Shown here: piece by piece, positions 1 through 64,000 of the stretch
Layout of the letters: each line of letters opens with the position of its first letter
Position numbering within the stretch: position 1 is the first letter of the stretch
From: Patescibacteria group bacterium
GTDB lineage: Bacteria; Patescibacteriota; Microgenomatia; Daviesbacterales; UBA10151
Assembly: GCA_023379125.1 (NCBI GenBank)
Contig: JAMCSY010000004.1
Coordinates: 58,479-122,478, forward strand
Length of the DNA stretch: 64,000 bases
Direction of reading: 5' to 3'
The notes under the pieces: generated by a model
Database searches by the model: none
Told to the model about the DNA's origin: nothing
What the model saw: the letters and a program-made list of their open reading frames with translations, nothing else
Translations under genes and position numbers: made by a program

Positions 1-9
1 AAGAACAAT

Positions 10-36
10 CCCTCGGCCGGAGGATTTTTCTTTTTG
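10..36 (+). terminator. Weak hairpin plus T-tract, possible rho-independent terminator for a gene upstream of the window
   Basis: ccctcggccggagg is followed by atttttctttttg; the stem is imperfect. Confidence 0.3.
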
Positions 37-69
37 TTGCGGGGACTATCTGACATTAGAAACTTTTAT

Positions 70-885
70 TTAGCTTCCTAACGGTCCTTTGCTCTTATTC
101 CAACACTTCCATTGCTGAGAAACCTTCTGTAAATAGAGCTCATAATTGAATATTTTATTCTTTTGTATATCACAACCATTTTCGCAATCTCGCAAAGAGA
201 CTCCATAAGAGTATATATCGCCATTTTGACCCGTCGAGTTTTGAATAAACCATTTTAAGCCATATTTTGCTACTAGACCTCTATCCAAACCGCAATCTAT
301 ACCTAAATTATTGATCTGATCCCAATTTTCTTTCACATATGCTTTCATATAGCTTTCAAACAAATTAAAAGCTTGTGCCATATTTTTTTGATCTTCTTCA
401 TTTTCTAATGGTACAAACATATCTCCAATATCTACTGTTTGTCCTGGTTGACCTCCTACATATTGCGCTAAAGCTGTATTCTCGATTTTACCTGAAATGC
501 TTGTTGTAAACCCTACATAGACTCCACAGTGATCTCCTTCTTTAACCTCAGCTCTACAAAGAAAACTCCCACTAGCGGAACTTTCACAGGTTGTGTTTAA
601 CCCTGTCTCGCAACTAAAAGTGACCTTGGGATTAGAAATTATATTCTTTGTCTGAACATCCTTGGCGTAACCTTTAATAATCATCTCTTTGGACAGAGTC
701 TTACCCAATCGTTGATCTATTAGCTGAGAAGGTGTGGGGTAGGTTGGAGAAGAGTTTCTCGTTAGTGGTGGAGTTGGTAGAGTATTTGTTCTAGTAAAAT
801 AATAAACCCCTCCTGCCACCCCAAGTAATAATAAAATCCCAACAACCATAATGAGAGAAGTAAATCCTTGTTGAGATGTTCTCAT
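70..885 (-). CDS. Hypothetical secreted or membrane-anchored Cys-rich protein
   Basis: 271-aa ORF with an N-terminal hydrophobic helix (IMVVGILLLLGVAGGVYYF), a Pro/Thr linker and several Cys; no recognisable catalytic motif. Confidence 0.45.
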   Translation of the reverse strand: MRTSQQGFTSLIMVVGILLLLGVAGGVYYFTRTNTLPTPPLTRNSSPTYPTPSQLIDQRLGKTLSKEMIIKGYAKDVQTKNIISNPKVTFSCETGLNTTCESSASGSFLCRAEVKEGDHCGVYVGFTTSISGKIENTALAQYVGGQPGQTVDIGDMFVPLENEEDQKNMAQAFNLFESYMKAYVKENWDQINNLGIDCGLDRGLVAKYGLKWFIQNSTGQNGDIYSYGVSLRDCENGCDIQKNKIFNYELYLQKVSQQWKCWNKSKGPLGS

Positions 886-967
886 AAGTATATCTTATCG
901 CAAAAAGGGTTTCTCATTCCAGCCCTCGTTTTGATATAGTTGAGGCAATTTTTAAAGCTAAAATATT

Positions 968-1042
968 TGGTTGCGGGGGTTGGATTCGAACCAACGACCT
1001 CGAGATTATGAGCCTCGCGAGCTACCACTGCTCTACCCCGCG
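968..1042 (-). tRNA. Initiator tRNA-fMet (anticodon CAU)
   Basis: Reverse complement reads CGCGGGG-TA-GAGC-AGTGGTA-GCTC-G-CGAGG-CTCATAA-TCTCG-AGGTC-GTTGG-TTCGAAT-CCAAC-CCCCGCA-A-CCA. The C1:A72 mismatch and the CGCGGGG...CCCCGCAACCA ends are hallmarks of the bacterial initiator tRNA; CCA is encoded. Confidence 0.8.
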
Positions 1043-1090
1043 CTGTTACACCAAGCATTATAAGCTGACAAAGCTCTAATGTCCAACCTC

Positions 1091-1447
1091 TTAGTGGAAA
1101 AAGAGCTTGAACCAGCCTTGATAGTAAGGCACTGGCGTGGGGGTAGGTGTTGGTTGATTTTGCTTTAAGACTTGGTCTACCTCACTTGGTGGAATGATCA
1201 CTACTGTTTCTCCTGATCTGGCCAAATTAAGCTTGTCTCTAGCCTGCTGTTCAATAAATTGTGGACTATCAAGTTGCGATAGCTGCTCTTTTAGCTCCTC
1301 ATTTTTATCTTGTAATCTAGTTAATTCATCAACTGATTGGTCTAACCTTTGACCAGCCTGGAGTGAATCAAATACTTGCCTGCCGAGGTTGTAGAAGATA
1401 GCCCCAAAGATGAGCAAAAATAGGCATAAAATAACTTTTCTAATCAT
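1091..1447 (-). CDS. FtsB/DivIC-like septum formation initiator
   Basis: 118 aa with an N-terminal TM helix, a coiled coil (LTRLQDKNEELKEQLSQL) and the family-typical IEQQARDKLNLARSGETVV motif. Confidence 0.6.
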   Translation of the reverse strand: MIRKVILCLFLLIFGAIFYNLGRQVFDSLQAGQRLDQSVDELTRLQDKNEELKEQLSQLDSPQFIEQQARDKLNLARSGETVVIIPPSEVDQVLKQNQPTPTPTPVPYYQGWFKLFFH

Positions 1448-1634
1448 ATTCTCTGATCAGTAAATTCAGATTGACATTACCACCCTATATTAGTAAAATA
1501 TAAGCTGCAAAGTAAATTTTGCAACTTGCGAGAACTTCGCAACTATTAAAATCGTTGTTTTAATAGCATTTCGTTCTCTAGAGCCATAGAAACTATCTTT
1601 TACTAATATAATTATTTAATATAACACTAACTTT

Positions 1635-2504
1635 ATGACCAGTTTAACAGAAGCCAGACAACAATTTATTGATTATTTAAAAAGCCGCAGTAGGTCTTCT
1701 GCTACCATTCTTGCTTATGGTAAAGATGTGGAACAACTCGTAGTTTACCTCAAATCATTGGAAATTGACGATCCCCAAGCCGTTACTACTGAACAGTTAC
1801 GTAACTTTATGCAAAAGCTCGCACAAGAATCTTATACTCTCAAGTCCATCTCACGCAAAACCAATTCTACTAAAACTTTTTTTAAATTCTTAAAGACTCA
1901 AAATATTATCGAAATTGACCCAGCTACCTCTTTGGAACATCCTATTTTTGAAAATAAACCACCTAGAATTTTATCTAAATTAGAATACCGCGCTTTAAGG
2001 GACGCAGCCCGTGGTGATATTCGCATGTCAGCAGTGATTGAACTATTATTGCAAACAGGCGTTCGAATCGGCGAGCTGGCTAAATTGATCGTTAGCGATC
2101 TGACTTTAGAAGGAGAAAGTCCTAATATTCACATCCGCCCAGAAGAGGGTTCTGTGGAAAGGAATATCCCCTTAACCAAACCAGTCATTGATGCTTTAAC
2201 CAAATATTTAGAAATCAGACCTAAAACTCCTAATAAGGCTCTTTTTGTCACCAAAACAGGCAGGCCTTTATTGGTCAGAAATATCAGGACAGCTATTGAT
2301 CGCTACTTTAAACTAGCAGGAATCACTGGAGCCAAAGTTAACGATTTAAGACATACCTGGGTTGCTTCACAACTGGGCTCAGGCATTTCTTTAACTCTAG
2401 TTTCCAAACTAGCTGGACACCGAAGAATCTCTACCACAGAAAAGTATTTACAATACGTTCCAGGCAGAACTACTGAAGATAAAGTTAAACTAGAAGAATT
2501 ATAA
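1635..2504 (+). CDS. Tyrosine recombinase, XerC/XerD (phage integrase) family
   Basis: N-terminal SAM-like core-binding domain; C-terminal catalytic residues R...H..R...Y (LRHTWVASQL ... GHRRISTTEKYLQY). Confidence 0.8.
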   Translation: MTSLTEARQQFIDYLKSRSRSSATILAYGKDVEQLVVYLKSLEIDDPQAVTTEQLRNFMQKLAQESYTLKSISRKTNSTKTFFKFLKTQNIIEIDPATSLEHPIFENKPPRILSKLEYRALRDAARGDIRMSAVIELLLQTGVRIGELAKLIVSDLTLEGESPNIHIRPEEGSVERNIPLTKPVIDALTKYLEIRPKTPNKALFVTKTGRPLLVRNIRTAIDRYFKLAGITGAKVNDLRHTWVASQLGSGISLTLVSKLAGHRRISTTEKYLQYVPGRTTEDKVKLEEL

Positions 2505-3089
2505 ATGGCGGAGTTTGAACAGCAGTTACAAGGCACAGCAGTCTTGATCAATGAGCTTGCTCGGGTACATACTGTAGAAACTGCAAAATTCCTTCATCCT
2601 CGCAATTGGAGAGATTATTCTGATCTTAAACTTCCAAATGGCTTTCTCCCTCTGGAATCTGTGTCAAATGATGTAAAAGTAGCGACTGAGCTAACTGAAA
2701 GAATCCGGCGATTCGGATCGGTCCACAACCCATATCTAGATCAATATATACCCTTCATTTGGGAAAGATATGGAATTGAAACTGGAGAACCAAAGACACT
2801 CAAGCAAATAGCTCAAAGTCATAACATAAGCGTTCGAGCTGCGTGGGAGGCCACAGATAGAACAGTCTGGACTATATTCGTTGAAACCAAAGATAAGATT
2901 ATTGTTAGCTTGTTGCCGTTTTTATTACAAGACCAAGTTCAAGCGTTATTAGCTAGATCAATGATAGATACATCTAGAGTTGTCACAGCAACCTTATTAA
3001 CTGCCATAGACAAGGATTATATACGCGAGCTTTATTATCCAGGAGTTATATCTAGTATTAACATTATAAATAAATATCTGCTTGGCTAA
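2505..3089 (+). CDS. Hypothetical protein, translationally coupled to the recombinase gene
   Basis: 194-aa ORF whose ATG immediately follows the recombinase stop (TAAATGGCG); no recognisable domain. Confidence 0.4.
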   Translation: MAEFEQQLQGTAVLINELARVHTVETAKFLHPRNWRDYSDLKLPNGFLPLESVSNDVKVATELTERIRRFGSVHNPYLDQYIPFIWERYGIETGEPKTLKQIAQSHNISVRAAWEATDRTVWTIFVETKDKIIVSLLPFLLQDQVQALLARSMIDTSRVVTATLLTAIDKDYIRELYYPGVISSINIINKYLLG

Positions 3090-3130
3090 TAAATTGACGA
3101 CATTGATCAAAATCTCTACTCACTAACGCG

Positions 3131-3146
3131 CAGTAAGACATTTGTG
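3131..3146. repeat. Direct repeat copy 1 (cagtaagacaYttgtg); its reverse complement resembles the tRNA-Ile anticodon arm
   Basis: 15 of 16 nt identical to the copy at 3332-3347. The reverse complement aaatgtcttactg mimics aaatgtcttatac of the tRNA at 3251-3322. Confidence 0.5.
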
Positions 3147-3184
3147 GGCGGACTAAGTGAAGCTTTCCTTCTGCTTCGCAAAAC

Positions 3185-3233
3185 GTAGGATTTGAACCTA
3201 GAACCAAATGCGTATGACAAGTTGCATTTGTCC
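3185..3233 (-). pseudogene. Partial tRNA copy (anticodon arm and T arm only)
   Basis: Minus-strand ggacaaatgcaacttgtcatacgcatttggttctaggttcaaatcctac matches the 3' half of the neighbouring tRNA-Ile but lacks the D arm and acceptor stem. Confidence 0.55.
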
Positions 3234-3250
3234 TGAAAACTTTTTGATAG

Positions 3251-3322
3251 TGGAGCCGCTAGGATTTGAACCTAGAACCAAATGTGTATAAGACATTTGC
3301 TCTACCATTGAGCTACGGCTCC
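3251..3322 (-). tRNA. tRNA-Ile (anticodon UAU)
   Basis: Reverse complement reads GGAGCCG-TA-GCTC-AATGGTA-GAGC-A-AATGT-CTTATAC-ACATT-TGGTT-CTAGG-TTCAAAT-CCTAG-CGGCTCC-A; positions 34-36 are TAT; CCA is not encoded. Confidence 0.65.
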
Positions 3323-3331
3323 AAAAGTTTT

Positions 3332-3347
3332 CAGTAAGACACTTGTG
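3332..3347. repeat. Direct repeat copy 2 (cagtaagacacttgtg)
   Basis: Matches the copy at 3131-3146; flanks the tRNA-Ile and the tRNA fragment. Confidence 0.5.
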
Positions 3348-3399
3348 CTGACCAGTTGAGTTATCCGCCCAAGATCAGGCTAATTTTAACAAAAAAAGC

Positions 3400-3645
3400 T
3401 TAGAGGTGTAAGTAGTTACCCAACATCGTCAGTAGCGCAGCAATGATGATCGAGGAAGGTAGTGGAATATAGAACTGAGCATATTCTTTGTTAAAATGGA
3501 TATCCCCAGGCAGTCTGGGCAACTTTGGCATAATATTCCACAGCAATGTCATCAGCAAAAAAGTTAAGCTAAAAACATAAAATCCTCTACTCAACTCTTG
3601 CCAAATTTGCGTTAAAATTGTGGTTTGTGGTGAAGTTGAGATCAT
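3400..3645 (-). CDS. Small two-TM membrane protein; its start overlaps the stop of the upstream T4SS ATPase (possible VirB3-like partner, speculative)
   Basis: 81 aa with two hydrophobic helices; 4-bp overlap (ATGA) with the end of the ATPase gene. Confidence 0.4.
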   Translation of the reverse strand: MISTSPQTTILTQIWQELSRGFYVFSLTFLLMTLLWNIMPKLPRLPGDIHFNKEYAQFYIPLPSSIIIAALLTMLGNYLHL

Positions 3646-6044
3646 AATTGGGCCCTCCGGGTAATTTCTGCCTCAACCTCGACCATATCTCGTCCGTAAG
3701 TTAGCCTCGATAACTCCTTAATGGCGTTGGCAATATCTGGTCTTTTCATCGAATTCCAGGTGTTAAAATCAATATCTACCCTCATGGAAAATGGTGGTAC
3801 AGGTTCACCTTTGACCTGGGTTTTAACATAAACATGCCAAGCTTCAATATTGACTAAATCTGATTCTGTAAAAGTTGGAGTAAACTCATGCTGCAAGAAA
3901 TTGGCATCAGTCACTCCCACCCGGTAAGAAATTAAAGTCCCCACGTTACCAAAAATAGCATTTTTGATATCCTCAGGAATCTGCCCAATAAACTGATTGG
4001 CCACAATTAAGTTTAATCTATACTTCCTCGCTTCAGACAAAATTGTGGCAAAGGTATCAGTTGCAAAATTTTGAAACTCATCAACATAAAGATAAAATGG
4101 TTTCCGTTGCTCTTCTGGTAAATTAGCACGAGACATAGCAGCTGCCAAAATTTTGGGAACCAAGATTAAACCTAAAAAATTCGAGTTTTCCTCTCCCATT
4201 CTTCCCTTGGATAAATTAACGATTAAAATCTTCCCTTCATCCATAATTTGCCTTAAATCAAAAGAGGATTTACTCTGACCAATGATATTTCGCAGCATTT
4301 TATTTGTGACAAAACGGCCAAATTTGGAAACGGTATAATCCAAAACTTCTGATTTATGAAAATCCTGCGTGTGGGCAATCTGGTCTGTCCAATATCTTCT
4401 AACTATTGGATCATTAACCAGAGGCAGCAGTTCTTTGACAAACTCAGGATCCTGCATAATCCTCATCACTTCTACAAAAGTATTACCTGGTTTGGCCATT
4501 GCTGTGAGCATGGCATTTCTAACTCCATGCTCAAACCTGGGGCCAATAATTCCAGTTTTGTTGGGATCATAAAGTTTATACATCAGACCTAAAATTTCGG
4601 TGGTAATAAAGTGCTTTTCATCTTCTGAGTGAGCTTCAATCATGTTCATACCAAATGGGCGTTCAGTATCTCCGGGATCAAAATAGATAACATCCTTAGC
4701 TCGTTGTGGTGGAATCAAAGATAATAATTCTTCAGCCGCATCACCGTGAGGATCAATAAAAGCTAGGCCCTTACCAGCTAGAATATCTTGCAACATCAAA
4801 GTTTTGAGCAGAGTAGTCTTACCAGTACCAGTACGACCAATAATATACATATGTCGTTGCCGATCTTCTTCGCTAATATAGACAGGCCTTTCAATACCGC
4901 GAAAAACAGATTTTCCTAGATAAAGCCCACTGGTGGGAATTTTTTCTGAGGCTGGAGCAGCTCGAGCTGGCAAAAAGTCCAGGTAAGGTGTTTGAATTAT
5001 CTTGCTAGGAAAATGAAAAACTGAGGCAATCTCATCCGGAGTAAGAACTGGCGGTTTAGTAGTCAGCGGCATAAAGCGATAAATAAAGTCAGTCATAAAC
5101 CCTTCTTCAGCATTTTTTATTGGTAATTTAAAAAGTTGGGCAAAAGGTAAAATTAATTGCTTGAAAAAACCATCTTTCAAAGAAGCTGAGGAAAAATTAT
5201 TATACGGCCCAGCAAATTGCTCAAAAGCTGCCTTTAAATTGGTCAAATGAGCTTTAGCACTTTCTTTGGAAGTTGAGGAAGTAACAAGCCTGATCACTGT
5301 ATCAAAGCCAGGTTTACCGAGTTTATTTTCCACTGCCTCTAACTGTTTAGCATCAGGAGCAGGCTTAGGGCTATCTGGCTTGCCTGGATCTTTTTCCTTT
5401 TTTAGCCAAGCTTTACCTGCATCTTTCCACTTACCATCAGAGGGAGCAATTATGACTTGTACTGCTGCTCCTTCACCAGGTTGCATTTTAGCCAAAGCTG
5501 AGGTTAACGCCGAGAGTGGATCAGTTGGTAAATCACGGTAAGTCTTGATTGGATAATAGTCAGCTGATTTTAATTTGAGTTGTGCATAAGCTGTTTCGCC
5601 TTTTTCGGTAAAAATATTATATTCAGGTACTTTTTTAATCAAAGCATCAGGATAAGCACCGTGGATTTGTTTTTCGATCAGATCTTCCATTGATTTATGG
5701 ACACTGATATAAAACTTAATTGATTCATGTAGGGCCACAATTTCAAAAGACAAAAAAGCTTGTGGTTTAAGTCCTAAGAATCCAGTGTTTTTCTTAATAG
5801 AGTTCAGTGTCGAAATTAGTTGCTCAGTCGCATCAATCTTGACTTCATTATCTTTGGGGACAGACACTTGCAGTAAAATTGCTTCCAGTGAAGATTTTTC
5901 TCGACCACGCCCTTTCAGCAAAGCAGCAATATACTTCCATAAATACAGTAGCAGCAATACAATCACTGATACAGCCAAAAAGCCTAAAGTGACTGTGGTT
6001 AAAAAACCAGTTAGGTCAAATTGCGGAGCATTAGATACTTCCAT
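3642..6044 (-). CDS. VirB4/TraC-family type IV secretion ATPase (VirB4/VirD4 P-loop superfamily)
   Basis: 800 aa with an N-terminal TM helix, Walker A GRTGTGKTT, IDPHGD, Walker B-like LYVDEFQNF and RK...ANQ motifs typical of the T4SS/FtsK-HerA ATPase fold. Confidence 0.7.
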   Translation of the reverse strand: MEVSNAPQFDLTGFLTTVTLGFLAVSVIVLLLLYLWKYIAALLKGRGREKSSLEAILLQVSVPKDNEVKIDATEQLISTLNSIKKNTGFLGLKPQAFLSFEIVALHESIKFYISVHKSMEDLIEKQIHGAYPDALIKKVPEYNIFTEKGETAYAQLKLKSADYYPIKTYRDLPTDPLSALTSALAKMQPGEGAAVQVIIAPSDGKWKDAGKAWLKKEKDPGKPDSPKPAPDAKQLEAVENKLGKPGFDTVIRLVTSSTSKESAKAHLTNLKAAFEQFAGPYNNFSSASLKDGFFKQLILPFAQLFKLPIKNAEEGFMTDFIYRFMPLTTKPPVLTPDEIASVFHFPSKIIQTPYLDFLPARAAPASEKIPTSGLYLGKSVFRGIERPVYISEEDRQRHMYIIGRTGTGKTTLLKTLMLQDILAGKGLAFIDPHGDAAEELLSLIPPQRAKDVIYFDPGDTERPFGMNMIEAHSEDEKHFITTEILGLMYKLYDPNKTGIIGPRFEHGVRNAMLTAMAKPGNTFVEVMRIMQDPEFVKELLPLVNDPIVRRYWTDQIAHTQDFHKSEVLDYTVSKFGRFVTNKMLRNIIGQSKSSFDLRQIMDEGKILIVNLSKGRMGEENSNFLGLILVPKILAAAMSRANLPEEQRKPFYLYVDEFQNFATDTFATILSEARKYRLNLIVANQFIGQIPEDIKNAIFGNVGTLISYRVGVTDANFLQHEFTPTFTESDLVNIEAWHVYVKTQVKGEPVPPFSMRVDIDFNTWNSMKRPDIANAIKELSRLTYGRDMVEVEAEITRRAQL

Positions 6045-6050
6045 AATTAA

Positions 6051-6398
6051 TTATTTGTTAAGCTTGGCTCCTTTCATTTGGGCATATTTTGTTTTAAGTA
6101 AATCTAACCAACTCCTACTTTCAGAAATCCCCACATCTTTATCATTTGCTAAATCAGCAGTCACTTCGGCAAAATCGCCACCATCATCAGGATGATTATT
6201 GACCCAAGGCAAAGAAACGTCTACTGTTTTAGGGTCAACAGGCGTGCTTGCTGTCCCAGGTTGCAAGTTAGCAGCTGGTACCTGTTCTCCTACCAAACTA
6301 CTTACTGGCTCTTCCAGCGCTTTATGCAAAGTAGCCAGTTCGGCATTAGTCTCCGTTACTGACATAATTGGGACAGTTTCTTTTTGGGCAGCATCCAT
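6051..6398 (-). CDS. Hypothetical acidic protein immediately upstream of the T4SS ATPase
   Basis: 115-aa ORF; its stop lies 7 bp from the ATPase start. Confidence 0.4.
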   Translation of the reverse strand: MDAAQKETVPIMSVTETNAELATLHKALEEPVSSLVGEQVPAANLQPGTASTPVDPKTVDVSLPWVNNHPDDGGDFAEVTADLANDKDVGISESRSWLDLLKTKYAQMKGAKLNK

Positions 6399-6433
6399 AC
6401 TCTATAATTATATACCTAAAAGAAGATTGATTT

Positions 6434-7369
6434 TTAATGAGGTAGGTGATGGGCTAGATAATCCTCAACATCCAAAGTTGCCTGACAACCAGCTCCTGCA
6501 GCAGTTACTGCCTGACGATATTTAAAATCCGCCACATCTCCAGCCACAAAAACTCCTTCAATAGAAGTTTTTGTCATATCGTGCACTACTATGTAACCTT
6601 GTTCCCCTATCTCCAGTTGGCCTTTTAAAAAATCAGTGCTTGGTTTGTGACCAATGGCAACAAAAACTCCATTAATACTCAACTGAGAAATTTGATTAGT
6701 TTGGTTGTTTTTAATTTTGACACCACTGACACGATCTTCACCCAATACCTCAATTACTTCACTGTTAGTTAAAAATTTAACATTTGGTTTGGATTTAATA
6801 ATATCTTGAATGGCTAGCTGTGCTCGAAAAGTATCACGACGATGGACAATTGTCACACTCTTACAAATTTTAGACAAATACTGTGTTTCACGAAAAGCTG
6901 CATCTCCACCACCAACTACTATGACATCCTTATCCTTGAAAAATGGCCCATCACAAACAGCACAAGCAGAGACACCTTTACCAATTAATCTCTGCTCTGA
7001 AGGTAACCCTAACCATTTGGCATTAGCCCCAGTTGCCACAACCACACTTAAAGCGTGCAGGGTTTTAGTCTCAGTTTTGATTTCAAAAGGCTGCTGTTGA
7101 AAATTGACCGCAACGGCTGATTCATCAATAAAACGTGTCCCCAATTTTTCAGCTTGGGCCCGAAATTTCATCATCAGATCTGGTCCTTGCACACCATCAG
7201 GAAAACCGGGGTAGTCTTCAACATCAGAAGTGATCATCAACTGCCCACCTGGAGAATCACCAGAAATAACCATTGGTTGTAAGTTTCCCCGAGCAGCATA
7301 AATAGCAGCTGACAATCCAGCTGGGCCCGAGCCAATAATAACTAGTTTCTCAACTTGGTTGTCCATCAC
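6434..7369 (-). CDS. trxB: Thioredoxin reductase
   Basis: FAD-binding GSGPAGLSAAIYAAR, redox-active CAVCDG and the NADPH-binding GGGDAA motif. Confidence 0.9.
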   Translation of the reverse strand: MMDNQVEKLVIIGSGPAGLSAAIYAARGNLQPMVISGDSPGGQLMITSDVEDYPGFPDGVQGPDLMMKFRAQAEKLGTRFIDESAVAVNFQQQPFEIKTETKTLHALSVVVATGANAKWLGLPSEQRLIGKGVSACAVCDGPFFKDKDVIVVGGGDAAFRETQYLSKICKSVTIVHRRDTFRAQLAIQDIIKSKPNVKFLTNSEVIEVLGEDRVSGVKIKNNQTNQISQLSINGVFVAIGHKPSTDFLKGQLEIGEQGYIVVHDMTKTSIEGVFVAGDVADFKYRQAVTAAGAGCQATLDVEDYLAHHLPH

Positions 7370-7383
7370 ATCATTATACTATG

Positions 7384-7674
7384 CTATTTAGTTGTTTTAT
7401 CAGCAGCCGCAGAAGCGGTTTTATTCGGGGTAGGAGTTGCCGAAGGCGTAGCTGTAATTGTCACAGAAACCATTGGAGTTGGTTCACTAGTCTCTTGATA
7501 AGGAGTTGGTGTGATGCTAATTGCATTTTGTGGAGTTTGGAATTTTCCCTTCAGCCAAATCAAATAGCCTATCATCAAGATAATTAGTAAAATCACTACC
7601 AAAATAGTCAAGCTTTTATGCATATTGGTCAAGCAGGTTGGGGCAATTGTATTTATTTGAATCTGAAAAATCAA
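7384..7674 (-). CDS. Small membrane protein with a Thr/Pro-rich extracellular tail
   Basis: 96 aa with one TM helix and a TPTPYQETSEPTP low-complexity region. Confidence 0.4.
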   Translation of the reverse strand: MIFQIQINTIAPTCLTNMHKSLTILVVILLIILMIGYLIWLKGKFQTPQNAISITPTPYQETSEPTPMVSVTITATPSATPTPNKTASAAADKTTK

Positions 7675-7733
7675 GACTCCTTGATTTTCCTAGTGTTGCA
7701 AAATAATTTAAGCTAGGCTACCATTGACAAAGC

Positions 7734-8243
7734 ATGCTGAAAGCTAAGCTATCTGGTTTATTTACCCTACTTCTCTTAGTGCTTATCAGTCCACAGCCAA
7801 CCCTGGCTGTCTGTCCAGTTTGTACCGTTGCCGTCGGTGCTGGTTTGGGTTTATCTCGCTATCTAGGTATCGATGATTCTATCTCAGGTATCTGGGTTGG
7901 TGGCTTAGTACTTTCTATGTCTTTTTGGCTGATTAGTTGGCTTAAAGCAAGACGCTGGCAATTTAGATTTATGAGTCTGCTGATTATCATCTTGATGTAC
8001 GTTGTAACTTTGGCCCCACTTTGGATCAGTGGTATTATTGGGCACCCTTATAACAGGCTACTAGGTATTGATAAGCTGATTTTTGGAGCTGCTGTGGGCA
8101 CGCTGGCTTTTGCCATTGGTATGGTTGCTGATAAACAAATTAGAGAAATTATGGGACATCAACTATTTTATTATCAAAAAGTAGTTTTGCCCGTAGCCTT
8201 ACTCACAATCATGAGTGTAATACTATTTTTTGTTCCCAAATAA
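7734..8243 (+). CDS. Integral membrane protein, hypothetical
   Basis: 169 aa with a signal-like N-terminus and four or more hydrophobic helices. Confidence 0.45.
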   Translation: MLKAKLSGLFTLLLLVLISPQPTLAVCPVCTVAVGAGLGLSRYLGIDDSISGIWVGGLVLSMSFWLISWLKARRWQFRFMSLLIIILMYVVTLAPLWISGIIGHPYNRLLGIDKLIFGAAVGTLAFAIGMVADKQIREIMGHQLFYYQKVVLPVALLTIMSVILFFVPK

Positions 8244-8251
8244 GATCTAAA

Positions 8252-8794
8252 ATGGCCAAACAAAATCAAGATATCAACATATTACTTAGCAAAGTTCAGG
8301 CTGTTACTAAACAAAAAGAACTGGATTTATCTTCAGACGAAGACTTGTCTGTAGCTATTATGAATTTAATTTCTATTGAAGAACACCTTTTTTTCACTTC
8401 TCAAAAAACTGGTAAAAGTGAGTACATTAATTTGCTAGATGAGGTCAGAGAAATGCGCAAAAGTTTACTGAAGGAGATTATTAAAGATTATGAGGGTGAA
8501 GTTTGGTGTATTTCCAAACATTTACTAGCTGCCTCCATGAGACTGATGGAAGTTGGGACTAAAGAACTGACTAAGAAAAATAAAACAAAAGCTGAAGAAT
8601 TTTTTGCCAAAGCCTATCAGCTTTATTCTCTATTCTGGGGCATTAATTTAAAAATTGTTAAATTAACTGATAATCAAAGCAGTAATGAGCAGATTAATTT
8701 AATTAATGATCATAATAATAAAACTACTAAACTTTCAGTTTTGGACAAATTAGGAGCTGTTGTTCAAAAAGCAATTGATTGTTGTAAAGAATAG
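8252..8794 (+). CDS. Hypothetical protein
   Basis: 180-aa ORF placed 9 bp after the upstream gene. Confidence 0.4.
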   Translation: MAKQNQDINILLSKVQAVTKQKELDLSSDEDLSVAIMNLISIEEHLFFTSQKTGKSEYINLLDEVREMRKSLLKEIIKDYEGEVWCISKHLLAASMRLMEVGTKELTKKNKTKAEEFFAKAYQLYSLFWGINLKIVKLTDNQSSNEQINLINDHNNKTTKLSVLDKLGAVVQKAIDCCKE

Positions 8795-9495
8795 TTTCTC
8801 AAATTTGCTACTTCGGTAGCAGTTAATCTCCTAAACTTTCCTTCAGCCAGACTATCCAAAGACAATGAGCCAATCGCCACTCTTTTTAAATTCAGTAGAT
8901 TTAAACCCAAAGATCCTAACATTCTTCTCACTTGCCTATTTTTACCTTCATACAAAGTAATTTGCAAAAGGGTTGTGTGGCTTTCTTCTGTTAAAATTTC
9001 CACCTGCGCTGGAGCAGTTCTGCCATCTTTTAAATACACTCCCACTCTTAATTTATTCAGCTGGTCTGGCTCAATATTGCCCAAAATTAAAGCCTGATAT
9101 GTCTTGGGCACTTCAAATTTAGGATGGGTTAGTAAATTAGCTAAATCACCATCATTAGTCAGTAAAATCAGTCCCTGAGTATTTTGGTCAAGCCTACCTA
9201 CTGGATAAACTCGAATTGGCAGATTAACCAAATCGACTACTGTGAGTCTTTCATGCTCGTCAGCTACCGTAGAAACTACCCCTTTGGGTTTATTGAGCAT
9301 CAAATAAATCAGCTTAATATTTCTACCAACTCGCTGATTATCTACTAAAATTTCATCTTGGTCAGAAACCAACTGGCCCACAGAAGCTTTCTTCTGATTC
9401 ACCATCACCCTACCATCTTCCACTAGACTGGCTGCTTTTCTCCTGGAAGCCACTCCCAAAGAAGCCAGGTATTTATTAATATTTTCCTGTTTCAT
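8764..9495 (-). CDS. rRNA pseudouridine synthase, RsuA/RluB family
   Basis: N-terminal S4 domain (NKYLASLGVASRRKA) and the catalytic VGRLDQNTQGLILLTNDG motif. Confidence 0.8.
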   Translation of the reverse strand: MKQENINKYLASLGVASRRKAASLVEDGRVMVNQKKASVGQLVSDQDEILVDNQRVGRNIKLIYLMLNKPKGVVSTVADEHERLTVVDLVNLPIRVYPVGRLDQNTQGLILLTNDGDLANLLTHPKFEVPKTYQALILGNIEPDQLNKLRVGVYLKDGRTAPAQVEILTEESHTTLLQITLYEGKNRQVRRMLGSLGLNLLNLKRVAIGSLSLDSLAEGKFRRLTATEVANLRNYSLQQSIAF

Positions 9496-9576
9496 CTGAA
9501 TATGAGTATAACAAAGTGAACAGATTTTAGATTCAACAAGACTAGAGTAGTTTAGCCTTATTTGATAGAAAACAGC

Positions 9577-9933
9577 TTACCTCCTAATACAAACAAGCAT
9601 AGCCCTACCACCACTACTAACAGTCTCTTGCCAGATATCTGTTAAACCTGCACTTGTTCCACAATAGTAGCCAGTATCATTATAGTTCCAGCGAACAGAA
9701 CCTACCTGCTTAGTCAAGTCTGTAGCACGACAGGTATAAATATCTATCCCAGCTGGAGTAGTGACTTCTTGGGAAATAGTTGTAGCTATCGGGTTACCGC
9801 TAGCACCTAACATTCCACACTCCACACCACGGGTAACCATTGCCCCATCAGCTGAAGTAGGAGCTGCTGTTGCTAAAAAGAGAGCTGGAGCAAGTACTAG
9901 CCCTAATAATTTTTCTTTTGGCACTTCAATCAC
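9577..9933 (-). CDS. Small secreted Cys-containing protein, hypothetical
   Basis: 118 aa with a signal-peptide-like N-terminus and six Cys. Confidence 0.4.
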   Translation of the reverse strand: MIEVPKEKLLGLVLAPALFLATAAPTSADGAMVTRGVECGMLGASGNPIATTISQEVTTPAGIDIYTCRATDLTKQVGSVRWNYNDTGYYCGTSAGLTDIWQETVSSGGRAMLVCIRR

Positions 9934-9976
9934 CTCCTTTATTTACTAAGCATATTAAACAGGATCATTTTTATAC

Positions 9977-11164
9977 TTAGCCTACCCAATACCAATTTAT
10001 AAAAAATATAGATGTCAGAAAAATACCTATAAGAAAGATTCCCGCTAAAATCAAATATGGACCTTTTTTTAATAAATTAGCCAAGTAAATATAGAGGGGA
10101 AACGAAACAGTTTGTAATCGACTAAAGGACATGTTATTAACCAGTAATGGAGTAACAAAAATAGCTAAGCTAATCCACCAAAGAGAACTTGGTAAAAAGT
10201 TCTTACTCTTTATCAATAATATAGTCACCACAATCATCATCAAGCTGTCAATTTGAGAAGCATGAAAACTATGGAAAGGTAGCGATGGAAAAAGAGCGAG
10301 TTTTAATAAATTGTCAAGCAAGGGAATTGGGCTTAACATACTATTTAGCCAAATATGTCTGACAGTTAAAAAATAAAAAGGATTTTGTGTTTTGATAAAA
10401 CAAAAAATCAGCCAAAGCACGAGTGGTAATATCACAATTCCACATAGTAACAAGCCAGAGAAAAACTTTAGTTTATTAGCACGCAGTCTTTGGAAAAGTA
10501 CCACCAAATACCAGATATTGAGTAGCCAGCCGTTACCTTTGGTTATATTCATAAAAGCCAAGAGTGTTGCTGATATTAATAATTTTTGTTTAATCATGAA
10601 ATAGCCAAACCAAATTAAAGTTAATAGTTGCAAATTTTCTACATAATAACTTCTAAAAAAAATAGATAAGGGAAACACAAAAAGTAAGAAAACTGTTTTT
10701 AAGGCTAGGCTTGGAGAAAAGAGTTTACCAACAACCCAGTATAAGCTAATAAAGTTTATAACTATTAGTAAATTAGTAGTTATGAAAGCAGCAGTCTCAA
10801 TATTTGGAAAAAATAAATTAGCCAACCTAAGAAGTAGTGGCCATAATGGAAAGAATCCATAGCTCATTCCTCCCATCACATTGGGATCTTGATAATTCTG
10901 CAGAGTCGGATTCTGTGGGTAACCATCAACAGCTATTTTTAAGTACCATTGTGCATCCCAAACAGCCAAACTATTAATCAAATCAAAACCCTCTGATTTT
11001 ATTCTGTTATCTTGGATGTAGTGCTGAGAGTTATACCGGTAATTAAATAAATTAATTGGTAACCATTTGTGACTGACAAGAATAAATGAATAAAGCAGTA
11101 GATTCAGGATAATAAAAATTACTAGCGCCAGAATAAACTTATAGTCAATGCTAGTACTTCCCAA
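9977..11164 (-). CDS. Polytopic membrane protein, possibly a GT-C-fold glycosyltransferase
   Basis: 395 aa with ten or more hydrophobic helices and the aromatic-rich loops typical of lipid-linked sugar transferases; no firm motif. Confidence 0.4.
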   Translation of the reverse strand: MGSTSIDYKFILALVIFIILNLLLYSFILVSHKWLPINLFNYRYNSQHYIQDNRIKSEGFDLINSLAVWDAQWYLKIAVDGYPQNPTLQNYQDPNVMGGMSYGFFPLWPLLLRLANLFFPNIETAAFITTNLLIVINFISLYWVVGKLFSPSLALKTVFLLFVFPLSIFFRSYYVENLQLLTLIWFGYFMIKQKLLISATLLAFMNITKGNGWLLNIWYLVVLFQRLRANKLKFFSGLLLCGIVILPLVLWLIFCFIKTQNPFYFLTVRHIWLNSMLSPIPLLDNLLKLALFPSLPFHSFHASQIDSLMMIVVTILLIKSKNFLPSSLWWISLAIFVTPLLVNNMSFSRLQTVSFPLYIYLANLLKKGPYLILAGIFLIGIFLTSIFFINWYWVG

Positions 11165-11352
11165 AAAAAGTATGCCAGGTTGTTTAGTGTGTTTTGGTAT
11201 CGATTTCAGACTAGTCCTTTCTTTGTAAGATTAGTTTAAAAAAACAAGTGATGCAATGGCTACAAGTCATACAGTACGTCTTGCTTGTTGACAATCAGTT
11301 AGACCCTTTCTACTATTGACTAAGAATCCCATTTTGAGATTTAGGTTGGTTA

Positions 11353-13164
11353 ATGATAAATAATCTTCTTAATAAGGTTTTACTGCAACCCTCCCCTCTT
11401 CCAATTCGAAGTTATGGATCAATTGAAGTGATTGGTGATCAGCTTCACATTCATCACACTAACAGAGGCAAAGTTAAATCTTACACCATTAATTTAGATG
11501 GCAAAGATATCGAAGATAAGATTAAAAATGAGATCGCTAAAATCTCTACTCAAAATCACAAATTGGTTGCAGTATCTTTCCACGAGCATGAATTGCATAA
11601 AAAAGTAGCTTCTAAACTCTGGGTTGAGGAAGATATTGTGTCTTTTCTCATTAATGACAAATCCCACCATAGCACCACTACATTAGAAAGAGATCTAAAA
11701 TATATCGCTACTAGTTTTGATAAAGATAACGTGGCCCAAATTAGAATCAGTCCGGAAAACGAAGTAGAGATAACTGACTTAGTCTCTTTGGCTGATTACC
11801 AAAAAATTACCAGCAGAGCTGAGTATTCAAAATTATTATCCCTGGCTAAAAGTTTTTATCATCGCCGTTTAATTTATATTAATGCAACACCTCAAGGCGG
11901 TGGAGTAGCTTTAATGCGTCATGCTTTAATTAGACTTTTTAGATTACTTGGAGTGGATGCTCATTGGTTTGTTCTCAAGCCTAATGCTGCAGTATTTAAT
12001 GTGACCAAGAGAAAATTTCATAACATTCTACAAGGAGTGGCTGCTGCGGATTTGGTCTTAAATGATCAAGATAAGCACTTATATAACCAGTGGATTAAAG
12101 AAAATGCTTTAATTTTTCAAGCAGAATTTAAAAAAGCTGATGTGGTGGTAATTGACGATCCGCAGCCTGCGGGACTAATTCCCTATATCAAGGAAGCAAA
12201 CCCTCAAGCCAAAATAATTTATCGCTCGCATATTCAAATTGAAACTAAACTAGTTGACCAAGCAAATAGTCCTCAAGCTAAAACTTGGCAATTTATTTGG
12301 GAAAATGCCCATTTAGCAGATATTTTTGTTAGCCATCCAGTACCTGATTTTGTCCCAAAAGATGTGCCTTCTCAAAAAGTTGTTTATATGCCTGCTACCA
12401 CTGATCCCTTAGATGGTCTGAACAAACCACTCACCGATCATCAGATTACTTACTATCTCCAGCTTTTTAACAAACTTTTAAAAGAAGAAAGTCAAACACC
12501 ACTGAATCCCAAAAAAGATTATTTGATTCAAATTGCTCGTTTTGATCCATCTAAAGGGATCCCAGATTTATTGGAAAGCTATTTATTACTTACACAGAGA
12601 TTAGCAAAAGGGCACATCGAGAGACCACAACTGGTAATTACTGGCAATGGTTCAGTTGACGATCCAGACCGCGCTCCTGTTTTCGAGCAAACTCTGGCAA
12701 TTATTAATAGCCCCAAATATAAACATCTCAAAAACGACATTAAAGTAGTCAGGCTTCCACATATTGACCAGCTGCTCAACACCTTATTGAGAAAAAGTAA
12801 AATTGCCCTACAACTTTCTATTAAAGAAGGATTTGAAATAAAGATTACTGAAGCGCTCATGAAGAGCAAACCAGTGATTGCTTATCGCAGCGGGGGGATG
12901 CCCCTGCAGGTTGAAAATAAAGTAACAGGTTTTCTGGCTCAACCTGGTAATACTAAACAAGTGAGTGATTATCTTTTTGATCTGCTAACCAACACCAGTC
13001 TTTATCAACATATGAGCTGGGCTGCCGAGAATTATTATGACCACTCATTGCTAACTATTCCGAATGCTATTCGTTGGCTAGAATTAAGCCTGCAACTATT
13101 GGGGAAAAATCTTAAAGACCTTGATACATCCAAGAGGTTAGATTCCCCTGTGCAATCCATTTAA
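11353..13164 (+). CDS. GT4-family glycosyltransferase, TreT-like (trehalose-synthase-like), with an N-terminal extension
   Basis: NATPQGGGVALM glycine loop plus the C-terminal Glycos_transf_1 signature (FDPSKGIPDLL ... EGFEIKITEALMKSKPVIA). Confidence 0.55.
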   Translation: MINNLLNKVLLQPSPLPIRSYGSIEVIGDQLHIHHTNRGKVKSYTINLDGKDIEDKIKNEIAKISTQNHKLVAVSFHEHELHKKVASKLWVEEDIVSFLINDKSHHSTTTLERDLKYIATSFDKDNVAQIRISPENEVEITDLVSLADYQKITSRAEYSKLLSLAKSFYHRRLIYINATPQGGGVALMRHALIRLFRLLGVDAHWFVLKPNAAVFNVTKRKFHNILQGVAAADLVLNDQDKHLYNQWIKENALIFQAEFKKADVVVIDDPQPAGLIPYIKEANPQAKIIYRSHIQIETKLVDQANSPQAKTWQFIWENAHLADIFVSHPVPDFVPKDVPSQKVVYMPATTDPLDGLNKPLTDHQITYYLQLFNKLLKEESQTPLNPKKDYLIQIARFDPSKGIPDLLESYLLLTQRLAKGHIERPQLVITGNGSVDDPDRAPVFEQTLAIINSPKYKHLKNDIKVVRLPHIDQLLNTLLRKSKIALQLSIKEGFEIKITEALMKSKPVIAYRSGGMPLQVENKVTGFLAQPGNTKQVSDYLFDLLTNTSLYQHMSWAAENYYDHSLLTIPNAIRWLELSLQLLGKNLKDLDTSKRLDSPVQSI

Positions 13165-13504
13165 TTGCTTTTTCTACCTCAAATTTACACAAACCCTCAT
13201 CATAACTACAAGTTGTCTGAGCAGCTAAAGTTTCATCCAAAATAGTCAAAGTCGGTAGAGCACGCGGATTGGCTATTTGACCTAAGGCCCAAATAGCGTT
13301 ATTTCTTTCGCGGAAAGTGTTTTGTTCCGAAGAGACTAAACTCAACAACGCTTCAACACAGTCTCCGGGGTATAAACTTTTTGCCCGTTGGCAACTAGAC
13401 TCAACTTGACGATGGATTGTATAAAGACCCAAACCAAGAAAAAGCACTGACAGAAGTAAGACTGAGGTGGATAAAACCAACACCAACTTCCTAGTGATGG
13501 CCAT
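13112..13504 (-). CDS. HEAT-repeat (PBS-lyase-like) protein with an N-terminal TM helix
   Basis: NNAIWALGQIANPRALPTL HEAT-like repeat; hydrophobic N-terminus. Confidence 0.45.
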   Translation of the reverse strand: MAITRKLVLVLSTSVLLLSVLFLGLGLYTIHRQVESSCQRAKSLYPGDCVEALLSLVSSEQNTFRERNNAIWALGQIANPRALPTLTILDETLAAQTTCSYDEGLCKFEVEKAIKWIAQGNLTSWMYQGL

Positions 13505-13528
13505 CTTTAATAAATTATAGCATGCAGT

Positions 13529-13957
13529 TTAGGAATTTTTAATCTGTTTTGCCCAAGTAGCCACTTTTTCTAACTCCCCTTCTCTAAGAGGGCCTTCTTT
13601 ACCCTCAACAACAAAACCAATGGGTTTGACTACTGCTTTACCACCAAGACTGACTAATTTTTCTTCAATCTTATCAGCTGCACTACCAGCAAAAAAGATT
13701 TTTACTCTAGTATCAAATGCCGCTATTTTAATATTTTGCAAGCAGTTAGACTGCCAAGAATCTAGTAGTTCAGACATTGGTTCAGCTGGACGCCAACCAT
13801 GGATGGGACAGCCTACTACTAATACCCCTATTCCCTTTAGAAAATCTGGTTCAAAATCTGCTACTTCAACAGCTTGACCCTTAAGTACTTGAGCAATTTT
13901 CTCTGCCACTTTTTGAGTGTTGCCAAACAAAGAGTTATAGATAACCAGCGTTTTCAT
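13529..13957 (-). CDS. Flavodoxin-like protein
   Basis: MKTLVIYNSLFGNTQKVAE matches the flavodoxin FMN-binding N-terminal signature. Confidence 0.65.
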   Translation of the reverse strand: MKTLVIYNSLFGNTQKVAEKIAQVLKGQAVEVADFEPDFLKGIGVLVVGCPIHGWRPAEPMSELLDSWQSNCLQNIKIAAFDTRVKIFFAGSAADKIEEKLVSLGGKAVVKPIGFVVEGKEGPLREGELEKVATWAKQIKNS

Positions 13958-14004
13958 GGTGGTATTGTACCTTTGCTATCTAAAAAAGGCAAAAATGAAC
14001 CCCT

Positions 14005-14083
14005 CCCCACTGCAAGCAGTGGGGTATCCCGCAAGCGGGACAAGTTCTTCTGTGAACCATTCATTCTCGAATCAAGATTCGAG
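14005..14083 (-). other. Three consecutive CUUG-tetraloop hairpins in the intergenic 3'UTR/5'UTR; structured RNA or compound terminator
   Basis: On the minus strand: ctcgaat-CUUG-attcgag, tcccg-CUUG-cggga, ccccactg-CUUG-cagtgggg, followed by the U-rich ttcatttttgcctttttt. Confidence 0.45.
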
Positions 14084-14093
14084 GTATTCTGGT

Positions 14094-14360
14094 TCAAGAA
14101 TAAGTCTTTTTACCCTTGGAGACTTGTTTGGCTACCCAAGCAATAATATAAATCCCCACATAAAGGTCTAAGAAACCATAGACAAAGCCAATCAGACTAC
14201 CCCACAAAGAGATATTAAAGCCAGGATAAATACTCACCCAAATATCCAAGAAGGCCCGACCATAGCCGGTATAGGCACATGCCAAGGTGGTTAAGAACAT
14301 TATTGCTCCCCAGATAAGTCCTCCAGTAAGCGCCCACCTATGTAATCTTTTATTCATCAC
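14094..14360 (-). CDS. Small membrane protein
   Basis: 88 aa with two or three TM helices. Confidence 0.4.
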   Translation of the reverse strand: MMNKRLHRWALTGGLIWGAIMFLTTLACAYTGYGRAFLDIWVSIYPGFNISLWGSLIGFVYGFLDLYVGIYIIAWVAKQVSKGKKTYS

Positions 14361-14550
14361 TCCTCACCCCCCTCTTTTTTAAGCATACACTCAGCCAAAA
14401 AGATGATGCAAATTAAAAAAGGTAATTTTTAATCTTTTTCTTAGCGCACCCACCACATCCCATTACTTAATCGGTTCTGTCTTAGTTAAGTTAATAAACA
14501 ATCCTCAAGTTAGTGAGGATGTTAAGGTCATAATAGAATCAAGAAGTAGC

Positions 14551-14868
14551 TCAGATCGAGGATAAACCGGAAAAAAGCAGAGTTAGTGCCAGGATTGTTA
14601 CTCCAGCAAAAATTACCACTGTTTTTAAGAACAAATCCACTGCTTCTTTTTTCTTTCCCTCTATAAACAACATACCTGGTTGGTATAAAAATAGATAACC
14701 CATCACCGCTGCTGATAAAGTAAACAGGGAAACCACAGCAATCGGGGCGAGGATGGAATGGTCGGGTCCAGCTGATCGTCCACCCCAGGTCATTACTGAA
14801 GCAATTATCACAATGTATAAAGTGGCAGCAAAGGCATTAATTAAGGGATTTTTTGTCATCTGATACAT
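14551..14868 (-). CDS. Small membrane protein
   Basis: 105 aa with three TM helices. Confidence 0.4.
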   Translation of the reverse strand: MYQMTKNPLINAFAATLYIVIIASVMTWGGRSAGPDHSILAPIAVVSLFTLSAAVMGYLFLYQPGMLFIEGKKKEAVDLFLKTVVIFAGVTILALTLLFSGLSSI

Positions 14869-14933
14869 ATTATACCTTATTTATCAAATGAAGTATCAGC
14901 TTTGGCTGAAAAGGTACTATGACCACAATATTT

Positions 14934-15311
14934 TTAGATTTTATAGGTACTTTTACCCCAACTTACAAGCAGGGGCAGTAAAAAAACTAAAATATAATAT
15001 ACATAAACATCCAATTTATAGTATCCATCCGCTGGTTTGAGGAATTGTACTAAAAAGAGATAGTCAAACAAAATTGCGATTAAAACCCAGATCAAGCTTA
15101 TTTTGCAGAAATAGGAGAATGCCTCACTTTTAATCTGCCTGAGCAAAACCCACAAGGTCACAGCAGTACCAATGGGTAAAATGATCCACCCAATCAAAAC
15201 ATTTGGCATCAACATAAACAAAATACTACCCAAAATGATTGCGCTGCTACCTGAATAAGGCACCCATTCACCAAAATATTTTTCCATTACACAGTCATGG
15301 TACTCTTTCAA
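14934..15311 (-). CDS. Small membrane protein
   Basis: 125 aa with four TM helices. Confidence 0.4.
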   Translation of the reverse strand: MKEYHDCVMEKYFGEWVPYSGSSAIILGSILFMLMPNVLIGWIILPIGTAVTLWVLLRQIKSEAFSYFCKISLIWVLIAILFDYLFLVQFLKPADGYYKLDVYVYYILVFLLPLLVSWGKSTYKI

Positions 15312-15445
15312 ATAATCTTCATCAAACCTTCCCAGTATAAATCAACTGTGTCTTGGCTGGAGCAAAAGCGACTCTTTCGAGTGAGCACGCTTAGTACTAA
15401 TTATCAGCACAAAAGAGATAAAGATTCTTATTGCCTAGCCTTTTA

Positions 15446-15474
15446 TTGACAAGAATATCGAGCATGGCTATACT
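15446..15474 (+). promoter_or_regulatory. Sigma-70-type promoter
   Basis: TTGACA, a 17-bp spacer, then TATACT, about 30 bp upstream of the 15506 ORF. Confidence 0.5.
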
Positions 15475-15505
15475 CCACTTATCTTAATTATTGAATTAAC
15501 TAAGG

Positions 15506-16360
15506 ATGGAAACTTTTACCACAACTCCCGAAGAAGCTACAGAAATTCGTGACATTTCGCAAGGAAGCATAGAGATTGCTGTAGATCAAGTATCCAAATC
15601 AGCCAACAAAAGATTCACCGAGGGTGCAACCAAAACTCTTTTTAGAGTAAATAGGCAGCAAGCAATCGCCTTAGCTTTGGTATCAGGCCTATCTTATCCA
15701 ATCGGTAGAACAGAATTAGCAAAAGTGGCTGGCCAGGCCTATGATTTATATGCTGCCATACCAGCAGGTGCTTACTATCTGGAAGAGGGGAAGTTCCCCT
15801 CCTTAGATCCTCAAGAAATTAAGTCTAGACACCAGCACGGCTACAATGACTGTTTTTTTGTAGCCCAGAAATATTATGATGGTGTGGTAATCAGCAACTT
15901 CCCACGCGGATCAATGATCAGCACCGTTGATAGGTCAGTCCAAATTTCCTGGGATCTTTTAAAACAAGGATGGGGTCCATGGGGGAGTAGTTTTACCACC
16001 TTCTACTCTGAAGCAAAGGTTGTTGCCAAGAAGCCATTAGAAGAATATCTGAAAGAGGGGTTTAAAATTTTTGCCGGAAAAAGGTTCTGTGCCACTTTAT
16101 CCCGCTATCAGATGTGGCAACTGGGCGGTTATCCACTAAGTGGTTTAAGAAAGTTAACCACAGCAGAAGATTTCATAGGCTATACTGAAAGGTTTTTAGG
16201 AAGATCTGAGGTTTTATTACCACCTATTGAGGAAGTGTACTCTTTAGGAATCCATAAAGCAGAGCAGATGACACTGGAAGAAATTTTAGCAGAAGTATCT
16301 AGGAGGGTTGCGGCCAATCAGATATCTACAAAAAGATTACTTGCTTCAGGAACCTACTAA
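15506..16360 (+). CDS. Hypothetical protein
   Basis: 284-aa ORF with its own promoter; no recognisable domain. Confidence 0.5.
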   Translation: METFTTTPEEATEIRDISQGSIEIAVDQVSKSANKRFTEGATKTLFRVNRQQAIALALVSGLSYPIGRTELAKVAGQAYDLYAAIPAGAYYLEEGKFPSLDPQEIKSRHQHGYNDCFFVAQKYYDGVVISNFPRGSMISTVDRSVQISWDLLKQGWGPWGSSFTTFYSEAKVVAKKPLEEYLKEGFKIFAGKRFCATLSRYQMWQLGGYPLSGLRKLTTAEDFIGYTERFLGRSEVLLPPIEEVYSLGIHKAEQMTLEEILAEVSRRVAANQISTKRLLASGTY

Positions 16361-16484
16361 CTTAATTAGATTCTCTCATCTTCTTATCCCTTGACAGTGT
16401 ATGTTCCAAATTACTGATTCCTGTTTATTGTGCATGACTTTATTATAGTTTGCTTTTGACACTAATAGGAGTAGGATCGATTTT

Positions 16485-16778
16485 TTATCTTTTTGAAGAG
16501 GTAACTTTACCAAAAATAAATACTATCAAACTTAGAAGAAAGCATATCGCAACAGTAAACAAAATAAAATTCACTGCATAATCAAGCAATTGACGGCCTA
16601 ATGTTCTTGAGCCAATAACGGTGATATCCCGAGGCACGAAGTTAAAGGCATAAAGTTCCAATAAAATGGCCGCTACGACAGAAATTATTAATTTTAACCT
16701 AAGACTCAGCATATTTAAGGATAGCACAGTAGCCTTAGTCTTTGCTATCAAAAATAGAAGAAAGAGCGTACATCGCAA
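16485..16778 (-). CDS. Small membrane protein
   Basis: 97 aa with three TM helices. Confidence 0.35.
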   Translation of the reverse strand: MRCTLFLLFLIAKTKATVLSLNMLSLRLKLIISVVAAILLELYAFNFVPRDITVIGSRTLGRQLLDYAVNFILFTVAICFLLSLIVFIFGKVTSSKR

Positions 16779-16950
16779 TATAGTCTAAGCGTATCACATA
16801 GATTTTAATCTAGTGATTAGATTTTTCAGCTAAAATATATGCTCCACCTAATTGACAGACTTAGAAAATATTTTTCCATTACAAATTATGATAATCTAAA
16901 TCAGTATCGCAGAAGGTTTCTCTTTCTGTGGTAAATTTTAAAATGGAAAT

Positions 16951-17139
16951 ATGTTAAAGATTATCCGGATTATCTTAACTGTTATTTTGCTACTTCCCAC
17001 TATTTTTTTCCTTATTTTTATGCTTGGAGAAGTTTTTAGTGGAGACTGGAGTGGATTTTCTCATTTAATCCAAGCAGCACCTTTTATTGTGCTTATTTAC
17101 CTGATCTGGAAATTCCCTATTCTCAAGAAGAAACATTAG
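16951..17139 (+). CDS. Small membrane protein
   Basis: 62 aa with two TM helices. Confidence 0.3.
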   Translation: MLKIIRIILTVILLLPTIFFLIFMLGEVFSGDWSGFSHLIQAAPFIVLIYLIWKFPILKKKH

Positions 17140-17182
17140 CCAGTTACCACTTTCACCAAAATTATGGGAGGTTGAAAATTGC
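17138..17182. repeat. 45-bp direct repeat copy 1; encodes only the last 14 codons of a paralog of the 18822 gene
   Basis: accactttcaccaaaattatgggaggttgaaaattg is shared with 18822-18867. On the minus strand it reads stop-KSNFQPPIILVKVVTG-stop. Confidence 0.6.
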
Positions 17183-17222
17183 TTTTTTAAGAATCTGCAG
17201 AAAATTTCGAGGCGGTATTTAA

Positions 17223-18122
17223 TTATTTAATTGCGCTAACAATTCGTTTTATCCAGTCCAAGCCGTTTTGATATGGTGTAATAGAACTACTCACTTGATA
17301 ACCTGTAACTTTTTCTACAAATCTAACTCTTTCCTTAAGGATATCCTGTAAATCATTTTCAGAGTTAAGATATGTCAAATGGTCATTAATATTAAAATTG
17401 GGGACCAAATTACTCAGCGAGCCTACTAAAGCACCATCTGTGGTTATCAAAGGTAAACAAAGATTCTGGTTCAGAGTTCTCGCTACAACATCAACCTGAG
17501 GATGGTAAATCATCTCCCCATTTTGTCCTACTTTTCCCTTGACTAGCCAATTTCCTGTGTATCCAAAAAATGGGTACCATTCTCCTTGATTTTTACCACT
17601 CGTACCGTTTTTAGACTTATAAAAAGGTAGGTGAATATTGCCAACCCTAGCGAGCACAAAGAGACGATGGTGCATACCATAAAATAATTGAGCACCCGAT
17701 GTTTCCAATAAGACAGTAGCTAAGGCATCTTTATTTATATAAATTGCCTGATATTCAGAACCTCTGCTTGTTTGACAGCGTACAACCACTTCTCCACTTC
17801 CGATTTTTGCTGGCTGTGTATCAGCTGGAAGAGATACTGAGCCCAACTCATGTCTGAGCTTTAAGCCAGAAAACTCTTTATCCAACTCCTCATATCTTGA
17901 GGTAGACGTAATATAGAATTTTCTGCCTTTTCCATCCTGTACAATTGCTTGAACAGGTGTGGTATGACCACCTTCGGAAAATCTAATGGAACTTCCGATT
18001 TTAATAGGATCAACCAATTTACCAGCAACCACTTTCCCCTCGGGAATACCAGATGATAGTCCGTTAGCAATTGATCTTTTCACAAAAACCTTTATCTCTC
18101 CGCTTTCAATGCAACTGGACAT
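17223..18122 (-). CDS. Hypothetical protein
   Basis: 299-aa ORF; no recognisable domain. Confidence 0.5.
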   Translation of the reverse strand: MSSCIESGEIKVFVKRSIANGLSSGIPEGKVVAGKLVDPIKIGSSIRFSEGGHTTPVQAIVQDGKGRKFYITSTSRYEELDKEFSGLKLRHELGSVSLPADTQPAKIGSGEVVVRCQTSRGSEYQAIYINKDALATVLLETSGAQLFYGMHHRLFVLARVGNIHLPFYKSKNGTSGKNQGEWYPFFGYTGNWLVKGKVGQNGEMIYHPQVDVVARTLNQNLCLPLITTDGALVGSLSNLVPNFNINDHLTYLNSENDLQDILKERVRFVEKVTGYQVSSSITPYQNGLDWIKRIVSAIK

Positions 18123-18309
18123 AGACGCATTATAATAATTCTGAGCTTAAATATCAAACTATAGGACTTATCTCCAGCAAACCTTAACTTATCGAACCTA
18201 GATTTAAGTCATCAAGATTCCGTCGCTGAATTAAGGTAAAGGTGGTTAGAGAGAAGGCAGCTAAAATTCTATTCCGCCCTGTAATAATGTTTATGAAACC
18301 TCTTTGTGT

Positions 18310-18744
18310 TTACAATACTTTGGTTTGCCAACGATAATAATAGGAAGTTTTCTCGTAGCCTAATCGAGCGTAGTAATCTTGTAACTCTTCATTATTTTGA
18401 TCTACTAAAATATGTACCTCGTTATGACCTCGATCTTTTAATCTCCTCTCTGCTTCCTGGAGTAGTTTAGGACCAATACCCTGTTTTCGTTCTCGTTCTA
18501 TTACCGCTAAACGGAAAATCATAGACATTCTTCCATCCTCAACAATCATAACCGTACCCACAACTTGATTAGATTTCACTGCTACCATAATTGATTCAGG
18601 GTCTCTATGGATTTTAGCCACAAACTTATCTTCTGTATCGAAAGGTTCATAAAACATGTCTGCCTCGTCATAAATACTTCTAACCTGAGGGTAGTCTTCT
18701 AGCAGATAATTGCGTACTCTGACTTCAGCTTCTTGGTCCGTCAT
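18310..18744 (-). CDS. GNAT-family N-acetyltransferase
   Basis: Acetyl-CoA-binding motif RLAVIERERKQGIGPKLL. Confidence 0.8.
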   Translation of the reverse strand: MTDQEAEVRVRNYLLEDYPQVRSIYDEADMFYEPFDTEDKFVAKIHRDPESIMVAVKSNQVVGTVMIVEDGRMSMIFRLAVIERERKQGIGPKLLQEAERRLKDRGHNEVHILVDQNNEELQDYYARLGYEKTSYYYRWQTKVL

Positions 18745-18821
18745 AAAATGTATTATAATCCAAAGATGGCGAATTTTTGACGTTTTTCCTTTCAGTTTTT
18801 ATTAAAATAACAAAACTGAAA

Positions 18822-19232
18822 TTAGCCAACGACCACTTTCACCAAAATTATGGGAGGTTGAAAATTGTGCAAAGCATCTAAAAGTTGGTGAATTGGCTCT
18901 AACTGCTGATTACTGTCCCATTCACGACTTGTCATAAAATCACCATAAACCTCAACTTTGTGTGCCAGCGGAGCAGTCTGTGGTAATGCCTTTGGCCTAG
19001 TACGTGTTCGCCATTTAAACTCATTATCAAGATCATGGATGATGTTTTTATCAATTAGCTCATCTGCCCGATCAAGTACAGTTTTTTCAAACGAACGTCT
19101 TTGCTCCCCAATGACTGGGACTCTCCAAAAAAATCTCAGTAGCACATCATCCAGACTACCCTCAATAGACCATTCTATGGTAAATGGATGGCGTTTAGGT
19201 TGTGTGAGTTGAGGATCTAATTCTGTAGACAC
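18822..19232 (-). CDS. Hypothetical protein; its 3' end lies in 45-bp repeat copy 2
   Basis: 136-aa ORF ending ...NFQPPIILVKVVVG. Confidence 0.45.
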   Translation of the reverse strand: MSTELDPQLTQPKRHPFTIEWSIEGSLDDVLLRFFWRVPVIGEQRRSFEKTVLDRADELIDKNIIHDLDNEFKWRTRTRPKALPQTAPLAHKVEVYGDFMTSREWDSNQQLEPIHQLLDALHNFQPPIILVKVVVG

Positions 19233-19357
19233 AGTAGGGCTAAATATAGCACCACTATAAGATTATTTCAATTTGAACACTGGATTTTTAGACCTGGCTA
19301 TAATTATCAAACTAACTTTTACCCCATCGTAATATTGACATTGAGAATAGCTGACAT

Positions 19358-19525
19358 ATGATAAAAGTAATGGTCAGAGGTAACTTTATTGGCGCCGCAA
19401 TTGTGGCCATAATATATACAATTTATATTTTAATGAGGCCTCTACCCACCAGAGCGGAAACCATTATTGCCTTGATTGTCCTGAATGCTTTAACCATTGT
19501 GCTAATATCTTTTGCTTTCAAGTAA
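19358..19525 (+). CDS. Possible small membrane protein (55 aa), absent from the ORF track
   Basis: ATG at 19358; two hydrophobic helices (MIKVMVRGNFIGAAIVAIIYTIYILMRP...IVLISFAFK). Confidence 0.25.
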   Translation: MIKVMVRGNFIGAAIVAIIYTIYILMRPLPTRAETIIALIVLNALTIVLISFAFK

Positions 19526-19578
19526 GCCTCGGTAAGTTGCCAGTTTGCAATTTTTCTTTTAGTCAAATCTGTTTGTGC

Positions 19579-19896
19579 TTAATTACTGCCAGAGTTTTTT
19601 TGGCGTTTACTGAGCACATATTGTACTGAGGGACTGATTGGCTTATCTGTCCGGTGAATACAACCAATCCAGCAACAAGGTCTGCGCATGCCTTCTTTGA
19701 GCTCCGCAATAACCCTTTTGACATGCTCATCTCTGGTTTTTTGCTGTTGAACGGAGATTGTCCAGCAAATCCATTCATTGCGCGCAAGCGGGGTCAAGCT
19801 TTCCCAAATTGCTAATGCTTTTGCATCAGCAACCAAAGCTTTGCTTAAATCCTCTGGAATTTCATGCACTACTCCCCCTGAAACACTTTTAGTCAT
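19579..19896 (-). CDS. YdeI/OmdA-like (bacteriocin-protection) domain protein
   Basis: DLSKALVADAKALAIWESLTPLARNEWICWTISVQQQKTRDEHVKRV resembles PF13376. Confidence 0.5.
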   Translation of the reverse strand: MTKSVSGGVVHEIPEDLSKALVADAKALAIWESLTPLARNEWICWTISVQQQKTRDEHVKRVIAELKEGMRRPCCWIGCIHRTDKPISPSVQYVLSKRQKNSGSN

Positions 19897-19980
19897 GGAG
19901 ATATTTTACCACTGTCCTAACTCTCAGCACAGAATACAAAAATCTGAAGCTAAATTAGCTTAACTCCTTAAATAGGTTAG

Positions 19981-20304
19981 TCATTCAATTTTTCTCTTTT
20001 CATTGTCTAGTTTAATTGCCATTGCCAGTACCAAAAGTGCATTCCTCACTCTTGGACTATTTCCACCACCAAAGCTAGAACGAAATCTTAATAAATCTCC
20101 GGGCATTTCAGTAATAGTATTGACCCAAACATCACCTGCTACAGAATCAATCAGGACACTGAGCTGACCCACAGAAGATCCATCATGATCATCATGCAAA
20201 CGCGAATAAGTAGTATCAGTTTCTAATTCTTGAGGCCAAAATGGAGTTTCCAAAATTCTGTGGATGGCCTGAATCATTTCCTCTCTATCTAGCTCCCTGG
20301 ACAT
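19981..20304 (-). CDS. Hypothetical protein
   Basis: 107-aa ORF. Confidence 0.4.
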   Translation of the reverse strand: MSRELDREEMIQAIHRILETPFWPQELETDTTYSRLHDDHDGSSVGQLSVLIDSVAGDVWVNTITEMPGDLLRFRSSFGGGNSPRVRNALLVLAMAIKLDNEKRKIE

Positions 20305-20341
20305 AGCGCAATTCTATCATAACCGAACAGGCAGGAAGAGT

Positions 20342-20785
20342 TTATTTGTGTGAATTAACAGCTTTCCAGGTTCTAAAATCAATTCCAGGATGCTGTTCGG
20401 CTGTTTCTTGCCACTGCCTCCACTCTACTTGGGTAGCTGTTACTACTGCATTTAGTCTTGTTCCTAACACTGTAGATTCTCCATAAAATCCACCTTCCCC
20501 CCTCCAACCTCCTGTTCTGCCTGGGGTAAAGGGAACTGAATATTCATTGTCAAATAGATTAAAACATTTAATCTCTAATACTTCACCTTGCTCATCAAAC
20601 TCTACTCGTAAAGCAACCTCACCATTAAAGACAGTACCGTCATACTGCTCTCTTAATAATTGGGGAGTAATACTTAAATCTTTAGGGATTGGGTCATATA
20701 ATCGAGGTCTCGAGGGAATCTGCTCCCCATTAGGTCTTTCTGCTGACATAAAGGTAATTTTAGCAGACTTGAAGTTAAAAAACAA
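20342..20785 (-). CDS. Hypothetical protein
   Basis: 147-aa ORF. Confidence 0.45.
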   Translation of the reverse strand: MFFNFKSAKITFMSAERPNGEQIPSRPRLYDPIPKDLSITPQLLREQYDGTVFNGEVALRVEFDEQGEVLEIKCFNLFDNEYSVPFTPGRTGGWRGEGGFYGESTVLGTRLNAVVTATQVEWRQWQETAEQHPGIDFRTWKAVNSHK

Positions 20786-20976
20786 ACTATAAGCCTTAGC
20801 TCGAAGATTGTAACGTTAATATAACCAGTCAATTTTTGCGCATATTCAAAGTTTTCGAAGATTTTAGGTTTAGTAGTCAACTACGAGGAGAAATGGAAAA
20901 AGTACGGCCAACAATAGTTATCGCACACCGAAAAGTGTCTTTACTCATTGCACCGCTTTAAGTAGTATTAAATAGG

Positions 20977-21636
20977 ATGATAAAAAGCAGCGATAAACAA
21001 ATTTCAATTGCGGGATTTTTAGGAGTATTCATTTTTATAATCTCAATATTTGTTGCGACAAAATACTCCCACTCATTTCAAAACTGGTATACCACAAATG
21101 AATTTTTTGATTGGCACAATATGGCGATCAGCCACATTGGGGTAAGCAATCTTGCTATTCCTTTTACGATAATCGTCTGCCTTGTTAGCTTGCTGATAAT
21201 CTATTTCATAACTGGTGTCAAAAAACATTATAAAAACAAAGGATTGTTAAAACATGGAACATCTTGGATCATTACTGGATTTATTGCCTTAATGTTAGCT
21301 TTTATATTCCTGCTATATAAGCCAAATTCCACCATGTCAATTGCGATTCATTTCTTGTTTGCAATAGTTTACTTTACTAGTATTCCAGTCGGAATAGTAA
21401 TGATAGGGATCCATTTTGTTAAAAAAAGGCAAGCATATCTTGGATATTCCTCTTTGATATTGGGGATTTTGGCATTTATATTTGGCCCAATAATTTGTAT
21501 GGGCTCAAGCATTTTGTTCGGAGATAAAGGTGTGGCAATACCAGAATTTATACAGATTGTTTGTGAGGATCTTTGGATAACGCTTCTTGGAATTGATATT
21601 CTTAAAAACAAGAAAGTGCCTCTAGAAATCTCATAA
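20977..21636 (+). CDS. Integral membrane protein
   Basis: 219 aa with six TM helices. Confidence 0.45.
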   Translation: MIKSSDKQISIAGFLGVFIFIISIFVATKYSHSFQNWYTTNEFFDWHNMAISHIGVSNLAIPFTIIVCLVSLLIIYFITGVKKHYKNKGLLKHGTSWIITGFIALMLAFIFLLYKPNSTMSIAIHFLFAIVYFTSIPVGIVMIGIHFVKKRQAYLGYSSLILGILAFIFGPIICMGSSILFGDKGVAIPEFIQIVCEDLWITLLGIDILKNKKVPLEIS

Positions 21637-21874
21637 ACATCAGTTCAAGTAAAGCAACAAATCCCAACCCAAATGCAGGTTATATTAAGTATTTAATAGG
21701 TTTACAATTCAAGTCTAATTTATCTTTGCTCCGCGAGTCTAGAATTAGTATAAGCGATAAAGTTATTGATGCTCTAGAGAACTTAAAGTATATTGGAGAA
21801 TTAAGACAGAGGTGGCTGGAAATTAAAAGATTGCAAAGCGTAAGTTCTTTAACAATTTAGTTTTTACCAAGCCA

Positions 21875-22102
21875 CTATCTGTTGAGTTTATTTAATCCAG
21901 CATAATATCCTGCAAAAAAGAGAAGAATACCCATCAGTACAAGTGGCAGAACAATAAAAAGTGGTCTAACTTGCGGGGTTGCTGCAAGGGGCGCAGTAGA
22001 AGCTGCTGAAACAGAAGCGAGAACAGTTAGAATAATTGATTTGCGCTTATTATCCATACAGTTATTTTTATCTGTTTTTCTAATTATAGAACTTCTTTGC
22101 AA
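21875..22102 (-). CDS. Small membrane protein
   Basis: 75 aa with two TM helices. Confidence 0.3.
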   Translation of the reverse strand: MQRSSIIRKTDKNNCMDNKRKSIILTVLASVSAASTAPLAATPQVRPLFIVLPLVLMGILLFFAGYYAGLNKLNR

Positions 22103-22143
22103 GAAGCGAAAGTTGTAATAAAAGGAGTTAATGGGGTATTAGA

Positions 22144-22515
22144 CTATTTAAAATTTTTCCAAACTGGCTTTATTGCTAAATATAAAATTCCAAACATAAT
22201 AACGTTTACCAATAGAACCATTGACATACTTATAATTATTTGGCTTATATTGGATACAATGTAAAATTCATTAATTCCCGTTATGAGAAAAATTACAATT
22301 GCTGAGGATAGTAAGAATGGAACTCCTCTCTTTCTCCATCTAAGTAGCTGGACTACCGCAAATATTTGCAAAAAGCCAGCAGCAATCCCAATAAGACTAA
22401 TGTAGTTTTTAGTAAGACGTATCATAGGAAGATATGTGAGAGAATCGACCGTAAGTGCGACAGATAATAGAAGCATTACGATGAGCCATATTGTTAGAAA
22501 TTTTGGTCTTTTCAT
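22144..22515 (-). CDS. Small membrane protein
   Basis: 123 aa with four TM helices. Confidence 0.4.
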   Translation of the reverse strand: MKRPKFLTIWLIVMLLLSVALTVDSLTYLPMIRLTKNYISLIGIAAGFLQIFAVVQLLRWRKRGVPFLLSSAIVIFLITGINEFYIVSNISQIIISMSMVLLVNVIMFGILYLAIKPVWKNFK

Positions 22516-22516
22516 T

Positions 22517-22960
22517 TTATTTTTCTACAATTTCCCTCACAATTTTACCAATAAGCTCAAACGGAAATGGTTTGTCTAGTGGGAAATGAAAAGATGCCCT
22601 GGTAACTTGGTAGTCTTTTAACAGTTCCAATGATTTTCCTGCACGAGTTGGGGGTAAGTAAACGGCAATATAATTTTTAGATAAGCCAAAGTATATTAAT
22701 CGACTTTTAAAACCAGAACCGCCATATTCATAAAATGGCATACCATAGCTAATTTTTTCATGGGCTTTTGGCGCTGCTTTTATTATTTCTTGGCGAAGTT
22801 TAGTTAATGTTGCTTGAATTTCCTTAGGCGCCTGGGTAATATAAGAATCCACATCTTTTGGTATTTGCTTATTTTTCATTATAGTAAAAGTATAACAAAA
22901 AGTTATAATAAACTGCTGGAAGGGTGTCTGAAATAGCCTAATTATAATGCTCCACCTCAT
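22517..22960 (-). CDS. DUF1801/YdhG-like protein
   Basis: VDSYITQAPKEIQATLTKLRQEIIKAAPKAHEKISYGMPFYEYGG matches the YdhG-like family. Confidence 0.55.
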   Translation of the reverse strand: MRWSIIIRLFQTPFQQFIITFCYTFTIMKNKQIPKDVDSYITQAPKEIQATLTKLRQEIIKAAPKAHEKISYGMPFYEYGGSGFKSRLIYFGLSKNYIAVYLPPTRAGKSLELLKDYQVTRASFHFPLDKPFPFELIGKIVREIVEK

Positions 22961-22983
22961 GGATAACGTGCGAACCTATTATC

Positions 22984-23730
22984 TCACTGCTTAATAAAAT
23001 TATTACTTTTTCCCAAGTTACACTCTTCGCATAGTGTTTGTAAATTCTCTATTGTGCTTTTACCTCCTTTTGAAAAAGGAATCATATGGTCAATGTGAAG
23101 TTTGGTACCTATATCTGTAGCTGGGCTTTTTCCACAAAATACACATCTAAATTGATCTCGCGACAACACTTTTAATCTTAGACTTAAAGATATTGTTCTT
23201 GAATCAGAGGAGCTCCGTACGTATTCTCTTTCCATACCCCCAACCTGTTTAACTTCTTTAGTAAGTTCACTTTTATTATTGTCATCTGAAACAGTTACGT
23301 TCCCTGATTTTGATTCGATAAATTTGAGACAAGCATTTTGCCAACTACCGAAATGTCGAGGATAAGTATCGTAGCTTATTTTATAATCACTCCCAAGCCA
23401 CTCATCTTTAGATGGTTGATGACCGATTTTTATCCATATGCGTTCCATCTCGCCGAAAAGTTCTTTATCTGAATAGCTAGTTCTTCTCGACGTAAGTTTA
23501 AAATCTATTCCTTTACTATGTAAATGTTTCACTAGGAAATTCATGGCATTTTGCCAAGAGCCAAATTCTCGATAAACGGTATAACTACTAATAGACGCTA
23601 CCTTATCAAAGTCGTCTTGCCTGAAGTCGGTATAATTATTATTCCTTGCAACAGTTTCGAGTTCGGAAATAATACGATCCCTTTTTATTTTGCTTCCCTG
23701 ATATTTCCTTAATTCAAATTTGAAACTCAT
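22984..23730 (-). CDS. HNH endonuclease with two N-terminal homing-endonuclease-associated repeats
   Basis: C-terminal CVFCGK...HIDHMIPFSKGG...NLQTLCEECN HNH motif; a duplicated ...FGSWQNA... repeat in the N-terminal half. Confidence 0.7.
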   Translation of the reverse strand: MSFKFELRKYQGSKIKRDRIISELETVARNNNYTDFRQDDFDKVASISSYTVYREFGSWQNAMNFLVKHLHSKGIDFKLTSRRTSYSDKELFGEMERIWIKIGHQPSKDEWLGSDYKISYDTYPRHFGSWQNACLKFIESKSGNVTVSDDNNKSELTKEVKQVGGMEREYVRSSSDSRTISLSLRLKVLSRDQFRCVFCGKSPATDIGTKLHIDHMIPFSKGGKSTIENLQTLCEECNLGKSNNFIKQ

Positions 23731-23747
23731 AATAAAATTATTCGATT

Positions 23748-24638
23748 TTAATAGTTTTGAGGCGACTCTACGTAACCATCAAAAATAGCGGCCTCGATCT
23801 CATGCTTCTTTGGGTTATCGTCATCGAACGCATCCTCAACCATCTTTAGATCTAATAACGATTCGTCTTTAACTTTTTCAAAAGCTCCGGCGCTTAAAAA
23901 ATTACCATAAAAGTTTCTCTGGGGATTTACTACATTTTGTTCAAGTTGAATATCGAAATTATTCTTTAAATATTCCGTGATTTTGATATACACTGCTTCC
24001 GCTAGGCCATTATAAAGCTGTTGATTCTGAATATTACCGTGAATTAGTTTATGGCGTAAGCCAGTGCCATAGAGATAGAGTTTATCGTATAGCTCATTGC
24101 CTAAAATTGCTTTTAAAGCATTTTGATCTGTTCTCACTCTACCGTTTGCTCTAATCTCTCCTGCAAATCCTTCAGCAGCTCCAAGAAGCATCGTTAATCG
24201 AGTGATCGCCGTCATAGAATTTGCAGCTTCCATAATATAAAAGAGACCGTTTTTGTTAGGAATAGATTGAAATTTGGGCAACTGTTCGATCTCTTGTGTG
24301 TCAAAATGAAGCCCTGTGTGGCTAACTCCCTTGACGTAGTATATATAAATAATATTTTCAGGATTATGAGTTTTTTTAAATATGAAATAACTATTTGCAG
24401 CTAAACGGAACGCGCATTGAGATACCACTGAAAACTTTTCTACCTCAGGAATTAGCTCTGTAATAAACTTATACCTTGCTTCACCGGCATTATTGGCGCT
24501 TATGATTTTCGACGCAACCCACGCATCACAATTCCACCATTCGTTAGTGTAGGAACTGAAGTTATATCCTCCTGAGTTAAATCCCTGAATAAGTTCGGCT
24601 ACAGTTGCAATTTTATAGCTGATAAGATAATCGTTCAT
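23748..24638 (-). CDS. Hypothetical protein, middle gene of a four-gene operon
   Basis: 296 aa; start/stop overlap with the upstream gene (ATGA at 24638). Confidence 0.5.
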   Translation of the reverse strand: MNDYLISYKIATVAELIQGFNSGGYNFSSYTNEWWNCDAWVASKIISANNAGEARYKFITELIPEVEKFSVVSQCAFRLAANSYFIFKKTHNPENIIYIYYVKGVSHTGLHFDTQEIEQLPKFQSIPNKNGLFYIMEAANSMTAITRLTMLLGAAEGFAGEIRANGRVRTDQNALKAILGNELYDKLYLYGTGLRHKLIHGNIQNQQLYNGLAEAVYIKITEYLKNNFDIQLEQNVVNPQRNFYGNFLSAGAFEKVKDESLLDLKMVEDAFDDDNPKKHEIEAAIFDGYVESPQNY

Positions 24639-26089
24639 TATTTTTGTTTTCGATACAACTCTTCGTTTACAATTACTCCGTCATCTGTTTTTTGAATGTA
24701 CGGTTCGTGATGAGAGTCAGGGACGAAACCAAATCCTGAAGCATAAATGTCTTGGATAATAGATCCAGCAATCTTTTCTGATTTAATTAAATCCTCGGTA
24801 TCATAAGGTCCAAACTGCCAATTATCCTTTTTCTGAGTACCGACATTTGAACGAATAAAATTATTTACGGTCAATACAAGCGAGTATTTGCCTCCATTTT
24901 TCGTTATAAATCCAATTTCCACATCATAAGATAATCGTTCTTTATCAATGATCCCAGCATTAATTAATGCCTTGATAAATAAAAAGAAACTATTCACATA
25001 TTCAACAAAAGCAAAGGCGTTTAATAATTTTTTACCCTCATTCTTCTCGTCGTCTTGAAGACCCCAATCAAGAAACTCTTGTATATTAGCTCCTGCAGCA
25101 ACAATCCCATTTTTCGTAACTTTAAGTATCTTCCTATTACCGTTCATAACCTCCCAACTGTTTCCCTCGGGTTGAGGATATTCACTGTAGGCAACACTTA
25201 AATCCCAACCCATATTCCTTAATATGGGCGGATTCTTCATATGGTGATATATCGATCCATCTGACTTATCCCAGAAGTTATTGAGAGTTACCCCTCTTGT
25301 GGGAGTAGCAACCATATAAAAGACATCTGCCTCGGCATCAAGTTTATTGATAAATTCCTCGACTATTCTTTTTTTTTGTTCTACGTCTGGAGGTTGAATC
25401 GCGGATTTAGTCTGAGATTCCTCTATCCGATCCGCTATTGCAGATAGTCGACTTATTTGATTTTCAACACTTACGTTAGTCATGGAACCCGATAAAACAC
25501 CGGCCACATATTCTTGAAACTTGTGGGCGTCGACTAGTTGAATGTTTTTTGCGCCATCTCGAGTATATATTCCATAAACCTGCCCTTTAAGTACAATCTC
25601 TTCTTTTGGATTCCATTGGTCTTGAGGAATGATGAAGGGGTATAAGCCCATATCTTTGGCGTTGGGTATCTTAATCCACAACACTTCTTTATCTTTACTC
25701 ACAAACCCCGATGCAATCTTTTCTCTGGGAAAACGAGGTACTAAACCATCAGACAGTATATCCAGCCACCGTTCAATATCTAAAGCTTTTGCTTCTATTC
25801 CACAAACAGATTTTACATACTCAACCTGTCTGCCTTTAACGGTATCGGGAACCAAACCAATTAGCAAATATCCACCCCCGCTATTGGAGATTGAGGAAAT
25901 ATCCTTTAATAGCTCTGTTCTGGATTTATATTTAGCCCAGTCTTTTCCTGATTTTTCTTCTTCGAAGTAGGGTTTTTCTCGAAACTCGAAATAAGAAGTT
26001 TCTAACGCACCAATAAAAAGGCTCGGGTCATTATTCTTAATTATTTCCTCTATCTCTTGGATAGATAGAAGCTTCGTTGTAACTTCCAT
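24638..26089 (-). CDS. Protein with an N-terminal AlbA_2/Schlafen-like (divergent-AAA) DNA-binding domain and no P-loop
   Basis: The N-terminal ~100 aa (IQEIEEII...ELLKDISSISNSGGGYLLIGLVPDT) match the PF04326 pattern; there is no Walker A anywhere in the 483 aa. Confidence 0.5.
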   Translation of the reverse strand: MEVTTKLLSIQEIEEIIKNNDPSLFIGALETSYFEFREKPYFEEEKSGKDWAKYKSRTELLKDISSISNSGGGYLLIGLVPDTVKGRQVEYVKSVCGIEAKALDIERWLDILSDGLVPRFPREKIASGFVSKDKEVLWIKIPNAKDMGLYPFIIPQDQWNPKEEIVLKGQVYGIYTRDGAKNIQLVDAHKFQEYVAGVLSGSMTNVSVENQISRLSAIADRIEESQTKSAIQPPDVEQKKRIVEEFINKLDAEADVFYMVATPTRGVTLNNFWDKSDGSIYHHMKNPPILRNMGWDLSVAYSEYPQPEGNSWEVMNGNRKILKVTKNGIVAAGANIQEFLDWGLQDDEKNEGKKLLNAFAFVEYVNSFFLFIKALINAGIIDKERLSYDVEIGFITKNGGKYSLVLTVNNFIRSNVGTQKKDNWQFGPYDTEDLIKSEKIAGSIIQDIYASGFGFVPDSHHEPYIQKTDDGVIVNEELYRKQK

Positions 26090-26097
26090 AGTTCATA

Positions 26098-26361
26098 TCA
26101 AAAGGGCAGAAGCTTCCCCGCACTCACGTTGAGAGCTTTAGCAAGCTTATAGAGATTAATAAGAGATGGGTTCCTTACTCCTCTCTCAATTTGCCCAATA
26201 TAGGTAAAGTGCATACCGGCTTTATCGGCTAGCTCTTCCTGGGTCCACTCCTTTTCTTGCCTAAGTTTCCTTAGGTTTTGGCCAAAGGCCTTACGTATAT
26301 CTATCATACCCAATAAAACTACAAAAATGAAGACGATGTATCCAGAGACGATAAGTCTCAA
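26098..26361 (-). CDS. XRE-family HTH transcriptional regulator (true start probably at the internal Met near 26307)
   Basis: LRKLRQEKEWTQEELADKAGMHFTYIGQIERGVRNPSLINLYKLAKALNVSAGKL; its stop is 8 bp from the downstream gene. Confidence 0.75.
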   Translation of the reverse strand: MRLIVSGYIVFIFVVLLGMIDIRKAFGQNLRKLRQEKEWTQEELADKAGMHFTYIGQIERGVRNPSLINLYKLAKALNVSAGKLLPF

Positions 26362-26396
26362 TTTTGTTATAATGGGTTATTGGAAGGAGGTGTTAT

Positions 26397-26681
26397 ATGA
26401 ACACACTATTAAAAACAAGATGCACTAAAGGTCATTTAGTTATATATGAGGATCGCGTAGCCATAGAGCTAAACGGTCTTGGTTTTAGCAATACGAACTC
26501 TCTTACTTATAAGCAAATAACCGGCGTTGAAGTTAAGACCACGATGGCTAAAATCCCAATTCTCTCTAAAGGAGCTGCTACCATAAAAGTGTATGCTACC
26601 GGCGATCAAAAATTGGAAGCCTCTTTTGTAACGTTAGATGATGCTAAAAGGGCTGAAGAACTTATAAGGCAGCGCATATAA
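26397..26681 (+). CDS. Hypothetical small protein, divergent from the XRE regulator
   Basis: 94-aa ORF with a GGAGGT RBS 8 bp upstream. Confidence 0.45.
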   Translation: MNTLLKTRCTKGHLVIYEDRVAIELNGLGFSNTNSLTYKQITGVEVKTTMAKIPILSKGAATIKVYATGDQKLEASFVTLDDAKRAEELIRQRI

Positions 26682-26695
26682 AGTGATACAACATG

Positions 26696-26711
26696 TGCGA
26701 CACGTGTCGCA
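26696..26711. promoter_or_regulatory. Perfect 16-bp palindrome (TGCGACACGTGTCGCA), likely an operator
   Basis: Perfect inverted repeat. The 8-bp palindrome ATCGCGAT at 26714-26721 follows, placed just before a sigma-70-like promoter. Confidence 0.5.
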
Positions 26712-26736
26712 TTTATCGCGATAATACGGTCTATTC

Positions 26737-26765
26737 TTGACATTACTTACTTTAATTGTTAATCT
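26737..26765 (+). promoter_or_regulatory. Sigma-70-type promoter
   Basis: TTGACA, a 17-bp spacer, then TAATCT. Confidence 0.45.
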
Positions 26766-26897
26766 GAATATATATTAGCCCAGTCGCCCAGTGATATAGG
26801 CGCATACGAGGCACAAACCGAATCTCATTAGTCTTTTGACTGTTTGAGAACGGATATCACATAAGTTGATATTCGTTTCTTGGCAGTCTTTTTTTAT

Positions 26898-26923
26898 GGC
26901 ACCCAAGAAGCGGGTGCCTTTTT
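26898..26923 (+). terminator. Rho-independent terminator-like hairpin
   Basis: GGCACCC-aagaagc-GGGTGCC followed by TTTTT; the next ATG is 3 bp after it. Confidence 0.5.
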
Positions 26924-26926
26924 AGT

Positions 26927-27139
26927 ATGGAAATGAAGACTAATACACAACTACCGATATCTAATAGCCGACTTAGGTTATCTCCTAAAGCTATATCCGA
27001 TTTTCAACAAGCTTTTTTTGAAGAATACGGCATAAGAATCTCCGAACAAGAAGCTAATACTTGCGGTTTAAGGCTCCTTAGATTAGTCAAACCTGTTTAT
27101 AAACCCATTCCAGTCAAAAGTTATGGAAAATCCAAGTAG
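26927..27139 (+). CDS. Hypothetical small protein
   Basis: 70-aa ORF. Confidence 0.35.
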   Translation: MEMKTNTQLPISNSRLRLSPKAISDFQQAFFEEYGIRISEQEANTCGLRLLRLVKPVYKPIPVKSYGKSK

Positions 27140-27365
27140 CACTTATCGAACAAAAGATCTGTATCTTGCTTCCTATCTATTTTCGGAAGGAATCGAGTTA
27201 TCGGGATCAGACAGAGTCGGATCAGTATATTGGTTCGTCTTTGCAAATAAAGTTGAATGCGAACGCCTAGCAAATCTCTACTGGACAGATCGAGCCAACT
27301 CGAAAATTAAGTCGTTTGTAGAAGCCATACGGTCTTTGAAGGACATTATTTTCGCTAAACCTTAA
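27123..27365 (+). CDS. Small phage/mobile-element-type protein; paralog of the 40823 ORF
   Basis: KDLYLASYLFSEGIELSGSDR...VYWFVF...LKDIIF aligns with DSYLLACYLLSESCQLVSIDR...MVFIFQ...LKAMIY at 40823-41068. Confidence 0.5.
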   Translation: MENPSSTYRTKDLYLASYLFSEGIELSGSDRVGSVYWFVFANKVECERLANLYWTDRANSKIKSFVEAIRSLKDIIFAKP

Positions 27366-27378
27366 TCAGACTAATGAG

Positions 27379-27825
27379 ATGAATATGGACAACATGGATA
27401 GAAACAAGCTAATTGAACGTTATAGACAGCGTTCAGAAGCAAATAAAGGAATTGAAAATCATTTTTTATGGACAAGGGTCAATTTTTCGACCGCAAGAGA
27501 TGGTCATATCCGAAAGCTTGGAGCAAACGCGTTTGCAGTCTTTATGGTAATTCGTACTTATATGGATAAAGAAAAAATCGCTTATCCGTCGCTTGCACGA
27601 ATAGCTTATCAGTCAAACTTAAGTGTTCGAACGGTAGAAAAAGCATTAAATAAGCTCGTCGACGAGGGTTGGATTAAAAAGGTAGGCAGAATGATCGATA
27701 AAGGTAAGTTCGGAAATACAAGATATCTAATACTCCAACATGATCTTATAAGAGGGACTGATGACCCGAGTTTTATGAGTAAGCCAATAGCAAATATTGC
27801 CAATGGTAATCAAGGCAACCAATAG
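27379..27825 (+). CDS. Winged-helix DNA-binding protein (replication-initiator/DnaD-like HTH)
   Basis: SLARIAYQSNLSVRTVEKALNKLVDEGWIKKV looks like a winged-helix motif. Confidence 0.4.
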   Translation: MNMDNMDRNKLIERYRQRSEANKGIENHFLWTRVNFSTARDGHIRKLGANAFAVFMVIRTYMDKEKIAYPSLARIAYQSNLSVRTVEKALNKLVDEGWIKKVGRMIDKGKFGNTRYLILQHDLIRGTDDPSFMSKPIANIANGNQGNQ

Positions 27826-27952
27826 CAAAAAACCAACTATGGATAAATACCAAGTAAGTATTATCTATGTTTTAAGAACTATTAATAAGAATAATTGTTT
27901 TATATATAAAAAGAAGAAAAGTTTACAAAATTGACACTATAAAAAAAGAGAT

Positions 27953-28453
27953 ATGGCAAACGAACTAGTCAGAGAAAAAACGAAGCAAAAGTTTCTAGAT
28001 ATCCTCTCCGAAGAGGCAGGAGGTAATATCAGCGAGGCTTGTAAAGCAGTTGGTTTTAGCAGGCAAGCCATTAATGAATGGCGGTTAAACGACCATAGCT
28101 TTGATAATCGAGTACAACAGGCAATCTTAAACGGAAAAGAGGATCTAGCTGATTTAGCAGAAACACATCTACAAAAAAGAATTCGTAATGGGGACACAAC
28201 AGCAATTATTTTTACACTTAAATCTTTAAGACGAACATTTTTTGGGGAAAGAATTGAAGTCGAAACGGCAAAAAAGAGCAACAATGGTCGAGCTATTAGT
28301 TTAACTCCTGGCTTTTCAAAAACTCTGTTAGCAATCGGTTTAAAGCAAGCCCCGACTAACGTTCTTACCGAAGAGCAAAGAAAACAACTTAATGGATTAG
28401 TTGGAATTTTTGAAGATTATTATGATAATCTTAATGAAGACGATAAGTCTTAA
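27953..28453 (+). CDS. Terminase-small-subunit-like HTH protein
   Basis: GGNISEACKAVGFSRQAINEWRLNDHSFDNRVQQAI resembles terminase small subunit / Psq-type HTH proteins. Confidence 0.45.
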   Translation: MANELVREKTKQKFLDILSEEAGGNISEACKAVGFSRQAINEWRLNDHSFDNRVQQAILNGKEDLADLAETHLQKRIRNGDTTAIIFTLKSLRRTFFGERIEVETAKKSNNGRAISLTPGFSKTLLAIGLKQAPTNVLTEEQRKQLNGLVGIFEDYYDNLNEDDKS

Positions 28454-28459
28454 TTCAAT

Positions 28460-30289
28460 ATGAATAAATTCTTTATATATTGCCGAAAATCTTCAGAACA
28501 GGAAGATAGACAAGTTTTATCTTTACCTGGGCAAGCTCGAGAACTGCAAGAATACGCCAAAAGGGAAGGTTTGACGATTGTCGATACTTATCAAGAATCA
28601 AAAAGCGCACATTGGGCTGGCAGAATTGACTTTAATAACATGCTTATGAGGATTAGAAGCGGTGAAGGTAACGGAATAATAGTCTGGGACGAATCTAGAA
28701 TAGCTAGAAACGCTTTAGATAGCGGTACCGTAATCTATATGATCGATCTTCAGGAAATTGTAGAGATTAGGAAGCCTGGAAAAGTATATAAAAACACCCC
28801 TGACGATAAAAGTTGGTTAGCTATGTGTTTTATGATGTCTAAAAAGGAATCAGACGATAAAGGTGTGAGTGTAAAGAGAGGGCTAAAAACTAAAGCAGAA
28901 AAGGGTTATTTGCCTAGTGGAGCTAAAGCAGGTTATATGAACGATAAATATGCGGAAAAAGGTAATAAAACACTCTTAGTAGATCCCGTCAGATTCCCAC
29001 TTATAAAAAAGACGTGGGAAATGTTCTTAACTGGAATTTACAGCCCTCCACAAGTATTAAATAAGCTAAATGACGAATGGGGGTACAGAACTCCCCAACA
29101 TAAACGCATAGGTGGTAAACCAATGACAAGAAGTCAGATATATAAAACTTTAGCCGACCCTTTTTATTATGGAGTATTTGAATATCCCGAAGGTAGTGGA
29201 AATTGGTATCAGGGCAAACATGAACCCATGATAACCAAAGATGAGTTCGATAGAGCGCAAATGCTTCTTGGCAAAAAAGGTAGGCCAAGACCTAAAACCC
29301 ATGATTTTACCTATACAGGCTTACTTACTTGTGGCGAATGCGGAGCGATGATTACTGCTGAAGAAAAATATCAAGTCATATGTCCTGTTTGTAAATTAAA
29401 GTTTGCCTCTCTCAATAAAGATAGCTGTCCGGAGTGCAAAACAAGAATTGAAGATATGATTAAACCAACACTTCTTCACTACACTTATTACCACTGCACC
29501 AAACGTAAGAAAAAAACATGCTCACAGCTAGGCATTCGTCTCGAAAAAATGGAGGCTCAAATTGAGGGATTATTATCCCGAATCCAAATATCAGAGCGCT
29601 TCAAAAATTGGGCGATTAAGTATTTAAATGAACTGAACGTTATTGAAACTGAAGATAGAGACGTGATCTTAAAATCACAACAAGAAGCTTATGATGATGT
29701 GGTTAAACGAATTGATAACTTAATAAAGCTTAAGATCTCACCTCAAAACACCGATGGTTCATTACTCTCCGATGATGATTTTAAGAGACAAAAAGAGGAT
29801 TTAATGAAAGAAAAGTCTACGTTACAAGAAAAACTCGGAGACACAGACAATCGTATAAATAAGTGGGTAGAGTTATCAGAAAAAACGTTCAACTTTGCAT
29901 GCCATGCTCGCTATTGGTTTGCTAATGGCGACACAGAAACGAAAAAGCAGATATTAATGGGGATAGGTTCGAACCTAACGCTAAAAGATAAAACTGTGCT
30001 TGTAGACCTAGAAAAACCATTACAGTTTATAGAAGAAGCTAAAAACGAAGTACCGGAAATATCACCAATGTTCGAACCTACAAAAAAGGGCCTCACTGAG
30101 ACCCAATTAGGGGTTTTATATTCTCAAAATCCAACTCTGCTCCCTAGCCCTAAGGATATTATACTGCCCCAATTTGAGGCTATTTTAAAGGCATTTACTA
30201 ACCCTATTTGGATGGGAGAAATGCGCGTTCGATGGAATGAAATTAAGAAATTAAGCCGAGAACCTAATCCGGCACTTGTAGTAGCATGA
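28460..30289 (+). CDS. Large serine recombinase (integrase)
   Basis: N-terminal resolvase catalytic domain (IYCRKSSEQEDRQVLSLPGQ), recombinase domain, Cys4 zinc ribbon (CGECGAM...CPVCK...CPECK) and a C-terminal coiled coil. Confidence 0.85.
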   Translation: MNKFFIYCRKSSEQEDRQVLSLPGQARELQEYAKREGLTIVDTYQESKSAHWAGRIDFNNMLMRIRSGEGNGIIVWDESRIARNALDSGTVIYMIDLQEIVEIRKPGKVYKNTPDDKSWLAMCFMMSKKESDDKGVSVKRGLKTKAEKGYLPSGAKAGYMNDKYAEKGNKTLLVDPVRFPLIKKTWEMFLTGIYSPPQVLNKLNDEWGYRTPQHKRIGGKPMTRSQIYKTLADPFYYGVFEYPEGSGNWYQGKHEPMITKDEFDRAQMLLGKKGRPRPKTHDFTYTGLLTCGECGAMITAEEKYQVICPVCKLKFASLNKDSCPECKTRIEDMIKPTLLHYTYYHCTKRKKKTCSQLGIRLEKMEAQIEGLLSRIQISERFKNWAIKYLNELNVIETEDRDVILKSQQEAYDDVVKRIDNLIKLKISPQNTDGSLLSDDDFKRQKEDLMKEKSTLQEKLGDTDNRINKWVELSEKTFNFACHARYWFANGDTETKKQILMGIGSNLTLKDKTVLVDLEKPLQFIEEAKNEVPEISPMFEPTKKGLTETQLGVLYSQNPTLLPSPKDIILPQFEAILKAFTNPIWMGEMRVRWNEIKKLSREPNPALVVA

Positions 30290-30855
30290 TTAACTTAAAA
30301 GACCCTAATGTTAAATTGGATAAAAACGGCTTACCAAAAATAAAGCCTCTAACTGACGCGCAAAAGAAAAAGTTTGAAGAATGGGATAAAGAAGCGGCTA
30401 AACCGGTACGACCTGACGGAATAGCTAAAGACCCCGCACTAAGGGAAGCAAGAGGCTTATACGTCGATAACGGCTTATATGTTCAATCCTCCGTCCACTA
30501 TAACGATGCCGATTATGTTCCAAAAGTTAGAAATGAACTTATTCAAGAGTTTAACGCAACAAATAAGGCAGAATTATTGTTGGTTGATATGGTTACAAAC
30601 GCTTATTTTGGCTATATGCGATCATCAAAAGCGCTTATGCTATTTATCGAGGACAATGATGGTCGAAGGGATTTCGATAGTCAAACCTGGATAAACATGA
30701 TGAAGGAGCTAGGAAAAATAGTTGATATGGCTAATAGGCACTTTACAACGTCTTTAACTTGCCTTAAAGAGTTCCGCCAGCAACCAGTTAAAGTTAAAGT
30801 ACATGCTAAAGAAGCTTTCATAGCTAATAATCAGCAGTTTAATAAAAATGCTTAA
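30286..30855 (+). CDS. Hypothetical protein
   Basis: 189-aa ORF overlapping the recombinase stop. Confidence 0.4.
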   Translation: MINLKDPNVKLDKNGLPKIKPLTDAQKKKFEEWDKEAAKPVRPDGIAKDPALREARGLYVDNGLYVQSSVHYNDADYVPKVRNELIQEFNATNKAELLLVDMVTNAYFGYMRSSKALMLFIEDNDGRRDFDSQTWINMMKELGKIVDMANRHFTTSLTCLKEFRQQPVKVKVHAKEAFIANNQQFNKNA

Positions 30856-30875
30856 TGATTTAGGAAAATATTTTT

Positions 30876-31214
30876 ATGAGCCGCCTCTCTGTTGAAGAAT
30901 GTCAAAAGTTGTATATCACTAGCCTTAAAAACTCCTTAACTAGCGGAATAATTCTTGATATAAACGGCGTACCGGTTAGTTTAGTAACTACAAAATGCCA
31001 TTATGGCGGTGTACGGTTTTGGTTCTCTTGCCCTGGTTGCCATAAGAGAGTTGGGGCTTTATACCGTAAACCTCTTGCTCAATATTTTTTATGCAGGCAT
31101 TGTTTAGGATTAGTTTATCAGCTTACTATTAAGCGCCGTTCAAAGGATGAGGGTTGGATAAAATTACTTCATTCTTTCCGAAATTTACCTGTTTATCATA
31201 AAACTAGTGCATAA
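30876..31214 (+). CDS. Small zinc-ribbon protein
   Basis: CPGCHKR...CRHC forms a CxxC...CxxC motif. Confidence 0.4.
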   Translation: MSRLSVEECQKLYITSLKNSLTSGIILDINGVPVSLVTTKCHYGGVRFWFSCPGCHKRVGALYRKPLAQYFLCRHCLGLVYQLTIKRRSKDEGWIKLLHSFRNLPVYHKTSA

Positions 31215-31268
31215 TAAAAGTAGTAGGATTGTCTTTTAAAAGTCTGTATACTAAATATAGGTGCCATT

Positions 31269-31958
31269 ATGGATGAATTTACTTTTGTAAAACTTCTAAA
31301 ACAAATTTTCACCCAGGAAGGCTTCTTAGCAAAAAGAGAAATAGGAGTAGGTTATGGAGTTGCTGATTTAGTTTTAATCAAAAACACGGCCATAAACAGC
31401 AATAACTGCTCAATCAGAAAAAACCATAAACAATACACTCCACTCCTAAATGAAAAGTATTTCCAAACGTTAAAGGTGTTACCTGACGAAAATGACCAAG
31501 ACAAATCCCTCCCATTTAGTCTTATAGCTAAACAAACAAACTTCTCCGAAAGCTACTTGCGTTACACCATCCTTAAAAAATTGGAAAGGCACGGTTACGT
31601 TAAAAAGGACGGCAATAAAAAGTATTTTAAAGTTAACGGTTGGTTGCCAATAGCCAATGAGGTAATAGCTATTGAGGCTAAACTGAAGGATTGGAAAAGA
31701 GGCGCGATACAAGCAAATAGGTATAGGGCATTTGCTAATAAGGTTTATTTAGCTATTCCTAAAGAAACGGAACGATTAGTTGACAAAAAATTCCTAAAGA
31801 AAATTAACGTCGGCTTAATTATTTTAGACGTAGAGAAAAATGCTAAAAGAACGGTTATCGCTAGTAAGAAGTTTAAACCCTTAGACGAATATAAACACCA
31901 TTTAGCGGCAGAATATTTCTGGAATAAAAGAGAGTTAATAAATTTTACCCAAATTTAG
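31269..31958 (+). CDS. Hypothetical protein
   Basis: 229-aa ORF. Confidence 0.4.
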   Translation: MDEFTFVKLLKQIFTQEGFLAKREIGVGYGVADLVLIKNTAINSNNCSIRKNHKQYTPLLNEKYFQTLKVLPDENDQDKSLPFSLIAKQTNFSESYLRYTILKKLERHGYVKKDGNKKYFKVNGWLPIANEVIAIEAKLKDWKRGAIQANRYRAFANKVYLAIPKETERLVDKKFLKKINVGLIILDVEKNAKRTVIASKKFKPLDEYKHHLAAEYFWNKRELINFTQI

Positions 31959-32384
31959 CTTCTCTAGGCTGTCTATAAACCTTTTCCCCGTTACCGCTCT
32001 GATACCATCATAGTTTTTAATATCCAAAACGTCCTTATCCCCAGAAATTATTATTTGAGCGCCGCATGCTTTAGCAACTCGAAACCAAATATCATCGTCT
32101 TTATCACGGGTAATACTCACTCCTTCCAGCACTTCGTATGGTTCAACGATTTTTATAAGCGATCGGTAATCAAGAACTAACTTTTCAGGAGTATATATTT
32201 GTTTTTTCCAATATTTTTGGACCCTTTTAACTAGGATTTTTTCCTTAAATTCAGCAAAGGTTTCCTCACTGCCATACAGCACTATTTTCTTTGCTAAGGA
32301 CAAGTTAAGTATTTTCCGAGGATATCCGGGAAACCCTAACATACCGGAGAGCATTATGTTTGTGTCTGGAACTACTTTTATCAT
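31935..32384 (-). CDS. PIN-domain nuclease (PIN_3 family toxin-like), last gene of the R-M operon
   Basis: MIKVVPDTNIMLS ... DKDDDIWFRVAKACGAQIIISGDKDVLDI matches the PIN_3 acidic-residue pattern. Confidence 0.65.
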   Translation of the reverse strand: MIKVVPDTNIMLSGMLGFPGYPRKILNLSLAKKIVLYGSEETFAEFKEKILVKRVQKYWKKQIYTPEKLVLDYRSLIKIVEPYEVLEGVSITRDKDDDIWFRVAKACGAQIIISGDKDVLDIKNYDGIRAVTGKRFIDSLEKLNLGKIY

Positions 32385-33574
32385 TGTTCATTATCAAGTT
32401 CATTTAGTAATTGATTTAGGGAAGCTTCATCACTTTCAGTCATATATTCCCAATCACTAGCAGTATCAAGAACAGCAATCCATCGTTGTAAGTGATCGGT
32501 TTTAAACGGCGAGGCGTAATCCCTAACATATTGGCCAACAAGCGATACCGCACTTTGAAGACTACTTTTCATTAACTTAATACGCTCTTCACGACTAAGA
32601 GGCGCTAAACTATCCATCACCGCCATTCGTCTTTCAAGGAAATGCAACTTCTTATTTTTCGCGTCATTTGGTATACCACCATTACAGTAAGAGCAACTAC
32701 ACTGATAACCGATTTTCTTAAGCTCGACATCGTTAGCGTAATCAAATATTTCCGGTACATATGTCCAGCCACCATTTCTTCCAAATCCCTTTTTACGAGC
32801 CTCAAGGTTTTTAACGGAAAATGTTTCACCGGCACCTAAACCGCTTGAAAAACCACTTCCCCCTATTGCGCTAAGTACCTCGCCGAAACCACCAAGGTGT
32901 TTGGTAAATACATATTTGTCTTTGGATAATTGGAATACTAAATCAGCTAAACCGATGAGGTGGTCTAAGTCTGCCTTACGGGCATCAAGGTCGTTAATAG
33001 TAACAAAATATCCAGCAATTTTGTCTTTAAAGTCGCCGCTGTACATGTCAACCACATAGTTCCTGACCTGTGGCCTCAACAAAACTCCGCCGCCGAGGTT
33101 AATACTGGCAAAAACCGGTTTCTGAATATGCTGCTCTTCTAAATACCTTAAAGTTTCGGAAAGTAGAGTTAAATTAAGGGTAAATTTAATATCATCGGTG
33201 TCCTCGCTATAAAAAGCAGGTGCAACAATAACACAGGCATTGGCGTTAACTTGAGAGGTAACCGCCGGAATTATTACCTTATTTAACCTTTCAGTAGCGT
33301 TACTATAAAGAGTTTCGGGGACAATATTGTCGCCGTAAGACAGCTTTTTATAATTCTTTTTGTTCCGTGCGCCGGGATAAAGTAATTGAACCGTTGCAGG
33401 ATCAACGATAATAGGTTCTCCCAATTCAACGGCTTTTTGCGCTACCACAGGCCGCCACACAGTGTGATGTAAGTCCATCAATACCACTGGAACTTCAATT
33501 CCAGCTTCAAATATGCTTAAATCCGCAATTTTCGGTATAAAAATCGGCAATTTGCTAAATAATTGGTCGCTCAT
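32381..33574 (-). CDS. Hypothetical 397-aa protein between hsdS and the PIN gene
   Basis: Overlaps both neighbours by 4 bp; Gly-rich segment GGFGEVLSAIGGSGFSSGLGAGE; CSCSYCNGG. Confidence 0.5.
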   Translation of the reverse strand: MSDQLFSKLPIFIPKIADLSIFEAGIEVPVVLMDLHHTVWRPVVAQKAVELGEPIIVDPATVQLLYPGARNKKNYKKLSYGDNIVPETLYSNATERLNKVIIPAVTSQVNANACVIVAPAFYSEDTDDIKFTLNLTLLSETLRYLEEQHIQKPVFASINLGGGVLLRPQVRNYVVDMYSGDFKDKIAGYFVTINDLDARKADLDHLIGLADLVFQLSKDKYVFTKHLGGFGEVLSAIGGSGFSSGLGAGETFSVKNLEARKKGFGRNGGWTYVPEIFDYANDVELKKIGYQCSCSYCNGGIPNDAKNKKLHFLERRMAVMDSLAPLSREERIKLMKSSLQSAVSLVGQYVRDYASPFKTDHLQRWIAVLDTASDWEYMTESDEASLNQLLNELDNEQ

Positions 33575-34926
33575 AATTGTTCACTACTAAATGTCTTTGA
33601 TAACACAGCTTGTGTTAACTTTGCAACTTTTAACTCAGCTCTTTCAATTTGTTTCTCAACTTGGTTAGCAATATCAAAGTAAAATTTTACTTGGCGTACT
33701 ATTTCTTCCTGTTCTGCTAGAGAACAAAATGGTACTTCAAACTTTCCGAGTTTTTGAGCATTGATGTTTGATTGACTGACACCGTCCGTCTTTACTTGAT
33801 AGCAGAAATCGCGGGCATACTGTGAATTAAGGCAATAATTTAAATATTCGGAATTAAGCTCAGGAAAATTGTTTATTTTTATAAGGTATCCGGCAAATAT
33901 TGCCTCATGTTCACCTCTGTAAATACTTGTTTTGCCAACTAACTCGGGACTATTCGTACGATTAAACAGTACGTTGCCGGTTTTCAGTTTATATTTTTCA
34001 ATTTCGTCTGGGTCTGATGTGTAGACCAAACTTTCCCAATCAATTTCACCATTTTGTAAATTACCCATACGTAACACGGGTATTTTTCCTTCGGGGTTTG
34101 ACTTCGCCGAGGTTCCATACTGAAACCCTTCGCAAAGTTTATCCAATGCTACAAGTTCCCACTCATCGGGCAAATCAGCGATATTATTTTCTTCCTCGTA
34201 AGAATATATCGTTTCAATTTTCTTTTTCTCTGTACTCGTGGCCTTGCTTAGCCGTCGAGCTTTAAGGTCGTCAACTACCTTTTTGGTTGATTCTTGTTGG
34301 TTTTTTTCTCTCCACTCCTCAGTAAGCCTGCCTGTTATCGCGGCGGATATAATGGCTTGTCGAAATTTCTGTACCAATTTTTTGGCCTTTTTAATCCCTT
34401 TAAGCGAAAGACTAATTTTATTAATATCATTTTCTAACTTTTCTGCTACGATGTGCTGAAGTGCGATGTCCTCTGGATATGAAATTTCTAGTTCTTCGAA
34501 TGCCCGTTTTGAAATACCCGTAAAGGTTGAACCCTGTCCTTTTTCTTCAAGGAGAGGTTTTACAACTTGAGCAAAATAAAAAAGAAATATACTATCGATT
34601 CGATTGTTTGGCCTTAAGGAAGCTAAACCTCTACCAATACAGCACTTTTCCGCAGCCATGTTTACATCACCTATGGGAGCTCTTACCGATACTAATACAT
34701 CCCCTTTTTCTGCTATTTTTTTAGGTTCGTTGGTATAAACCGTTACTTTTGGGTATTTAATTCCAAAATCCTTATTTCCTTGGAAAAAAGGTAGACCATT
34801 GCCTTTTTTGTTATACGAAGACGATGGGGGCGATTGTCCCATTATAATTTGAGCAACGTCTGGTAGTGGATTAGTTACCCAAACATCATTAGGTCTATTT
34901 TGTTGTTCCGTTTTCGAGTTCTGCAT
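33571..34926 (-). CDS. hsdS: Type I restriction-modification specificity subunit
   Basis: 451 aa with two target-recognition-domain-like halves separated by conserved helical spacers; sits directly after hsdM. Confidence 0.75.
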   Translation of the reverse strand: MQNSKTEQQNRPNDVWVTNPLPDVAQIIMGQSPPSSSYNKKGNGLPFFQGNKDFGIKYPKVTVYTNEPKKIAEKGDVLVSVRAPIGDVNMAAEKCCIGRGLASLRPNNRIDSIFLFYFAQVVKPLLEEKGQGSTFTGISKRAFEELEISYPEDIALQHIVAEKLENDINKISLSLKGIKKAKKLVQKFRQAIISAAITGRLTEEWREKNQQESTKKVVDDLKARRLSKATSTEKKKIETIYSYEEENNIADLPDEWELVALDKLCEGFQYGTSAKSNPEGKIPVLRMGNLQNGEIDWESLVYTSDPDEIEKYKLKTGNVLFNRTNSPELVGKTSIYRGEHEAIFAGYLIKINNFPELNSEYLNYCLNSQYARDFCYQVKTDGVSQSNINAQKLGKFEVPFCSLAEQEEIVRQVKFYFDIANQVEKQIERAELKVAKLTQAVLSKTFSSEQL

Positions 34927-36325
34927 ATATTTGCTCTAAACTATTGGTTGCTTCCTTTAGCTCTGATAAAGCATCGGTTATAAGCTCTTCCGGCTCACCA
35001 ATTTCTTCACTATCCTCAATGTCCTCCTCCTTGAGCCACTTAAAACTATCAAGTTTGTAATTTTTGTCCTTTACCTGTTGCATCGTAAATTTCTTCCAAC
35101 GATTTTCATTTGAGTCGTTTTCATTTCGCGATGATTGCCCATTCGCATTTTCGCCATAACATTTTTCAAACTCGGTAAAGTGTGCCGGAGTTAATGGTCT
35201 GTCTTTTTTAGTAATTCCCGGCACATTTGTACGCGCGTCATATATCCAGACATTTTCAGTCGGCATACCCTTAACAAAAAACACAACATTAGCTTTTACA
35301 CCCTGGCTGTATGGGGTGAATGTTCCTCGGGGTAAACGTAAAATTGTATGCAAATTACAGTCCTGCATTAGAAGTTTAAATACTTCCGCTGCTTGGTCGC
35401 CGAAAAGTACGTTGTCCGGTAGCACAACGGCCGCACGGCCACCTGGTTTAAGGATTGTTAGTATGTGCTGGACAAAATTTAGTTGCTTATTACTTGTACC
35501 TACAGTAAAGTCCTGGCGTTCGGGTATTTGGTTAGCGCCTTTAGTACCGAATGGAGGATTAGTTAGGACTACATCGTAACGATCGCCCTTATCAGGTTCA
35601 TAAATAGAGTCGCCTAAGCGGATATGTGATTCAATACCGTGTAAGTATAGGTTCATTAACGCTAGTCTTCGCGGTCTTGCTACTAATTCAGTTCCAAAAT
35701 AAGTCTTTTTCCTTATCCGTTCTAAGTCTTCACGGTTAATCGCGCTTCCTGTTTGTTGTAAAAACCATTCGTAAGCGCTTAATAAAAAGCCGCCTGTTCC
35801 AGCTGCCGGATCACATATAGTAAAGTCTTTGGCTGTCCGAGGATCAGGCTTCATTACACTAACTATGGATTGAATTAAAACACGCGGGGTAAAGTATTGG
35901 CCTGCGCCTTTTTTACCTTCGGCGGCTGACTTTTCCAGCAACCCTTCGTAAGCTTGGGCTTTAACATCAATGTTTAATCCTGTCCATTCAATTTCATCAA
36001 TCAAGTCTATTAACCTTTTCAGGTTTACCGGCTTAGTAAATTTTGATAATGCCTCGGCAAATATTGCGCCTAATAATCCTTCCTGTTTGGCTAATCCGCG
36101 TAAAAGCTCACTATAAAAATCGGTTAACTCTGTACCGGCTTTTGATTTCAATACTGACCATGAATACTCTTTAGGAATTACTGCTCCTCTTTCCTCAGCC
36201 ATTTTAAGAAACAGTAAATAAGTTAGCTGTTCAACGTAATCGCCGTAATCCATCCCGTCATGGCGGAGAACATGGCAGTATCCCCATAATTTGTTAACAA
36301 TGTTTGTGTTAGTTTGCATAGGCAT
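34895..36325 (-). CDS. hsdM: Type I R-M N6-adenine DNA methyltransferase subunit
   Basis: LTNPPFG catalytic motif, AdoMet-binding DPAAGTGGFL and an HsdM N-terminal domain. Confidence 0.9.
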   Translation of the reverse strand: MPMQTNTNIVNKLWGYCHVLRHDGMDYGDYVEQLTYLLFLKMAEERGAVIPKEYSWSVLKSKAGTELTDFYSELLRGLAKQEGLLGAIFAEALSKFTKPVNLKRLIDLIDEIEWTGLNIDVKAQAYEGLLEKSAAEGKKGAGQYFTPRVLIQSIVSVMKPDPRTAKDFTICDPAAGTGGFLLSAYEWFLQQTGSAINREDLERIRKKTYFGTELVARPRRLALMNLYLHGIESHIRLGDSIYEPDKGDRYDVVLTNPPFGTKGANQIPERQDFTVGTSNKQLNFVQHILTILKPGGRAAVVLPDNVLFGDQAAEVFKLLMQDCNLHTILRLPRGTFTPYSQGVKANVVFFVKGMPTENVWIYDARTNVPGITKKDRPLTPAHFTEFEKCYGENANGQSSRNENDSNENRWKKFTMQQVKDKNYKLDSFKWLKEEDIEDSEEIGEPEELITDALSELKEATNSLEQIYAELENGTTK

Positions 36326-39011
36326 ATACCTGTGGCATACTTGCGTTTAGCTCGCTTATAAACGGTAATAACTTATTGTCAAAATCATCGTTAATGCGCT
36401 TAAAATTGCCGCCTAAGTTAATAAATATCGGCATATCGTCAAAGTCTTCCGGCTCAATGGTTAGGTTTTCAACTAAATGTAGTTTTATTAGCTCCAACCA
36501 TTTTCGTTGCTTATCGGTTAGGTTTTTACCACCGATTACTTTTTCCATTGCCAGGTCTACACGTTCTTTAGCCGATAACAACGGCTCGTCTTTAGCGGCG
36601 TGTTTGACCATAGAAATAATATCAGCTAAGGGGTATTTATAAGCGCGGCGTAGGTTACTTTCGGTAAAGCGCTCCGGTTGTTCGGCTAATGATTGTCTAA
36701 GTTCTTTCAGCGCTTCGGTATTCCATGCCTGCGGCTTTTGTAAAACTATACTTATAGCTTCAATATGCTCTGGGTTGTCCTTTACAAACTGCTCAAATTG
36801 TTGGATATAATCCTCAGGTTTTAACTCGCGCCCGTCAGTTGTCCTAAACACATACTGCGATCCAACGGTGTCTTCCTGTTCAATCGCCCTTATAAACCGT
36901 TTTGGCGGCCTTGGGTAGTTTTTCAGTAGGTCAATAAACTTAGGATCGGTTAATACTTTCAACGTACCCACTCTATCCTCCGCCAGTTTATCAGGTAAAT
37001 TTTTTGCAAAAGCGCTTATATCACCATCAGTAATATACTTCGCAAACATTTCCCGGCCTTCGGCGGTAATGTTTTTGGCTATTCGTTGTAGTCTTTTAAC
37101 TAAACATCGGGTGTTGTATTCAACATCAACGTTGTTATTAATCGCGTTTATTATTTCCTCAATCGTACGGGTAGGGTTAACCGGCGTTACTTGGGTAATA
37201 CCGGTACTATTTTTAAAGGCTTCTAGTAGGGTTCCGTCAAAACAGTCAAATACGGTAAAGTGAGTTTTGGGTGGTGTGCCTAACCCATTAGGGAAATTAC
37301 TGCATAAACGCGTACCGCGTCCAAGCATTTGTTCAAACAAAATGCGGGACTTTACCGGCCTTAAAAATATAATGTTTTCTATTGCCGGTATATCAACTCC
37401 GGTTGAAAGCATATCAACGGTTACTACTATGTGCGGCTCTGGGCGATTTCTAAACTCTTTGATACGGGTTAACGGCCTATCAACTGTTGGTGAACCGGTT
37501 ATTTTCTGAACAAAAGCATCGCCTCTGCCAAATACATCACGGCAAATATCAACGAGTTGATCGGCATGGGAAGTGTGGGATAAATCGTTATCAGCAAATA
37601 TTAAAGTCTTTGGAAAACGGCCGGTTTCTTCCTCTTGTTGTAAAGCGTACTTTGCAAACTCTTGGATTATTTTGCGGTTACTATCAGGTGCGGTAATATC
37701 CCGCTCAACTTCAGTAACTTCAAAATGGCGTTCATCCTCAAGTAAATCAAGCTGTTGCGCGCCGGTATTCGGATCAACTTGTTCAACTTCTTCCCCCTCT
37801 TTTAAGGTAATCCCCTCAAGGCGGACACCGGAGGAAATTTTGACAGCATCATAATCAACTAAGTAACCGTCTTGTACTGCTTGTTCATAGGTATAACGGT
37901 AAGCAATTTCTTTAAAATAACTTGTGGTATGGGCGGCAGGAGTAGCGGTTAATCCGATTTTAACAGCGTCAAAATGGTCTAAGACACCGCGCCATTTGCT
38001 TATTTCTTGTGAAGTATAACCGCGGTGGCATTCATCAGCGATAATCGTATCAAAAGCGTTAATCGGCATATCAATTTTATCGGCATCATCATCGGGATCG
38101 TAATCACCGCTATAACTAAACATACCCTCTCGGCCGTAAAGGTTTATTTGCATCCGTTGGATCGTTGAAACATAAACAAAAACTTGGTTTCCGTCAGGAT
38201 CAGTTAAGTAAGCGGTTGGGATTACATTAAAATCAACCTTTTCATTACTGTCAAAATCATCAATTTTAAAACGTTGGCTATACACCTGATAAATTTGGTT
38301 AAACTTCAAACCGTTTTCTGCCTCATAAGCGGCAAACTCCATGACGGCTTGGGCGGCTAAGGCTTTTCTATCAACTAAAAATAGTATTCGTTTACTTGTA
38401 CCGGACTTTAATAAACGATAAATAAGCGAAGCTACGGTAAAGGTTTTGCCTGTACCGGTTGCCATAGCGACAAGCATTGAACGCTTATTATCGGTAATCG
38501 TTTTTTCGATCGCGGTTATAGCATCACGTTGATAATAGCGTAGCTTTCCCTCTGCGGGTGGGTTTTGGGCAAACCATTTTGTATTTTCGTAAGCGTCATT
38601 ATTAAGGTATTCAATTAAGGCTTTAGGTGTATGGAACTCCTGTATTTGCCGAGAACGGCTAGGGTTATGTCTTAAGTCTTGGAACCATATAACCTCACCG
38701 TTAGTTGAGTATATAAACGGAACCTCAATTCCGCTTTGCCCAGCTCCTTTAACGTAGCGCTGAGCTTGTTGGAGAACATTTTGGGGACCTAAGGATATTT
38801 TCTTAGCTTCAACGAAAGCGACTAGCTTCCCATTAGCAAAAAGTGCGTAATCAACCGGTCCGGTTGCCGTCATGTATTCTTCAACGGCGGTTTTGTGTAA
38901 GTTTGTGGTGTCTAAACCTTCCTCATAACGGATTATTTTATCCCAACCCGACTTTTTAAGTTTTTCGTCGATCCACTTCTTACGAGTGGTCTGCTCGTCG
39001 ATAATTTCCAT
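36309..39011 (-). CDS. hsdR: Type I restriction enzyme R subunit (helicase-nuclease)
   Basis: Walker A MATGTGKTFT, DEAH-box IIADECHRG and the helicase C-terminal QMLGRGTR motif. Confidence 0.9.
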   Translation of the reverse strand: MEIIDEQTTRKKWIDEKLKKSGWDKIIRYEEGLDTTNLHKTAVEEYMTATGPVDYALFANGKLVAFVEAKKISLGPQNVLQQAQRYVKGAGQSGIEVPFIYSTNGEVIWFQDLRHNPSRSRQIQEFHTPKALIEYLNNDAYENTKWFAQNPPAEGKLRYYQRDAITAIEKTITDNKRSMLVAMATGTGKTFTVASLIYRLLKSGTSKRILFLVDRKALAAQAVMEFAAYEAENGLKFNQIYQVYSQRFKIDDFDSNEKVDFNVIPTAYLTDPDGNQVFVYVSTIQRMQINLYGREGMFSYSGDYDPDDDADKIDMPINAFDTIIADECHRGYTSQEISKWRGVLDHFDAVKIGLTATPAAHTTSYFKEIAYRYTYEQAVQDGYLVDYDAVKISSGVRLEGITLKEGEEVEQVDPNTGAQQLDLLEDERHFEVTEVERDITAPDSNRKIIQEFAKYALQQEEETGRFPKTLIFADNDLSHTSHADQLVDICRDVFGRGDAFVQKITGSPTVDRPLTRIKEFRNRPEPHIVVTVDMLSTGVDIPAIENIIFLRPVKSRILFEQMLGRGTRLCSNFPNGLGTPPKTHFTVFDCFDGTLLEAFKNSTGITQVTPVNPTRTIEEIINAINNNVDVEYNTRCLVKRLQRIAKNITAEGREMFAKYITDGDISAFAKNLPDKLAEDRVGTLKVLTDPKFIDLLKNYPRPPKRFIRAIEQEDTVGSQYVFRTTDGRELKPEDYIQQFEQFVKDNPEHIEAISIVLQKPQAWNTEALKELRQSLAEQPERFTESNLRRAYKYPLADIISMVKHAAKDEPLLSAKERVDLAMEKVIGGKNLTDKQRKWLELIKLHLVENLTIEPEDFDDMPIFINLGGNFKRINDDFDNKLLPFISELNASMPQVYAYAN

Positions 39012-39026
39012 AAATTTTTATGCTTA

Positions 39027-39218
39027 TTATTTATTTTTATTTTTTTCTATAAACCGTTCTATATCCTCAGGCTTATAACGCCTATCACCACGTACACTTA
39101 CCTTGACGGCGGGAAGTTTACCTTCCTTATCCCATCGGCGCAGGGTTTCAGGGTTAACCCCTAATATTTCTGCTGCCTCGCGAATTTTCAGTAACCTCAA
39201 CTTTTTACCGGTAGTCAT
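39027..39218 (-). CDS. Xis/AlpA (MerR-superfamily) excisionase-type HTH protein
   Basis: LLKIREAAEILGVNPETLRRWDKEGKLPAVKV; its stop lies 16 bp before the hsdR start. Confidence 0.65.
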   Translation of the reverse strand: MTTGKKLRLLKIREAAEILGVNPETLRRWDKEGKLPAVKVSVRGDRRYKPEDIERFIEKNKNK

Positions 39219-39338
39219 AATTACAATTAACTACAAATACTTATACATCATTTTATCGCATTAAGCTGGAGTTTTCTATGGGTTTTGAGGAACGACAAAA
39301 CTCCTCCTTTAAGAGGGATTGTCTTTACATAAGTTTGA

Positions 39339-39641
39339 TTATTTCCGGATTTCGTTAAGGACGAAGTCTTGTACCTTTTCCGCCCAGTTTTTTGGGATTT
39401 CTACCTCGGCTAATAATGTCCCTCTACCGTTTAACTTAACAACATTTTTTCCCATTCCGCCTTTATCCAAACTAACCGATTCGATGTCTGCCTTCACTAC
39501 TCGGAATGATTTACCGTAAATACTTTGGTAAGAAATATAGTTATCATTGGCTTTAAAAGTGTAGCCACCCATCCCAAAAGACAATTTTCGTTCGTTTTTA
39601 TTGTTATTTCCAAAACCAAATAAGCCCATTATTTTTTTCAC
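39339..39641 (-). CDS. Hypothetical small protein
   Basis: 100-aa ORF. Confidence 0.4.
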   Translation of the reverse strand: MKKIMGLFGFGNNNKNERKLSFGMGGYTFKANDNYISYQSIYGKSFRVVKADIESVSLDKGGMGKNVVKLNGRGTLLAEVEIPKNWAEKVQDFVLNEIRK

Positions 39642-39745
39642 CTCCCTTCGTCAAACATTAACTACGTCTTTTTATAAGGAGGCGGGCAACAAAAAGCTCC
39701 CCGCCAGCGATGGCTTTCGCCACCCACGCAGGTTTCCCCACGCGA

Positions 39746-39794
39746 CCGTGCAAGGTGCTCTGACGAGGAGCTTCCTACCTTGCACGGTATTTTT
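39746..39794 (+). terminator. Long GC-rich hairpin plus U-tract inside a locally GC-rich 150-bp non-coding patch
   Basis: CCGTGCAAGGT...ACCTTGCACGG is an 11-bp stem enclosing the GCTC-tgacgag-GAGC hairpin, followed by TATTTTT. Confidence 0.45.
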
Positions 39795-39912
39795 AGCCAT
39801 GCCTCTTGCGAGGTTTAGGCGTAAGTAAATTTGGAAACTTACCTCACGTTAATTATACATAATTCTACAGGCTCCGGTATAATCGGATAAGGTAATAAGG
39901 ATAAAAATAAGA

Positions 39913-40629
39913 ATGAAAAATACACGGATAATTCTGAATAAATATCACTATATTCTTAGGGCAATTAGTTTGTCTGATAAATACAAAAGAGCACTAAACG
40001 AAATTACCGCTGATGCTAAATCAATAGGATGCCCACTTCCGGTTAAGGGCTTTATTAAAGCGAGTGATTATACAAACTGGCAGGAGCAAATAGAAAAGCA
40101 CGGGCGAACAGCTCATGATTACGCTCAAAACGTATTGAAATTATTTAACCTGAAAACTAACGATGAGCTATTAACAGGCCGGTTATGCATGATGATGTTC
40201 TTAAATGTTAAAGCTCCTCCGACCATTGGAACAATTGGTTATTCTGCTGACTTAGACAACGAAAAAAACGAGGTCAACATTAAGTTAACTTTTTATCCTT
40301 GGACAACTAAAGAAGACTTTGACGGATTGGAAATTTGGAAAGACGTTGAATCATTTAGGAAAATGTTGCTCACCCCACGGCATGTAACAAAAAATAAGGA
40401 ATGGAAAACTTTTGAACGCGATTTAAAAGTTTATCACCGATATCAGCAACTTCAGAAACAATATCCAAAAGAAAAATCAGTCGTTCATATACTCCTAAAT
40501 GACAAAAAATTTGAAAAGTTTTACGAAAGCGATGATCAAGCAAATGATTTAGCAATAGTATCGGAACAAATATATAAAATAATAAAACGTTGCAGAACAA
40601 CATTAGGAAATAACTTTTCTACCGTTTAA
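39913..40629 (+). CDS. Hypothetical protein
   Basis: 238-aa ORF. Confidence 0.45.
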   Translation: MKNTRIILNKYHYILRAISLSDKYKRALNEITADAKSIGCPLPVKGFIKASDYTNWQEQIEKHGRTAHDYAQNVLKLFNLKTNDELLTGRLCMMMFLNVKAPPTIGTIGYSADLDNEKNEVNIKLTFYPWTTKEDFDGLEIWKDVESFRKMLLTPRHVTKNKEWKTFERDLKVYHRYQQLQKQYPKEKSVVHILLNDKKFEKFYESDDQANDLAIVSEQIYKIIKRCRTTLGNNFSTV

Positions 40630-40822
40630 TCACCCCTCATTAGACTTCCGTGAGTTTTGGTCATCCGTACATCAGAATTAAGGTGTTATGGATACCGATA
40701 AGGATAAAGAAATTCAAGTAGCTATTCAAAAAGCGGCTGAACAATGGGTAAACCTCATGATGATGTTTTTACGAAGTAAACGCACCAAAAGAGGTTCAGC
40801 GAATAAAAAATAAATAATTAAT

Positions 40823-41068
40823 ATGGATAAAAATACATTTTCTACCGACTCTTACCTCCTTGCTTGTTACCTCCTTAGTGAATCCTGCCAACTTGTTTCC
40901 ATTGATCGTACTAATCCACGAAGAATGGTTTTTATTTTCCAAGAGTCTAAACGCCGAAAAGAACTTACTGATAATTTTTTAGCATATCAAGCAAGTATCG
41001 AGCCTCACCGGTTTCATAGTGCTCAAAGGGATTTAAAAGCGATGATTTATCAACGAACGACTGGGTAG
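40823..41068 (+). CDS. Small phage/mobile-element-type protein; paralog of the 27123 ORF
   Basis: Shares the motif order of 27123-27365 (see that entry). Confidence 0.5.
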   Translation: MDKNTFSTDSYLLACYLLSESCQLVSIDRTNPRRMVFIFQESKRRKELTDNFLAYQASIEPHRFHSAQRDLKAMIYQRTTG

Positions 41069-41106
41069 TTAATATACCCACGAAAAATAAGAATAAGCAT
41101 AAAAGT

Positions 41107-41514
41107 ATGGGCAAATTATTAGAGCTAGTAACAATAAAAATAAATTTCAAAATGCAGGGCAATTTTTTAGCTACCGTCACTTTAAATTGGCAAGACGAAT
41201 TCGAAGTTCGTTATTGTCGAATATACCGGTCAGGAGCAGGAAAAATATTCTTACAACCGCCGGCTTTAGGAAATGCAAATTGGGTAAAGTGTTTCGGAGT
41301 ACTTAATTATGATGACTGGAAATGGCTAGAAAAAAAGGTAATTGATCAGTTTAAAGAAGAATTAAAAGAAAAAATCGGCGAAGGAACATTTTCGCCCGCC
41401 GTTTTAAAAAGGATTGAGGAATCGGAGGAGGAAATCGTTAATCCTAATGACATACCGGACAATTTAGGAGAAACCGATATTAACTCTATTCCTACTTATA
41501 AGAACAAACAGTAA
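41107..41514 (+). CDS. Hypothetical protein
   Basis: 135-aa ORF with an acidic C-terminus. Confidence 0.4.
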   Translation: MGKLLELVTIKINFKMQGNFLATVTLNWQDEFEVRYCRIYRSGAGKIFLQPPALGNANWVKCFGVLNYDDWKWLEKKVIDQFKEELKEKIGEGTFSPAVLKRIEESEEEIVNPNDIPDNLGETDINSIPTYKNKQ

Positions 41515-41570
41515 CTATATAGTAACTAAGTAACTATATGTATATATGAGTAAAAAGGGAGTTTACATTA
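41510..41570. repeat. Iteron-like short direct repeats (AGTAACTA three times, plus AGTAAAAAG twice)
   Basis: cagtaactatatagtaactaagtaactatatg...gagtaaaaagg...agtaaaaagag. Confidence 0.4.
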
Positions 41571-41621
41571 GTAAAAAGAGTATATAGAATTAAGTAATAG
41601 TATGTATAAGTAATTAAGGCT

Positions 41622-41828
41622 ATGAATAAAATGAATTATAGAGAAATATTAGGAGAAGCAAGAGCAGTACACTTTGCTATGCATAGAGGCGCTATTACTT
41701 ATGAAAAAGCGGTCGAGTTAACGAAACCTTTACTGGGAATTCTTAATGTTAAGGCTACGGAAATAGCCAAGCGGTATAAAATTCGGCCGCGATTATTAAA
41801 ATTTCAGGATTTAGGAAGAACTATATGA
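41622..41828 (+). CDS. Hypothetical small protein
   Basis: 68-aa ORF. Confidence 0.35.
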   Translation: MNKMNYREILGEARAVHFAMHRGAITYEKAVELTKPLLGILNVKATEIAKRYKIRPRLLKFQDLGRTI

Positions 41829-41876
41829 TACATAAAGCGCGTCAGGTGTCGCACTCATTATCAGTTAATTAAAAAT

Positions 41877-43401
41877 ATGAAAAATTGTTTTATTTACCTA
41901 CGAGTTTCAACCGAAGAACAAGCTAAGGAAGGCTTTTCAATCGAAAACCAGAAAAGAGCCTGTATTGAATTTGCAAAATCAAAAGGATATCACGTTAAGC
42001 GTGTTTTTATTGATGACGGAAAGAGCGCTCGAACTACCGACAGAGCCGCTTTACAAGAAATGCTTAAGTTAGCTAAGGGACAGGAGGTTCAAAATGGATA
42101 ACCAATTACTAATAGACGCAATAATCATTTATAAAATCGACCGATTTGCTCGAAATGTTGGCGATTTTTCCGACATGTATAAAGAACTTAAAAATAAGGG
42201 AATTAAGTTAATATCCGTTAATGAGGGTGATTTGATGGAGGGAACAAGCCTTATACCCAACATTTTCGCTAGTGTGGCTCAATGGGAAAGTGAAGTTAAC
42301 AGCATGAGAACGCGAGACGCGTTAACACAAAAGTTCCGAGAGGGTTGGCAACCTACTCCTCCTCCTATCGGTTATCGAAGTGTTGGAGCTGATCGCGAAC
42401 GCAAGACTTGCGAACCGGATCCTTATACTGCCCCAATCATACGAGAGCTTTTTGAAATATATTCAACTGGAAACTATTCGATTTACGATTTACAAAATTG
42501 GCTAGCCGAGCGAAACATATCCTCTAAAAGCGGTACAAACTTAGGACATAGCGTTATCGATACGATTCTAACCAATCCTTTTTATTACGGATGGATCAGG
42601 TGGCATGGTGAAGGGAAAATGGGTAAGCAAGCGCCGCTTATAAGCAAGGACTTATTCGATACGTGCCAATATGTTTTAGCTAAACATCGTAATTTTTTAA
42701 TGCGAAAACGGCTCCACCAATTTTTACTTAGAGGCTTTGCTTATTGTAGTGAGTGTGGACAGAGGTATACCGCTGAATGGCATTTTAAACCCAGGTTTAC
42801 TAGAAGAAACGGCAAAATAGCTTATTACCATTGTCCCAAAATGAACCGTAACGGATGTCCCGCTCCTTATGTTGAAGTATCGGAACTTGAGGAACTTGTT
42901 AGAAATACCGTTAAATCAATTCAATTTAGCCAAGAATTTGTTGATGCGGTAGTAGCAAAAGCTAAGGAGTTTGTAGACGATAGCCGTAAACGGGCAACTT
43001 CTGAAACTCAAGGCTGTATTAATCAGCGAATAGCTCTTGAAAACCGGCGTAATAAGCTAGAAGACGCTTTATTAGACGGAACTATTGATCGGGTGGTATT
43101 TAAGAGAAAACACGATGAAATACAGGAACAGCTGGGTTTTATTGATAGCCGAATTAGGGAAATAGAAACAAACTCACGGGTGGATATAAAACTAATTGAG
43201 GACGTTCTTAACTTTACAAGGGATATTGGCAGGACCTATGACGAAGCGGAAGAATTTCTACAACGACACTTCTTAAGGTTTTTCTTTGAAAAAATTATTG
43301 TAAAAGAGAGGAAAATTGAGAGGGTTATTTATACGCCGGTTATAGCTACTTTAGTAGAAAACCGTCAGGTTATAATAAAAAACCTTATGCTCCTCCGGTA
43401 G
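41877..43401 (+). pseudogene. Large serine recombinase interrupted by a +1 frameshift near 42094-42101
   Basis: The 74-aa ORF (YLRVSTEEQ catalytic Ser) continues in the 435-aa ORF (KIDRFARN ..., recombinase domain, zinc ribbon CSECGQ...CPKMNRNGC) in the +1 frame. Confidence 0.65.
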
Positions 43402-43461
43402 GATTCGAACCTACAACCTTGTCGTTAACAGCGACCTGCTCTACCGTTGAGCTACAGAGGA
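43390..43461 (-). tRNA. tRNA-Asn (anticodon GUU)
   Basis: Reverse complement reads TCCTCTG-TA-GCTC-AACGGTA-GAGC-A-GGTCG-CTGTTAA-CGACA-AGGTT-GTAGG-TTCGAAT-CCTAC-CGGAGGA-G. The UCCUCUG start resembles canonical bacterial tRNA-Asn. It overlaps the recombinase stop by 12 nt. Confidence 0.8.
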
Positions 43462-43672
43462 ATATCCTTGCTACGTTTGGAATTTTATCATCTTACTTAT
43501 TTGAAATCTAGCCTATCTGTTAGACTTTTGCCTTGACTTGAGGGGCTGAAAAAAGGTATAATAACACGTTTGTGCTAGAACTTTCCTAGTTTTCTTCATA
43601 GGAAAAGCGCTCTGTCTTCCTAGAGCAAGGTAAATTTTACCAATAAGCACACTTGGTCTTAAAGATTTAGCT

Positions 43673-44539
43673 TTGAGAAAGAAAAAGGAAGGAAATGCTT
43701 CGTTAGTTGGCTTTTTAGCCTTAGTGTTTCCTTATTTTGTAATTGAGTCAAGGAGTGTTTTTTATATGGAAAGAACAGAATTAAATCGCCGCAATTTTAT
43801 TATTAAAACAAGCCTCGCCGTAACTGGGGCTGCTATTACTGGGCCTTTAGCTGCCCATGCCGAAAGCTTGCATTCCCCTCTTCCAGATGCAGCGCCACCT
43901 CCAGAGCCTTTACCAAATCTAGCAGAGTATTTAAAAGAAATTGAACCAATTAGACTCTCTTATCAATCAACCATAGCCAATGATGAGCTTTTTAGTGTGA
44001 TTAAAAATTTACCCACTCAGAAAAGGATTGACCTGTTTAATCAATATTTTCCCATGTATGAGGCAGCCCACCGTGCGTACAATGTCCCAGTTATCCGTTT
44101 ATTTGTTATCCATTTACGGGAAACTGCTGCTTCTACTCATCCCCGACCTGATAATTTATCAGCCAGAGGAGGTATGCAAAGAAATCCTGAGTTCTATCCG
44201 GACGAGAAGGCAGTTAAAGCAGCCGAAGGCTGGCATCGTCTGAGCCAGTTAAAGCAAAATTACGACCATAACGGCCGTTCCGAAACTCGGGATTATCAGG
44301 AAATCATGTTTGCTGCTTGGAAATTGAGAAAAGATGCTAATAACGCAATCATCAAGCAATCCTACCTAACTGACACCCAAGCTTTAGACGAAGCTCAAAC
44401 CACTTATTGTGATGCAACAGAAGCCAGATTTCGTAATAATCATATTGGGCAAATTCAAGATTATTATGATCAGCACAAAAATGATCTTAATTATGATTAC
44501 CACCAAGCGAAAATTCAACAAATCTTGGAGATGAAGTAG
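43673..44539 (+). CDS. Secreted protein with a twin-arginine-like signal (likely start at the Met near 43766)
   Basis: MERTELNRRNFIIKTSLAVTGAAITGPLAAHA resembles a Tat signal peptide. Confidence 0.45.
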   Translation: MRKKKEGNASLVGFLALVFPYFVIESRSVFYMERTELNRRNFIIKTSLAVTGAAITGPLAAHAESLHSPLPDAAPPPEPLPNLAEYLKEIEPIRLSYQSTIANDELFSVIKNLPTQKRIDLFNQYFPMYEAAHRAYNVPVIRLFVIHLRETAASTHPRPDNLSARGGMQRNPEFYPDEKAVKAAEGWHRLSQLKQNYDHNGRSETRDYQEIMFAAWKLRKDANNAIIKQSYLTDTQALDEAQTTYCDATEARFRNNHIGQIQDYYDQHKNDLNYDYHQAKIQQILEMK

Positions 44540-44540
44540 G

Positions 44541-45632
44541 CTATTCTAGATAATCACGGAGTTTTTTTGCTCTGGTAGGATGCCTTAATTTTCTGATCGC
44601 TTTGGCCTCAATCTGTCTAATTCTTTCCCTGGTAACCCCAAACTCTTTTCCAACTTCTTCTAAGGTCCTTTGCTTACCATCTTCTAGACCAAACCTTAAT
44701 TGTAAAACCCTTTTTTCTCTGGGAGAGAGTGAATCTAAAACCTCCTCAAGGTGACTTCTTAAAAGTGCTCTCGTGGCTTGCTCATCTGGTTTTAAGCCCG
44801 GTGCTTCAATAAAATCACCTAGCTCTGAATCTTCCTCATCCCCTACCTTGGTAGCCAAAGATGCTGGTTCTTGAGAAACTTTAATGATTTCTCTGGCTTT
44901 GGCAGCATCTATTCCCAACTCTTTGGCTACTTCTTCTGGAGTTGGTTCTCTACCCAAATCCTGCATCAGCTTTCTTTGGGCTCGATTAAAGCGATTAATT
45001 GTTTCCACCATATGGACTGGAATTCTGATAGTGCGAGCCTGATCTGCTAAAGCTCTGGTGATTGCCTGCCTAATCCACCAAGTAGCATAAGTGGAGAATT
45101 TAAAACCTCTTTTCCAATCATATTTATCCACTGCCCTCATTAGTCCCATATTGCCCTCCTCAATTAAATCCAAAAGACTCATTCCCCGACCAACATATTT
45201 TTTAGCAATGGAAACCACCAATCTTAAATTAGCAGAGATTAGTTTATCTTTAGCCCTTTGATCACCTTTTTCCACTCTTTGGGCCAGATCAATTTCTTCA
45301 GCAGCAGAAAGCAGTTGAACTCTGCCAATCTCTCTTAAATATTGCCTAACTGGATCAGTGACCGAACCTTCTTCCAAAGAAGCTAGCATTTCTAACTCTT
45401 TTTCTAAATCAGTGGAAGCCTTTTCACTTTCGGCTAACTCTTCAGCAGTGGTTTCAAAAACATCAATATTGCCATCAATTAACTTCAGATAAAAGTCATC
45501 TAACGCCTCCAGAGCATCTTCTGGCTGAGGAAAAACCTGCAAAATCTCATCTTGAGTCACAAAACCACGCTCGTGACCAAGCTTCAGTAGTTTTTTATCA
45601 TCAAGTTGTTGTGCTTTCCCGTTTTTAGCCAT
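44541..45632 (-). CDS. rpoD: Primary sigma-70 factor
   Basis: Region 2 ([37 protein letters not shown]), region 3 and region 4 ([16 protein letters not shown]). Confidence 0.9.
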
Positions 45633-45736
45633 TTATGTGAAGACAAATTTGGACATATCCTTTACCAACCTCAATAGACTTACTGTCAAATTGTCCTTAA
45701 CAATCTCCTTTTGTTTTATTAGTTAACGACTATGAC

Positions 45737-47515
45737 TTAAAGATTTTTCAATTTAACTGATAAATCCCTAAATCTTCTGTTTAATGTTTCCAATTGTTCT
45801 ATTCTACCAAAAAGCTGAGCATTTTTAATTTCCCGAGACAGCTTCTCCAGCGAAGCCTTCACGAGGGCCTTTTTTAAAGCAGCCACTACAATTTCTATCT
45901 CTTTTTTCCAATTATCAGCAGACTCTAACTTTTCATCAATCTCCACCAAATACAATCTATCAGCAACTGGGACCAACTCTTTTGGTAAACCTTTGACAAA
46001 TTCACTGATATTAAAAGCTTTCGCTTTAAAAGAAATCGCGTCTAAATATAACACCAACAGGACATAAATGGAACGGTTTACTTCTGACAAAAAGAGTGTT
46101 TCCGGAAACTGCGGCACATAAGTTAAGTTGGATGGAATCTTTAGCAGTAGGGCCAGTAGGTATTCTTCCAACAAATCACGACGATTAGGTAAACCTAAAG
46201 TTTGTTCAGCCGTAGTCTTTAGTAGACTACTATCAAAGCTAGGTGAGGCAACTTTTAGACTTGACTTCCTAATTTCCCGTCGCAACAGATCTTCTGGCAT
46301 ATTGAGTAGTGCGGCCAGTTTTTGAGTGTAGTACTCACGAGTCATCGTCTCATTAATTTTACCCCAGATGGGCAAGAGTTCAGCGGCAATTTTTTTCTTA
46401 CCTTCGGCATTACTGGGATTAAACCGTAGACTGATTGAGTTTAAATAATAATCATAGACAGGCTCTGCTTTGGCTACAGCTTGGATAAAATCTTGCGGAT
46501 TGCCCACCACCATATCGGCTGGATCTTTGCCACCTTTTATCTCAATTACTTTGGTATTCAAACCTGCCCCATCAAGCAACTCAATACTTCTTCTAGCTGC
46601 TGAGTCTCCTGCCACATCTTTATCAAAAGACAAACAGACATCTTCTGCATATTTAGCAATTAATTTTATCTGTTCATCAGTTAAAGCAGTACCTTGAACT
46701 GCCACTGTATTTTCTACACCAGCTTGATAAGGCATAATCATATCTAGCAAACCTTCCACTAAAATAACTTGTTTTTTGCTTCTAATTGTCGCTTTGGCAA
46801 AGTTTAATCCAAATAAAAAGTGACTCTTATCAAAAATTGGTGTGACAGGAGTATTTAAATATTTCGGCTCACCTTGAGCTAAAATCCTGCCTGAGAAGCC
46901 CACGACCTCATCCTTAAGATTAATTAAAGGAAAGATTACTCGACCACGAAAGCGATCGTAAACAGAGTTACGCGACGGCACAACCAAACCAGCTTCGACC
47001 ATTTCTGCATTTTTAAAACCTCTTTTTTTCAAAAAATTAGTCAGACTATCCCAGGAATTAGGAGCATAGCCTAATTTGAATTTTTTGATAGTTTCATCCG
47101 TCACCCCTCTTTGGTGCAGATAAGACAGTGCTTTTTGGCCCAACTTATGCTCAGTCAGAATATAATGATAAAATTGAGCAGCTTTTTGGTTAGCTGCTAT
47201 TAATCTCTCTTTTTGGTCAGTTTGAGCATGAGCCTGACGCTTAAGAGTTACCCCTGCTTTTTTGGCTAAAGTTTCTAAGGCTTCAGAAAAATCTACTCCT
47301 TCTTTCTCCATCAAAAAACGAAAGATATCTCCACCTTTTTGACAGCCAAAACAATGCCAAATACCACGTTCCGGTGAAACTACAAACGAAGGGGTTTTTT
47401 CTTGGTGAAAGGGACAATTAGCTTTAAAATTGACACCAGTTTTTTTCAGGGGCAAATACTCTGCAATCAAATCAACAACATTAATCCGTTCCTTAATTAA
47501 TTCAAGATCATCCAT
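45737..47515 (-). CDS. dnaG: DNA primase
   Basis: Zinc finger CPFHQEKTPSF...HCFGC and TOPRIM (ILVEGLLD, DKDVAGD). Confidence 0.9.
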   Translation of the reverse strand: MDDLELIKERINVVDLIAEYLPLKKTGVNFKANCPFHQEKTPSFVVSPERGIWHCFGCQKGGDIFRFLMEKEGVDFSEALETLAKKAGVTLKRQAHAQTDQKERLIAANQKAAQFYHYILTEHKLGQKALSYLHQRGVTDETIKKFKLGYAPNSWDSLTNFLKKRGFKNAEMVEAGLVVPSRNSVYDRFRGRVIFPLINLKDEVVGFSGRILAQGEPKYLNTPVTPIFDKSHFLFGLNFAKATIRSKKQVILVEGLLDMIMPYQAGVENTVAVQGTALTDEQIKLIAKYAEDVCLSFDKDVAGDSAARRSIELLDGAGLNTKVIEIKGGKDPADMVVGNPQDFIQAVAKAEPVYDYYLNSISLRFNPSNAEGKKKIAAELLPIWGKINETMTREYYTQKLAALLNMPEDLLRREIRKSSLKVASPSFDSSLLKTTAEQTLGLPNRRDLLEEYLLALLLKIPSNLTYVPQFPETLFLSEVNRSIYVLLVLYLDAISFKAKAFNISEFVKGLPKELVPVADRLYLVEIDEKLESADNWKKEIEIVVAALKKALVKASLEKLSREIKNAQLFGRIEQLETLNRRFRDLSVKLKNL

Positions 47516-47621
47516 AGGTTAAAACAATTACCCAATCGCCCGAAATTAGATCGCGGCCACAAGGAATTGTTGGGCGCATTTTACACCAAACCATACCCGA
47601 AATCAATAGTATTTATATTGA

Positions 47622-48080
47622 TTGAAAAATCATTCGGGTATTGTTAGTATATCAAATAACATGCATTTAACTAATCGAGAATTAGCAATTTTAGGAGCAT
47701 GTTTATATTCTTGTGAAGGAACTAAAGCTAGGTTAGTAAAAGGTAGAAAACAAAAACATTTCGCCGTTGAATTTACTAACAAAGACCCACAGCTCATTAA
47801 GGCATTCTTATTATTTCTAAGAAACAGTATCAAGGCTGAAGAGGATCGTATTAAGGCTCAGTTATTCATTTATTCAGACTTAAGCGAGTCAGATCTTATT
47901 AGTTACTGGTCACACCTTTGCAACATTCCAATTTGTAGGTTTAATAAATCAATCGTACTAATACAGAGGAACCATAAATACAAACCTAACCCTTTAGGAA
48001 CAATGAAAATTAGATATACCCACAAACAACATTATCTAGAAATTCAAGGTATAATAGATGAACTTTTCAAACAGTTCTAG
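47622..48080 (+). CDS. Hypothetical protein, possibly a degenerate LAGLIDADG-like homing endonuclease
   Basis: 152 aa; ELAILGACLYSCEGTK weakly resembles a LAGLIDADG core. Confidence 0.3.
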   Translation: MKNHSGIVSISNNMHLTNRELAILGACLYSCEGTKARLVKGRKQKHFAVEFTNKDPQLIKAFLLFLRNSIKAEEDRIKAQLFIYSDLSESDLISYWSHLCNIPICRFNKSIVLIQRNHKYKPNPLGTMKIRYTHKQHYLEIQGIIDELFKQF

Positions 48081-48166
48081 GAGAGGTGTCTGAGTGGTCT
48101 ATAGAGCAGACCTGGAAAGTCTGTATATCCGTAAGGGTATCGAGGGTTCGAATCCCTCCCTCTCCG
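48080..48166 (+). tRNA. tRNA-Ser (anticodon GGA)
   Basis: GGAGAGG-TG-TCTGAGTGGTCTATAGAGC-AGAC-CTGGAAA-GTCT... with a long variable arm, GAGGG-TTCGAAT-CCCTC, CCTCTCC-G. Confidence 0.8.
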
Positions 48167-48278
48167 CAGGTTTCAGGTTCCCCGATTTATCAGGGGTTCT
48201 GAAAGCTACGAGAGGTTGAGGTGTTTAGAATGCTTTAGCGGTTCGGCAATCCTGCGCAAATCCGCAGGATTGAGATTC

Positions 48279-48296
48279 ATCCCTCCCTCTCCGCAG
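48279..48296. repeat. 18-bp direct repeat of the tRNA-Ser 3' end (att-like scar)
   Basis: atccctccctctccgcag is identical to tRNA positions 48152-48169 and lies 110 bp downstream. Confidence 0.55.
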
Positions 48297-48344
48297 ATTT
48301 TGCCAGGATTATTTATCTTCCCCATTCCCTGGTAGAATTAATTA

Positions 48345-49856
48345 ATGAGATCAAATTTACTCCCCTGGGTTTGGGTTTTAGCAATTATTTTTGTTTTTGC
48401 TGTCTTTTGGACAGAAAGCTTTTATTATTTAGATCCAGACTTTGGCTGGCATCTAAAAATGGGACAGCTGATTATCAACTCTGGAGTTCCACAAACTGAT
48501 CCTTTTTCTTACACCATGCCTAGTTTTCCCTTTATTGATCACGAGTGGTTTTCTGATGTGGTAATTTACAAAATTTACCAGCTAGCTGGAAGGAGTGGTT
48601 TGGCAACTATTTATAGCTTAATTGCTCTTACCTCATTATTAATACTTATCCCGGAGAAAAAAAAGTTGTTATCTTTGGGGGTTTTTTTATTAGGGGCTGC
48701 CGTATTGCTTTCTTTTGTGGGCATCAGACCCCAGGTGCAATCCTGGTTATTATGGTCACTTGAGTTGCTAATCTTATTTAAACAAGTAAGGTTTGCAAAG
48801 ATTAAGTTTGCCTTGCCATTTCTCTTTTTAATCTGGGTTAATCTACATGGAAGTTTTGCAATTGGATTGATCCTATTGGGGGTTGCTTTACTAGTCAGAC
48901 TGATCCAACACAAACTAGTCATCAGTGATTTAATTGTCTTTATTCTGTCAACTCTGGCCACATCTTTTAATCCCTATGGATTAAGAATCTGGGTGGAAAT
49001 TTGGCGCAGTTTTTCCGATGCCTCACTACATTGGTCAATTGCTGAATGGACACCAACATTAATCCATTTTTATCCTGCAATTATCTTTTTTATAGCTAGT
49101 TCTACAGCTTTGCTAGTTTATAATTTAAAGAAAATACCGTTACTTAATCTGTGTTTATACTCTGTTCTGCTGGTAGCCGGACTTTCCTCAATTAGGCATA
49201 TTCCTTTGTGGCTAGTTATTGCTATACCTAATTTACTACTCTCTATACAATTGCTGTTTGATCAGATTGGCAAGGACTCAACCTCCTTATCCAGGCTAAA
49301 TTATGTCATCAACCTATTTGTTTTTATCTGCTTAATTATTTTTTTGACCCAATCAAAGATTATGGTTAATCAAATTCCCAATTTTAGCGAGCAAGCCTAT
49401 CCGCAACAAGCAGTAATTTATTTAACCAATCATCCTACCTCTAACCAACTTTTTGCTCCCTATCAATGGGGTGGATATTTAATTTGGCAGTTACCTCAAC
49501 AAAAAGATTTCATCGATGGGAGGATGCCTAGTTGGCGCTGGAATGCTCCTGTGGGAGAAAGTAACTATGCCTTCAAAGACTACCAGGAAATGACTACTAA
49601 TAAACAAGCATTGTTGGACAATATTAAAAAATATCATATTCAGACAGTTCTTTGGCCTGTTCCTCAAAAAACTCAAACCAACTTGATTGATCAATTAACT
49701 AAACCAATCACCACATCCCTGAGATTATTACTACATCTGCAGAATAATTCTCAATTAGTACAACCAAGCTACTCTATCCCAGATATTCTCAAAGAGAGTG
49801 GCTGGCAAATCACCTATCAAGACTCTGTGGCTGTTATCTTGATTAAACAACCTTAA
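48345..49856 (+). CDS. Polytopic membrane protein, possibly a GT-C/YfhO-like glycosyltransferase
   Basis: 503 aa with twelve or more TM helices and a C-terminal soluble domain. Confidence 0.4.
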   Translation: MRSNLLPWVWVLAIIFVFAVFWTESFYYLDPDFGWHLKMGQLIINSGVPQTDPFSYTMPSFPFIDHEWFSDVVIYKIYQLAGRSGLATIYSLIALTSLLILIPEKKKLLSLGVFLLGAAVLLSFVGIRPQVQSWLLWSLELLILFKQVRFAKIKFALPFLFLIWVNLHGSFAIGLILLGVALLVRLIQHKLVISDLIVFILSTLATSFNPYGLRIWVEIWRSFSDASLHWSIAEWTPTLIHFYPAIIFFIASSTALLVYNLKKIPLLNLCLYSVLLVAGLSSIRHIPLWLVIAIPNLLLSIQLLFDQIGKDSTSLSRLNYVINLFVFICLIIFLTQSKIMVNQIPNFSEQAYPQQAVIYLTNHPTSNQLFAPYQWGGYLIWQLPQQKDFIDGRMPSWRWNAPVGESNYAFKDYQEMTTNKQALLDNIKKYHIQTVLWPVPQKTQTNLIDQLTKPITTSLRLLLHLQNNSQLVQPSYSIPDILKESGWQITYQDSVAVILIKQP

Positions 49857-50400
49857 GTAAAACTAAAAATTCCTGATTCCCTGCTCCCCCTAAAATTGGT
49901 GAATCAATTACTTGGAGAATTTTAAAATTCAAGGCTTCTAGATTATTTAAAACTTGTTGTTTAATTTCCCCCACTTGATCTGCTGGAACTAATCCCTTTT
50001 TAGTGGCTTGAGGTAACTCATAATGGGGTTTGAGCAAAGCAATGATCTGTCCATCTGGTTGTAAAAATTTTTTAACCACTGGTAAAACCAATTCTAATTT
50101 TGTCCAACCAGCATCAATAGTTACCAAATCAACTTTTTCTGGCAAACTTGCCAGGTGCAAAATATTAGTTCTCTCCATGACCACTACTTGAGGGTTTTGT
50201 CTTAACTTCCAAGCCAGTTCTCCATAAGCAGTATCTAAGGCATAAACTTTTTGAGCTCCGTTTTGTAACAAGCAGTCTACAAAGCCTCCTGTTGAAGAAC
50301 CGACATCTAAAACAGTCTTTTTAGCTGGACTAAGTTGGAATTTATCCAAAGCTGCTTGTAACTTCAGCCCACCTCGAGAAACAAATCTATTTTGCTCCAC
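49843..50400 (-). CDS. TlyA-family rRNA 2'-O-methyltransferase (FtsJ-like), lacking the S4 domain
   Basis: VSRGGLKLQAALDKF...VLDVGSSTGGFVDCLLQNGAQKVYALD. Confidence 0.65.
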   Translation of the reverse strand: MEQNRFVSRGGLKLQAALDKFQLSPAKKTVLDVGSSTGGFVDCLLQNGAQKVYALDTAYGELAWKLRQNPQVVVMERTNILHLASLPEKVDLVTIDAGWTKLELVLPVVKKFLQPDGQIIALLKPHYELPQATKKGLVPADQVGEIKQQVLNNLEALNFKILQVIDSPILGGAGNQEFLVLLKVV

Positions 50401-50803
50401 TTTTTATCTCCAGAGCTTTTTTTAGTAGAGTTTTATCTTGAGAAAAACTTAACTGCTTCAGGGCTTGCTCAGGCTCAAGCCAAACCACTTCTTCTACTTC
50501 CCAATCATGATCCACAATATCACCTGAGATATAATCCATTAGGAATAGTGCGACTATTTTAAAAACCTTTTCTTTACTTTCCGGATGCGTGTAAACATAT
50601 TTTGAATCACCAATTTTTTGAACAATTTCCGCCACCACTCCTGCTTCTTCTCTCACCTCACGTAAGGCTGCGTCTGCACCCTTTTCTCCTTTTTCAATAT
50701 TACCCTTAGGAAATCCCCAAGTTAGCTTGGAAGAGCTTTGTGTTAACAAAACCTTTCCTGCTTGATTAAAAACAATACCACCTGCTGAAAATTCTCTATT
50801 CAT
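50387..50803 (-). CDS. NUDIX hydrolase
   Basis: Nudix box GFPKGNIEKGEKGADAALREVREEAGV. Confidence 0.8.
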   Translation of the reverse strand: MNREFSAGGIVFNQAGKVLLTQSSSKLTWGFPKGNIEKGEKGADAALREVREEAGVVAEIVQKIGDSKYVYTHPESKEKVFKIVALFLMDYISGDIVDHDWEVEEVVWLEPEQALKQLSFSQDKTLLKKALEIKSGAK

Positions 50804-50814
50804 CTTAGAGCTAG

Positions 50815-50886
50815 TGCCCCCGGAGGGAATCGAACCCTCATATCAAGATCCGGAATCTCGTGGTCTATCCATTAGCCTACGAGGAC
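50815..50886 (-). tRNA. tRNA-Arg (anticodon CCG), imperfect D stem
   Basis: Reverse complement reads GTCCTCG-TA-GGCT-AATGGATA-GACC-A-CGAGA-TTCCGGA-TCTTG-ATAT-GAGGG-TTCGATT-CCCTC-CGGGGGC-A. Confidence 0.55.
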
Positions 50887-50892
50887 AAAAGG

Positions 50893-50980
50893 CGGTGGGG
50901 GTGAGATTCGAACTCACGGTCCATCAAAGATAGACAGCGGTTTTCGAAACCGCCGCACTAGGCCACTATGCGACCCCACC
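50893..50980 (-). tRNA. tRNA-Ser (anticodon CGA)
   Basis: Reverse complement reads GGTGGGG-TC-GCA-TAGTGGCCTAG-TGC-G-GCGGT-TTCGAAA-ACCGC, a long variable arm, GTGAG-TTCGAAT-CTCAC-CCCCACC-G. Confidence 0.7.
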
Positions 50981-50988
50981 ACAACTTG

Positions 50989-51061
50989 CGCGCCCGGCGG
51001 GACTCGAACCCACAACCGCCAGATCCGCAATCTGGAGCTCTATCCATTGAGCCACGGGCGC
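50989..51061 (-). tRNA. tRNA-Arg (anticodon GCG)
   Basis: Reverse complement reads GCGCCCG-TG-GCTC-AATGGATA-GAGC-T-CCAGA-TTGCGGA-TCTGG-CGGTT-GTGGG-TTCGAGT-CCCGC-CGGGCGC-G. Confidence 0.7.
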
Positions 51062-51142
51062 AATTATTAGTGTGACTAAGTTTGACTTGGCACACGCGTA
51101 AATTATACCTAAGTAAGATGGTGAAAACAATTTGAAGACGAA

Positions 51143-52588
51143 CTATTGATTAGCAAACTTATCAGCCAAGAGCTGCTCTAAATCAGTATTCTTACCATCA
51201 TAGCCTAACGCCCAAATCCCTACTCCTCTTAAATGCTTTTGATTAACAAAGTCATATTTGATACCCAAGGATCGAGCATTTTCATAATGCACCACTCTAA
51301 TTTGCCCAGTTTTTGGATCAACATAAGAATACCAGGGAGATTGAGCATTTTCATCCCAATTGATTTTCATTCCCTGAGAAGCATCAGCAATTTCTGCATA
51401 AGAATAAACTCCCACATCACTGGAGTTTTTATTAACCTGGCTATTCTGACTGGCATCGGAAACAGGCCAATCATAACCGTAATAGCCAAAAGCTAGAATC
51501 AACTTTTCTGCTGGTACTTTTTCTAAATAGCTACTCATCAAACCTACCACTGAGTTATTATAGCCTTCCATGGGAGCCAAGGGTCCAGCTTGGGAAGAAG
51601 CAGGTGTATGTACGTCATAACCCATTACAACTAAAGCGTCGCTATTTTGAGCCAACATTTCTACATCTTCTAGGGTAGTTACTGAGGCTGAGTTTAAATA
51701 TGTATTTATTGTGAGCATTGATTTAGGATACTGTCTTTTCATCTCTTTATTTAAATTAGACATGAGTATCGAAAAGCCATCAATGATTTTTTGATCAGGG
51801 GTACCTACATATTCAAAATCAATATTGAGTCCATCTAGGGATTTCGAGTTCATTAGATAAAGAGCGGTATGAATAAAGTTTGCTGCTGCATCTGGAGACT
51901 GAGCAAGCTTGGTAATATTGTCATTATTAAAACATTTTAAAGTCAGAAAAACCTTAATCCGGTTCTTCTTAGCCTTCAAGATAAACTGGTCTAGATTCTG
52001 ATCATCTTGCCAAGTCTGCCAAGCCTGGGTATCTTTATCGCTCTGGCTACTTTTTACCACATTACCATTTCCATCAACTTCTAAACCAAAAAAACTGATC
52101 ATCGTTAGCATTCTAATATCAATTTGGTCTGATTGATCTACCATCCAGTAAGGTAAGTAACCAAAAATGTCTTTTTTAATTTGCCCATTTAAAGTCAGCT
52201 TGCCAGTATAGTATGGCGTACTCTGAAAAATTCGGCCTGGCTCAATTACCTGATCAGAGATAACTACTTGATCACCACTACCTGGAGCAGCCAATCTGGG
52301 TTGGGAATTATCTACTAAAGTTTGGGCAGAAGGAGCCGAGGGGCTGTTTTGCTGAAAATGGCCAAGTAAATTAGCCCGCCAAGCAACCACAAAAATAACC
52401 ACGAACAACACTACTCCCCCCAAAACCATGCTCAATCCCAAATTAAACTCCATCAATCTTTTCATCTGTCCTAATTCTTGTTCTTGCGGTGTCGGAGTTG
52501 GGTAATTTTGGCCAGAATAAGAAACCACAGGAACTGTCGGCGAACTTTTGCGGAAACGATCTAAAAAAGGAATTTTAGGTATTATCAC
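51143..52588 (-). CDS. Glycoside hydrolase family 18 (chitinase/peptidoglycan-hydrolase-like) with an N-terminal TM anchor
   Basis: GH18 catalytic motif DGLNIDFEYV (DxxDxDxE); a TM helix near residue 50. Confidence 0.6.
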   Translation of the reverse strand: MIIPKIPFLDRFRKSSPTVPVVSYSGQNYPTPTPQEQELGQMKRLMEFNLGLSMVLGGVVLFVVIFVVAWRANLLGHFQQNSPSAPSAQTLVDNSQPRLAAPGSGDQVVISDQVIEPGRIFQSTPYYTGKLTLNGQIKKDIFGYLPYWMVDQSDQIDIRMLTMISFFGLEVDGNGNVVKSSQSDKDTQAWQTWQDDQNLDQFILKAKKNRIKVFLTLKCFNNDNITKLAQSPDAAANFIHTALYLMNSKSLDGLNIDFEYVGTPDQKIIDGFSILMSNLNKEMKRQYPKSMLTINTYLNSASVTTLEDVEMLAQNSDALVVMGYDVHTPASSQAGPLAPMEGYNNSVVGLMSSYLEKVPAEKLILAFGYYGYDWPVSDASQNSQVNKNSSDVGVYSYAEIADASQGMKINWDENAQSPWYSYVDPKTGQIRVVHYENARSLGIKYDFVNQKHLRGVGIWALGYDGKNTDLEQLLADKFANQ

Positions 52589-52627
52589 TTATAAATTATT
52601 GTAGGGTGTTTATACTCTAAACACAAA

Positions 52628-53188
52628 CTATTTTTTGCTAACTGAGGTTTTCTCCAGAGGGAAATGTCTTTGTAATGATTCTGCCCAAGTATCAACTAAA
52701 CTTTTTGGGGCAATTTCTTGGTATGGAAGATACCGCGCCACTATATTTCTCACTTCATCTTTAGTTAATTGCCCAATTAAAATCATTAACTGAGCAGGGA
52801 ATCGCAGTCTAGTCAAAACATTTAAAATAGCTTTACCCTCCTTCTCGGAAAACCAAAAACTATCTAGATCATCCCAGAAGTAAAAAGTATCTCCAATTGT
52901 CACTCCTTGCGTGGAGATTTTAAATTCTATATCCTCAGGAGGCACAAATCCTAAAACATAGGTAACAAAGCTAAAAGCTAAAAGTGCGCCTATAAGCAAA
53001 AACTCTTTGGCAATTATTGAGATAAAGATTAGCAAAACTACAATAATCGCGATCGTTCGGTAGTATGAAAAATCTTTTTTACGGTAAGGGCGCGAGGGGG
53101 CTTTCCATTCAAGCAAAGTTCTAACTGGATCATTGTCAGATTCGTCCTTTGTTAACTCAGGCTTTGTCTTTTTGAAAACTTTTGGCAT
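52628..53188 (-). CDS. Membrane protein, hypothetical
   Basis: 186 aa with two TM helices. Confidence 0.4.
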   Translation of the reverse strand: MPKVFKKTKPELTKDESDNDPVRTLLEWKAPSRPYRKKDFSYYRTIAIIVVLLIFISIIAKEFLLIGALLAFSFVTYVLGFVPPEDIEFKISTQGVTIGDTFYFWDDLDSFWFSEKEGKAILNVLTRLRFPAQLMILIGQLTKDEVRNIVARYLPYQEIAPKSLVDTWAESLQRHFPLEKTSVSKK

Positions 53189-53254
53189 CTACAGTGATTA
53201 TATACTATTTTTGCTAGATTACCTTACTAGATTTTGTTACAATTAGCCTGCTTT

Positions 53255-53341
53255 GGAGAGGTCGCATAGTGGCCTAGTGCGGCGCAGTGCTAATGCGCTG
53301 TCCTCGTAAGGGGACCGTGGGTTCGAATCCCACCCTCTCCG
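53255..53341 (+). tRNA. tRNA-Ser (anticodon GCU)
   Basis: GGAGAGG-TC-GCA-TAGTGGCCTAG-TGC-G-GCGCA-GTGCTAA-TGCGC, a long variable arm, TTCGAAT, CCTCTCC-G. Its D arm is identical to that of the tRNA-Ser(CGA). Confidence 0.7.
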
Positions 53342-53355
53342 CTGACCAACCCCAT

Positions 53356-53442
53356 GGAGGGGTCGCCTAGTGGTTTATGGCGGAAGTCTTGAAAACTTCT
53401 AAGGGTGAAAGCCCTTCGTGGGTTCGAATCCCACCCCCTCCG
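53356..53442 (+). tRNA. tRNA-Ser (anticodon UGA)
   Basis: GGAGGGG-TC-GCC-TAGTGGTTTATG-GCG-G-AAGTC-TTGAAAA-CTTCT, a long variable arm, GGG-TTCGAAT-CCCAC-CCCCTCC-G. Confidence 0.75.
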
Positions 53443-54135
53443 CTATCTGGCTAAAGTCACTGCCCAAACTCGGTTGACTCCGGCCCTCTTGAGAACATAA
53501 CAGCACTCTTTTAGGGTAGAACCAGTAGTCCAAACATCATCTAGTAATAAAACATTCTTATTCTTGATATCTTCCTGTCCTATAAGAGTAAAGGCATTTT
53601 TGATATTCTGCTTTCTTTGCCAAGCAGATAAACCCACTTGCTGTTTAGTTGATCTTGATCTTAATAGCAGCTCTTGAGATTTAATACCTAATTTACTGGA
53701 TAAGATTTGGCAAAGTTTCTCAGACTGATTAAAACCACGCCAATTTTGCCTAGCTTTATATAATGGAACTGGCATAAGTAACCAACTTTCCACTCCAGTT
53801 TTTTTAATCTCTTCGATAAAAAATGGGCTATTTTTTGACCAGTATTCGATTAGTAAACTAGCTAAGGTTTGAGCCAAGGAATAGGCAAAATGATACTTGA
53901 AAGTCTGAATTAGTTTTTTTAGAGACCCTTGATAGACTCCTAAACTCCATAATCCGTCCAGACCATATTTTCTATGACAGAGGGGATGAGTTGCTCCACC
54001 AACAGCTACTCTTTCACAGTTAGGACAAACAAGGTCTGCTTGGTAGATTGCCTGCTGACATTTTAGGCACAAATCAGTCCCAAACTGACCGCAACAGGCA
54101 CAAGTTTTAGGTAAAATTAACTCTAAAAGACTCAT
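53443..54135 (-). CDS. comF: ComF-family competence protein (phosphoribosyltransferase domain)
   Basis: N-terminal double zinc ribbon (CACCGQ...CLKC...CPNC...HPLC) and a C-terminal PRTase loop VLLLDDVWTTGSTL. Confidence 0.75.
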   Translation of the reverse strand: MSLLELILPKTCACCGQFGTDLCLKCQQAIYQADLVCPNCERVAVGGATHPLCHRKYGLDGLWSLGVYQGSLKKLIQTFKYHFAYSLAQTLASLLIEYWSKNSPFFIEEIKKTGVESWLLMPVPLYKARQNWRGFNQSEKLCQILSSKLGIKSQELLLRSRSTKQQVGLSAWQRKQNIKNAFTLIGQEDIKNKNVLLLDDVWTTGSTLKECCYVLKRAGVNRVWAVTLAR

Positions 54136-54176
54136 TATTTTGATTTTATGCCTATTATCTGCTAAAATACACAGTT

Positions 54177-54567
54177 GGGGACGTACAGATTCGACGTAAT
54201 TTGCACCTTAACAATCGCAAGCCGCTCAAGCAAACTTAAGCGCAAAATATGTTTGCAGAAATTATGCTAAGGATAAATTAGCATCCCGAGTGCAAGGCCT
54301 GATGGCCTTAATGGGTCAAGGGCAATTTGCCCCAGCCCTCGCATAAGGTATCTTAGGACAATCTCTACTTGGTGGAAGTTCTAGGGTATGTACAAAGCCA
54401 AGTTGCAAATTTCTTGAGTCAGATTCAACTTAAGATTTTCTAAGATAATTGAATCAAGTATTGACTTCCTGCTGATAGGTTACATTCAGTACTTATAAAT
54501 ATATCAGCTAAGCTTGTAGAAATTGTTTTGAAGTAAGTTCGCACAGGGGTCACTCCCCTCGTCTCCA
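54177..54567 (+). ncRNA. ssrA: tmRNA (ssrA)
   Basis: 5' GGGGACGUACAGAUUCGACG matches the Bacillus-type tmRNA 5' end; 3' ...AGGGGUCACUCCCCU-CGUCUCC-A pairs with the 5' GGGGACG; an internal tag ORF ends ...GQGQFAPALA-UAA near 54344; smpB is adjacent. Confidence 0.7.
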
Positions 54568-54704
54568 CACTACGTTGTTCATGGGTATTCACAACTACGC
54601 GTGGCAAGCCACTTTAATTACAACTCATACTCAGAAATTAATGAAGTAGTGTGTCCCGCGAAGCCTTGGCGAAGTGTGACAGTAAAACCTGTTAAAATAT
54701 TTAC

Positions 54705-54941
54705 GTGTACTATACCTATATTCTTCGACTATGCGACGGTTCCTTCTATCATGGTTTCTCCAATAATCTAAAATCACGTATAGAAGAACATAAGCGAGGT
54801 ACTGTTATTTCTACTAAGAATTTAAGACCACTAAGGCTAACTTTCTATGCTGCTTTTGATACTAAAAACAAAGCATTGGAGTTCGAAAAATATCTTAAAA
54901 ATAGCTCTGGGTTTGCTTTTCGTAATAAGCATTTTATCTAA
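54705..54941 (+). CDS. GIY-YIG nuclease-domain protein (YhbQ/UPF0213-like)
   Basis: YYTYILRLCDGSFYHGFSNNLKSRIEEHKRG...LRLTFYAAFDTKNKALEFEKYLK. Confidence 0.65.
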   Translation: MYYTYILRLCDGSFYHGFSNNLKSRIEEHKRGTVISTKNLRPLRLTFYAAFDTKNKALEFEKYLKNSSGFAFRNKHFI

Positions 54942-54952
54942 ACGCTACCCTT

Positions 54953-55393
54953 CTATTCCTTCCCTCTCAGTTCCTGCTCTATTCTCCTTTGGTGATCTTT
55001 TTCTTTGAGTGCTTTTCTTTTATCAAATTCTTTTTTGGACTTACCCAAGCCGAGTTGAATCTTAATCAAGTTATTTTTATCATACATAGCTACTGGCAAA
55101 AGCATCATGTTTTTAGCAGATAATTTTCCAATTAAACTTTGAATTTGGGTCTTATGCAAAAGCAATCGGCGTGACCGCGTTGGCTCATAACCTTGTCCTG
55201 AATAGTTTTGATATCTGGGAATGTTGGCATTGATTAAATAAACTTGGTTGTTTAGAATCCGCACCGAGGCCTGAGATAAATCTATTCGTCCCGCTCTAAT
55301 CGATTTTACTTCAAAACCATAAAGTTGAATCCCTGCTTCCAGAGATTCTAAAATATGATAATTATGCCAAGCTTGCCGGTTAACAATTCGCAT
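54953..55393 (-). CDS. smpB: SsrA-binding protein
   Basis: IVNRQAWHNYHILESLEAGIQLYGFEVKSIR...LLLHKTQIQSL...KKEFDKRKALKEKD. Confidence 0.9.
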   Translation of the reverse strand: MRIVNRQAWHNYHILESLEAGIQLYGFEVKSIRAGRIDLSQASVRILNNQVYLINANIPRYQNYSGQGYEPTRSRRLLLHKTQIQSLIGKLSAKNMMLLPVAMYDKNNLIKIQLGLGKSKKEFDKRKALKEKDHQRRIEQELRGKE

Positions 55394-55442
55394 CTTCCAG
55401 CCTAGCTTAACTTTTTAGGCTCAAATTAGCAAGAAAGAGATC

Positions 55443-57284
55443 TTAGGTTTTTAGCTCAATTTGATAAATTTTACTCCCCGAAAGTAGGTAAATCTTTTTA
55501 TTCTCTTCATCCACTACCAAGTCTGTAAAAACTCCTAAACGGTCTGATTGGTACTGAGCTACATAGTTACCATTTTTATCCACTACCACAATGCGATTGT
55601 TGCCATTATCTAAAATATAAACATTGTTAGTTTTGTCAGAAACAAAGAAACTTTGTGGGTTACTAAGCGGTTTGTCTAAACCATTGAGGGTAAATTGGTC
55701 CTGATTACCCTGGGTAAACTTGAGAATAGTCCCACTACTGTTTAAAACCCAGATTGAGGCATCAATTTGCATTCTAATGCTTTGCGAAAAATCAGCACTC
55801 ACTCCTTCATTCAAGTAATTTCGTTTGTCTGAATAGCCATCAGTAATAGCAATATACTTCCAGATCTGATTTTTATTTTTATCCAGCAGATAAATGTTCC
55901 CGCCAAAACCATAAATATCAGCAATTTGTCCCCAGTCTGTGTCAGGAGCAATTACCGTAGATAAGTCTCCACTTTGCAAATCAACCCTAATAACCCCTTT
56001 ATTTTGTGAGTAGACAAAGCCATTTTGCCCATTAATGGTTACAAGTTTTGCCTGACCTAATTTATCCGAGCCCGCTAAGATTTGATGTGACTTAGAGTCC
56101 AGATTGATTGAAGCCAAGGTGCCTTCTTTTTGATCAAGTATTAATAAATCTCCTAAAGATAGCGACATATTTACGGCTTGCATATCTTGCTTAACTAAAG
56201 ACAAGTCCAGCCATACTGGCAGATCGCTAATTTGCCAAATTTTTAAAATTTCGGCGGAACTACCGTCTATTTGTTTTTGTAAATTGGTTGCTGCACTATC
56301 TTGAGGCTTAATTTTAAGAGCCCCAGCAACAGATTGTTTAGCTAAACTCAAATTTTTGATTGCTCCCCTTTGGTCACTATCTTTTTGATTCAGAGCTTGT
56401 TGATATTCAAGATTGGCTTGATTTAGATAATCATTAAACTTGCTTGATTGTTGATTGGGAAATTTGTGGGTATAAAGATAATACCCGCCTACTCCAATCA
56501 GCACAATGGCTATCGCTATGAGATATCTATACAACTTACCAGATCTTAGTAATGGCTTGATTGATAAGTTTAGCTTGGGAACCGCGGGGCGAAAAAAGAT
56601 ATTGCCCAAGCTCGATTGTTTACGTAAATCTTGTCCTGATATACCTACGATTGGTAATTCCGGTTCTTGAGTGGGTACTTCTTCCTCTATGATAATAGCC
56701 GCCAGGGGGTTAACTGTTCCAGGAGGCAAAAAATCAGTAATACTGCTTTCCCAAATGTCTACTGGCATGTTCTTCAGGGACCTTAATTCATCACCCAGCA
56801 CTTCTTTGAAACTGGCTGTAGATAAGGTTACTCTATCCCCTTGTTCTAAAAAACCTGAAATTAATTGCTCACCACTCCCAACATCATTGAGCCTAATTAA
56901 ATCCTCGCCTCGATATAAATCAGCATTCATCCGATCACCCACTACCATTAAATAAAGGACATTTTTACCCGCACTATCACTCTCAGTCGCAGCAACTAAT
57001 ATTTGGGTATTCTCTGAGTCAACCAAAGATTTTTTGATCGTTTGGACAGTCTCGTTAATCCGTTCACTGATTCCTAGCTCAGAAGAATAAAAGACGTCTT
57101 CAGCTTCTGATAAAGCTAGCCTAGTGCGTGTAAAAGCATCATCAAGACTGGCTAAGACAAGTAGATATAAGCCAGGTTCGACTCGGCTTTGTTCTGTAGC
57201 GGGTATACTTAAGGGTTTATTTACTAAAGCTAAGGCTACTTCTTGATCAGAATTTAAGCCTACAACTTTCGCCGTCTTTAACAT
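55443..57284 (-). CDS. Membrane-anchored protein with C-terminal beta-propeller-like (NHL/YVTN-type) repeats
   Basis: 613 aa with a TM helix near residue 255 and repeated ...NNRIVVVDKNGNYV / ...KKIYLLSGSKIYQI blades. Confidence 0.4.
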   Translation of the reverse strand: MLKTAKVVGLNSDQEVALALVNKPLSIPATEQSRVEPGLYLLVLASLDDAFTRTRLALSEAEDVFYSSELGISERINETVQTIKKSLVDSENTQILVAATESDSAGKNVLYLMVVGDRMNADLYRGEDLIRLNDVGSGEQLISGFLEQGDRVTLSTASFKEVLGDELRSLKNMPVDIWESSITDFLPPGTVNPLAAIIIEEEVPTQEPELPIVGISGQDLRKQSSLGNIFFRPAVPKLNLSIKPLLRSGKLYRYLIAIAIVLIGVGGYYLYTHKFPNQQSSKFNDYLNQANLEYQQALNQKDSDQRGAIKNLSLAKQSVAGALKIKPQDSAATNLQKQIDGSSAEILKIWQISDLPVWLDLSLVKQDMQAVNMSLSLGDLLILDQKEGTLASINLDSKSHQILAGSDKLGQAKLVTINGQNGFVYSQNKGVIRVDLQSGDLSTVIAPDTDWGQIADIYGFGGNIYLLDKNKNQIWKYIAITDGYSDKRNYLNEGVSADFSQSIRMQIDASIWVLNSSGTILKFTQGNQDQFTLNGLDKPLSNPQSFFVSDKTNNVYILDNGNNRIVVVDKNGNYVAQYQSDRLGVFTDLVVDEENKKIYLLSGSKIYQIELKT

Positions 57285-57321
57285 AGTATGTCTTTAGATT
57301 TTGATCTTTGGTTTTCAAAAT

Positions 57322-57597
57322 CTATTGGAAGAGCAGGCCAAATAATAAAATCACAATACCTAAGGCAACACCAGCATGCAAAATGGAAAAAGCCCGCAAG
57401 AATGGTGAAACTTCCGTAATCAAAGTTTCAGTCATCAAGGAAACTTGTCTGACCACAATTAAACTAAAGATAAAATAAAGTCCAGATAATATTAGTAAGG
57501 CAACTTTCACTACCCACCAAAAGCTACTTAATGCCAGCAGGGTAGTCGATGAAGAAGTAGTATCAACTAACATCGCTGTGGTGTCCTCCTTGTGCAT
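57322..57597 (-). CDS. Small membrane protein
   Basis: 91 aa with three TM helices. Confidence 0.35.
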   Translation of the reverse strand: MHKEDTTAMLVDTTSSSTTLLALSSFWWVVKVALLILSGLYFIFSLIVVRQVSLMTETLITEVSPFLRAFSILHAGVALGIVILLFGLLFQ

Positions 57598-58168
57598 TTT
57601 CTTGCAACTCCTGAATTCGATTTGCTACTAAATCAGGGTGCGGAATCGCAGCAAAATAGATTTGTTGCCTTTCCGCTGCAGTTTCCACTCTCACATCACC
57701 AAAATTAAACAACGAACGCAAAAACCCCTTCATGCTAGTATTAGCACTTTGTACATCTTCTAACAGCACCTCGGTTGTGTTGCGGTTGAGCAAATTTACA
57801 AAACTGATATCAGAAAGGTGCTCGTTAGTTACAATATAGATGTTAAAGTACCAAAAAAGGTATGCTTCTAGAACATAAGCTAGAATTAATAAATACCATA
57901 AAATTAACAAGGTTGCTTGGACATTATTAGGAACTACCATTGCCAGATTAAAACTAAGAGCCAGTAAAGGGATAACCTTTGGAATAAACAGGGGAATTAA
58001 AAGTCCAATTATCGCTGTAACCACCCAAGGAACATTGACCACCCAATGTTGTCTGACCAAAATTTCAATATGTTCATCTGGATCCTGATCCAGAAAACGC
58101 ATTCTGGCTGGATGGTCAAAAAAAGCTGGAAATAATGATAAACTCATCTTGTCAGGATAATAGCACAA
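57563..58168 (-). CDS. Membrane protein with a bacterial PH (bPH_2, YdbS/YdbT-like) domain
   Basis: Two TM helices followed by NEHLSDISFVNLLNRNTTEVLLEDVQSANTSMKGFLRSLFNFGDVRVETAAE. Confidence 0.5.
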   Translation of the reverse strand: MCYYPDKMSLSLFPAFFDHPARMRFLDQDPDEHIEILVRQHWVVNVPWVVTAIIGLLIPLFIPKVIPLLALSFNLAMVVPNNVQATLLILWYLLILAYVLEAYLFWYFNIYIVTNEHLSDISFVNLLNRNTTEVLLEDVQSANTSMKGFLRSLFNFGDVRVETAAERQQIYFAAIPHPDLVANRIQELQENAQGGHHSDVS

Positions 58169-58206
58169 AGCTTAGTGCTCGCAAAGCTTTTTTAGCTAAA
58201 ACTAGC

Positions 58207-59967
58207 TTATCTTTTTTCAATCGTAAATAAAGGTCCTACAATATTAATATTAGATGGTGCGCGTAAATTAAAGTAGTTTTTAAAATCAGTACCTGAAAAG
58301 TCTCTAGAACCCGCATCACCAGAGATATGTACAGTAGTAGTTGCTCCACTACTAAAATCTGCATCAACTGAGCCACTATCTATACTATTAAAGGGAGTAG
58401 TCCCGCGACTACGTAGTTCCTGTTTAACACGACCGGCATCCCAAGTATCTACTCCATCCGGGTTTGGTTTATCAACTTGAGATAAATGCTGCTGAGTTGA
58501 AGAGTCCGCTTTGGCCAAAATTAACACATTAACAATATCCGCTAGCTCATCAGGTTTGAGCCAAGCAGTACCTGAATAAGCAGATCTACTGCCCCAGTCA
58601 CAATAAAACCAGGGAGAGGAATGATCATAAGCCTTACTTTGTAAATCTGCAAAGCTACTCACTGAACCATTAGCATCAACACCTGTCTTGGTATAAGCAG
58701 TACTATTCCAACCTACATCAGAGGAACTATGATAATAACCACCAGCTGTTGAGGAAAACCATGCTTTGATTGGTTGACCACCAGAAGTGAGTACTTGACC
58801 TGCTGTAGCATTGACAGCATCAATCCAACGACTACTATTTAACTCTTGTTTAACAACTTGGCAAGATTGAGAGGGACAAATACTTGAAGATCCATTGTTA
58901 GTATAAGCTAAGGCATAACTGCGGGCAGCAATTGCTTGAGCCTTCAAAGCTTCCATCGGCCAATCAGCAGGCACTTCATAAACATGCTTCACATATTCTT
59001 CAATATTCCAATTAGTATCAAAAGACTGGCCATACTCATTAGTCCCTGCAACATGAATAGTAATTCCCTGATTATATCCAGAAGCAAGATCAGCATTAAA
59101 ATAGGTATGTAGAATATCGCTATAGTTTTGTCCTGCCTGTGCTCTACCTAATGCCCCATATTGATTAAGACCAACCCGATGCGGCACTCCATATGTAAAT
59201 AAGGCAAATTTAGGACTAAATCCTGGATCTTTACCATTAGTCAAATCAGACGAGCAACCACCTTTAGTGGTATAAGCCGAGGTTGGAAGTCCTAGGCTAG
59301 CTAATTTTTGGGCAATGAGTTGTTGCTGACGAGCCGATAGTTGAGCAATTTGGGTACTTAAATCAGCTTGATAAGCTTTCGCCTTAGTAATTTCCCCATT
59401 AAGAAAAGTAGCATTTTCATCAACTTGCTTTTGCAAGACAGCTAGACTAGCCTTGTCTTTTTCCAACTTATCTTTTTGATTAGAGAGATCAATCATCTCT
59501 GCTGTGACATCCATAATAATTTTTTGATCTTCTTGGGTGGTCGCTTGACGATAACTCAACTCTCTAAAGATATCCCCGGAATTAGACTGAGAAAAAATCA
59601 CCGTCAGAGGATCTGTCAAAAAAGATCGGATATAGTAAGATCTTACGCGCGAATTTAATAAAACCTGTTGAACAACTAATTTATCTTCACGGACTTGTAA
59701 ATCTTGTTCCTTAGCTGCAATTGAAGCTGATAAACTCTGCAACCTAACTTGAATTGAAGCCAGTTGAGTCCTCAGAGTATCTAATTGTCCTTCAAGAGGT
59801 TTTGTGGCATTCACAGACATCTCTCTGGCCTTATTTAAAGCATCAATTTGTTTTTGCAAATCATCAATTTCATCAGCCTTGGTTGGGCTGGTAACAAAAG
59901 GGGCAAATAAGACTAGACAGGTCAAGAAACCTAAGATGGCACTTGCAAACAGGTGACGCTTTTTCAT
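58207..59967 (-). CDS. SpoIID/LytB-domain protein with an N-terminal signal and long coiled coil (EnvC-like architecture)
   Basis: Signal peptide, about 250 aa of coiled coil, then the SpoIID/LytB signature EEYVKHVYEVPADWPMEALKAQAIAARSYA. Confidence 0.6.
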   Translation of the reverse strand: MKKRHLFASAILGFLTCLVLFAPFVTSPTKADEIDDLQKQIDALNKAREMSVNATKPLEGQLDTLRTQLASIQVRLQSLSASIAAKEQDLQVREDKLVVQQVLLNSRVRSYYIRSFLTDPLTVIFSQSNSGDIFRELSYRQATTQEDQKIIMDVTAEMIDLSNQKDKLEKDKASLAVLQKQVDENATFLNGEITKAKAYQADLSTQIAQLSARQQQLIAQKLASLGLPTSAYTTKGGCSSDLTNGKDPGFSPKFALFTYGVPHRVGLNQYGALGRAQAGQNYSDILHTYFNADLASGYNQGITIHVAGTNEYGQSFDTNWNIEEYVKHVYEVPADWPMEALKAQAIAARSYALAYTNNGSSSICPSQSCQVVKQELNSSRWIDAVNATAGQVLTSGGQPIKAWFSSTAGGYYHSSSDVGWNSTAYTKTGVDANGSVSSFADLQSKAYDHSSPWFYCDWGSRSAYSGTAWLKPDELADIVNVLILAKADSSTQQHLSQVDKPNPDGVDTWDAGRVKQELRSRGTTPFNSIDSGSVDADFSSGATTTVHISGDAGSRDFSGTDFKNYFNLRAPSNINIVGPLFTIEKR

Positions 59968-60199
59968 ATAATTTTTAGCTTTCTACAACTTAGTTTATTC
60001 TGAGTAAATAATATAAATATATAAGTATAGTAACTTGAAGATTACACAAATTCTATCACATGTTAGTTTCAATGAACTACTACAGACTTATACTCCCTCT
60101 GTTGGTAGTTGTTCTACTTGCTTACCTTCACCTATTAAGAACAGCAGTCAGAGGGAGGCTAGTTGCAAAAAACCCCTAATTCAGGCTAAGCTTAAGGTA

Positions 60200-60562
60200 A
60201 TGCCTAGACTGTCCAAAGTAGTTGCTTTTTTAATATTGTGCTGTGTTTCGTTTACCAATCCCTTCCCTGTATTGGCTGCCGGAGATGTTGATACAGCTTT
60301 TGGACCTATCCCCACGGATCCAACCGGTTTTGTACAAACTATCCTGAAGTTTGCTATCGCTGTAGGAGGTGGTGTTGCTCTAATCTTGATGGCATTAGGA
60401 GCAATCCAAATGATTACTTCTACAGGTAATCCGGAAGCTGTCAAAAAAGGTCAAGAACAATTTACTTCAGCCATCATTGGTCTCTTATTCATCATATTTT
60501 CTGTAATGCTTTTACAAATCATTGGTGTTAGCATATTAAATATACCGGGATTTACACCATGA
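60200..60562 (+). CDS. T4SS-type (TrbC/VirB2-like, PF18895-like) pilin paralog 1; the ORF-track start at 60035 is probably an upstream extension
   Basis: Signal peptide MPRLSKVVAFLILCCV...AAGD, a hydrophobic helix, the conserved TSTGNPEAVKKGQEQFTSAIIGLLFIIFSV core and a second helix. Confidence 0.55.
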   Translation: MPRLSKVVAFLILCCVSFTNPFPVLAAGDVDTAFGPIPTDPTGFVQTILKFAIAVGGGVALILMALGAIQMITSTGNPEAVKKGQEQFTSAIIGLLFIIFSVMLLQIIGVSILNIPGFTP

Positions 60563-60942
60563 GAGAATTAGCCTTAACATTACCTGGAGGAAGTAGTCCA
60601 ATTGAGCCACCTGCTAATTTTGATACTGCAACTTTTAGTAGTCTAGCTTCCTCAGTTTCTGCATTCCTGAATCTAATCTTTACAGTTGTTGCCTTTTTAA
60701 TGTTTTTTTGGCTCATCTGGGGAGCTTTTCAGTATATTTTTGCCGGAGGAGATAAGGACAAACTGGCTGCTGCACGTAAGAGACTAACATATGCAATCGT
60801 TGGGTTTTTAATCGCCGCAATCGCTTTTCTTGTTGCTCCGTGGGTTGAAAATATTTTTCAACCAGCTAATGTCAATGTGCAGGATGTCAGCTCTCCACCA
60901 ACTTTAGATTTTTCTAATCCTGGTGGCGGAGGAAGCTGGTAA
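60559..60942 (+). CDS. T4SS-type pilin paralog 2
   Basis: A hydrophobic helix, AGGDKDKLAAARKRLTYAIVGFLIAAIAFLV and a Gly-rich tail. Confidence 0.55.
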   Translation: MRELALTLPGGSSPIEPPANFDTATFSSLASSVSAFLNLIFTVVAFLMFFWLIWGAFQYIFAGGDKDKLAAARKRLTYAIVGFLIAAIAFLVAPWVENIFQPANVNVQDVSSPPTLDFSNPGGGGSW

Positions 60943-61225
60943 AATGGACTTGAGCACACAATATGGTTTTGGCAATATTACATCGCTTGGCCAAGGCGTT
61001 AGTTTGCTTACTATGCCAGCTTTTTCCATTGCCTCAGTTGCCGTCATCCTCTATTTCCTTTTTGGTATTTTTAAACTAATTTCCTCCGGTGGAGACAAGA
61101 ACGCTGTGGCCAGTGCTAGAAATATGATTACTCACGCTATTATTGGATTTTTAATCTTAATGTTGGTATTCTTAATTATAAAGTTTATCCCGGAAGCTTT
61201 TGGTATAAACTTAGGAATCTTTTAA
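60923..61225 (+). CDS. T4SS-type pilin paralog 3
   Basis: SSGGDKNAVASARNMITHAIIGFLILMLVFLI. Confidence 0.55.
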   Translation: MAEEAGKMDLSTQYGFGNITSLGQGVSLLTMPAFSIASVAVILYFLFGIFKLISSGGDKNAVASARNMITHAIIGFLILMLVFLIIKFIPEAFGINLGIF

Positions 61226-61229
61226 AACA

Positions 61230-61628
61230 GTGTCTAAGTTAATTGCGGCAAATTTTGATAGTGTGATTGGTGGAGTTACCCCTCCTCCTGCTTTACAAAA
61301 TCTTACTTCACAAGGTGGAGCAGGTGGTATCAGCTCATTTCTAAGTAATCTAATTCAACTAATTTATGTCGCAGCTATTCTTATTTTTGTCTTCATGGTC
61401 ATCTTTAGCGCTGTGCAATGGGTGATGTCTGGTGGAGACAAAGACAAGGTAGCTGCCGCGAGGAGTAGGTTAACTACTGCAGTTATCGGTATTATTCTCT
61501 TAGCAATCGCTTTTGTAATTATTAATGCCCTGGGGAATATTACCGGATTTGTTTTCTTTAATGGTCAGACTATTTTTGGTGATTTGCAATCAGGGAGTAA
61601 TGTTCCAGGGTACCCAGGACGTCCTTAG
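61230..61628 (+). CDS. T4SS-type pilin paralog 4
   Basis: MSGGDKDKVAAARSRLTTAVIGIILLAIAFVI. Confidence 0.55.
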   Translation: MSKLIAANFDSVIGGVTPPPALQNLTSQGGAGGISSFLSNLIQLIYVAAILIFVFMVIFSAVQWVMSGGDKDKVAAARSRLTTAVIGIILLAIAFVIINALGNITGFVFFNGQTIFGDLQSGSNVPGYPGRP

Positions 61629-61681
61629 TAAGTGAAGAATCATAACAATCAGGCTATTGACAAGATGTTAGAATACACTTT

Positions 61682-62089
61682 ATGATTAATTTAATGAAAA
61701 AAGCTATCGTTGCAACAAGTGCAATTATTTCACTCGTTAGCACAACAGTTACTTATGCTGCAGGAGAAATTGTTAACGTCCAGCCTCCAACCGGCAAAGG
61801 AATTGCCGCTAATACCGGAGTTGGTACGGTAATTACAAATATTATTAACCTGGTTTTTATTGTAGCGATTTTGTTAGTGTTATTCATGTTAATTTCTGGC
61901 GCAATTACCTGGATTACCTCTTCTGGAGATAAAGAAAAGGTTGGTCAGGCAAGAGGGCGAATTATTAATGCTTTAATCGGACTTGCTATTTTGGCTTTGG
62001 CTTTCTTAATTCTTAACGTCGCTGGGAATTTGATCAACTTTAATCTTAGTAATCTACAGCTAAATCCATTAAATACCCCAAATCCCTAA
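61682..62089 (+). CDS. T4SS-type pilin paralog 5
   Basis: Signal peptide ...TVTYAAGE; TSSGDKEKVGQARGRIINALIGLAILALAFLI. Confidence 0.55.
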   Translation: MINLMKKAIVATSAIISLVSTTVTYAAGEIVNVQPPTGKGIAANTGVGTVITNIINLVFIVAILLVLFMLISGAITWITSSGDKEKVGQARGRIINALIGLAILALAFLILNVAGNLINFNLSNLQLNPLNTPNP

Positions 62090-62164
62090 TTAGAAAATAA
62101 AGATCAGGAAGGAAGAGACTTTCCAATTATTGAACTATTATTTTTTTAATGCTAAGCTGTAGCT

Positions 62165-62455
62165 ATGCTTGGTCCTGCTGGTCCACAACAGCTACAAGAA
62201 ATGATCCAGCGACTTATTAACCTCTCAGTGGGGTTAGCTTTTATAGTTTTGACAGTCGTTCTATTAATTGCTGGTTTAAAATATTTAACTTCAGGTGGTG
62301 ATCCCAAAGCACTAGCTTCAGCTGGAAACACAATTACCTGGGCACTTTTAGGAATCGTATTTATGATCCTCGCTTGGTTAATCTTACTGTTAATCGAAAA
62401 ATTTACTGGGGTCAACGTTACCCATTTTTGCATTCCTGGAACCAGTGGCTGTTAA
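62165..62455 (+). CDS. T4SS-type pilin paralog 6
   Basis: TSGGDPKALASAGNTITWALLGIVFMILAWLI. Confidence 0.55.
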   Translation: MLGPAGPQQLQEMIQRLINLSVGLAFIVLTVVLLIAGLKYLTSGGDPKALASAGNTITWALLGIVFMILAWLILLLIEKFTGVNVTHFCIPGTSGC

Positions 62456-62467
62456 TTCTTAGTACTC

Positions 62468-63880
62468 ATGAGAATAAAACTTATTCTAAATATATTTATT
62501 TTGCTAGTCTCTTTTATCATTTTAGTTGGTTCAATAATGTTCTCTAAGGGAACAGTTTTCGCTCAAGGTACAGAACCTACCCCAGTGCCCTGTGATCACA
62601 CCTTCCATCACGACAACTATAGTTGTGATAACAACCAGATTATTGATAACCAATCAAATGGTTGTGGTGAGCATACTTCCTCAGTTAAGGAAGATTGTAG
62701 TACCAAAAATGGTGATGTTGATTTTATTTGTGTTTCTGGACAAGGAGAGTGCTATAAATACTATCATGCAGTTTTAGAAATTCAGCCCAACAACCCCGAA
62801 CTTGGTGATAACAATGTCCAGGTTAGTCTGCATAGTACTTACTCTTGTTATAACGGGGACAATAATTTTATTTTAGACTTAGGTTCAGGAATGAGATCAA
62901 TTAACAATTTTGACCAATCATGTAATCTAGTTTTTCAAAACTGCCGCCAAACAGCTTATGGTGACTTGCGCTGTTTATGGACCGGAACTTGCGTAGCCAA
63001 GGGTTTACAGTCTAACTATAATGCGACTTTCTCTTCAGAAAAAAGCACTTTTAACCCTTATGGAGTTGAATACTATCCCCTGCAAGTAGGTGATTGTAAT
63101 GCAAGTTTTAATTATTCAATCGTCAACGCACAAACTTGCCAGGCAGACCCAGCTGATGCGATGAATGTAACAGATCCAGTCGCCACCCAAGATGCTTTCT
63201 TGTTTAATAGTCAAAAAATTGTTGCCCCAAGCCTTCGCGGAGATCGATTAAATGCCAAAGCTATGATGCAAGGGTTAATGCCAGATTCAATTAATAATGA
63301 AATCAACAATAACCTTGTTTCACAAGACAACTCTGGTGATATATGGCCTCAGGTTGGAACTCAGGTTGGTTTTTTCAATACCTTAATAGGAAGAATTTTA
63401 TGTAACGTTCCAATATTAAGAACACTCTTATATTGCCCAATTTATGAAAACCTTGCAACAGATCACTACTTATTTAACAACACAGACCAAACTACTTTAT
63501 TTGCGAGTCAATCAGCCGCACTAGCTGCAACTTCCAATCCTCCAAATCTAGACTTGGAGCCTGTTAAACCTAGCTGCTATCTGAAGGATATTGAATTACA
63601 AAGTGGTGAATTCACTCAGGGAAACATAAAACTGGACACAATCGATACTGACATGGCTCAAACCGTATACGGTGAAGGAATGCCCACTTTTTCAAACTAC
63701 ACTACCTATGCCCCAAGCATTGGTTCTTTAGGAATAGATGCAACAAAAAACAATATCAGTTTAGAGGGAAAGGTTTTTTACGGTGACCAGCGCATGTTGC
63801 AAGTTAACCTAAATCAAAAACTCTTTAATCAGACAAATTATCCAGATGGTGTCGTTCCATTCAACGATGCTAGTTATTAA
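62468..63880 (+). CDS. Secreted Cys-rich protein downstream of the pilin array (candidate pilus-associated adhesin, speculative)
   Basis: Signal/TM N-terminus; about 24 Cys spread across 470 aa; no catalytic motif. Confidence 0.45.
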   Translation: MRIKLILNIFILLVSFIILVGSIMFSKGTVFAQGTEPTPVPCDHTFHHDNYSCDNNQIIDNQSNGCGEHTSSVKEDCSTKNGDVDFICVSGQGECYKYYHAVLEIQPNNPELGDNNVQVSLHSTYSCYNGDNNFILDLGSGMRSINNFDQSCNLVFQNCRQTAYGDLRCLWTGTCVAKGLQSNYNATFSSEKSTFNPYGVEYYPLQVGDCNASFNYSIVNAQTCQADPADAMNVTDPVATQDAFLFNSQKIVAPSLRGDRLNAKAMMQGLMPDSINNEINNNLVSQDNSGDIWPQVGTQVGFFNTLIGRILCNVPILRTLLYCPIYENLATDHYLFNNTDQTTLFASQSAALAATSNPPNLDLEPVKPSCYLKDIELQSGEFTQGNIKLDTIDTDMAQTVYGEGMPTFSNYTTYAPSIGSLGIDATKNNISLEGKVFYGDQRMLQVNLNQKLFNQTNYPDGVVPFNDASY

Positions 63881-64000
63881 TTGGATAGTTGCATAAAATC
63901 TAAATATTCAGTACGCTTGTACTTAGAAAATCTATGTTTAAATTTAAAATACTAAGTAGTATCTTACTAACCCTAATTACTATACTGTTTTTTTCTCATA

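What the first reader, a model, noticed from the sequence alone, without database searches (positions are those of the whole stretch)
22984..26361. Four-gene operon XRE regulator / Schlafen-AlbA_2-like protein / unknown 296-aa / HNH endonuclease: candidate undescribed defence module
All four genes are co-directional with 0-8 bp spacing or overlapping start/stop codons, so they are very likely co-transcribed. The XRE HTH gene is first. The 483-aa protein has an N-terminal divergent-AAA/AlbA_2 (Schlafen-type) DNA-binding domain but no P-loop. The 296-aa middle protein has no recognisable domain. The last protein joins two FGSWQNA homing-endonuclease-associated repeats to an HNH nuclease. The operon sits at the edge of a recombinase-bearing island next to a Type I R-M system. 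That neighbourhood is typical of anti-phage islands. It does not match Septu, because no ATPase is present, or any other system I can name.
Basis: partly seen in the sequence, partly recalled or inferred. Interest (0 to 1): 0.7.

Follow-up and report, generated by a model that had tools for sequence, protein, structure and literature searches.

The report
Stacked nuclease genes in defence island
The four genes are real, but they are three separately mobile nuclease genes (a bacterial Schlafen, a new HEPN-like predicted RNase and a common HNH endonuclease) lined up behind a repressor in a tRNA-linked mobile island of a Patescibacteria genome, not one new four-part defence system.

Summary
Four co-directional minus-strand genes lie at 22984-26361: XRE, a 483-aa SLFN/AlbA_2 protein, a 296-aa protein with no family match, and an HNH_repeat-HNH protein.

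The interpretation as one undescribed four-gene module is not supported. The trio recurs only in one to two close relatives (76-88% aa identity). In about 12 other contexts of the 296-aa family, 10 of the 483-aa family and 2 of the HNH family, the partners differ or are absent.

- **HNH protein:** more than 600 relatives. Elsewhere it sits alone beside serine recombinases.

All three families travel in serine-recombinase islands at tRNA genes. The XRE looks like the island's repressor, because its operator-like 13-mer recurs just before the recombinase gene. This is an ordinary defence-island stack with one moderately novel protein family.

The parts
26098..26307 (-). XRE/Cro-CI-type HTH regulator, 69 aa. 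The mechanical ORF extends to a TTG at 26361. Probable island repressor or controller heading the nuclease genes.
   Evidence: HTH_3 E 3.7e-20. PADLOC Control_protein E 1e-20. NCBIfam RstR-type repressor E 1.9e-14, below cut-off. The 91%-identical homologue in L035 starts at MIDIRK and heads a Schlafen gene.
26331..26359 (.). Operator-like boxes AGACGATGTATC and AGACGATAAGTC, including the palindrome GAGACGATAAGTCTC. They lie about 25-50 nt upstream of the XRE ATG, in the divergent intergenic region.
   Evidence: Sequence read directly. Conserved upstream of the L035 XRE. The 13-mer AGACGATAAGTCT occurs only twice in the 64-kb window, against 0.04 expected.
24638..26089 (-). Prokaryotic Schlafen (pSlfn), 483 aa. 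It has an N-terminal SLFN/AlbA_2 nuclease domain (about residues 25-185, motif E30-x4-E35-x-R37, invariant D63), a low-confidence helical linker (about 188-250) and a conserved C-terminal domain of about 230 aa with no family assignment (putative sensor).
23748..24638 (-). 296-aa two-domain protein of an unannotated family. It has an N-terminal alpha/beta domain (about residues 1-105, plus strand 247-256) and a helical HEPN-like domain (about 114-228) with invariant R195-H-K-L-I-H200-G. Predicted metal-independent RNase.
22984..23730 (-). HNH_repeat x2 + HNH (Cys4 zinc-finger type) DNA endonuclease, 248 aa. It is the last gene of the 3.2-kb block shared with L006.
   Evidence: Pfam HNH_repeat 4.3e-15, HNH 2.8e-13. 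More than 600 relatives with the same architecture. Relatives lie beside serine recombinase + HTH_17 without the other genes. Nucleotide homology to L006 ends at 22948.
28438..28450 (+). Second copy of the 13-mer AGACGATAAGTCT. It ends 9 nt before the ATG of the large serine recombinase, inside the last codons of the TerS-like gene.
27953..30289 (+). Island backbone: TerS-like HTH protein (27953-28453) and large serine recombinase 1 (28460-30289).
   Evidence: PHROG terminase small subunit 1.8e-13. Resolvase + Recombinase + Zn_ribbon_recom. Homologues lie next to relatives of all three nuclease families.
31935..39218 (-). Neighbouring defence operon: HTH_17, HsdR, HsdM, HsdS, an unannotated 397-aa ORF and a PIN protein.
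42094..43461 (.). Serine recombinase 2 (42094-43401, +), whose 3' end overlaps tRNA-Asn (43389-43461, -). Probable integration site and proximal end of the island.
   Evidence: In L006 the same tRNA-Asn directly abuts the Schlafen/296-aa/HNH block.

Best explanation
The region is the distal 3.4 kb of a roughly 20-kb integrative island. The island runs from tRNA-Asn at 43461 to just past the HNH gene at about 22950. It carries two serine recombinases, a TerS-like gene, a Type I R-M system and a PIN protein.

The four genes are a lineage-specific stack, not one machine.

1. **XRE.** This protein is the island's repressor or controller. It probably binds the AGACGAT-type boxes in its own divergent promoter region and in front of the recombinase gene. 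It is transcribed together with the genes behind it, so those genes are expressed while the island is resident. From my own knowledge, this is the layout of lambda cI-rexAB.
2. **483-aa protein.** This is a single-gene prokaryotic Schlafen defence. Its C-terminal domain of about 230 aa would sense a phage cue and release the N-terminal Schlafen RNase (E30/E35/R37, D63). The RNase would cleave tRNA and stop translation.
3. **296-aa protein.** This is an autonomous two-domain effector of a previously unannotated family. A HEPN-like helical domain with an R-[H/N]-x3-H-G active site would act as a metal-independent RNase. Activity is probably dimeric and gated by the conserved N-terminal alpha/beta domain.
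4. **HNH protein.** This is a DNA endonuclease that belongs to the backbone or selfish load of this class of serine-recombinase elements, not to the two RNases.

Shown here: gene content, folds, motifs, family sizes, lack of co-conservation, and island structure. Inferred: every activity, the trigger, the regulation, and co-transcription.
For: **Gene and domain content:**

**Schlafen.**
- Pfam score above threshold.
- Invariant E30, E35 and D63, and R37 conserved in at least 90% of 23 homologues down to 33% identity.
- The motif sits where RorSlfn5 has its catalytic E15/D20. pSlfns are sensor-effector fusions, and 17% have unannotated partner domains (PMC13056530).
- A Schlafen with an unannotated C-terminus defends on its own (PMC13552941).

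**HEPN-like protein.**
- In 101 members at 23-57% identity, only R195, H200 and R241 are invariant.
- The residue after R195 is H in 58 and N in 40 members. E156 is E in 95 and D in 5.
- These are the HEPN rules: Rx4-6H, a polar N/D/H after R, and an upstream acidic residue (PMC3710099).
- Six sub-threshold Pfam hits among members are to HEPN families.

**Independence of the genes.**
- Of 25 loci with 296-aa relatives, only L006 (88% identity) has the Schlafen and HNH genes.
- The others have unrelated upstream genes, an XRE alone (L013), or no co-directional neighbour (L018-20, L003/15, L016).
- Of 11 distinct Schlafen contexts, only the window/L006 context has the 296-aa gene.
- The HNH family is more than 15 times larger. 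In L038-L044 it sits beside HTH_17 and a serine recombinase.

**Island.**
- L006 shares only window 26142-22948 (82% nt identity). There the block starts right after tRNA-Asn.
- Serine recombinase genes overlapping tRNA genes recur in L001, L004, L018, L032 and L038.

**Regulator.**
- PADLOC Control_protein, E 1e-20.
- The XRE-Schlafen pair is kept in L035, with XRE at 91% and Schlafen at 67% identity.
- The operator-like 13-mer occurs twice, against 0.04 expected.
Against: - **Signs of coupling.** The Schlafen stop and the 296-aa start overlap (TAATG), which suggests translational coupling. The trio has been kept together in the window, in L006 and probably on a third contig (P0039/P0003, both with a longest contig of 14,864 nt). 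HEPN domains of the MAE_18760 family are known fused to Schlafen domains (PMC3710099). A functional link between the two RNases therefore cannot be excluded.
- **Weak spots in the HEPN call.**
  - Foldseek against PDB found nothing.
  - No Pfam HEPN model reaches threshold.
  - hhalign against a shallow Ymh alignment and PDB profile searches were negative.
- **Motif deviation.** The Schlafen motif has R where the published consensus has K.
- **Promoters and terminators.** Scans are uninformative here: counts equal the shuffled expectation.
- **No functional data.** Nothing exists for any of these proteins or for any Patescibacteria phage.
Confidence: 0.6

Rival explanations
1. The Schlafen and the 296-aa HEPN-like protein, with or without HNH, form one cooperating system. 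For example, one acts as sensor or adaptor and the other as effector, or the system is a two-pronged RNase plus DNase abortive-infection module under XRE control. This is essentially the first reader's idea.
For: - 1-nt stop/start overlap between the Schlafen and 296-aa genes.
- The block is inherited together at 82% nt identity in L006, and probably on a third contig.
- Schlafen-HEPN fusions are known (PMC3710099).
- Schlafen-family genes are followed within 90 nt by some gene in 8 of 11 contexts. Several of those genes carry Rx4-6H-like motifs or weak HEPN hits.
Against: - The partner is a different family each time: HEPN-like of various kinds, an HExxH protein, a DpnII-MboI REase, or unknown.
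- The 296-aa family occurs solo or with other partners in about 11 of 12 contexts.
- Co-occurrence vanishes below about 75% identity.
- Tight spacing is the norm in this genome.
- Published pSlfns work as single genes (PMC13056530, PMC13552941).
Confidence: 0.2
2. Toxin-antitoxin or addiction cassette. The XRE protein is an antitoxin or repressor, and one or more of the nucleases are constitutively active toxins. Their job would be to stabilise the island, not to defend against phage.
For: - XRE profiles also match HipB/Y4mF-type antitoxins below cut-off.
- An XRE directly precedes a 296-aa relative in L013 and Schlafen relatives in L035 and L037.
- HEPN proteins are classic toxins (PMC3710099).
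- The genes sit on a mobile island.
Against: - L006 keeps the three nuclease genes although its XRE is truncated to its last 20 or so codons. That should be lethal if XRE were the antitoxin.
- Many family members have no adjacent small HTH gene.
- The XRE is a bare 69-aa HTH with no extra toxin-binding domain.
Confidence: 0.1
3. The HNH gene serves the mobile element's own life cycle. It could cut DNA at a cos-like site together with the TerS-like protein in a phage-satellite-like element, or it could be a homing-type selfish nuclease. The reading of the two RNases is unchanged.
For: - HNH relatives sit next to a serine recombinase, an HTH_17 and a TerS-like HTH protein in L038-43 and L044.
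- The window has a TerS-like gene (PHROG terminase small subunit, 1.8e-13) beside serine recombinase 1.
- HNH is the last gene before homology to L006 ends.
- The N-terminal repeats are Pfam's 'homing endonuclease associated repeat'.
Against: - No relative was found in the IMG/VR viral contigs with the patterns used.
- No large terminase, capsid or portal gene was seen in the island.
- The gene does not interrupt another gene.
- The role of HNH with terminases is recalled from the literature and was not tested here.
Confidence: 0.35

Closest known systems
Prokaryotic Schlafen defence nucleases (pSlfn; RorSlfn5, EcoSlfn7; Enterococcus lactis Schlafen). Sources: PMC13056530, PMC13552941.
   Same: - SLFN/AlbA_2 (PF04326) nuclease domain at the N-terminus.
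- Acidic Ex4E motif near the start of the protein, as in RorSlfn5 (E15/D20).
- Fusion to a non-nuclease C-terminal domain.
- Location in a defence island near serine recombinases and R-M genes.
   Different: - The motif ends in R instead of K in most members.
- The host is a Patescibacteria (CPR) bacterium.
- No activity has been tested.
- The gene is embedded behind an XRE gene and overlaps the next gene.
HEPN-superfamily abortive-infection and toxin RNases (AbiV, AbiA C-terminal domain, HepT, Csm6/Csx1, and the MAE_18760/MAE_28990 families). Source: PMC3710099.
   Same: - Invariant R-x4-H with H or N after the R.
- A conserved upstream acidic residue.
- A helical domain whose best structural matches are HEPN proteins.
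- Defence-island and R-M neighbourhood.
- Other HEPN genes (Ymh) in sister loci.
   Different: - No significant sequence or profile match to any described HEPN family.
- A distinct conserved N-terminal alpha/beta domain of about 105 aa.
- An additional invariant R241 and a nearly invariant Q74.
- A uniform stand-alone architecture of about 300 aa.
- A beta-hairpin insert (often CxxC...CxxC in relatives) inside the helical domain.
Septu (PtuA ATPase + PtuB HNH)
   Same: The HNH domain gives weak PADLOC PtuB hits (best E 4.5e-7).
   Different: - No PtuA-type ATPase and no Walker A motif in the 483-aa or 296-aa proteins.
- The HNH protein has a different architecture, with N-terminal HNH_repeat units.
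Repressor-linked defence cargo of prophages (lambda cI-rexAB layout) and C-protein-controlled restriction genes. The lambda comparison rests on my own knowledge.
   Same: - A small HTH repressor or controller gene is followed directly by toxic or defence genes.
- Operator-like repeats lie in its promoter region.
- There is a strong PADLOC Control_protein match.
   Different: - No methyltransferase partner is adjacent.
- The cargo is RNases plus an HNH nuclease.
- The element is a serine-recombinase island at a tRNA gene in a CPR bacterium.
- Binding and regulation are untested.

Membership tests
Prokaryotic Schlafen (pSlfn) defence nucleases | Significant match to the Schlafen/AlbA_2 domain (PF04326) | tested here: met
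   31.7 bits against a gathering score of 25.3, E 2.5e-7, residues 30-154. 20 of 23 homologues carry a precomputed PF04326 hit.
Prokaryotic Schlafen (pSlfn) defence nucleases | Catalytic Ex4(E/D)xK motif (PMC13056530) | tested here: inconclusive
   E30-TSYF-E35-F-R37. Both glutamates are invariant. The last position is R in at least 90% of members and K in a few. The acidic pair is met. The K is conservatively replaced.
Prokaryotic Schlafen (pSlfn) defence nucleases | Schlafen/AlbA_2 fold | tested here: met
   [not shown]
Prokaryotic Schlafen (pSlfn) defence nucleases | Fusion to an accessory (sensor) domain and location near defence genes | tested here: met
   A conserved C-terminal domain of about 230 aa. 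A Type I R-M system and a PIN protein lie within 10 kb. Relatives lie next to Type III R-M, GmrSD, RloB and DpnII-MboI genes.
Prokaryotic Schlafen (pSlfn) defence nucleases | Phage-triggered tRNA cleavage and protection from phage | not testable with these tools
   Needs biochemistry and a phage challenge.
HEPN superfamily RNases | Conserved Rx4-6H motif with a polar N/D/H after the R (PMC3710099) | tested here: met
   R195 and H200 are present in 101 of 101 divergent members. Residue 196 is H in 58 and N in 40. It is the only Rx4-6H in the protein.
HEPN superfamily RNases | Second conserved acidic residue upstream of the motif | tested here: met
   E156 is E in 95 and D in 5 of 101 members. 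The usual Ex3[KR] context is present in only 21 members (K at position 160).
HEPN superfamily RNases | All-alpha HEPN bundle fold | tested here: inconclusive
   [not shown]
HEPN superfamily RNases | Significant profile match to a described HEPN family | tested here: not met
   - No Pfam, NCBIfam or PADLOC hit for the window protein.
- Only sub-threshold HEPN hits (best E 0.005) in 6 of 101 members.
- hhalign against Ymh was negative.
- PDB profile searches were negative.
HEPN superfamily RNases | Metal-independent RNase activity | not testable with these tools
   Needs purified protein and R195A/H200A controls.
Septu (PtuAB) | PtuA ABC/AAA-type ATPase encoded next to the PtuB HNH | tested here: not met
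   PADLOC has no PtuA hit. There is no Walker A motif in the 483-aa or 296-aa proteins.
A conserved multi-gene defence system (generic criterion) | The component genes co-occur in the same order across divergent genomes | tested here: not met
   The trio is found only in L006 (82-88% aa identity), and probably on one more contig at 76-79%. It is absent from about 11 other 296-aa contexts, 10 other Schlafen contexts and 2 other HNH contexts.
R-M controller (C) proteins | Small HTH protein with palindromic C-box operators upstream of its own gene, controlling an adjacent restriction gene paired with a methyltransferase | tested here: inconclusive
   PADLOC Control_protein, E 1e-20 over the full profile. 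Operator-like boxes are present and conserved in L035. No methyltransferase or classical REase lies in the same operon. The resemblance to the GACT-N3-AGTC C-box is recalled from memory only.
HNH_repeat-containing HNH (homing-type) endonucleases | HNH catalytic motif with a Cys4 zinc site, plus PF18780 repeats | tested here: met
   HNH 2.8e-13 and HNH_repeat 4.3e-15 with two stretches. The motifs CVFCG, HIDH, N and CEECN are present.
HNH_repeat-containing HNH (homing-type) endonucleases | Homing context (inside an intron or intein, or interrupting a target gene) | tested here: not met
   It is a free-standing gene between the 296-aa gene and DUF1801. In relatives it stands between HTH_17 and unrelated genes.

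The most novel reading that the evidence does not exclude
The 296-aa protein founds a previously unrecognised, widespread family of stand-alone, sensor-coupled HEPN-like RNases. The family has at least 319 clusters at 50% identity, and every member is about 300 aa. A new conserved N-terminal alpha/beta domain would gate an R-[H/N]-x3-H-G active site. These proteins would act as single-gene anti-phage effectors carried on tRNA-targeting serine-recombinase islands, notably in Patescibacteria. In this lineage the protein may be translationally coupled to a Schlafen tRNase, giving a two-RNase defence.
Probability: 0.35. Interest if true: 0.5.

Novelty: new member of a known kind. Interest (0 to 1): 0.3.

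Why it matters
The finding does not open a new class of system. It has three modest uses.

1. It places a Schlafen-type nuclease with an unassigned sensor domain in Patescibacteria (CPR), whose phage defences are little studied. This extends a defence family validated in 2026 in Enterobacterales and Enterococcus.
2. It flags an unannotated family of about 300-aa proteins, at least 319 clusters at 50% identity, with a textbook HEPN catalytic signature and a new N-terminal domain. That family deserves a profile model and a test as a defence effector.
3. It shows that these genes travel as swappable cargo in serine-recombinase islands whose recombinase gene overlaps a tRNA gene. They often sit behind an XRE repressor. 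That layout is a practical bait for finding further CPR defence genes.

Tried and rejected
- **PADLOC, NCBIfam and PHROGs** on the 483-aa and 296-aa proteins gave no hits.
- **Septu** was rejected because there is no ATPase.
- **Foldseek against PDB** with the 296-aa model gave nothing significant.
- **The afdb50 library** was unavailable.
- **Profile searches against PDB sequences**, using the whole 296-aa family and its helical domain alone, gave only chance hits.
- **hhalign of the 296-aa family** against Ymh (a true HEPN family) and against the neighbouring 'FRNGHVH' family found no relationship. The alignments were shallow, with 4 sequences each.
- **hhalign between the Schlafen family and the 296-aa family** found no shared domain.
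- **IMG/VR viral contig scans** for all three families found no relatives. There is therefore no evidence that these are phage genes.
- **Promoter and terminator scans** gave counts equal to the shuffled expectation.
- **Direct repeats as att sites:** a 19-nt repeat at 22541 and 43633 brackets the island, but it is near chance level and serine recombinases do not need long repeats.
- **Third contig:** The evidence for that pair is only the equal contig length and sources.

Full report
**1. Observation**

ORF listing confirms four minus-strand genes:
- 26361/26307..26098: XRE.
- 26089..24638: 483 aa.
- 24638..23748: 296 aa.
- 23730..22984: 248 aa.

Pfam results:
- XRE: HTH_3, E 3.7e-20.
- 483 aa: SLFN_AlbA_2, 31.7 bits against a gathering score of 25.3.
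- 296 aa: nothing.
- 248 aa: two HNH_repeat units plus HNH.

PADLOC and NCBIfam add nothing for the two middle proteins. They match the XRE strongly to R-M 'Control_protein' models (E 1e-20) and the HNH only weakly to PtuB and REase HNH domains. There is no Walker A motif in the 483-aa or 296-aa proteins.

The spacers are 8 nt, a 1-nt overlap (TAATG) and 17 nt. The tight co-directional run continues into a DUF1801 gene and a small membrane protein. In this genome 23 of 57 same-strand neighbours are 20 nt or less apart. Spacing by itself therefore says little.

The XRE almost certainly starts at the ATG at 26307 (69 aa), as its 91%-identical homologue in L035 does.

The source is a Patescibacteria MAG contig of 186,849 bp. 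NCBI calls the proteins 'ATP-binding protein', 'hypothetical protein M1563_00850' and 'HNH endonuclease'.

**2. The 483-aa protein is a prokaryotic Schlafen**

- An AlphaFold model from 23 homologues has pLDDT 79.8.
- In homologues down to 33% identity, E30, E35 and D63 are invariant and R37 is nearly so. This gives E-x4-E-x-R near the N-terminus.
- The 2026 study of bacterial Schlafens defines the catalytic motif as Ex4(E/D)xK. It shows that mutating E15/D20 of RorSlfn5 abolishes defence.
- The same study finds 97% of pSlfns fused to presumed sensor domains. Of the 5,930 pSlfns, 17% are fused to unannotated domains and 1.5% to TBP-like domains (PMC13056530).
- A second study shows that a Schlafen with an unannotated C-terminus is a potent single-gene abortive-infection defence. 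It also shows that serine recombinases mark defence loci (PMC13552941).

I therefore file this protein as a pSlfn. The K-to-R change and the untested activity are the caveats.

**3. The 296-aa protein is probably a new HEPN-like RNase family**

*Size and conservation of the family*
- The word-indexed search found 36 close relatives.
- An exhaustive profile search found 319 clusters at 50% identity, essentially all about 300 aa.
- In an alignment of 101 members at 23-57% identity to the query, the only invariant columns are R195, H200 and R241.
- Position 196 is H in 58 and N in 40 members. G201 is 96% conserved. E156 is E or D in 100 of 101, and Q74 is present in 100 of 101.
- R195-x4-H200 is the only Rx4-6H in the protein.

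*Match to the HEPN rules.* These are the rules of the HEPN superfamily: Rx4-6H, a polar N/D/H after the R, and an upstream acidic residue. HEPN enzymes are metal-independent RNases (PMC3710099).

*Structure*
- The model (pLDDT 86.7) has an N-terminal alpha/beta domain and a helical domain spanning residues 114-228.

*Sequence and profile searches*
- Six of the sub-threshold Pfam hits among the 101 members are to HEPN families.
- No profile reaches significance.
- Foldseek against PDB found nothing.
- PDB profile searches and hhalign against Ymh were negative.

I rate 'HEPN-type RNase' at about 0.6-0.65.

**4. The HNH protein**

It has more than 600 full-length relatives with the same architecture. 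That is far more than either neighbour family.

In the two other contexts fetched, there is no Schlafen or 296-aa gene. The HNH gene follows a small HTH_17 gene and lies beside a large serine recombinase:
- One element is seen on 24 or more contigs at 61% identity (L038-43).
- The other is at 69% identity (L044).

Those elements also carry a relative of the window's TerS-like HTH protein. The window's HTH_17, which heads the Type I R-M operon, is 64% identical to theirs.

**5. Co-conservation test**

*296-aa family.* I fetched 25 loci with relatives of the 296-aa protein. Only L006, at 88% identity, also has the Schlafen and HNH genes. The other contexts are:
- Two membrane proteins upstream and a Type III-like R-M system downstream (L001/2/11).
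- XRE, a 155-aa protein and a 238-aa 'FRNGHVH' protein (L007/8).
- Ymh-HEPN plus the same 238-aa family (L009/21).
- A 244-aa protein (L012).
- XRE alone (L013).
- A different HNH-like protein downstream (L004/17).
- An ATPase downstream (L003/15).
- No co-directional neighbour at all (L018-20, L016).

*Schlafen family.* The gene behind the Schlafen differs in each context:
- A 164-aa 'RHNVGFH' protein.
- A 292-aa 'RDVIVH' protein.
- An HExxH protein.
- A DpnII-MboI REase-like protein.
- A 226-aa protein.
- A 170-aa protein.
- Nothing.

*Where the pairing breaks.* Pairing of the two families fails at 73% identity or less on the 296-aa side and 67% or less on the Schlafen side. A third co-occurrence at 76-79% identity is likely but rests only on equal contig length.

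None of the three families was found in IMG/VR viral contigs.

**6. Island structure and regulation**

- blastn shows that L006 shares only window 26142-22948, at 82% nt identity.
- In L006 that block begins immediately after a tRNA-Asn gene, with the XRE reduced to its last codons.
- In the window the orthologous tRNA-Asn lies 17 kb away (43389-43461). It overlaps the 3' end of a second serine recombinase.
- The four genes are therefore the distal end of a tRNA-Asn island. Homology ends 36 nt after the HNH stop codon.
- Serine recombinase genes overlapping tRNA genes recur next to relatives of all three families: L001, L004, L018, L032 and L038.
- The XRE-Schlafen pair is conserved in L035, with XRE at 91% and Schlafen at 67% identity.
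- Upstream of the XRE are two AGACGAT-type boxes that are conserved in L035.
- The 13-mer AGACGATAAGTCT occurs exactly twice in 64 kb, against 0.04 expected. The second copy ends 9 nt before the ATG of serine recombinase 1.

I infer that the XRE is the island's repressor or controller and that the nuclease genes ride in its operon.

**7. Verdict**

- The interpretation as one new four-gene module is not supported.
- The best reading is a lineage-specific stack of autonomous nuclease genes behind the island's repressor: a pSlfn tRNase-type defence, a new HEPN-like RNase family, and a common HNH endonuclease of the element backbone.
- A functional coupling of the two RNases remains possible, at about 0.2. 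The stop/start overlap and the known Schlafen-HEPN fusions keep that option open.
- Novelty: a new member of known kinds. The unannotated HEPN-like family is the only moderately new item.
- Interest: 0.3.

Noticed in passing
window 39709-39821 (-): LOOT RNA (Rfam RF03000), full-length match at 86 bits against a gathering score of 46.4. It lies between the HTH_17/Type I R-M operon and the second recombinase segment of the island.
   Followed up: no
window 42094-43461; also L001, L004, L018, L032, L038: Large serine recombinase genes whose 3' ends overlap a tRNA gene (Asn, Pro or Met) recur in Patescibacteria loci that carry these defence-type genes. This looks like a family of tRNA-targeting serine-recombinase islands.
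   Followed up: partly
window 27953-28453 (+): A 166-aa HTH protein directly before serine recombinase 1 matches PHROG terminase small subunit families (phrog_4044, E 1.8e-13). Relatives lie in L032 and L038-43 beside recombinases. This could be a satellite-like or prophage-remnant backbone.
   Followed up: partly
window 26346-26358 and 28438-28450: The exact 13-mer AGACGATAAGTCT occurs only at these two places, against 0.04 expected. One is in the XRE promoter region and one is just before the recombinase ATG. A related box AGACGATGTATC lies at 26331-26342. This is a likely operator set.
   Followed up: partly
window 22541-22559 and 43633-43651: A 19-nt direct repeat, AATTTTACCAATAAGC(T/A)CA, brackets the whole 21-kb island including tRNA-Asn. 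It is near chance level and may or may not be an att remnant.
   Followed up: no
window 32381-33574 (-): A 397-aa ORF sits inside the Type I R-M operon between hsdS and a PIN gene. It has no Pfam, PADLOC or PHROG match and could be an R-M-embedded accessory defence gene.
   Followed up: partly
L007 702-1418, L008 1088-1804, L009 7246-7989, L021 4365-5087: A 238-247-aa family lies immediately upstream of 296-aa relatives. It has an invariant 'CFRNGHVHLF' (R-N-x3-H) and no Pfam or PADLOC hit, so it may be another unannotated HEPN-like family. In L009 and L021 it follows a Ymh (PF09509) HEPN gene.
   Followed up: partly
L032 2687-7318: A sister island at tRNA-Asn has a recombinase 56% identical to the window's serine recombinase 1. 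It carries an XRE, then Ymh-HEPN, a Schlafen homologue (42% identity), a 292-aa 'RDVIVH' protein and a 218-aa 'RNPLTH' protein. This is a run of predicted RNases.
   Followed up: partly
window 3250-3322 (-): tRNA-Ile with anticodon TAT (UAU), an uncommon bacterial tRNA species. Several tRNA clusters (48080-53443) and a tmRNA (54177-54570) are also in the window.
   Followed up: no
296-aa family members: Many relatives carry a CxxC...CxxC insert at the position of the beta-hairpin 161-170 inside the helical domain. The window protein lacks this insert. It is probably a zinc ribbon near the predicted active site.
   Followed up: no

Follow-up and report, generated by a model that had tools for sequence, protein, structure and literature searches.

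A conserved promoter, leader and terminator block as a candidate RNA gate in small integrative elements of Patescibacteria

Introduction

Patescibacteria are not culturable by themselves and, to our knowledge, gene regulation in these organisms and in their mobile elements is almost unexplored. The locus described here lies in a window of 64,000 nucleotides (the whole stretch of DNA that was analysed) from a Patescibacteria genome of the Microgenomates type, and it raises a simple question: what is the role of a promoter whose transcript carries no conserved gene and meets a strong terminator immediately before the first start codon of an operon? The first-pass annotation of this DNA had proposed that the unit between promoter and terminator yields either a small regulatory RNA or an attenuation leader controlling the genes beyond it. 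Comparison with related elements indicates that the unit is real, as its architecture is kept across about 15 of them and is placed where a leader, an attenuator or a small RNA would be. The reading favoured here, with a probability of roughly 0.55, is that the leader acts as a default-off attenuator and a start-site mask, gating an operon for replication and recombination.

A shared layout in related elements

In a small integrative element that inserts by means of a serine recombinase, the locus is the control hub. Some 15 distinct loci related to it were recovered, all from Patescibacteria, and they are built on one plan: a palindrome of the form TGCG[AC]C-N4-G[TG]CGCA, a promoter of the form TTGACA-17-(TGn)TAnTAT, a leader of 100–230 nt without a conserved ORF, a hairpin with T5–8 that ends 3–32 nt 5' of the first operon gene, and an operon that runs p70, DUF5659, HTH_36, in some cases a TerS-like gene, and serine recombinase. 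The succession of XRE gene, variable slot, palindrome, promoter, leader, terminator, p70, DUF5659, HTH_36 and recombinase is kept in L002, L003, L007, L008, L010, L011, L012, L017, L020, L024, L027, L028, L029 and L030.

All operon genes of the window are on the plus strand. The first, p70 (26927..27139), belongs to a family kept 3' of every leader; its AF2 model is a two-helix hairpin, for which a fold search of the PDB gave no informative match. Its end is overlapped by the start of the DUF5659 gene (27123..27365; Pfam PF18903, E=6e-10), which is followed by an HTH_36/replication-initiator-like gene (27379..27825; Pfam HTH_36, 1.1e-12, and PHROG replication-initiation families), a small-terminase-like HTH gene (27953..28453; phrog_4044, terminase small subunit, 1.8e-13) found in some relatives only, and the gene of a large serine recombinase, or integrase (28460..30289; Pfam Resolvase and Recombinase; phrog_95 integrase, 3.7e-60). 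The combination of serine recombinase, XRE, HTH_36/Rep-like and TerS-like (phrog_4044) proteins would be compatible with a phage satellite or PICI-like element.

A distant DNA search of phage records with 26300–27400 returned zero matches, as did a search of IMG/VR with the single DUF5659 protein; the DUF5659 alignment found just two loci in IMG/VR, at 32% identity and in another gene context. Twenty IMG/VR loci that combine the palindrome with a CTTGACA pattern were set aside as chance matches, element proteins being encoded in none of the 20. No paper found in the literature mentions DUF5659 or the element family. What the comparison defines is a compact control module: beside the putative operators of the repressor it comprises a further operator-like palindrome, a conserved promoter, a structured leader and a start-abutting terminator. 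The module could be rebuilt in a heterologous host.

The repressor and the variable cargo slot

The XRE-family repressor gene occupies 26098..26307 on the minus strand (69 aa; Pfam HTH_3, E=1.9e-20). Its homologues share 72–78% identity, are always 69 aa long and have an unchanged place in every related element. The initial description of the locus as a mobile-element control region containing an XRE repressor is supported. The gap of 35 bp given for the divergent genes presupposes a TTG start at 26361. The length of the homologues and their ATG, equivalent to 26307, place the start at ATG 26307 instead, and the divergent gap therefore measures 89 bp.

Two repeats of the motif AGACGAT[AG][AT]GT[CA]T (26331–26343 and 26346–26358, plus strand) are found just 5' of a rightward promoter, P_R, whose extended -10 element TGtTATAAT is read from the sequence at 26365..26373 (plus strand) and which would drive the 94-aa gene. 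The repeat is kept at the divergent-region position in L002, L005, L006, L010, L011, L012, L015, L017, L020, L029 and L030, with 2–3 conserved copies surrounding the rightward -10, and a TATAAT-like box is retained at the P_R position in most relatives and is degenerate in L029. The repeats at 26331–26358 are probably operators bound by XRE. The repressor gene faces an 89-bp region with these putative operators and a rightward promoter that would serve a variable cargo gene.

In the window this cargo gene (26397..26681, plus strand) encodes the 94-aa protein, which had been taken to be Cro-like. It is a bacterial PH-domain protein: Pfam bPH_2 is matched by 19 of its 31 homologues, some homologues being fused to SHOCT, and the best PDB matches of its AF2 model (pLDDT 90) are the bacterial PH domains 3dcx and 3hsa. 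Moreover, the slot is not constant among relatives, since L002, L011, L017, L029 and L030 have other, unrelated genes in it or leave it empty. The divergent pair consequently consists of a leftward XRE protein and a rightward PH-domain fold, and is not a CI/Cro-type pair of HTH repressors. Sequence searches of the PDB with the 94-aa, DUF5659 and p70 proteins gave nothing significant.

The palindrome and promoter P2

Downstream of the cargo gene, the perfect 16-bp palindrome reported earlier, TGCGACACGTGTCGCA, was found in its place at 26696..26711; it is the sole match in 64 kb, where 0.08 would be expected by chance. Among the related loci 22 distinct instances were collected. When leader types are compared, the palindrome arms are 83% identical, the central 4 nt 45% and the arms of the leader terminators 41%. 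The palindrome ends 25–26 bp 5' of the -35 element in most loci, and a second copy is located between DUF5659 and HTH_36 in many. It is probably a protein operator, a candidate site of an element-encoded DNA-binding protein. XRE itself is unlikely to be the binder, the repeat associated with it being a different motif. The neighbouring ATCGCGAT, also noted earlier, is present at 26715–26722; as a palindrome of the family it was rejected, its palindromy not being kept in relatives.

The promoter that follows, P2 (26737..26765, plus strand), consists of a -35 TTGACA (26737–42), a 17-bp spacer, a TG (26757–58) and a -10 TAATCT (26760–65). It had been called a good sigma-70 promoter. That a promoter exists stands on comparative evidence, since 14 distinct loci retain both boxes and their separation of 17 bp, with a spacer that varies in sequence; the quality claimed for the match does not, as TAATCT agrees with TATAAT at just 3 of 6 positions and was for this reason missed by a consensus scan. 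The extended -10 TG is present.

The conserved palindrome admits of a reading in which it, rather than the leader, holds the switch. A protein at this site, bound either to the DNA or to an RNA hairpin of P_R transcripts, might make polymerase terminator-resistant, as happens in lambda with N/nut or Q/PR'-tR'; transcripts from P2 would then always terminate, and the operon would be on only once the XRE repressor is inactivated. Such factor-dependent processive antitermination would account for arms that are conserved while their surroundings drift, for the distance to the -35, fixed in most loci, for a site placed 3' of P_R and 5' of the terminator, like nutR between cro and tR1, and for the second copy inside the operon of many relatives. 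Most leaders are devoid of an RNA antiterminator (see below), which calls for a factor. However, searches of Pfam and PHROG with ten neighbouring proteins, those of the operon included, revealed no N, Q or other antiterminator family, and the interval from P_R to the terminator is devoid of conserved genes, which would place the gene for the factor 3' of the block. A C-U mismatch breaks the palindrome hairpin of L010 and L011 and leaves it weak (-2.8 kcal/mol), which disfavours an RNA-hairpin signal, and P_R appears degenerate in L029. On balance, this mechanism is considered quite unlikely.

The palindrome bears also on the plainest view of the locus, that there is no regulated gate at all: the palindrome would be a bidirectional terminator of the cargo gene, P2 an ordinary promoter, and the leader hairpin a leaky or mRNA-stabilising structure. 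In accordance with this, the palindrome usually sits between an A-run and a T-run, lies 2–28 nt past the preceding gene's stop codon and, in one copy of L030, stands between two convergent genes; nor is a trigger visible. Yet the palindrome is retained in L029, where the upstream gene is absent, and in L010 and L011, where the mismatch disrupts its hairpin, and its arms are far better conserved than the true terminator arms of the same loci. Furthermore, a start-abutting terminator, a masking helix and a leader under purifying selection recur in 8 leader types, a pattern hard to explain if these features were functionless. A leader that is merely a leaky terminator would be an ordinary finding; the absence of any gate seems decidedly unlikely.

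Leader RNA and terminator

The preferred reading, an attenuator leader that also masks a start site, concerns the structured untranslated RNA predicted to extend from P2 to the operon (26772..26926, plus strand, with a putative 5' end). Leaders fill the identical slot in all related loci. Folding of the window leader predicts an unusually stable structure, with an MFE of -51.6 kcal/mol and z=-5.2 relative to shuffled sequences. At the gathering threshold, Rfam recognizes nothing in this region of the window or, among 13 related loci, in the DNA that precedes p70; at E<=10 the same region of the window yields two chance-level matches only, and the C4 model (RF01695) is unmatched.

The strong GC hairpin with a U5 tract that had been reported 3 nt before ATG 26927 was likewise recovered. 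This intrinsic terminator, GGCACCC-AAGAAGC-GGGTGCC plus T5 (26898..26923, plus strand), is made of a hairpin at 26898–26918, with 7 bp (6 of them G-C) and -13.1 kcal/mol, and a T5 tract at 26919–26923; on the minus strand no T-run follows the hairpin. Each of the 14 distinct loci, and L030 as well, has a hairpin with T5–8 at the equivalent position. The stems are unrelated in sequence (the 41% identity of the arms between types), and pairing is always maintained. Transcripts would be expected to stop at this hairpin and U-tract. Thus, as a first lock on the operon, most P2 transcripts would end there and be released as a short RNA.

The unit had been described as lacking any ORF, and indeed no conserved ORF exists, but a 9-codon uORF (26896–26925, MAPKKRVPF) spans the terminator in the window and is not conserved. 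Control through a leader peptide or uORF, in the manner of pyrBI attenuation, was discarded as the family mechanism, the window uORF not being kept even within its own leader type.

In the window leader the terminator has a predicted competitor. An antiterminator helix (26870..26916, plus strand) pairs 26870–26883 with 26903–26916 over 14 bp, including 4 G-U, and excludes the terminator. Its duplex is the more stable (-21.7 versus -13.1 kcal/mol; p=0.01–0.015 versus shuffles), and in the equilibrium ensemble the core antiterminator pairs have P ~0.99, as against P ~0.001 for the terminator pairs. A further hairpin, P3 (26849..26877, plus strand; arms 26849–59 and 26867–77), overlaps the antiterminator strand with its 3' arm and could act as an anti-antiterminator, so that this leader type would form a classical three-part attenuator. 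As the antiterminator is the equilibrium fold, the window leader may differ in its behaviour from the others.

No RNA antiterminator is detectable in the other 13 of the 14 distinct loci, where the terminator dominates the predicted ensemble; as a family feature the helix was rejected, being significant in the window only. The original suggestion of an attenuation leader is consequently upheld in one part, the terminator/antiterminator alternative predicted in the window, but not in another, because a switch made of RNA only is not family-wide. In these 13 loci the gate has no visible opening route and an outside factor must therefore be invoked.

The same structures might suggest a leader of the riboswitch type, sensing a metabolite or a tRNA, in which a ligand bound by a conserved aptamer chooses between terminator and antiterminator. 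The window does offer a textbook set of terminator, antiterminator and anti-antiterminator helices that is unusually stable. Compensatory changes are seen in the 5' leader hairpins, and in type a this hairpin has conserved internal loops; leader types are represented by 2–5 sequences each, and the covariation is thin. A common ligand, though, would need a common aptamer, and leaders of separate types are unalignable and have no common fold; no sequence motif is common to all types, which leaves neither a shared ligand nor a shared protein site to be proposed. With no Rfam family matched above chance level, and with 13 of 14 loci devoid of an antiterminator, a sensor of this kind is a very improbable explanation.

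Pairing of the leader with the start region

The second component of the preferred attenuator-and-mask model concerns transcripts that read through. The 5' strand of the long-range helix P1 (26803..26814, plus strand) can pair with the start region of p70, CAUAC with GUAUG (26925–26929, including the start codon) and GAGGCAC with GUGCCUU (26914–26920). In the window this helix is individually weak (p=0.12). Across the family, pairing between the leader and the p70 start region exceeds shuffled controls in 13 of the 14 distinct loci, and the combined Fisher p is ~2e-7 over 8 leader types. The helices vary from type to type: CGCAAUA/UAUUGCG in type a, and UUAGCAAUAA/UUAUUGCUAA, UUGCGCGAU/AUCGCGCAA and CCAUAAGG/CCUUAUGG elsewhere. 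Pairing of the leader with p70 codons 4–7 was discarded as a general feature; it is significant in L011, L020 and L029, but not in the window, where the pair ATTAGTCTT/AAGACTAAT has z=0.24.

As a second lock, the leader segment would pair around the start codon in read-through transcripts and block translation of p70, because in a host mostly without Shine–Dalgarno sequences initiation should need an unpaired start region. Such sequences are absent from 81% of the long ORFs of the window, and their absence at p70 is accordingly no special feature. We infer transcription start, termination, translational masking, protein partners and gate-opening signal from sequence. If a type-specific RNA gate acting in cis or in trans is the correct reading, it would illustrate how elements silence their replication and excision genes and how control over start sites is exerted when the host is largely devoid of Shine–Dalgarno sequences, and it would add an RNA family new to Rfam.

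Leader types as exchangeable cassettes

Within a type, leaders are conserved at least as well as the adjacent coding DNA, for example 0.82–0.85 versus 0.69–0.71. Between types the picture is reversed: L011 and L012 are 10% identical in the leader and 79–82% in the flanking genes, and the window and L002 25% and 62–66%, respectively. Leaders are thus discrete cassettes, and their exchange is confined precisely to the stretch from the transcription start to the p70 ATG.

In the window, the leader is complementary to further start sites. The segment 26822–26834 is a perfect 13-nt complement to positions -11..+2 of the HTH_36 start (a match of at least 13 nt at a start codon has p ~0.001 by shuffling, in the window), and 26833–26842 is complementary to 10 nt ending 3 nt 5' of the DUF5659 start.

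These observations speak for another reading, in which the functional product is the terminated leader itself, an RNA of ~150 nt that would act in trans as an immunity or incompatibility determinant and silence resident and incoming copies of the same type. With its partner lying beyond the U-tract, the anti-start-site segment would be left unpaired and able to bind, in trans, the start region of p70 mRNA from elements of the same type, and possibly the start regions of other operon genes. Exact cassette swaps combined with conservation within types form the pattern expected of specificity determinants, and the anti-start-site and start-site sequences are type-specific pairs; the window complements at HTH_36 and near DUF5659 point in the same direction. 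Against this, the only multi-gene complementarity in other loci was a low-complexity pair of an A-run and a U-tract, and operon duplex scans disclosed no consistent trans target. Ordinary mosaic recombination also yields cassette replacement, the Rfam C4 model finds no match here, and accumulation of the short RNA is a prediction. As the main explanation of the locus, a trans-acting RNA appears possible but doubtful.

Immunity in trans is compatible with a gate in cis and does not exclude it. The attenuator leader may serve at the same time as an immunity RNA specific to its type. The fullest version of this idea, for now an unlikely one, would see in the leader a hypervariable, type-specific immunity cassette, arisen independently of P4 CI and P1 c4, whose ~150-nt RNA silences operons of the same type and whose alleles are swapped from the transcription start to the first start codon. 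If true, no RNA-based immunity system would have been described before in the mobile elements of the candidate phyla radiation, and this one would work in hosts that start translation mostly without Shine–Dalgarno sequences.

Parallels with known systems

The gate looks like one of a familiar kind, operated by a leader RNA absent from Rfam. The lambda PR' promoter is strong and gives rise to a 194-nt untranslated transcript that stops by default at an intrinsic terminator before a gene block. The arrangement of PR', 6S RNA and tR' resembles the one described here, with a short untranslated transcript and an intrinsic terminator directly 5' of the genes of the element. In contrast to the lambda Q system, no Q-like protein or Q-binding element was found, replication and recombination genes rather than late genes are gated, the leader is predicted also to mask a start codon, and the host is a Patescibacterium. 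Lambda offers a second parallel in pL-nutL-N, whose untranslated leader is long and structured and, once folded, hides the first gene's start region; a leader predicted to occlude the start, with a conserved hairpin-forming sequence upstream, is shared, whereas neither a boxA/boxB-like motif nor an N-like protein was identified here.

The P4 CI and P1/P7 c4 RNAs (Rfam C4, RF01695) are likewise sense-strand leader RNAs of the operon under control, complementary to downstream start sites and type-specific, in a small, satellite-like integrative element. The differences are that the C4 model does not match, that the 3' end is formed here by an intrinsic terminator and there by processing, and that trans action is a hypothesis in the present case. 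Classical attenuators and riboswitch expression platforms share the three overlapping helices predicted in the window; a conserved leader peptide or aptamer is missing, as is the alternative helix in the other 13 loci. In pT181, pIP501 and pAMbeta1, which are governed by countertranscript attenuation, a terminator again lies just 5' of the replication module and leader structure exerts control, but the minus strand of the present elements showed no antisense promoter that is conserved, and the complementary RNA is of the sense strand.

Finally, a divergent XRE repressor with repeated putative operators at the rightward promoter recalls the CI/Cro switch and the Stl regions of SaPI/PICI elements, and as in the latter the replication, small-terminase-like and integrase genes adjoin the repressor. 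Unlike in CI/Cro, the rightward gene is a PH-domain cargo, the operon has its own promoter and a putative RNA gate, and an extra copy of the putative operator precedes the integrase. This exact copy of the XRE-associated motif, AGACGATAAGTCT, is situated at 28438..28450 (plus strand), 9 nt 5' of the recombinase ATG, and the motif is kept 20–40 nt 5' of the recombinase start in L002, L010, L011, L012, L015, L017 and L024.

Architecture of the promoter–leader–terminator unit

Homologues of the DUF5659 protein, of the 70-aa protein p70 and of the 94-aa protein led to ∼15 distinct syntenic loci. Fourteen loci and L030 share the same order: a palindrome, a promoter, a leader, a hairpin followed by T5–8, and the p70 ATG, which lies 3–32 nt after hairpin and T-tract. 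In a subset of elements (L005, L006 and L013–L015) the leader position is occupied by another gene, and no terminator is present. The architecture of the unit is well supported by sequence comparison, and the function outlined below is an unproven proposal. In the window the ATG at 26927, present as listed in the first-pass annotation, opens an operon encoding p70 (70 aa), DUF5659, an HTH_36 protein that resembles replication initiators, a small-terminase-like HTH protein and a large serine recombinase (609 aa). Relatives of the element are found in metagenome-assembled genomes of Curtissbacteria, Levybacteria and Woesebacteria.

The promoter had been annotated as a good sigma-70 promoter. Its TTGACA (26737–26742), 17-bp spacer and TAATCT (26760–26765) are in place, and an extended −10 TG occurs at 26757–26758, but the epithet is too generous: TAATCT agrees with the −10 consensus in no more than 3 of its 6 bases, which is why the promoter scan omits the site. 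In the relatives a TTGACA-like −35 and a TAnTAT −10, frequently accompanied by TGn, are separated by 17 bp, or by 18–19 bp in two loci. Constant boxes combined with a varying spacer are the signature of a real promoter. At the other end of the unit, the hairpin GGCACCC-AAGAAGC-GGGTGCC (26898–26918) followed by T5 (26919–26923) is confirmed and is listed by the terminator scan. Among the loci the terminator stems are unrelated in sequence yet always pair: GGCACCC, ACCGCU, CCCGC, CUCGC, GACUGCUAG, AGCAC... and AGCCAUU.

Leaders as exchangeable cassettes

The leaders of these loci, 100–230 nt long, fall into types within which identity equals or exceeds that of neighbouring coding DNA (0.82 versus 0.69 for L011/L024; 0.85 versus 0.71 for L020/L024), and compensatory changes occur in their 5′ hairpins. 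No alignment is possible between leaders of different types, even where the flanking genes are close: L011 and L012 are 10% identical in the leader and 79–82% in p70 and DUF5659, and the window and L002 are 25% identical in the leader and 62–66% in the flanking genes. The boundaries of the cassette are the predicted transcription start and the p70 ATG. A described RNA family was rejected, as a search of the leaders of the window and its relatives against Rfam returned no family match; a riboswitch was likewise dismissed, there being no conserved aptamer.

A feature that recurs across leader types is pairing with the start region of p70. The segment between the U-tract and the first p70 codons finds a stronger complement in the upstream leader than its shuffled versions do in 13 of 14 distinct loci (individual p 0.000 to 0.063), and with one representative per type Fisher's combined p is ∼2e-7. 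The helices differ by type: CGCAAUA/UAUUGCG, UUUGCAAU/AUUGCAAA, GUUAGCAAUAA/UUAUUGCUAAC, UUGCGCGAU/AUCGCGCAA, CCAUAAGG/CCUUAUGG and AUCCAUA/UAUGGAU. In the window CAUAC+GAGGCAC (26803–26814) pairs with GUGCCUU+GUAUG (26914–26929), covering the start codon; taken alone, this helix is not significant (p=0.12). A Shine-Dalgarno sequence is absent from 81% of the long ORFs in the window; its absence at p70 is therefore ordinary, and accessibility of the start site should matter for initiation.

Features peculiar to the window leader

The window leader folds far better than its shuffles (z=−5.2). A 14-bp helix (26870–26883/26903–26916; −21.7 kcal/mol as a duplex, p ∼0.01) excludes the terminator (−13.1 kcal/mol), whose pairs have a probability of ∼0.001 in the equilibrium ensemble. 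As a hairpin at 26849–26877 overlaps the antiterminator strand, the region displays the three overlapping parts of a classical attenuator; in transcripts ending at 26890–26897 the minimum-energy fold keeps this strand in a longer version of the same hairpin. An antiterminator beyond chance was detected in none of the 13 other loci, where terminators dominate the ensembles.

The promoter-to-terminator unit had been described as devoid of ORFs. This stands in that no ORF is conserved across the loci; the window itself does contain a 9-codon uORF, MAPKKRVPF (26896–26925), which covers the entire terminator and ends 1 nt 5′ of the p70 ATG. A terminator-spanning uORF is also present in L017 and is absent from L012 and the other loci. 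Furthermore, the leader complements downstream start regions: segments within 26822–26842 do so perfectly over 13 nt at HTH_36 (27368–27380, covering −11 to +2) and over 10 nt at DUF5659 (27111–27120, ending 3 nt 5′ of the start), and a further complement of 11 nt, of low complexity, precedes the start of the TerS-like gene. Shuffling gives p ∼0.001 for a start-codon match of at least 13 nt. Such complementarity was not reproduced in the other loci, and the matches in the window are unexplained.

The palindrome

The perfect palindrome TGCGACACGTGTCGCA is present at 26696–26711, as read directly from the sequence of 25700–27600, and its pattern has one match in the 64-kb window versus 0.08 expected by chance. 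Related loci contain 22 distinct instances of TGCG[AC]C-N4-G[TG]CGCA. Two readings compete here: half-sites recognized by a protein on DNA, and a purely structural terminator, which is kept alive by the A-run and T-run flanks. Comparison across leader types gives an identity of 83% for the arms, 45% for the central four bases and 41% for the terminator arms of the same loci. The palindrome ends 25–26 bp upstream of the −35 in most loci and is retained in L029, which has no gene upstream; in L010 and L011 the half-sites are mismatched and the hairpin would be weak (−2.8 kcal/mol). In L005, L006, L011, L012, L014, L015, L017, L020 and L024 a second copy follows the DUF5659 stop and precedes the HTH_36 start (at about 3228–3259 or 2943–2958), and in L030 two copies (2794 and 3344) flank an inserted minus-strand GrpB gene. 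Arm conservation, spacing, retention in L029, mismatches and second copies together favour recognition of the half-sites by a protein. The HTH_36 protein is the obvious candidate binder, by inference only.

The annotated ATCGCGAT is likewise found at 26715–26722. Short TCGA-type palindromes (ATCGCGAT, ATCGAT, GTCGAC) occur 3–14 nt after the main palindrome in the window, L011, L020, L024 and L029, at offsets that differ among loci.

The XRE repressor and the cargo slot

The divergent gap, previously put at 35 bp, measures 89 bp, because all XRE homologues (each 69 aa) start at the ATG equivalent to 26307; the TTG at 26361 is the start given in a mechanical ORF list. The gap accommodates two copies of a repeat, AGACGATGTATCC (26331–26343) and AGACGATAAGTCT (26346–26358), an extended −10 promoter, TGtTATAAT (26365–26373), and a near-perfect Shine-Dalgarno site for the 94-aa gene, GGAAGGAGGTG (26382–26392). 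Repeat and −10 box are kept in at least 10 related loci. Judging by position, the likely operator of XRE is this repeat and not the 16-bp palindrome. AGACGATAAGTCT occurs once more, unchanged, at 28438–28450, 9 nt 5′ of the recombinase ATG, a placement that recurs in seven relatives (L002, L010, L011, L012, L015, L017 and L024) and suggests that the integrase, too, is under the control of the repressor, or that the DNA is looped by it.

The description of the 94-aa protein as Cro-like does not hold: no HTH match was found in it, and a CI/Cro switch was rejected as the Cro-like partner is absent. Pfam bPH_2 (bacterial PH domain) is matched by 19 of 31 homologues, some of which carry a C-terminal SHOCT domain. 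In an AlphaFold model (31 sequences, pLDDT 90) seven strands form a sandwich and a helix follows at the C-terminus; the best PDB matches of the model are the bacterial PH domains 3dcx and 3hsa. An identical copy is an NCBI Patescibacteria protein. The slot itself varies: it is occupied by an unrelated 186-aa protein in L002, by another protein family in L011 and L017 and by an added GrpB gene in opposite orientation in L030, and it is empty in L029. This position is a cargo slot, outside the switch. To the left of XRE (22984–26089, minus strand) the window encodes a 483-aa Schlafen/AlbA_2 protein, a protein of 296 aa and an HNH nuclease that has PtuB/restriction-like PADLOC matches; other elements (L030, L041, L024) have YaaC, an AAA_22 protein of 1365 aa or a protein of 491 aa there. 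This region looks like variable cargo, possibly defence-related.

A proposed mode of control

In the scheme considered most likely, XRE and its operators would control the rightward promoter (P_R) and probably also the recombinase gene. The replication/recombination operon has its own promoter and would be silenced by its leader at two levels: transcription would terminate immediately upstream of the first start codon, and in transcripts that read through the start region would be masked. The gate might be opened by a palindrome-binding factor, by an antitermination factor carried by polymerases that arrive from P_R, by RNA processing or, in the window's leader type, by an alternative fold of the RNA itself. 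In layout the unit is akin to lambda PR'-6S-tR', and in RNA logic to the P4/P1 immunity RNAs or the lambda N leader. By analogy with P4 CI and P1 c4, the short terminated RNA might act in trans as an immunity RNA; we consider this rather unlikely, although cassette-like, type-specific leader evolution and the complement to the start site fit such a role.

Surroundings of the element

Several relatives carry a group I intron or a tRNA gene immediately 3′ of the recombinase gene (L011 5534–5732, minus; L012 5553–5785, minus; L017 5499–5570; L007 3766–3837; L015 5773–5844), which suggests that these elements integrate into tRNA genes, some of them intron-containing. No tRNA gene adjoins the recombinase in the window, which harbours nine tRNA genes, including tRNA-Ile(tat), together with a LOOT RNA (RF03000, 86 bits; 39709–39821, minus) and a tmRNA (54177–54570, plus). 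Many element genes in the related loci start with ATGGATATGGA or ATGGAAAT, and tandem ATGs are common (for example L012 3263, L017 3249 and L005 2040).

Follow-up and report, generated by a model that had tools for sequence, protein, structure and literature searches.

We have analyzed a window of 64,000 nucleotides (the whole stretch of DNA, whose positions are used throughout) from contig JAMCSY010000004.1 of a Patescibacteria group bacterium. On its minus strand lie, in this order, an HTH_17 gene, hsdR, hsdM, hsdS, a 397-aa ORF that we call U397 and a PIN_3 gene, met at the end by a gene on the opposite strand, C229.

39218-39027, minus strand: predicted HTH_17/MerR-type (excisionase-family) DNA-binding protein, 63 aa, first operon gene (Pfam HTH_17 7.9e-15, TIGR01764 4.5e-9, PADLOC mad1 3.4e-15)
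39011-36309, minus strand: hsdR, type IB (EcoAI/EcoEI-like) restriction subunit, 900 aa (ResIII 9e-37, EcoEI_R_C 2.8e-36, Helicase_C 9e-9, weak HSDR_N 5e-7; PADLOC REase_I 2.8e-101)
36325-34895, minus strand: hsdM, N6-adenine methyltransferase subunit, 476 aa (N6_Mtase 2.6e-64, HsdM_N; PADLOC MTase_I 1.2e-172)
34926-33571, minus strand: hsdS, specificity subunit with two target-recognition domains, 451 aa (Methylase_S in two stretches 4.7e-30; PADLOC Specificity_I 1e-72)
32381-33574, minus strand: U397, predicted TGT-superfamily (beta/alpha)8-barrel protein, 397 aa (CxCxxC...H zinc motif C292, C294, C297, H311; DPxT motif with D58; acidic amphipathic C-terminal tail of ~20 aa)
31935-32384, minus strand: PIN, predicted PIN_3 (VapC-like) nuclease, 149 aa (scores above cut-off for PIN_3, 9e-14, and for TIGR00305, 1.8e-19; start codon within the ATGA shared with the stop of U397)
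31269-31958, plus strand: C229, predicted PD-(D/E)xK nuclease with a winged-helix domain, 229 aa (E24, D33, E136-x-K138, Q148)

With longest-ORF start codons assumed, hsdR and hsdM overlap by 17 bp, hsdM and hsdS by 32 bp, and the hsdS/U397 and U397/PIN junctions are ATGA stop/start overlaps of 4 bp each; 15 nt separate the HTH stop from the hsdR ATG. The gene order and overlaps of the original prediction are thereby confirmed, and so is the joining of the 397-aa and PIN genes to hsdS, where the ATGA junctions point to translational coupling. No terminator was found between hsdS and U397, in a scan for consensus promoters and terminators that was at chance level and cannot resolve transcription units.

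The Type I system had been described as complete, and the domains of HsdR, HsdM and HsdS were all found. HsdR combines an SF2 helicase motor, a nuclease region and the EcoEI_R_C family C-terminal domain in Pfam, while the same operon codes for the N6-adenine methyltransferase and an HsdS with two TRDs. The likeness to the EcoAI/EcoEI-family type IB systems extends from these domains (ResIII, Helicase_C and EcoEI_R_C in HsdR, N6_Mtase in HsdM, two TRDs in HsdS) to the overlapping genes in one operon; the differences are the HTH_17 gene before the operon and the extra cassette after it. The NCBIfam equivalog scores fall under their cut-offs (NF008521, 612 against 729; NF046051, 296 against 550), indicating a divergent member of the type. 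Judged from its sequence, HTH-hsdR-hsdM-hsdS is an intact and conventional type IB operon. A role of the HTH_17 protein as controller is plausible, because HTH_17 genes also head the R-M operons of loci L010, L014 and L017, those of L010 and L017 being homologous. The PADLOC models mad1, mad2 and mad5 match the operon too, with scores that for M and S lie far below those of the Type I models, and equivalents of mad3, mad4, mad6, mad7 and mad8 were absent from the operon. We have rejected an identity as MADS, given the much closer fit of the Type I models and the lack of most mad genes.

The operon lies inside a larger region of distinct composition, the edges and recombinases of which are the following.

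28460-30289, plus strand: large serine recombinase, 609 aa (Resolvase, Recombinase and Zn_ribbon_recom), in the island and outside the cassette
42094-43401, plus strand: another large serine recombinase (435 aa), located at the right island edge and abutting the tRNA gene
43389-43461: tRNA-Asn(GTT), at the island edge

The CpG observed/expected ratio of the operon is 1.22 against 0.66 elsewhere in the window, and the high-CpG island is larger than the operon, covering ~21 kb (~22.5-43.5 kb) at ratios of 1.1-1.4 against ~0.5 in the host flanks. Of the raised CpG and GC predicted for this DNA, the first holds for the whole island and the second is only marginal (GC of 0.401 in the operon and 0.378 in the remainder of the window), a small gap that nevertheless makes the operon the top 7.3-kb window of 114. 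A comparison of the left edge with the tRNA-Asn edge gave no shared exact repeat of at least 12 nt. The step in CpG, ending at ~43.5 kb, together with the two serine recombinases and the tRNA-Asn at the edge, argues that this ~21-kb island was acquired horizontally by the Patescibacteria (CPR) genome, in agreement with the original prediction.

The 397-aa protein and the PIN nuclease had been taken for a pair. However, C229, overlooked earlier, is conserved in all the loci examined, and a two-gene unit is ruled out since C229 is always present. The cassette is self-contained, three genes in ~2.3 kb, and the arrangement of U397 followed by PIN, with C229 convergent, appears in all 57 loci (46 non-redundant) except two that are cut off by a contig end. 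Two further loci reached through C229 also hold the full cassette, and ~49 distinct loci are known overall, in CPR bacteria, Gammaproteobacteria, Pseudomonadales, Paludibacteraceae, Elusimicrobia, Omnitrophota and Ignavibacteriales. The cassette as a whole matches no PADLOC, Pfam or NCBIfam model, a literature search that was not exhaustive returned no description of a cassette with a TGT-like protein, a PIN and a REase-like protein, and the IMG/VR viral contigs gave no relative of it. It is likely a new defence module, rare, undescribed and present in many phyla.

Two distant relatives show which part is the more stable. In P0101 the TGT-like protein carries a fused Ser/Thr kinase and a C229 homologue (E 4e-18) comes next, and P0150 consists of the pair only, with a convergent C229 homologue (E 2e-12) and no third part. 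In the light of these relatives, the TGT-like protein and C229 are the evolutionary core, and PIN is an exchangeable third part.

U397 had no match in Pfam, NCBIfam or PADLOC, so that TGT membership at the level of sequence (PF01702 or TIGR00449 above threshold) does not apply to it; its distant relative P0150 gave TGT matches only below threshold (20.9 bits against 26.3). The fold is that of the TGT superfamily, a (beta/alpha)8 barrel with the TGT-specific zinc subdomain, and the residues of the zinc motif, C292, C294, C297 and H311, are 84-98% conserved. A broad-family U397 profile matches ArcTGT across the zinc motif (E 0.0046), and in hhalign the motif aligns to C302/C304/C307 of E. coli Tgt. 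The full alignment to E. coli Tgt required a profile of ~170 sequences (a narrow alignment, A1, aligned the CxCxxC motif only); it is colinear and places D58 on the catalytic D89, at a probability of only 25%. Among the ~170 superfamily members D58 (88%), P59, C292, C297 and H311 are conserved. As for the pair of catalytic Asp, at that same 25% probability the counterpart of the acid/base D89, D58, is replaced by Asn in ~9-13% of members, and the E. coli nucleophile D264 aligns to S253, with E250 (E/D in ~85%) three residues off. Since D58 is not invariant and the nucleophile position is taken by S253, it is not certain that U397 has transglycosylase or glycosylase chemistry; like QTRT2, it could bind without catalysing. 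The acidic tail of ~20 aa is confined to the PIN-linked subfamily, in which a median of 31 aa follows W365 against 10 aa in the others.

The two other proteins have the hallmarks of nucleases. PIN combines the PIN_3 fold signature with the acidic residues D7, E45, D94, D97 and D116, invariant in 45 of 45 homologues, as the original prediction required. C229 has the alpha-beta-beta-beta-alpha-beta core and the E...D...ExK catalytic residues of the PD-(D/E)xK nucleases, with the winged helix inserted between the D and ExK strands, and gives a faint match to Mrr_cat. Its gene overlaps the 3' end of PIN by 24 bp.

We have examined the neighbourhood of the cassette at the other loci. R-M genes of Type I, II or III read into one of its ends at 2-170 bp in 17 of the ~49 loci by raw count, among them 8 of the 13 loci with at least 3 kb visible on both flanks; ~40% of the well-flanked loci have no R-M. 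Type I systems, in either of two gene orders, abut one end or the other, as do Type III and a number of Type II systems, the last of these including BanI, HaeII, BsaWI and HNH-type neighbours and C5 and N4/N6 methylases. Contrary to the proposal, the pair is therefore tied neither to Type I nor to the 3' end of hsdS, and a module for backing up Type I only is ruled out. The proposed tie to R-M as such is borne out by the read-in at those 17 loci, the 397-aa and PIN genes apparently having R-M neighbours far more frequently than expected by chance, and weakened by several loci that have no R-M at all. A direct PrrC-like guard of one R-M enzyme, protein to protein, is unlikely, because the cassette joins all R-M types at either end and occurs without R-M. 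The adjacency could also be mere clustering in defence islands and compact MGEs. Other genes near the cassette include a Bil system (adjoining it in locus L065), Schlafen/AlbA_2 proteins (in the window and in L047), serine recombinases homologous to the 609-aa one of the island (9 loci), tyrosine integrases (6 loci) and, in L010, genes of a T4SS.

These mobile neighbours bear on one way to read the cassette, as selfish cargo: the island would be stabilised by U397 and PIN as a type II toxin-antitoxin of unusual kind, C229 would serve mobility or homing of the cassette, and the R-M systems would be hitch-hiking on the same elements, functionally unconnected. The frequency of recombinases, integrases and T4SS genes is what such a module would lead one to expect, the R-M cargo differs between related elements (L006 and L007, for example), one 21,154-bp contig, obtained in a different run, seems to carry little besides the island, and the lack of the cassette in viral contigs points the same way. 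Yet U397, with its 397 aa, its TGT fold and its conserved zinc site and pocket residues, far exceeds what an antitoxin needs, the pairing of the TGT-like protein with C229 outlasts the replacement of PIN by a kinase, and a non-exhaustive search around the cassette detected no terminal repeats or target duplications. We find this explanation doubtful.

The coupling of PIN to U397 could instead indicate a toxin directed at tRNA, an idea near to the PrrC/RloC analogy of the original prediction, in which the TGT-like protein binds the anticodon loop and guides or restrains the PIN RNase, so that upon infection or loss of the element PIN would cleave tRNA and translation would stop, C229 being a regulator or a second effector. 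Toxins of the PIN_3/VapC type are RNases, typically found in TA modules (PMC5499597), and the ATGA overlap of U397 and PIN is like that of toxin-antitoxin pairs. The restriction of the tail to the PIN-linked subfamily and the linkage to an R-M operon, as for prrC, would fit as well. Nevertheless, the partner kept across the TGT-like subfamilies is C229, a nuclease of DNA type, and not PIN; similarity to PrrC or RloC is lacking, and the linkage to every R-M type with no preference for either end argues against a specific guard at the protein level. Overall this seems to us unlikely.

The reading that we favour, with belief and doubt about evenly matched, is that the island bears an R-M operon and a separate three-gene cassette, the latter acting against phages and MGEs as a second line beside R-M systems. 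Here the cassette would be co-transcribed with the R-M operon from the hsdS end, with PIN translationally coupled to U397. The base-flipping, base-binding barrel of U397 would recognise a guanine-type base in nucleic acid, and might excise or exchange it; for this putative substrate, the best candidate would be a modified guanine, for example one of the 7-deazaguanines by which phages evade restriction. In the division of labour that we infer among the three proteins, C229 would cut the DNA marked via U397, and the acidic tail of U397 would act like VapB and keep PIN inactive, a link between tail and PIN suggested by their co-occurrence alone. Engagement of the U397 sensor would then free PIN as a suicide RNase.

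A further-reaching form of this idea, which we put forward tentatively as possible but less likely than not, is that the pair of a TGT-like protein and a PD-(D/E)xK-wHTH nuclease represents a class of immune system not seen before: a protein of transglycosylase fold would read a base in the nucleic acid of an invader, or would excise or swap it. The pair could restrict, in type-IV-like fashion, phage DNA with deazaguanine or other guanine modifications that escapes the neighbouring R-M, or it could be a methyl-independent base-exchange R-M. Its death effectors would be interchangeable, the role being filled either by a PIN RNase under restraint of the tail or by a fused Ser/Thr kinase. If true, this would account for the integration of the cassette into operons of every R-M type.

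The base-exchange alternative can also be formulated on its own, as a minimal Dpd-like system where U397 is a DNA transglycosylase like DpdA that writes a non-canonical base into the DNA of the host as a self mark, C229 is the cognate restriction nuclease and cuts unmarked DNA, and PIN or the kinase is accessory. The convergent core pair with overlapping 3' ends resembles many Type II R-M pairs, the cassette sits among R-M systems, and there is precedent for TGT-based marking of DNA (PMC10164549, PMC12839542). However, queC/D/E, folE, DpdB and DpdC are absent from the loci with annotated neighbours, and among the hosts are many CPR bacteria whose genomes are very small. Such bacteria usually do not have de novo queuosine synthesis. 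Besides, D58 is not invariant, and the tightly coupled PIN and its specific tail would be left unexplained. We regard this version as rather unlikely. Across Pfam-annotated neighbourhoods there were no genes nearby for preQ0/queuosine biosynthesis, ParB-like DpdB, QueC-like proteins or CD-NTases.

When the cassette is compared with known systems, it shares with the VapBC modules a PIN_3 with the full acidic set, an upstream gene with an ATGA overlap and an upstream acidic tail that could fill the PIN active site. Its upstream partner, though, is a 397-aa protein with an enzyme fold instead of a small DNA-binding antitoxin, the convergent nuclease gene is obligatory, and the ATGA junction holds no small ORF between U397 and PIN that could be a type II TA antitoxin. 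The anticodon nucleases PrrC and RloC of Type I loci, with which the original prediction had drawn an analogy as back-up modules, have in common with it a candidate suicide RNase (PIN) predicted to be co-transcribed with a Type I operon, and here the protein partnered with PIN adopts the fold of an anticodon-recognising tRNA enzyme. The analogy does not extend to kinship in sequence or domains: Pfam, NCBIfam and PADLOC gave no PrrC/RloC model match and no ATPase domain, ABC-type included, the domains are not common to both, and the cassette is found beside Type II and III systems, and alone, as well as with Type I. We have discarded membership in that group.

With the type IV enzymes and defence glycosylases (Mrr, GmrSD, Brig1, Dag1/2) the similarity lies in C229, a PD-(D/E)xK-wHTH protein with its Mrr_cat resemblance, and in the location beside classical R-M. 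The immigration control region of E. coli likewise has mrr and mcrBC beside hsd. The cassette belongs to none of those sequence families, a TGT fold as reader would be new, and dependence on a modification is hypothetical here. The Dag proteins provide defence against 7-deazaguanine DNA (10.1101/2025.10.29.685425).

Proteins with the TGT fold in immunity are known from Dpd (PMC10164549), Cap10 (10.1101/2025.04.06.647259) and the BRC systems (PMC12839542). The Dpd system (the DNA-guanine transglycosylase DpdA, DpdB, DpdC and the restriction genes DpdD-K) likewise places a TGT-fold zinc protein beside nucleases in a defence or MGE context (PMC10164549). The cassette has three genes against ~eleven and is devoid of the ParB-like DpdB, of DpdC, of helicases and of preQ0 pathway genes; the similarity in sequence is limited to the zinc motif, and U397 is partnered by PIN and a small PD-(D/E)xK-wHTH nuclease. 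In the Pfam-annotated neighbourhoods the Dpd gene set was not found, the only PADLOC match being one to DpdF, at chance level (E 0.037), in one distant relative. Cap10 of type IV CBASS is a nucleobase-protein conjugating enzyme of the TGT family, and on its model U397 would conjugate a nucleobase to PIN or C229, priming or restraining them. We consider this very improbable: no locus has a QueC-like Cap9 or a CD-NTase, and Cap10 is not the best fold match. Annotated loci also have no CBASS effector nearby, and PADLOC gave no CBASS match.

The role of the TGT fold in immunity has been recognised only recently, DpdA writing deazaguanines into DNA and Cap10 conjugating them to a CBASS enzyme. Beside these two, the cassette would be a third, compact and phylogenetically widespread use of the fold, and it probably acts differently because its partners are others (two nucleases) and it has no genes for precursor synthesis. 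Being small and self-contained, found from CPR to Proteobacteria and with natural kinase and pair-only variants, it is directly testable. If the TGT-like protein does excise or exchange a specific DNA base, it might become an enzyme tool. Finally, its repeated fusion at the operon level to all R-M types offers a handle on how first-line restriction is coupled to back-up or modification-directed defences.

The operon originally predicted, a complete Type I restriction-modification (R-M) system running from HTH through hsdR, hsdM and hsdS into genes for a 397-aa protein (U397) and a PIN protein, was recovered by the ORF listing and the domain scans alike. A further gene on the opposite strand (C229) converges on it.

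Genes of the R-M operon and adjoining cassette (positions in the window)
39218-39027, reverse strand: HTH_17/MerR-type 63-aa protein (ORF listing and domain scans)
39011-36309, reverse strand: hsdR, 900 aa (ResIII, Helicase_C, EcoEI_R_C)
36325-34895, reverse strand: hsdM (N6_Mtase, HsdM_N)
34926-33571, reverse strand: hsdS (two Methylase_S stretches)
33574-32381, reverse strand: U397, 397-aa ORF (ORF listing)
32384-31935, reverse strand: PIN, 149 aa (PIN_3/TIGR00305)
31269-31958, forward strand: C229, 229-aa ORF, with a 24-bp 3' overlap with PIN

The predicted overlaps of 4–32 bp hold from hsdR to PIN (hsdR/hsdM 17, hsdM/hsdS 32, hsdS/U397 and U397/PIN 4 bp each, the last two being ATGA stop/start overlaps) and do not extend to the HTH gene, whose stop codon lies 15 nt ahead of hsdR. 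A consensus promoter and terminator scan, whose matches were at chance level, gave no terminator after hsdS. As an R-M system it is an unremarkable addition to a known family; it is complete and of type IB (EcoAI/EcoEI), though divergent, scoring under the NCBIfam equivalog cut-offs. MADS models also match the HTH, M and S proteins, yet far less strongly than Type I models do.

We have surveyed the cassette by tblastn with the window proteins (9 genome and 41 metagenome loci, plus loci from exact-protein look-up, numbered L001 and so on). U397 followed by PIN, with C229 converging, was present in every surveyed locus save two whose contigs stop partway through it, and two further loci found via C229 homologues carry all three genes, giving ~49 non-redundant loci in total. 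The two genes of the predicted pair belong to a triad in which the convergent C229 is obligate. The hosts include CPR bacteria (Paceibacterota, Microgenomates, Parcubacteria) as well as Gammaproteobacteria, Pseudomonadales, Paludibacteraceae, Elusimicrobia, Omnitrophota and Ignavibacteriales; a search of IMG/VR viral contigs did not find the cassette.

The pair had been taken as an appendage to the 3' end of hsdS. This specificity was not borne out: Types I, II and III all adjoin the cassette, at either end, with gaps of 2–170 bp.

R-M genes beside the cassette
Into U397: Type I (window, L001)
Into U397: Type I in the order HTH-M-S-R (L010, 2-bp gap)
Into U397: Type III Mod-Res (L017, gap of at most 9 bp)
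Into U397: Res-like gene (L027)
Into U397: EcoRI-type methylase and GmrSD/HNH (L053)
Into C229: HsdM-HsdS (L006, L008, L029)
Into C229: BanI R-M (L005)
Into C229: HaeII R-M and Vsr-like gene, the latter recognised by inspection only (L043)
Into C229: C5 methylase, 346-aa protein and Vsr-like gene (L049)
Into C229: BsaWI R-M (L044)
Into C229: N4/N6 methylase and HNH (L014)
Into C229: N4/N6 methylase (L036, L066)
Into C229: TaqI_C fragment (L009)
No R-M: L003/L012 (Microgenomates), L007, L016, L030, L046
No R-M: L047, beside a Schlafen/AlbA_2-HATPase_c_4 protein
No R-M: L065, beside a Bil ubiquitin-like defence system

The C5 methylase of L049 was identified by phmmer match to the Pfam-confirmed enzymes of L005 and L043, and its 346-aa neighbour has no family assignment. 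Against the original refuting condition, that the pair occurs widely without R-M context, the outcome is mixed: R-M adjoins the cassette in 17 of the ~49 loci (8 of the 13 where 3 kb or more can be seen on each side), and others, such as L007 and L065, have none. Some R-M-less loci carry a gene for a 70-aa XRE-type HTH 70–130 bp upstream of U397. L006 and L007 are related serine-recombinase elements that share the cassette and differ in R-M cargo. Genomes usually hold a few R-M systems each, and against this rough expectation adjacency in a third to half of the loci is probably far above chance. The pattern is at odds with a guard devoted to a single Type I enzyme; it agrees with a defence-island unit that is regularly built into R-M operons, whatever their type, at either end. 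In L010 the cassette and Type I R-M lie inside a conjugative element, with TrbC, TrbL, TraG-like and relaxase-like genes at 1-2530 and 10490-15437 of that locus. At 9716-13203 of L065 (Ignavibacteriales) the cassette stands beside BilB-like, Prok-JAB, BilD_N/ThiF and Peptidase_S24 genes.

The U397 family is rare (a word-indexed search of 5.8 billion sequences gave 45 clusters, and a full profile search gave 72 representatives at E<1e-30 and 700 at E<1e-3), and U397 has no match in Pfam, NCBIfam or PADLOC. Its AlphaFold2 model, from a 45-sequence alignment, is confident (pLDDT 90.5, pTM 0.90), and a zinc motif, C292-x-C294-x-x-C297...H311, is kept across the family. A broad family profile searched against all PDB sequences matched ArcTGT exactly over this motif (E 0.0046), and in hhalign a ~170-sequence profile was colinear with E. 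coli Tgt (sequence identical to PDB 10fa_A) over 303 columns (probability 25%, E 8e-4). Together, the model and both matches make U397 a member of the tRNA-guanine transglycosylase (TGT) superfamily by fold and zinc site. D58, in a conserved DPxT motif, aligns with the catalytic D89 of Tgt and is 88% conserved, the remainder being mostly Asn; the column of the nucleophile D264 holds S253, with the conserved E250 close by. Were the cassette a plain addiction or mobility module, U397 might be a mere antitoxin, against which its elaborate and conserved enzyme fold speaks. The final ~20 residues form an acidic amphipathic tail (...ExLNxLLxEL...) of low pLDDT; the stretch after W365 has a median of 31 aa in the PIN-linked subfamily versus 10 aa in the others, where the tail is absent. 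The co-occurrence of this tail with PIN and the ATGA coupling suggest that the tail may contact PIN, as VapB tails contact VapC.

PIN retains the acidic residues expected of it, D7, E45, D94, D97 and D116 being invariant in 45/45 cassette homologues. C229, covered by no Pfam or NCBIfam family, is a PD-(D/E)xK-wHTH nuclease with invariant E24, D33, E136-x-K138 and Q148 (model pLDDT 92.5). Distant U397 relatives are of two kinds, either ~670 aa long and headed by a Ser/Thr kinase domain, or stand-alone with ~410-430 aa. The kinase fusion P0101 runs by a stop/start overlap into a 213-aa C229 homologue (E 4e-18). P0150, of the stand-alone kind, is met by a convergent C229 homologue that overlaps it (E 2e-12); neither has PIN. 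Judged by one locus of each kind, the core that is conserved is the TGT-like/C229 pair, and the third part (PIN or kinase) can be exchanged. At L058 (1771-4454; also L059 and L060) the cassette has a sibling armed with a kinase: a 680-aa Ser/Thr kinase-TGT-like fusion comes first, a C229-family nuclease directly after it and a 254-aa unknown next, with an N6_N4 methylase fragment upstream; the kinase domain is similar to the defence kinases PD-T4-6 and mad6. A tRNA-directed PIN toxin would come nearest to the original likening to PrrC, but the constant pairing of a TGT-like protein with a DNA-type nuclease speaks against a purely tRNA-directed model.

We have also examined the surroundings of the operon.

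Features of the island around the operon
22984-23730, reverse strand: HNH endonuclease with HNH_repeat, defence-like, left island end
23748-24638, reverse strand: 296-aa unknown, in the defence-like group, left island end
24638-26089, reverse strand: Schlafen/AlbA_2 protein, 483 aa, defence-like, left island end
26098-26361, reverse strand: XRE HTH_3 gene, in the defence-like group, left island end
27123-27365 and 40823-41068, forward strand: DUF5659 genes, one per recombinase module
28460-30289, forward strand: large serine recombinase 1
42094-43401, forward strand: large serine recombinase 2
43389-43461, reverse strand: tRNA-Asn(GTT), right island edge, overlapping the final 13 bp of the recombinase 2 ORF

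Of the predicted compositional shift, the CpG part is clear (observed/expected 1.22 at 31935-39218 versus 0.66 elsewhere in the window) and the GC part marginal (0.401 versus 0.378). The step, sharp at 1-kb resolution, spans ~21 kb (~22.5-43.5 kb, ~1.1-1.4 versus ~0.5 in the host flanks), with the housekeeping genes rpoD and dnaG directly outside. The host backbone (1-22000 and 44000-64000) is strongly CpG-depleted (~0.2-0.7), for which methylation-driven decay, codon bias or restriction-site avoidance may account. In another, independent sequencing run, a contig of 21,154 bp (19.7 kb of it read) has the same genes and apparently little besides the island, suggesting that the ~21-kb island varies within the population or can be excised; C229 is also 100% identical to an NCBI protein encoded on a 187-kb contig of a Patescibacteria-group bacterium. 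The CpG step, both recombinases, the edge tRNA and the second contig make the predicted horizontal acquisition well supported, for a unit ~3 times larger than first delimited. The tRNA-Asn(GTT) is a probable site of integration; near the left edge, no exact repeat shared with it reached 12 nt. In nature tRNA-Asn is among the substrates of TGT, and its place beside an island with a TGT-like gene is probably coincidence. Two similarly built modules in the same orientation (26397-30289 and 39913-43401, forward strand), each with a large serine recombinase as its last gene, lie on either side of the R-M operon and cassette, and the island may be two tandem or nested integrative elements. It also holds several small HTH and DUF5659 genes and, between recombinase and C229 (30286-31214, forward strand), ORFs of 189 and 112 aa, the latter with zinc-ribbon-like cysteines (CxxC...CxxC); both adjoin the cassette in L001 too (57% and 55% identity), the 112-aa one weakly in L046.

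We infer, with confidence evenly balanced, a defence cassette that works broadly as follows. The TGT-fold U397 would recognise a nucleic-acid base of the guanine type, C229 would cut DNA, PIN would be a restrained suicide RNase, and the whole would back up the adjoining R-M, plausibly against phages with restriction-defeating guanine modifications; for the substrate our confidence is much lower. Defence directed at 7-deazaguanine DNA has been described (10.1101/2025.10.29.685425), as have TGT-fold proteins with immune roles (PMC10164549; 10.1101/2025.04.06.647259; PMC12839542). Two further rival readings are a minimal R-M that exchanges bases in the manner of DpdA and a protein modifier like Cap10. 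Deazapurine-synthesis, DpdB/C, Cap9 and CD-NTase genes were all missing from the annotated cassette loci, which argues against membership of Dpd or CBASS-IV. PADLOC v2 has no model for U397, PIN, C229 or the distant relatives, generic kinase matches aside, the literature searched has no description of a TGT-like, PIN and C229 gene set, and in the PIN classification paper PIN_3 appears only among TA toxins or else beside ATP-grasp/HNH in an unrelated setting. Set against known systems, the cassette differs from Dpd in its lack of DpdB/C and deazapurine synthesis and from CBASS-IV in its lack of Cap9 and a CD-NTase; a genuinely new immune use of the transglycosylase fold is rather unlikely, and the cassette is an undescribed combination of known kinds of parts.
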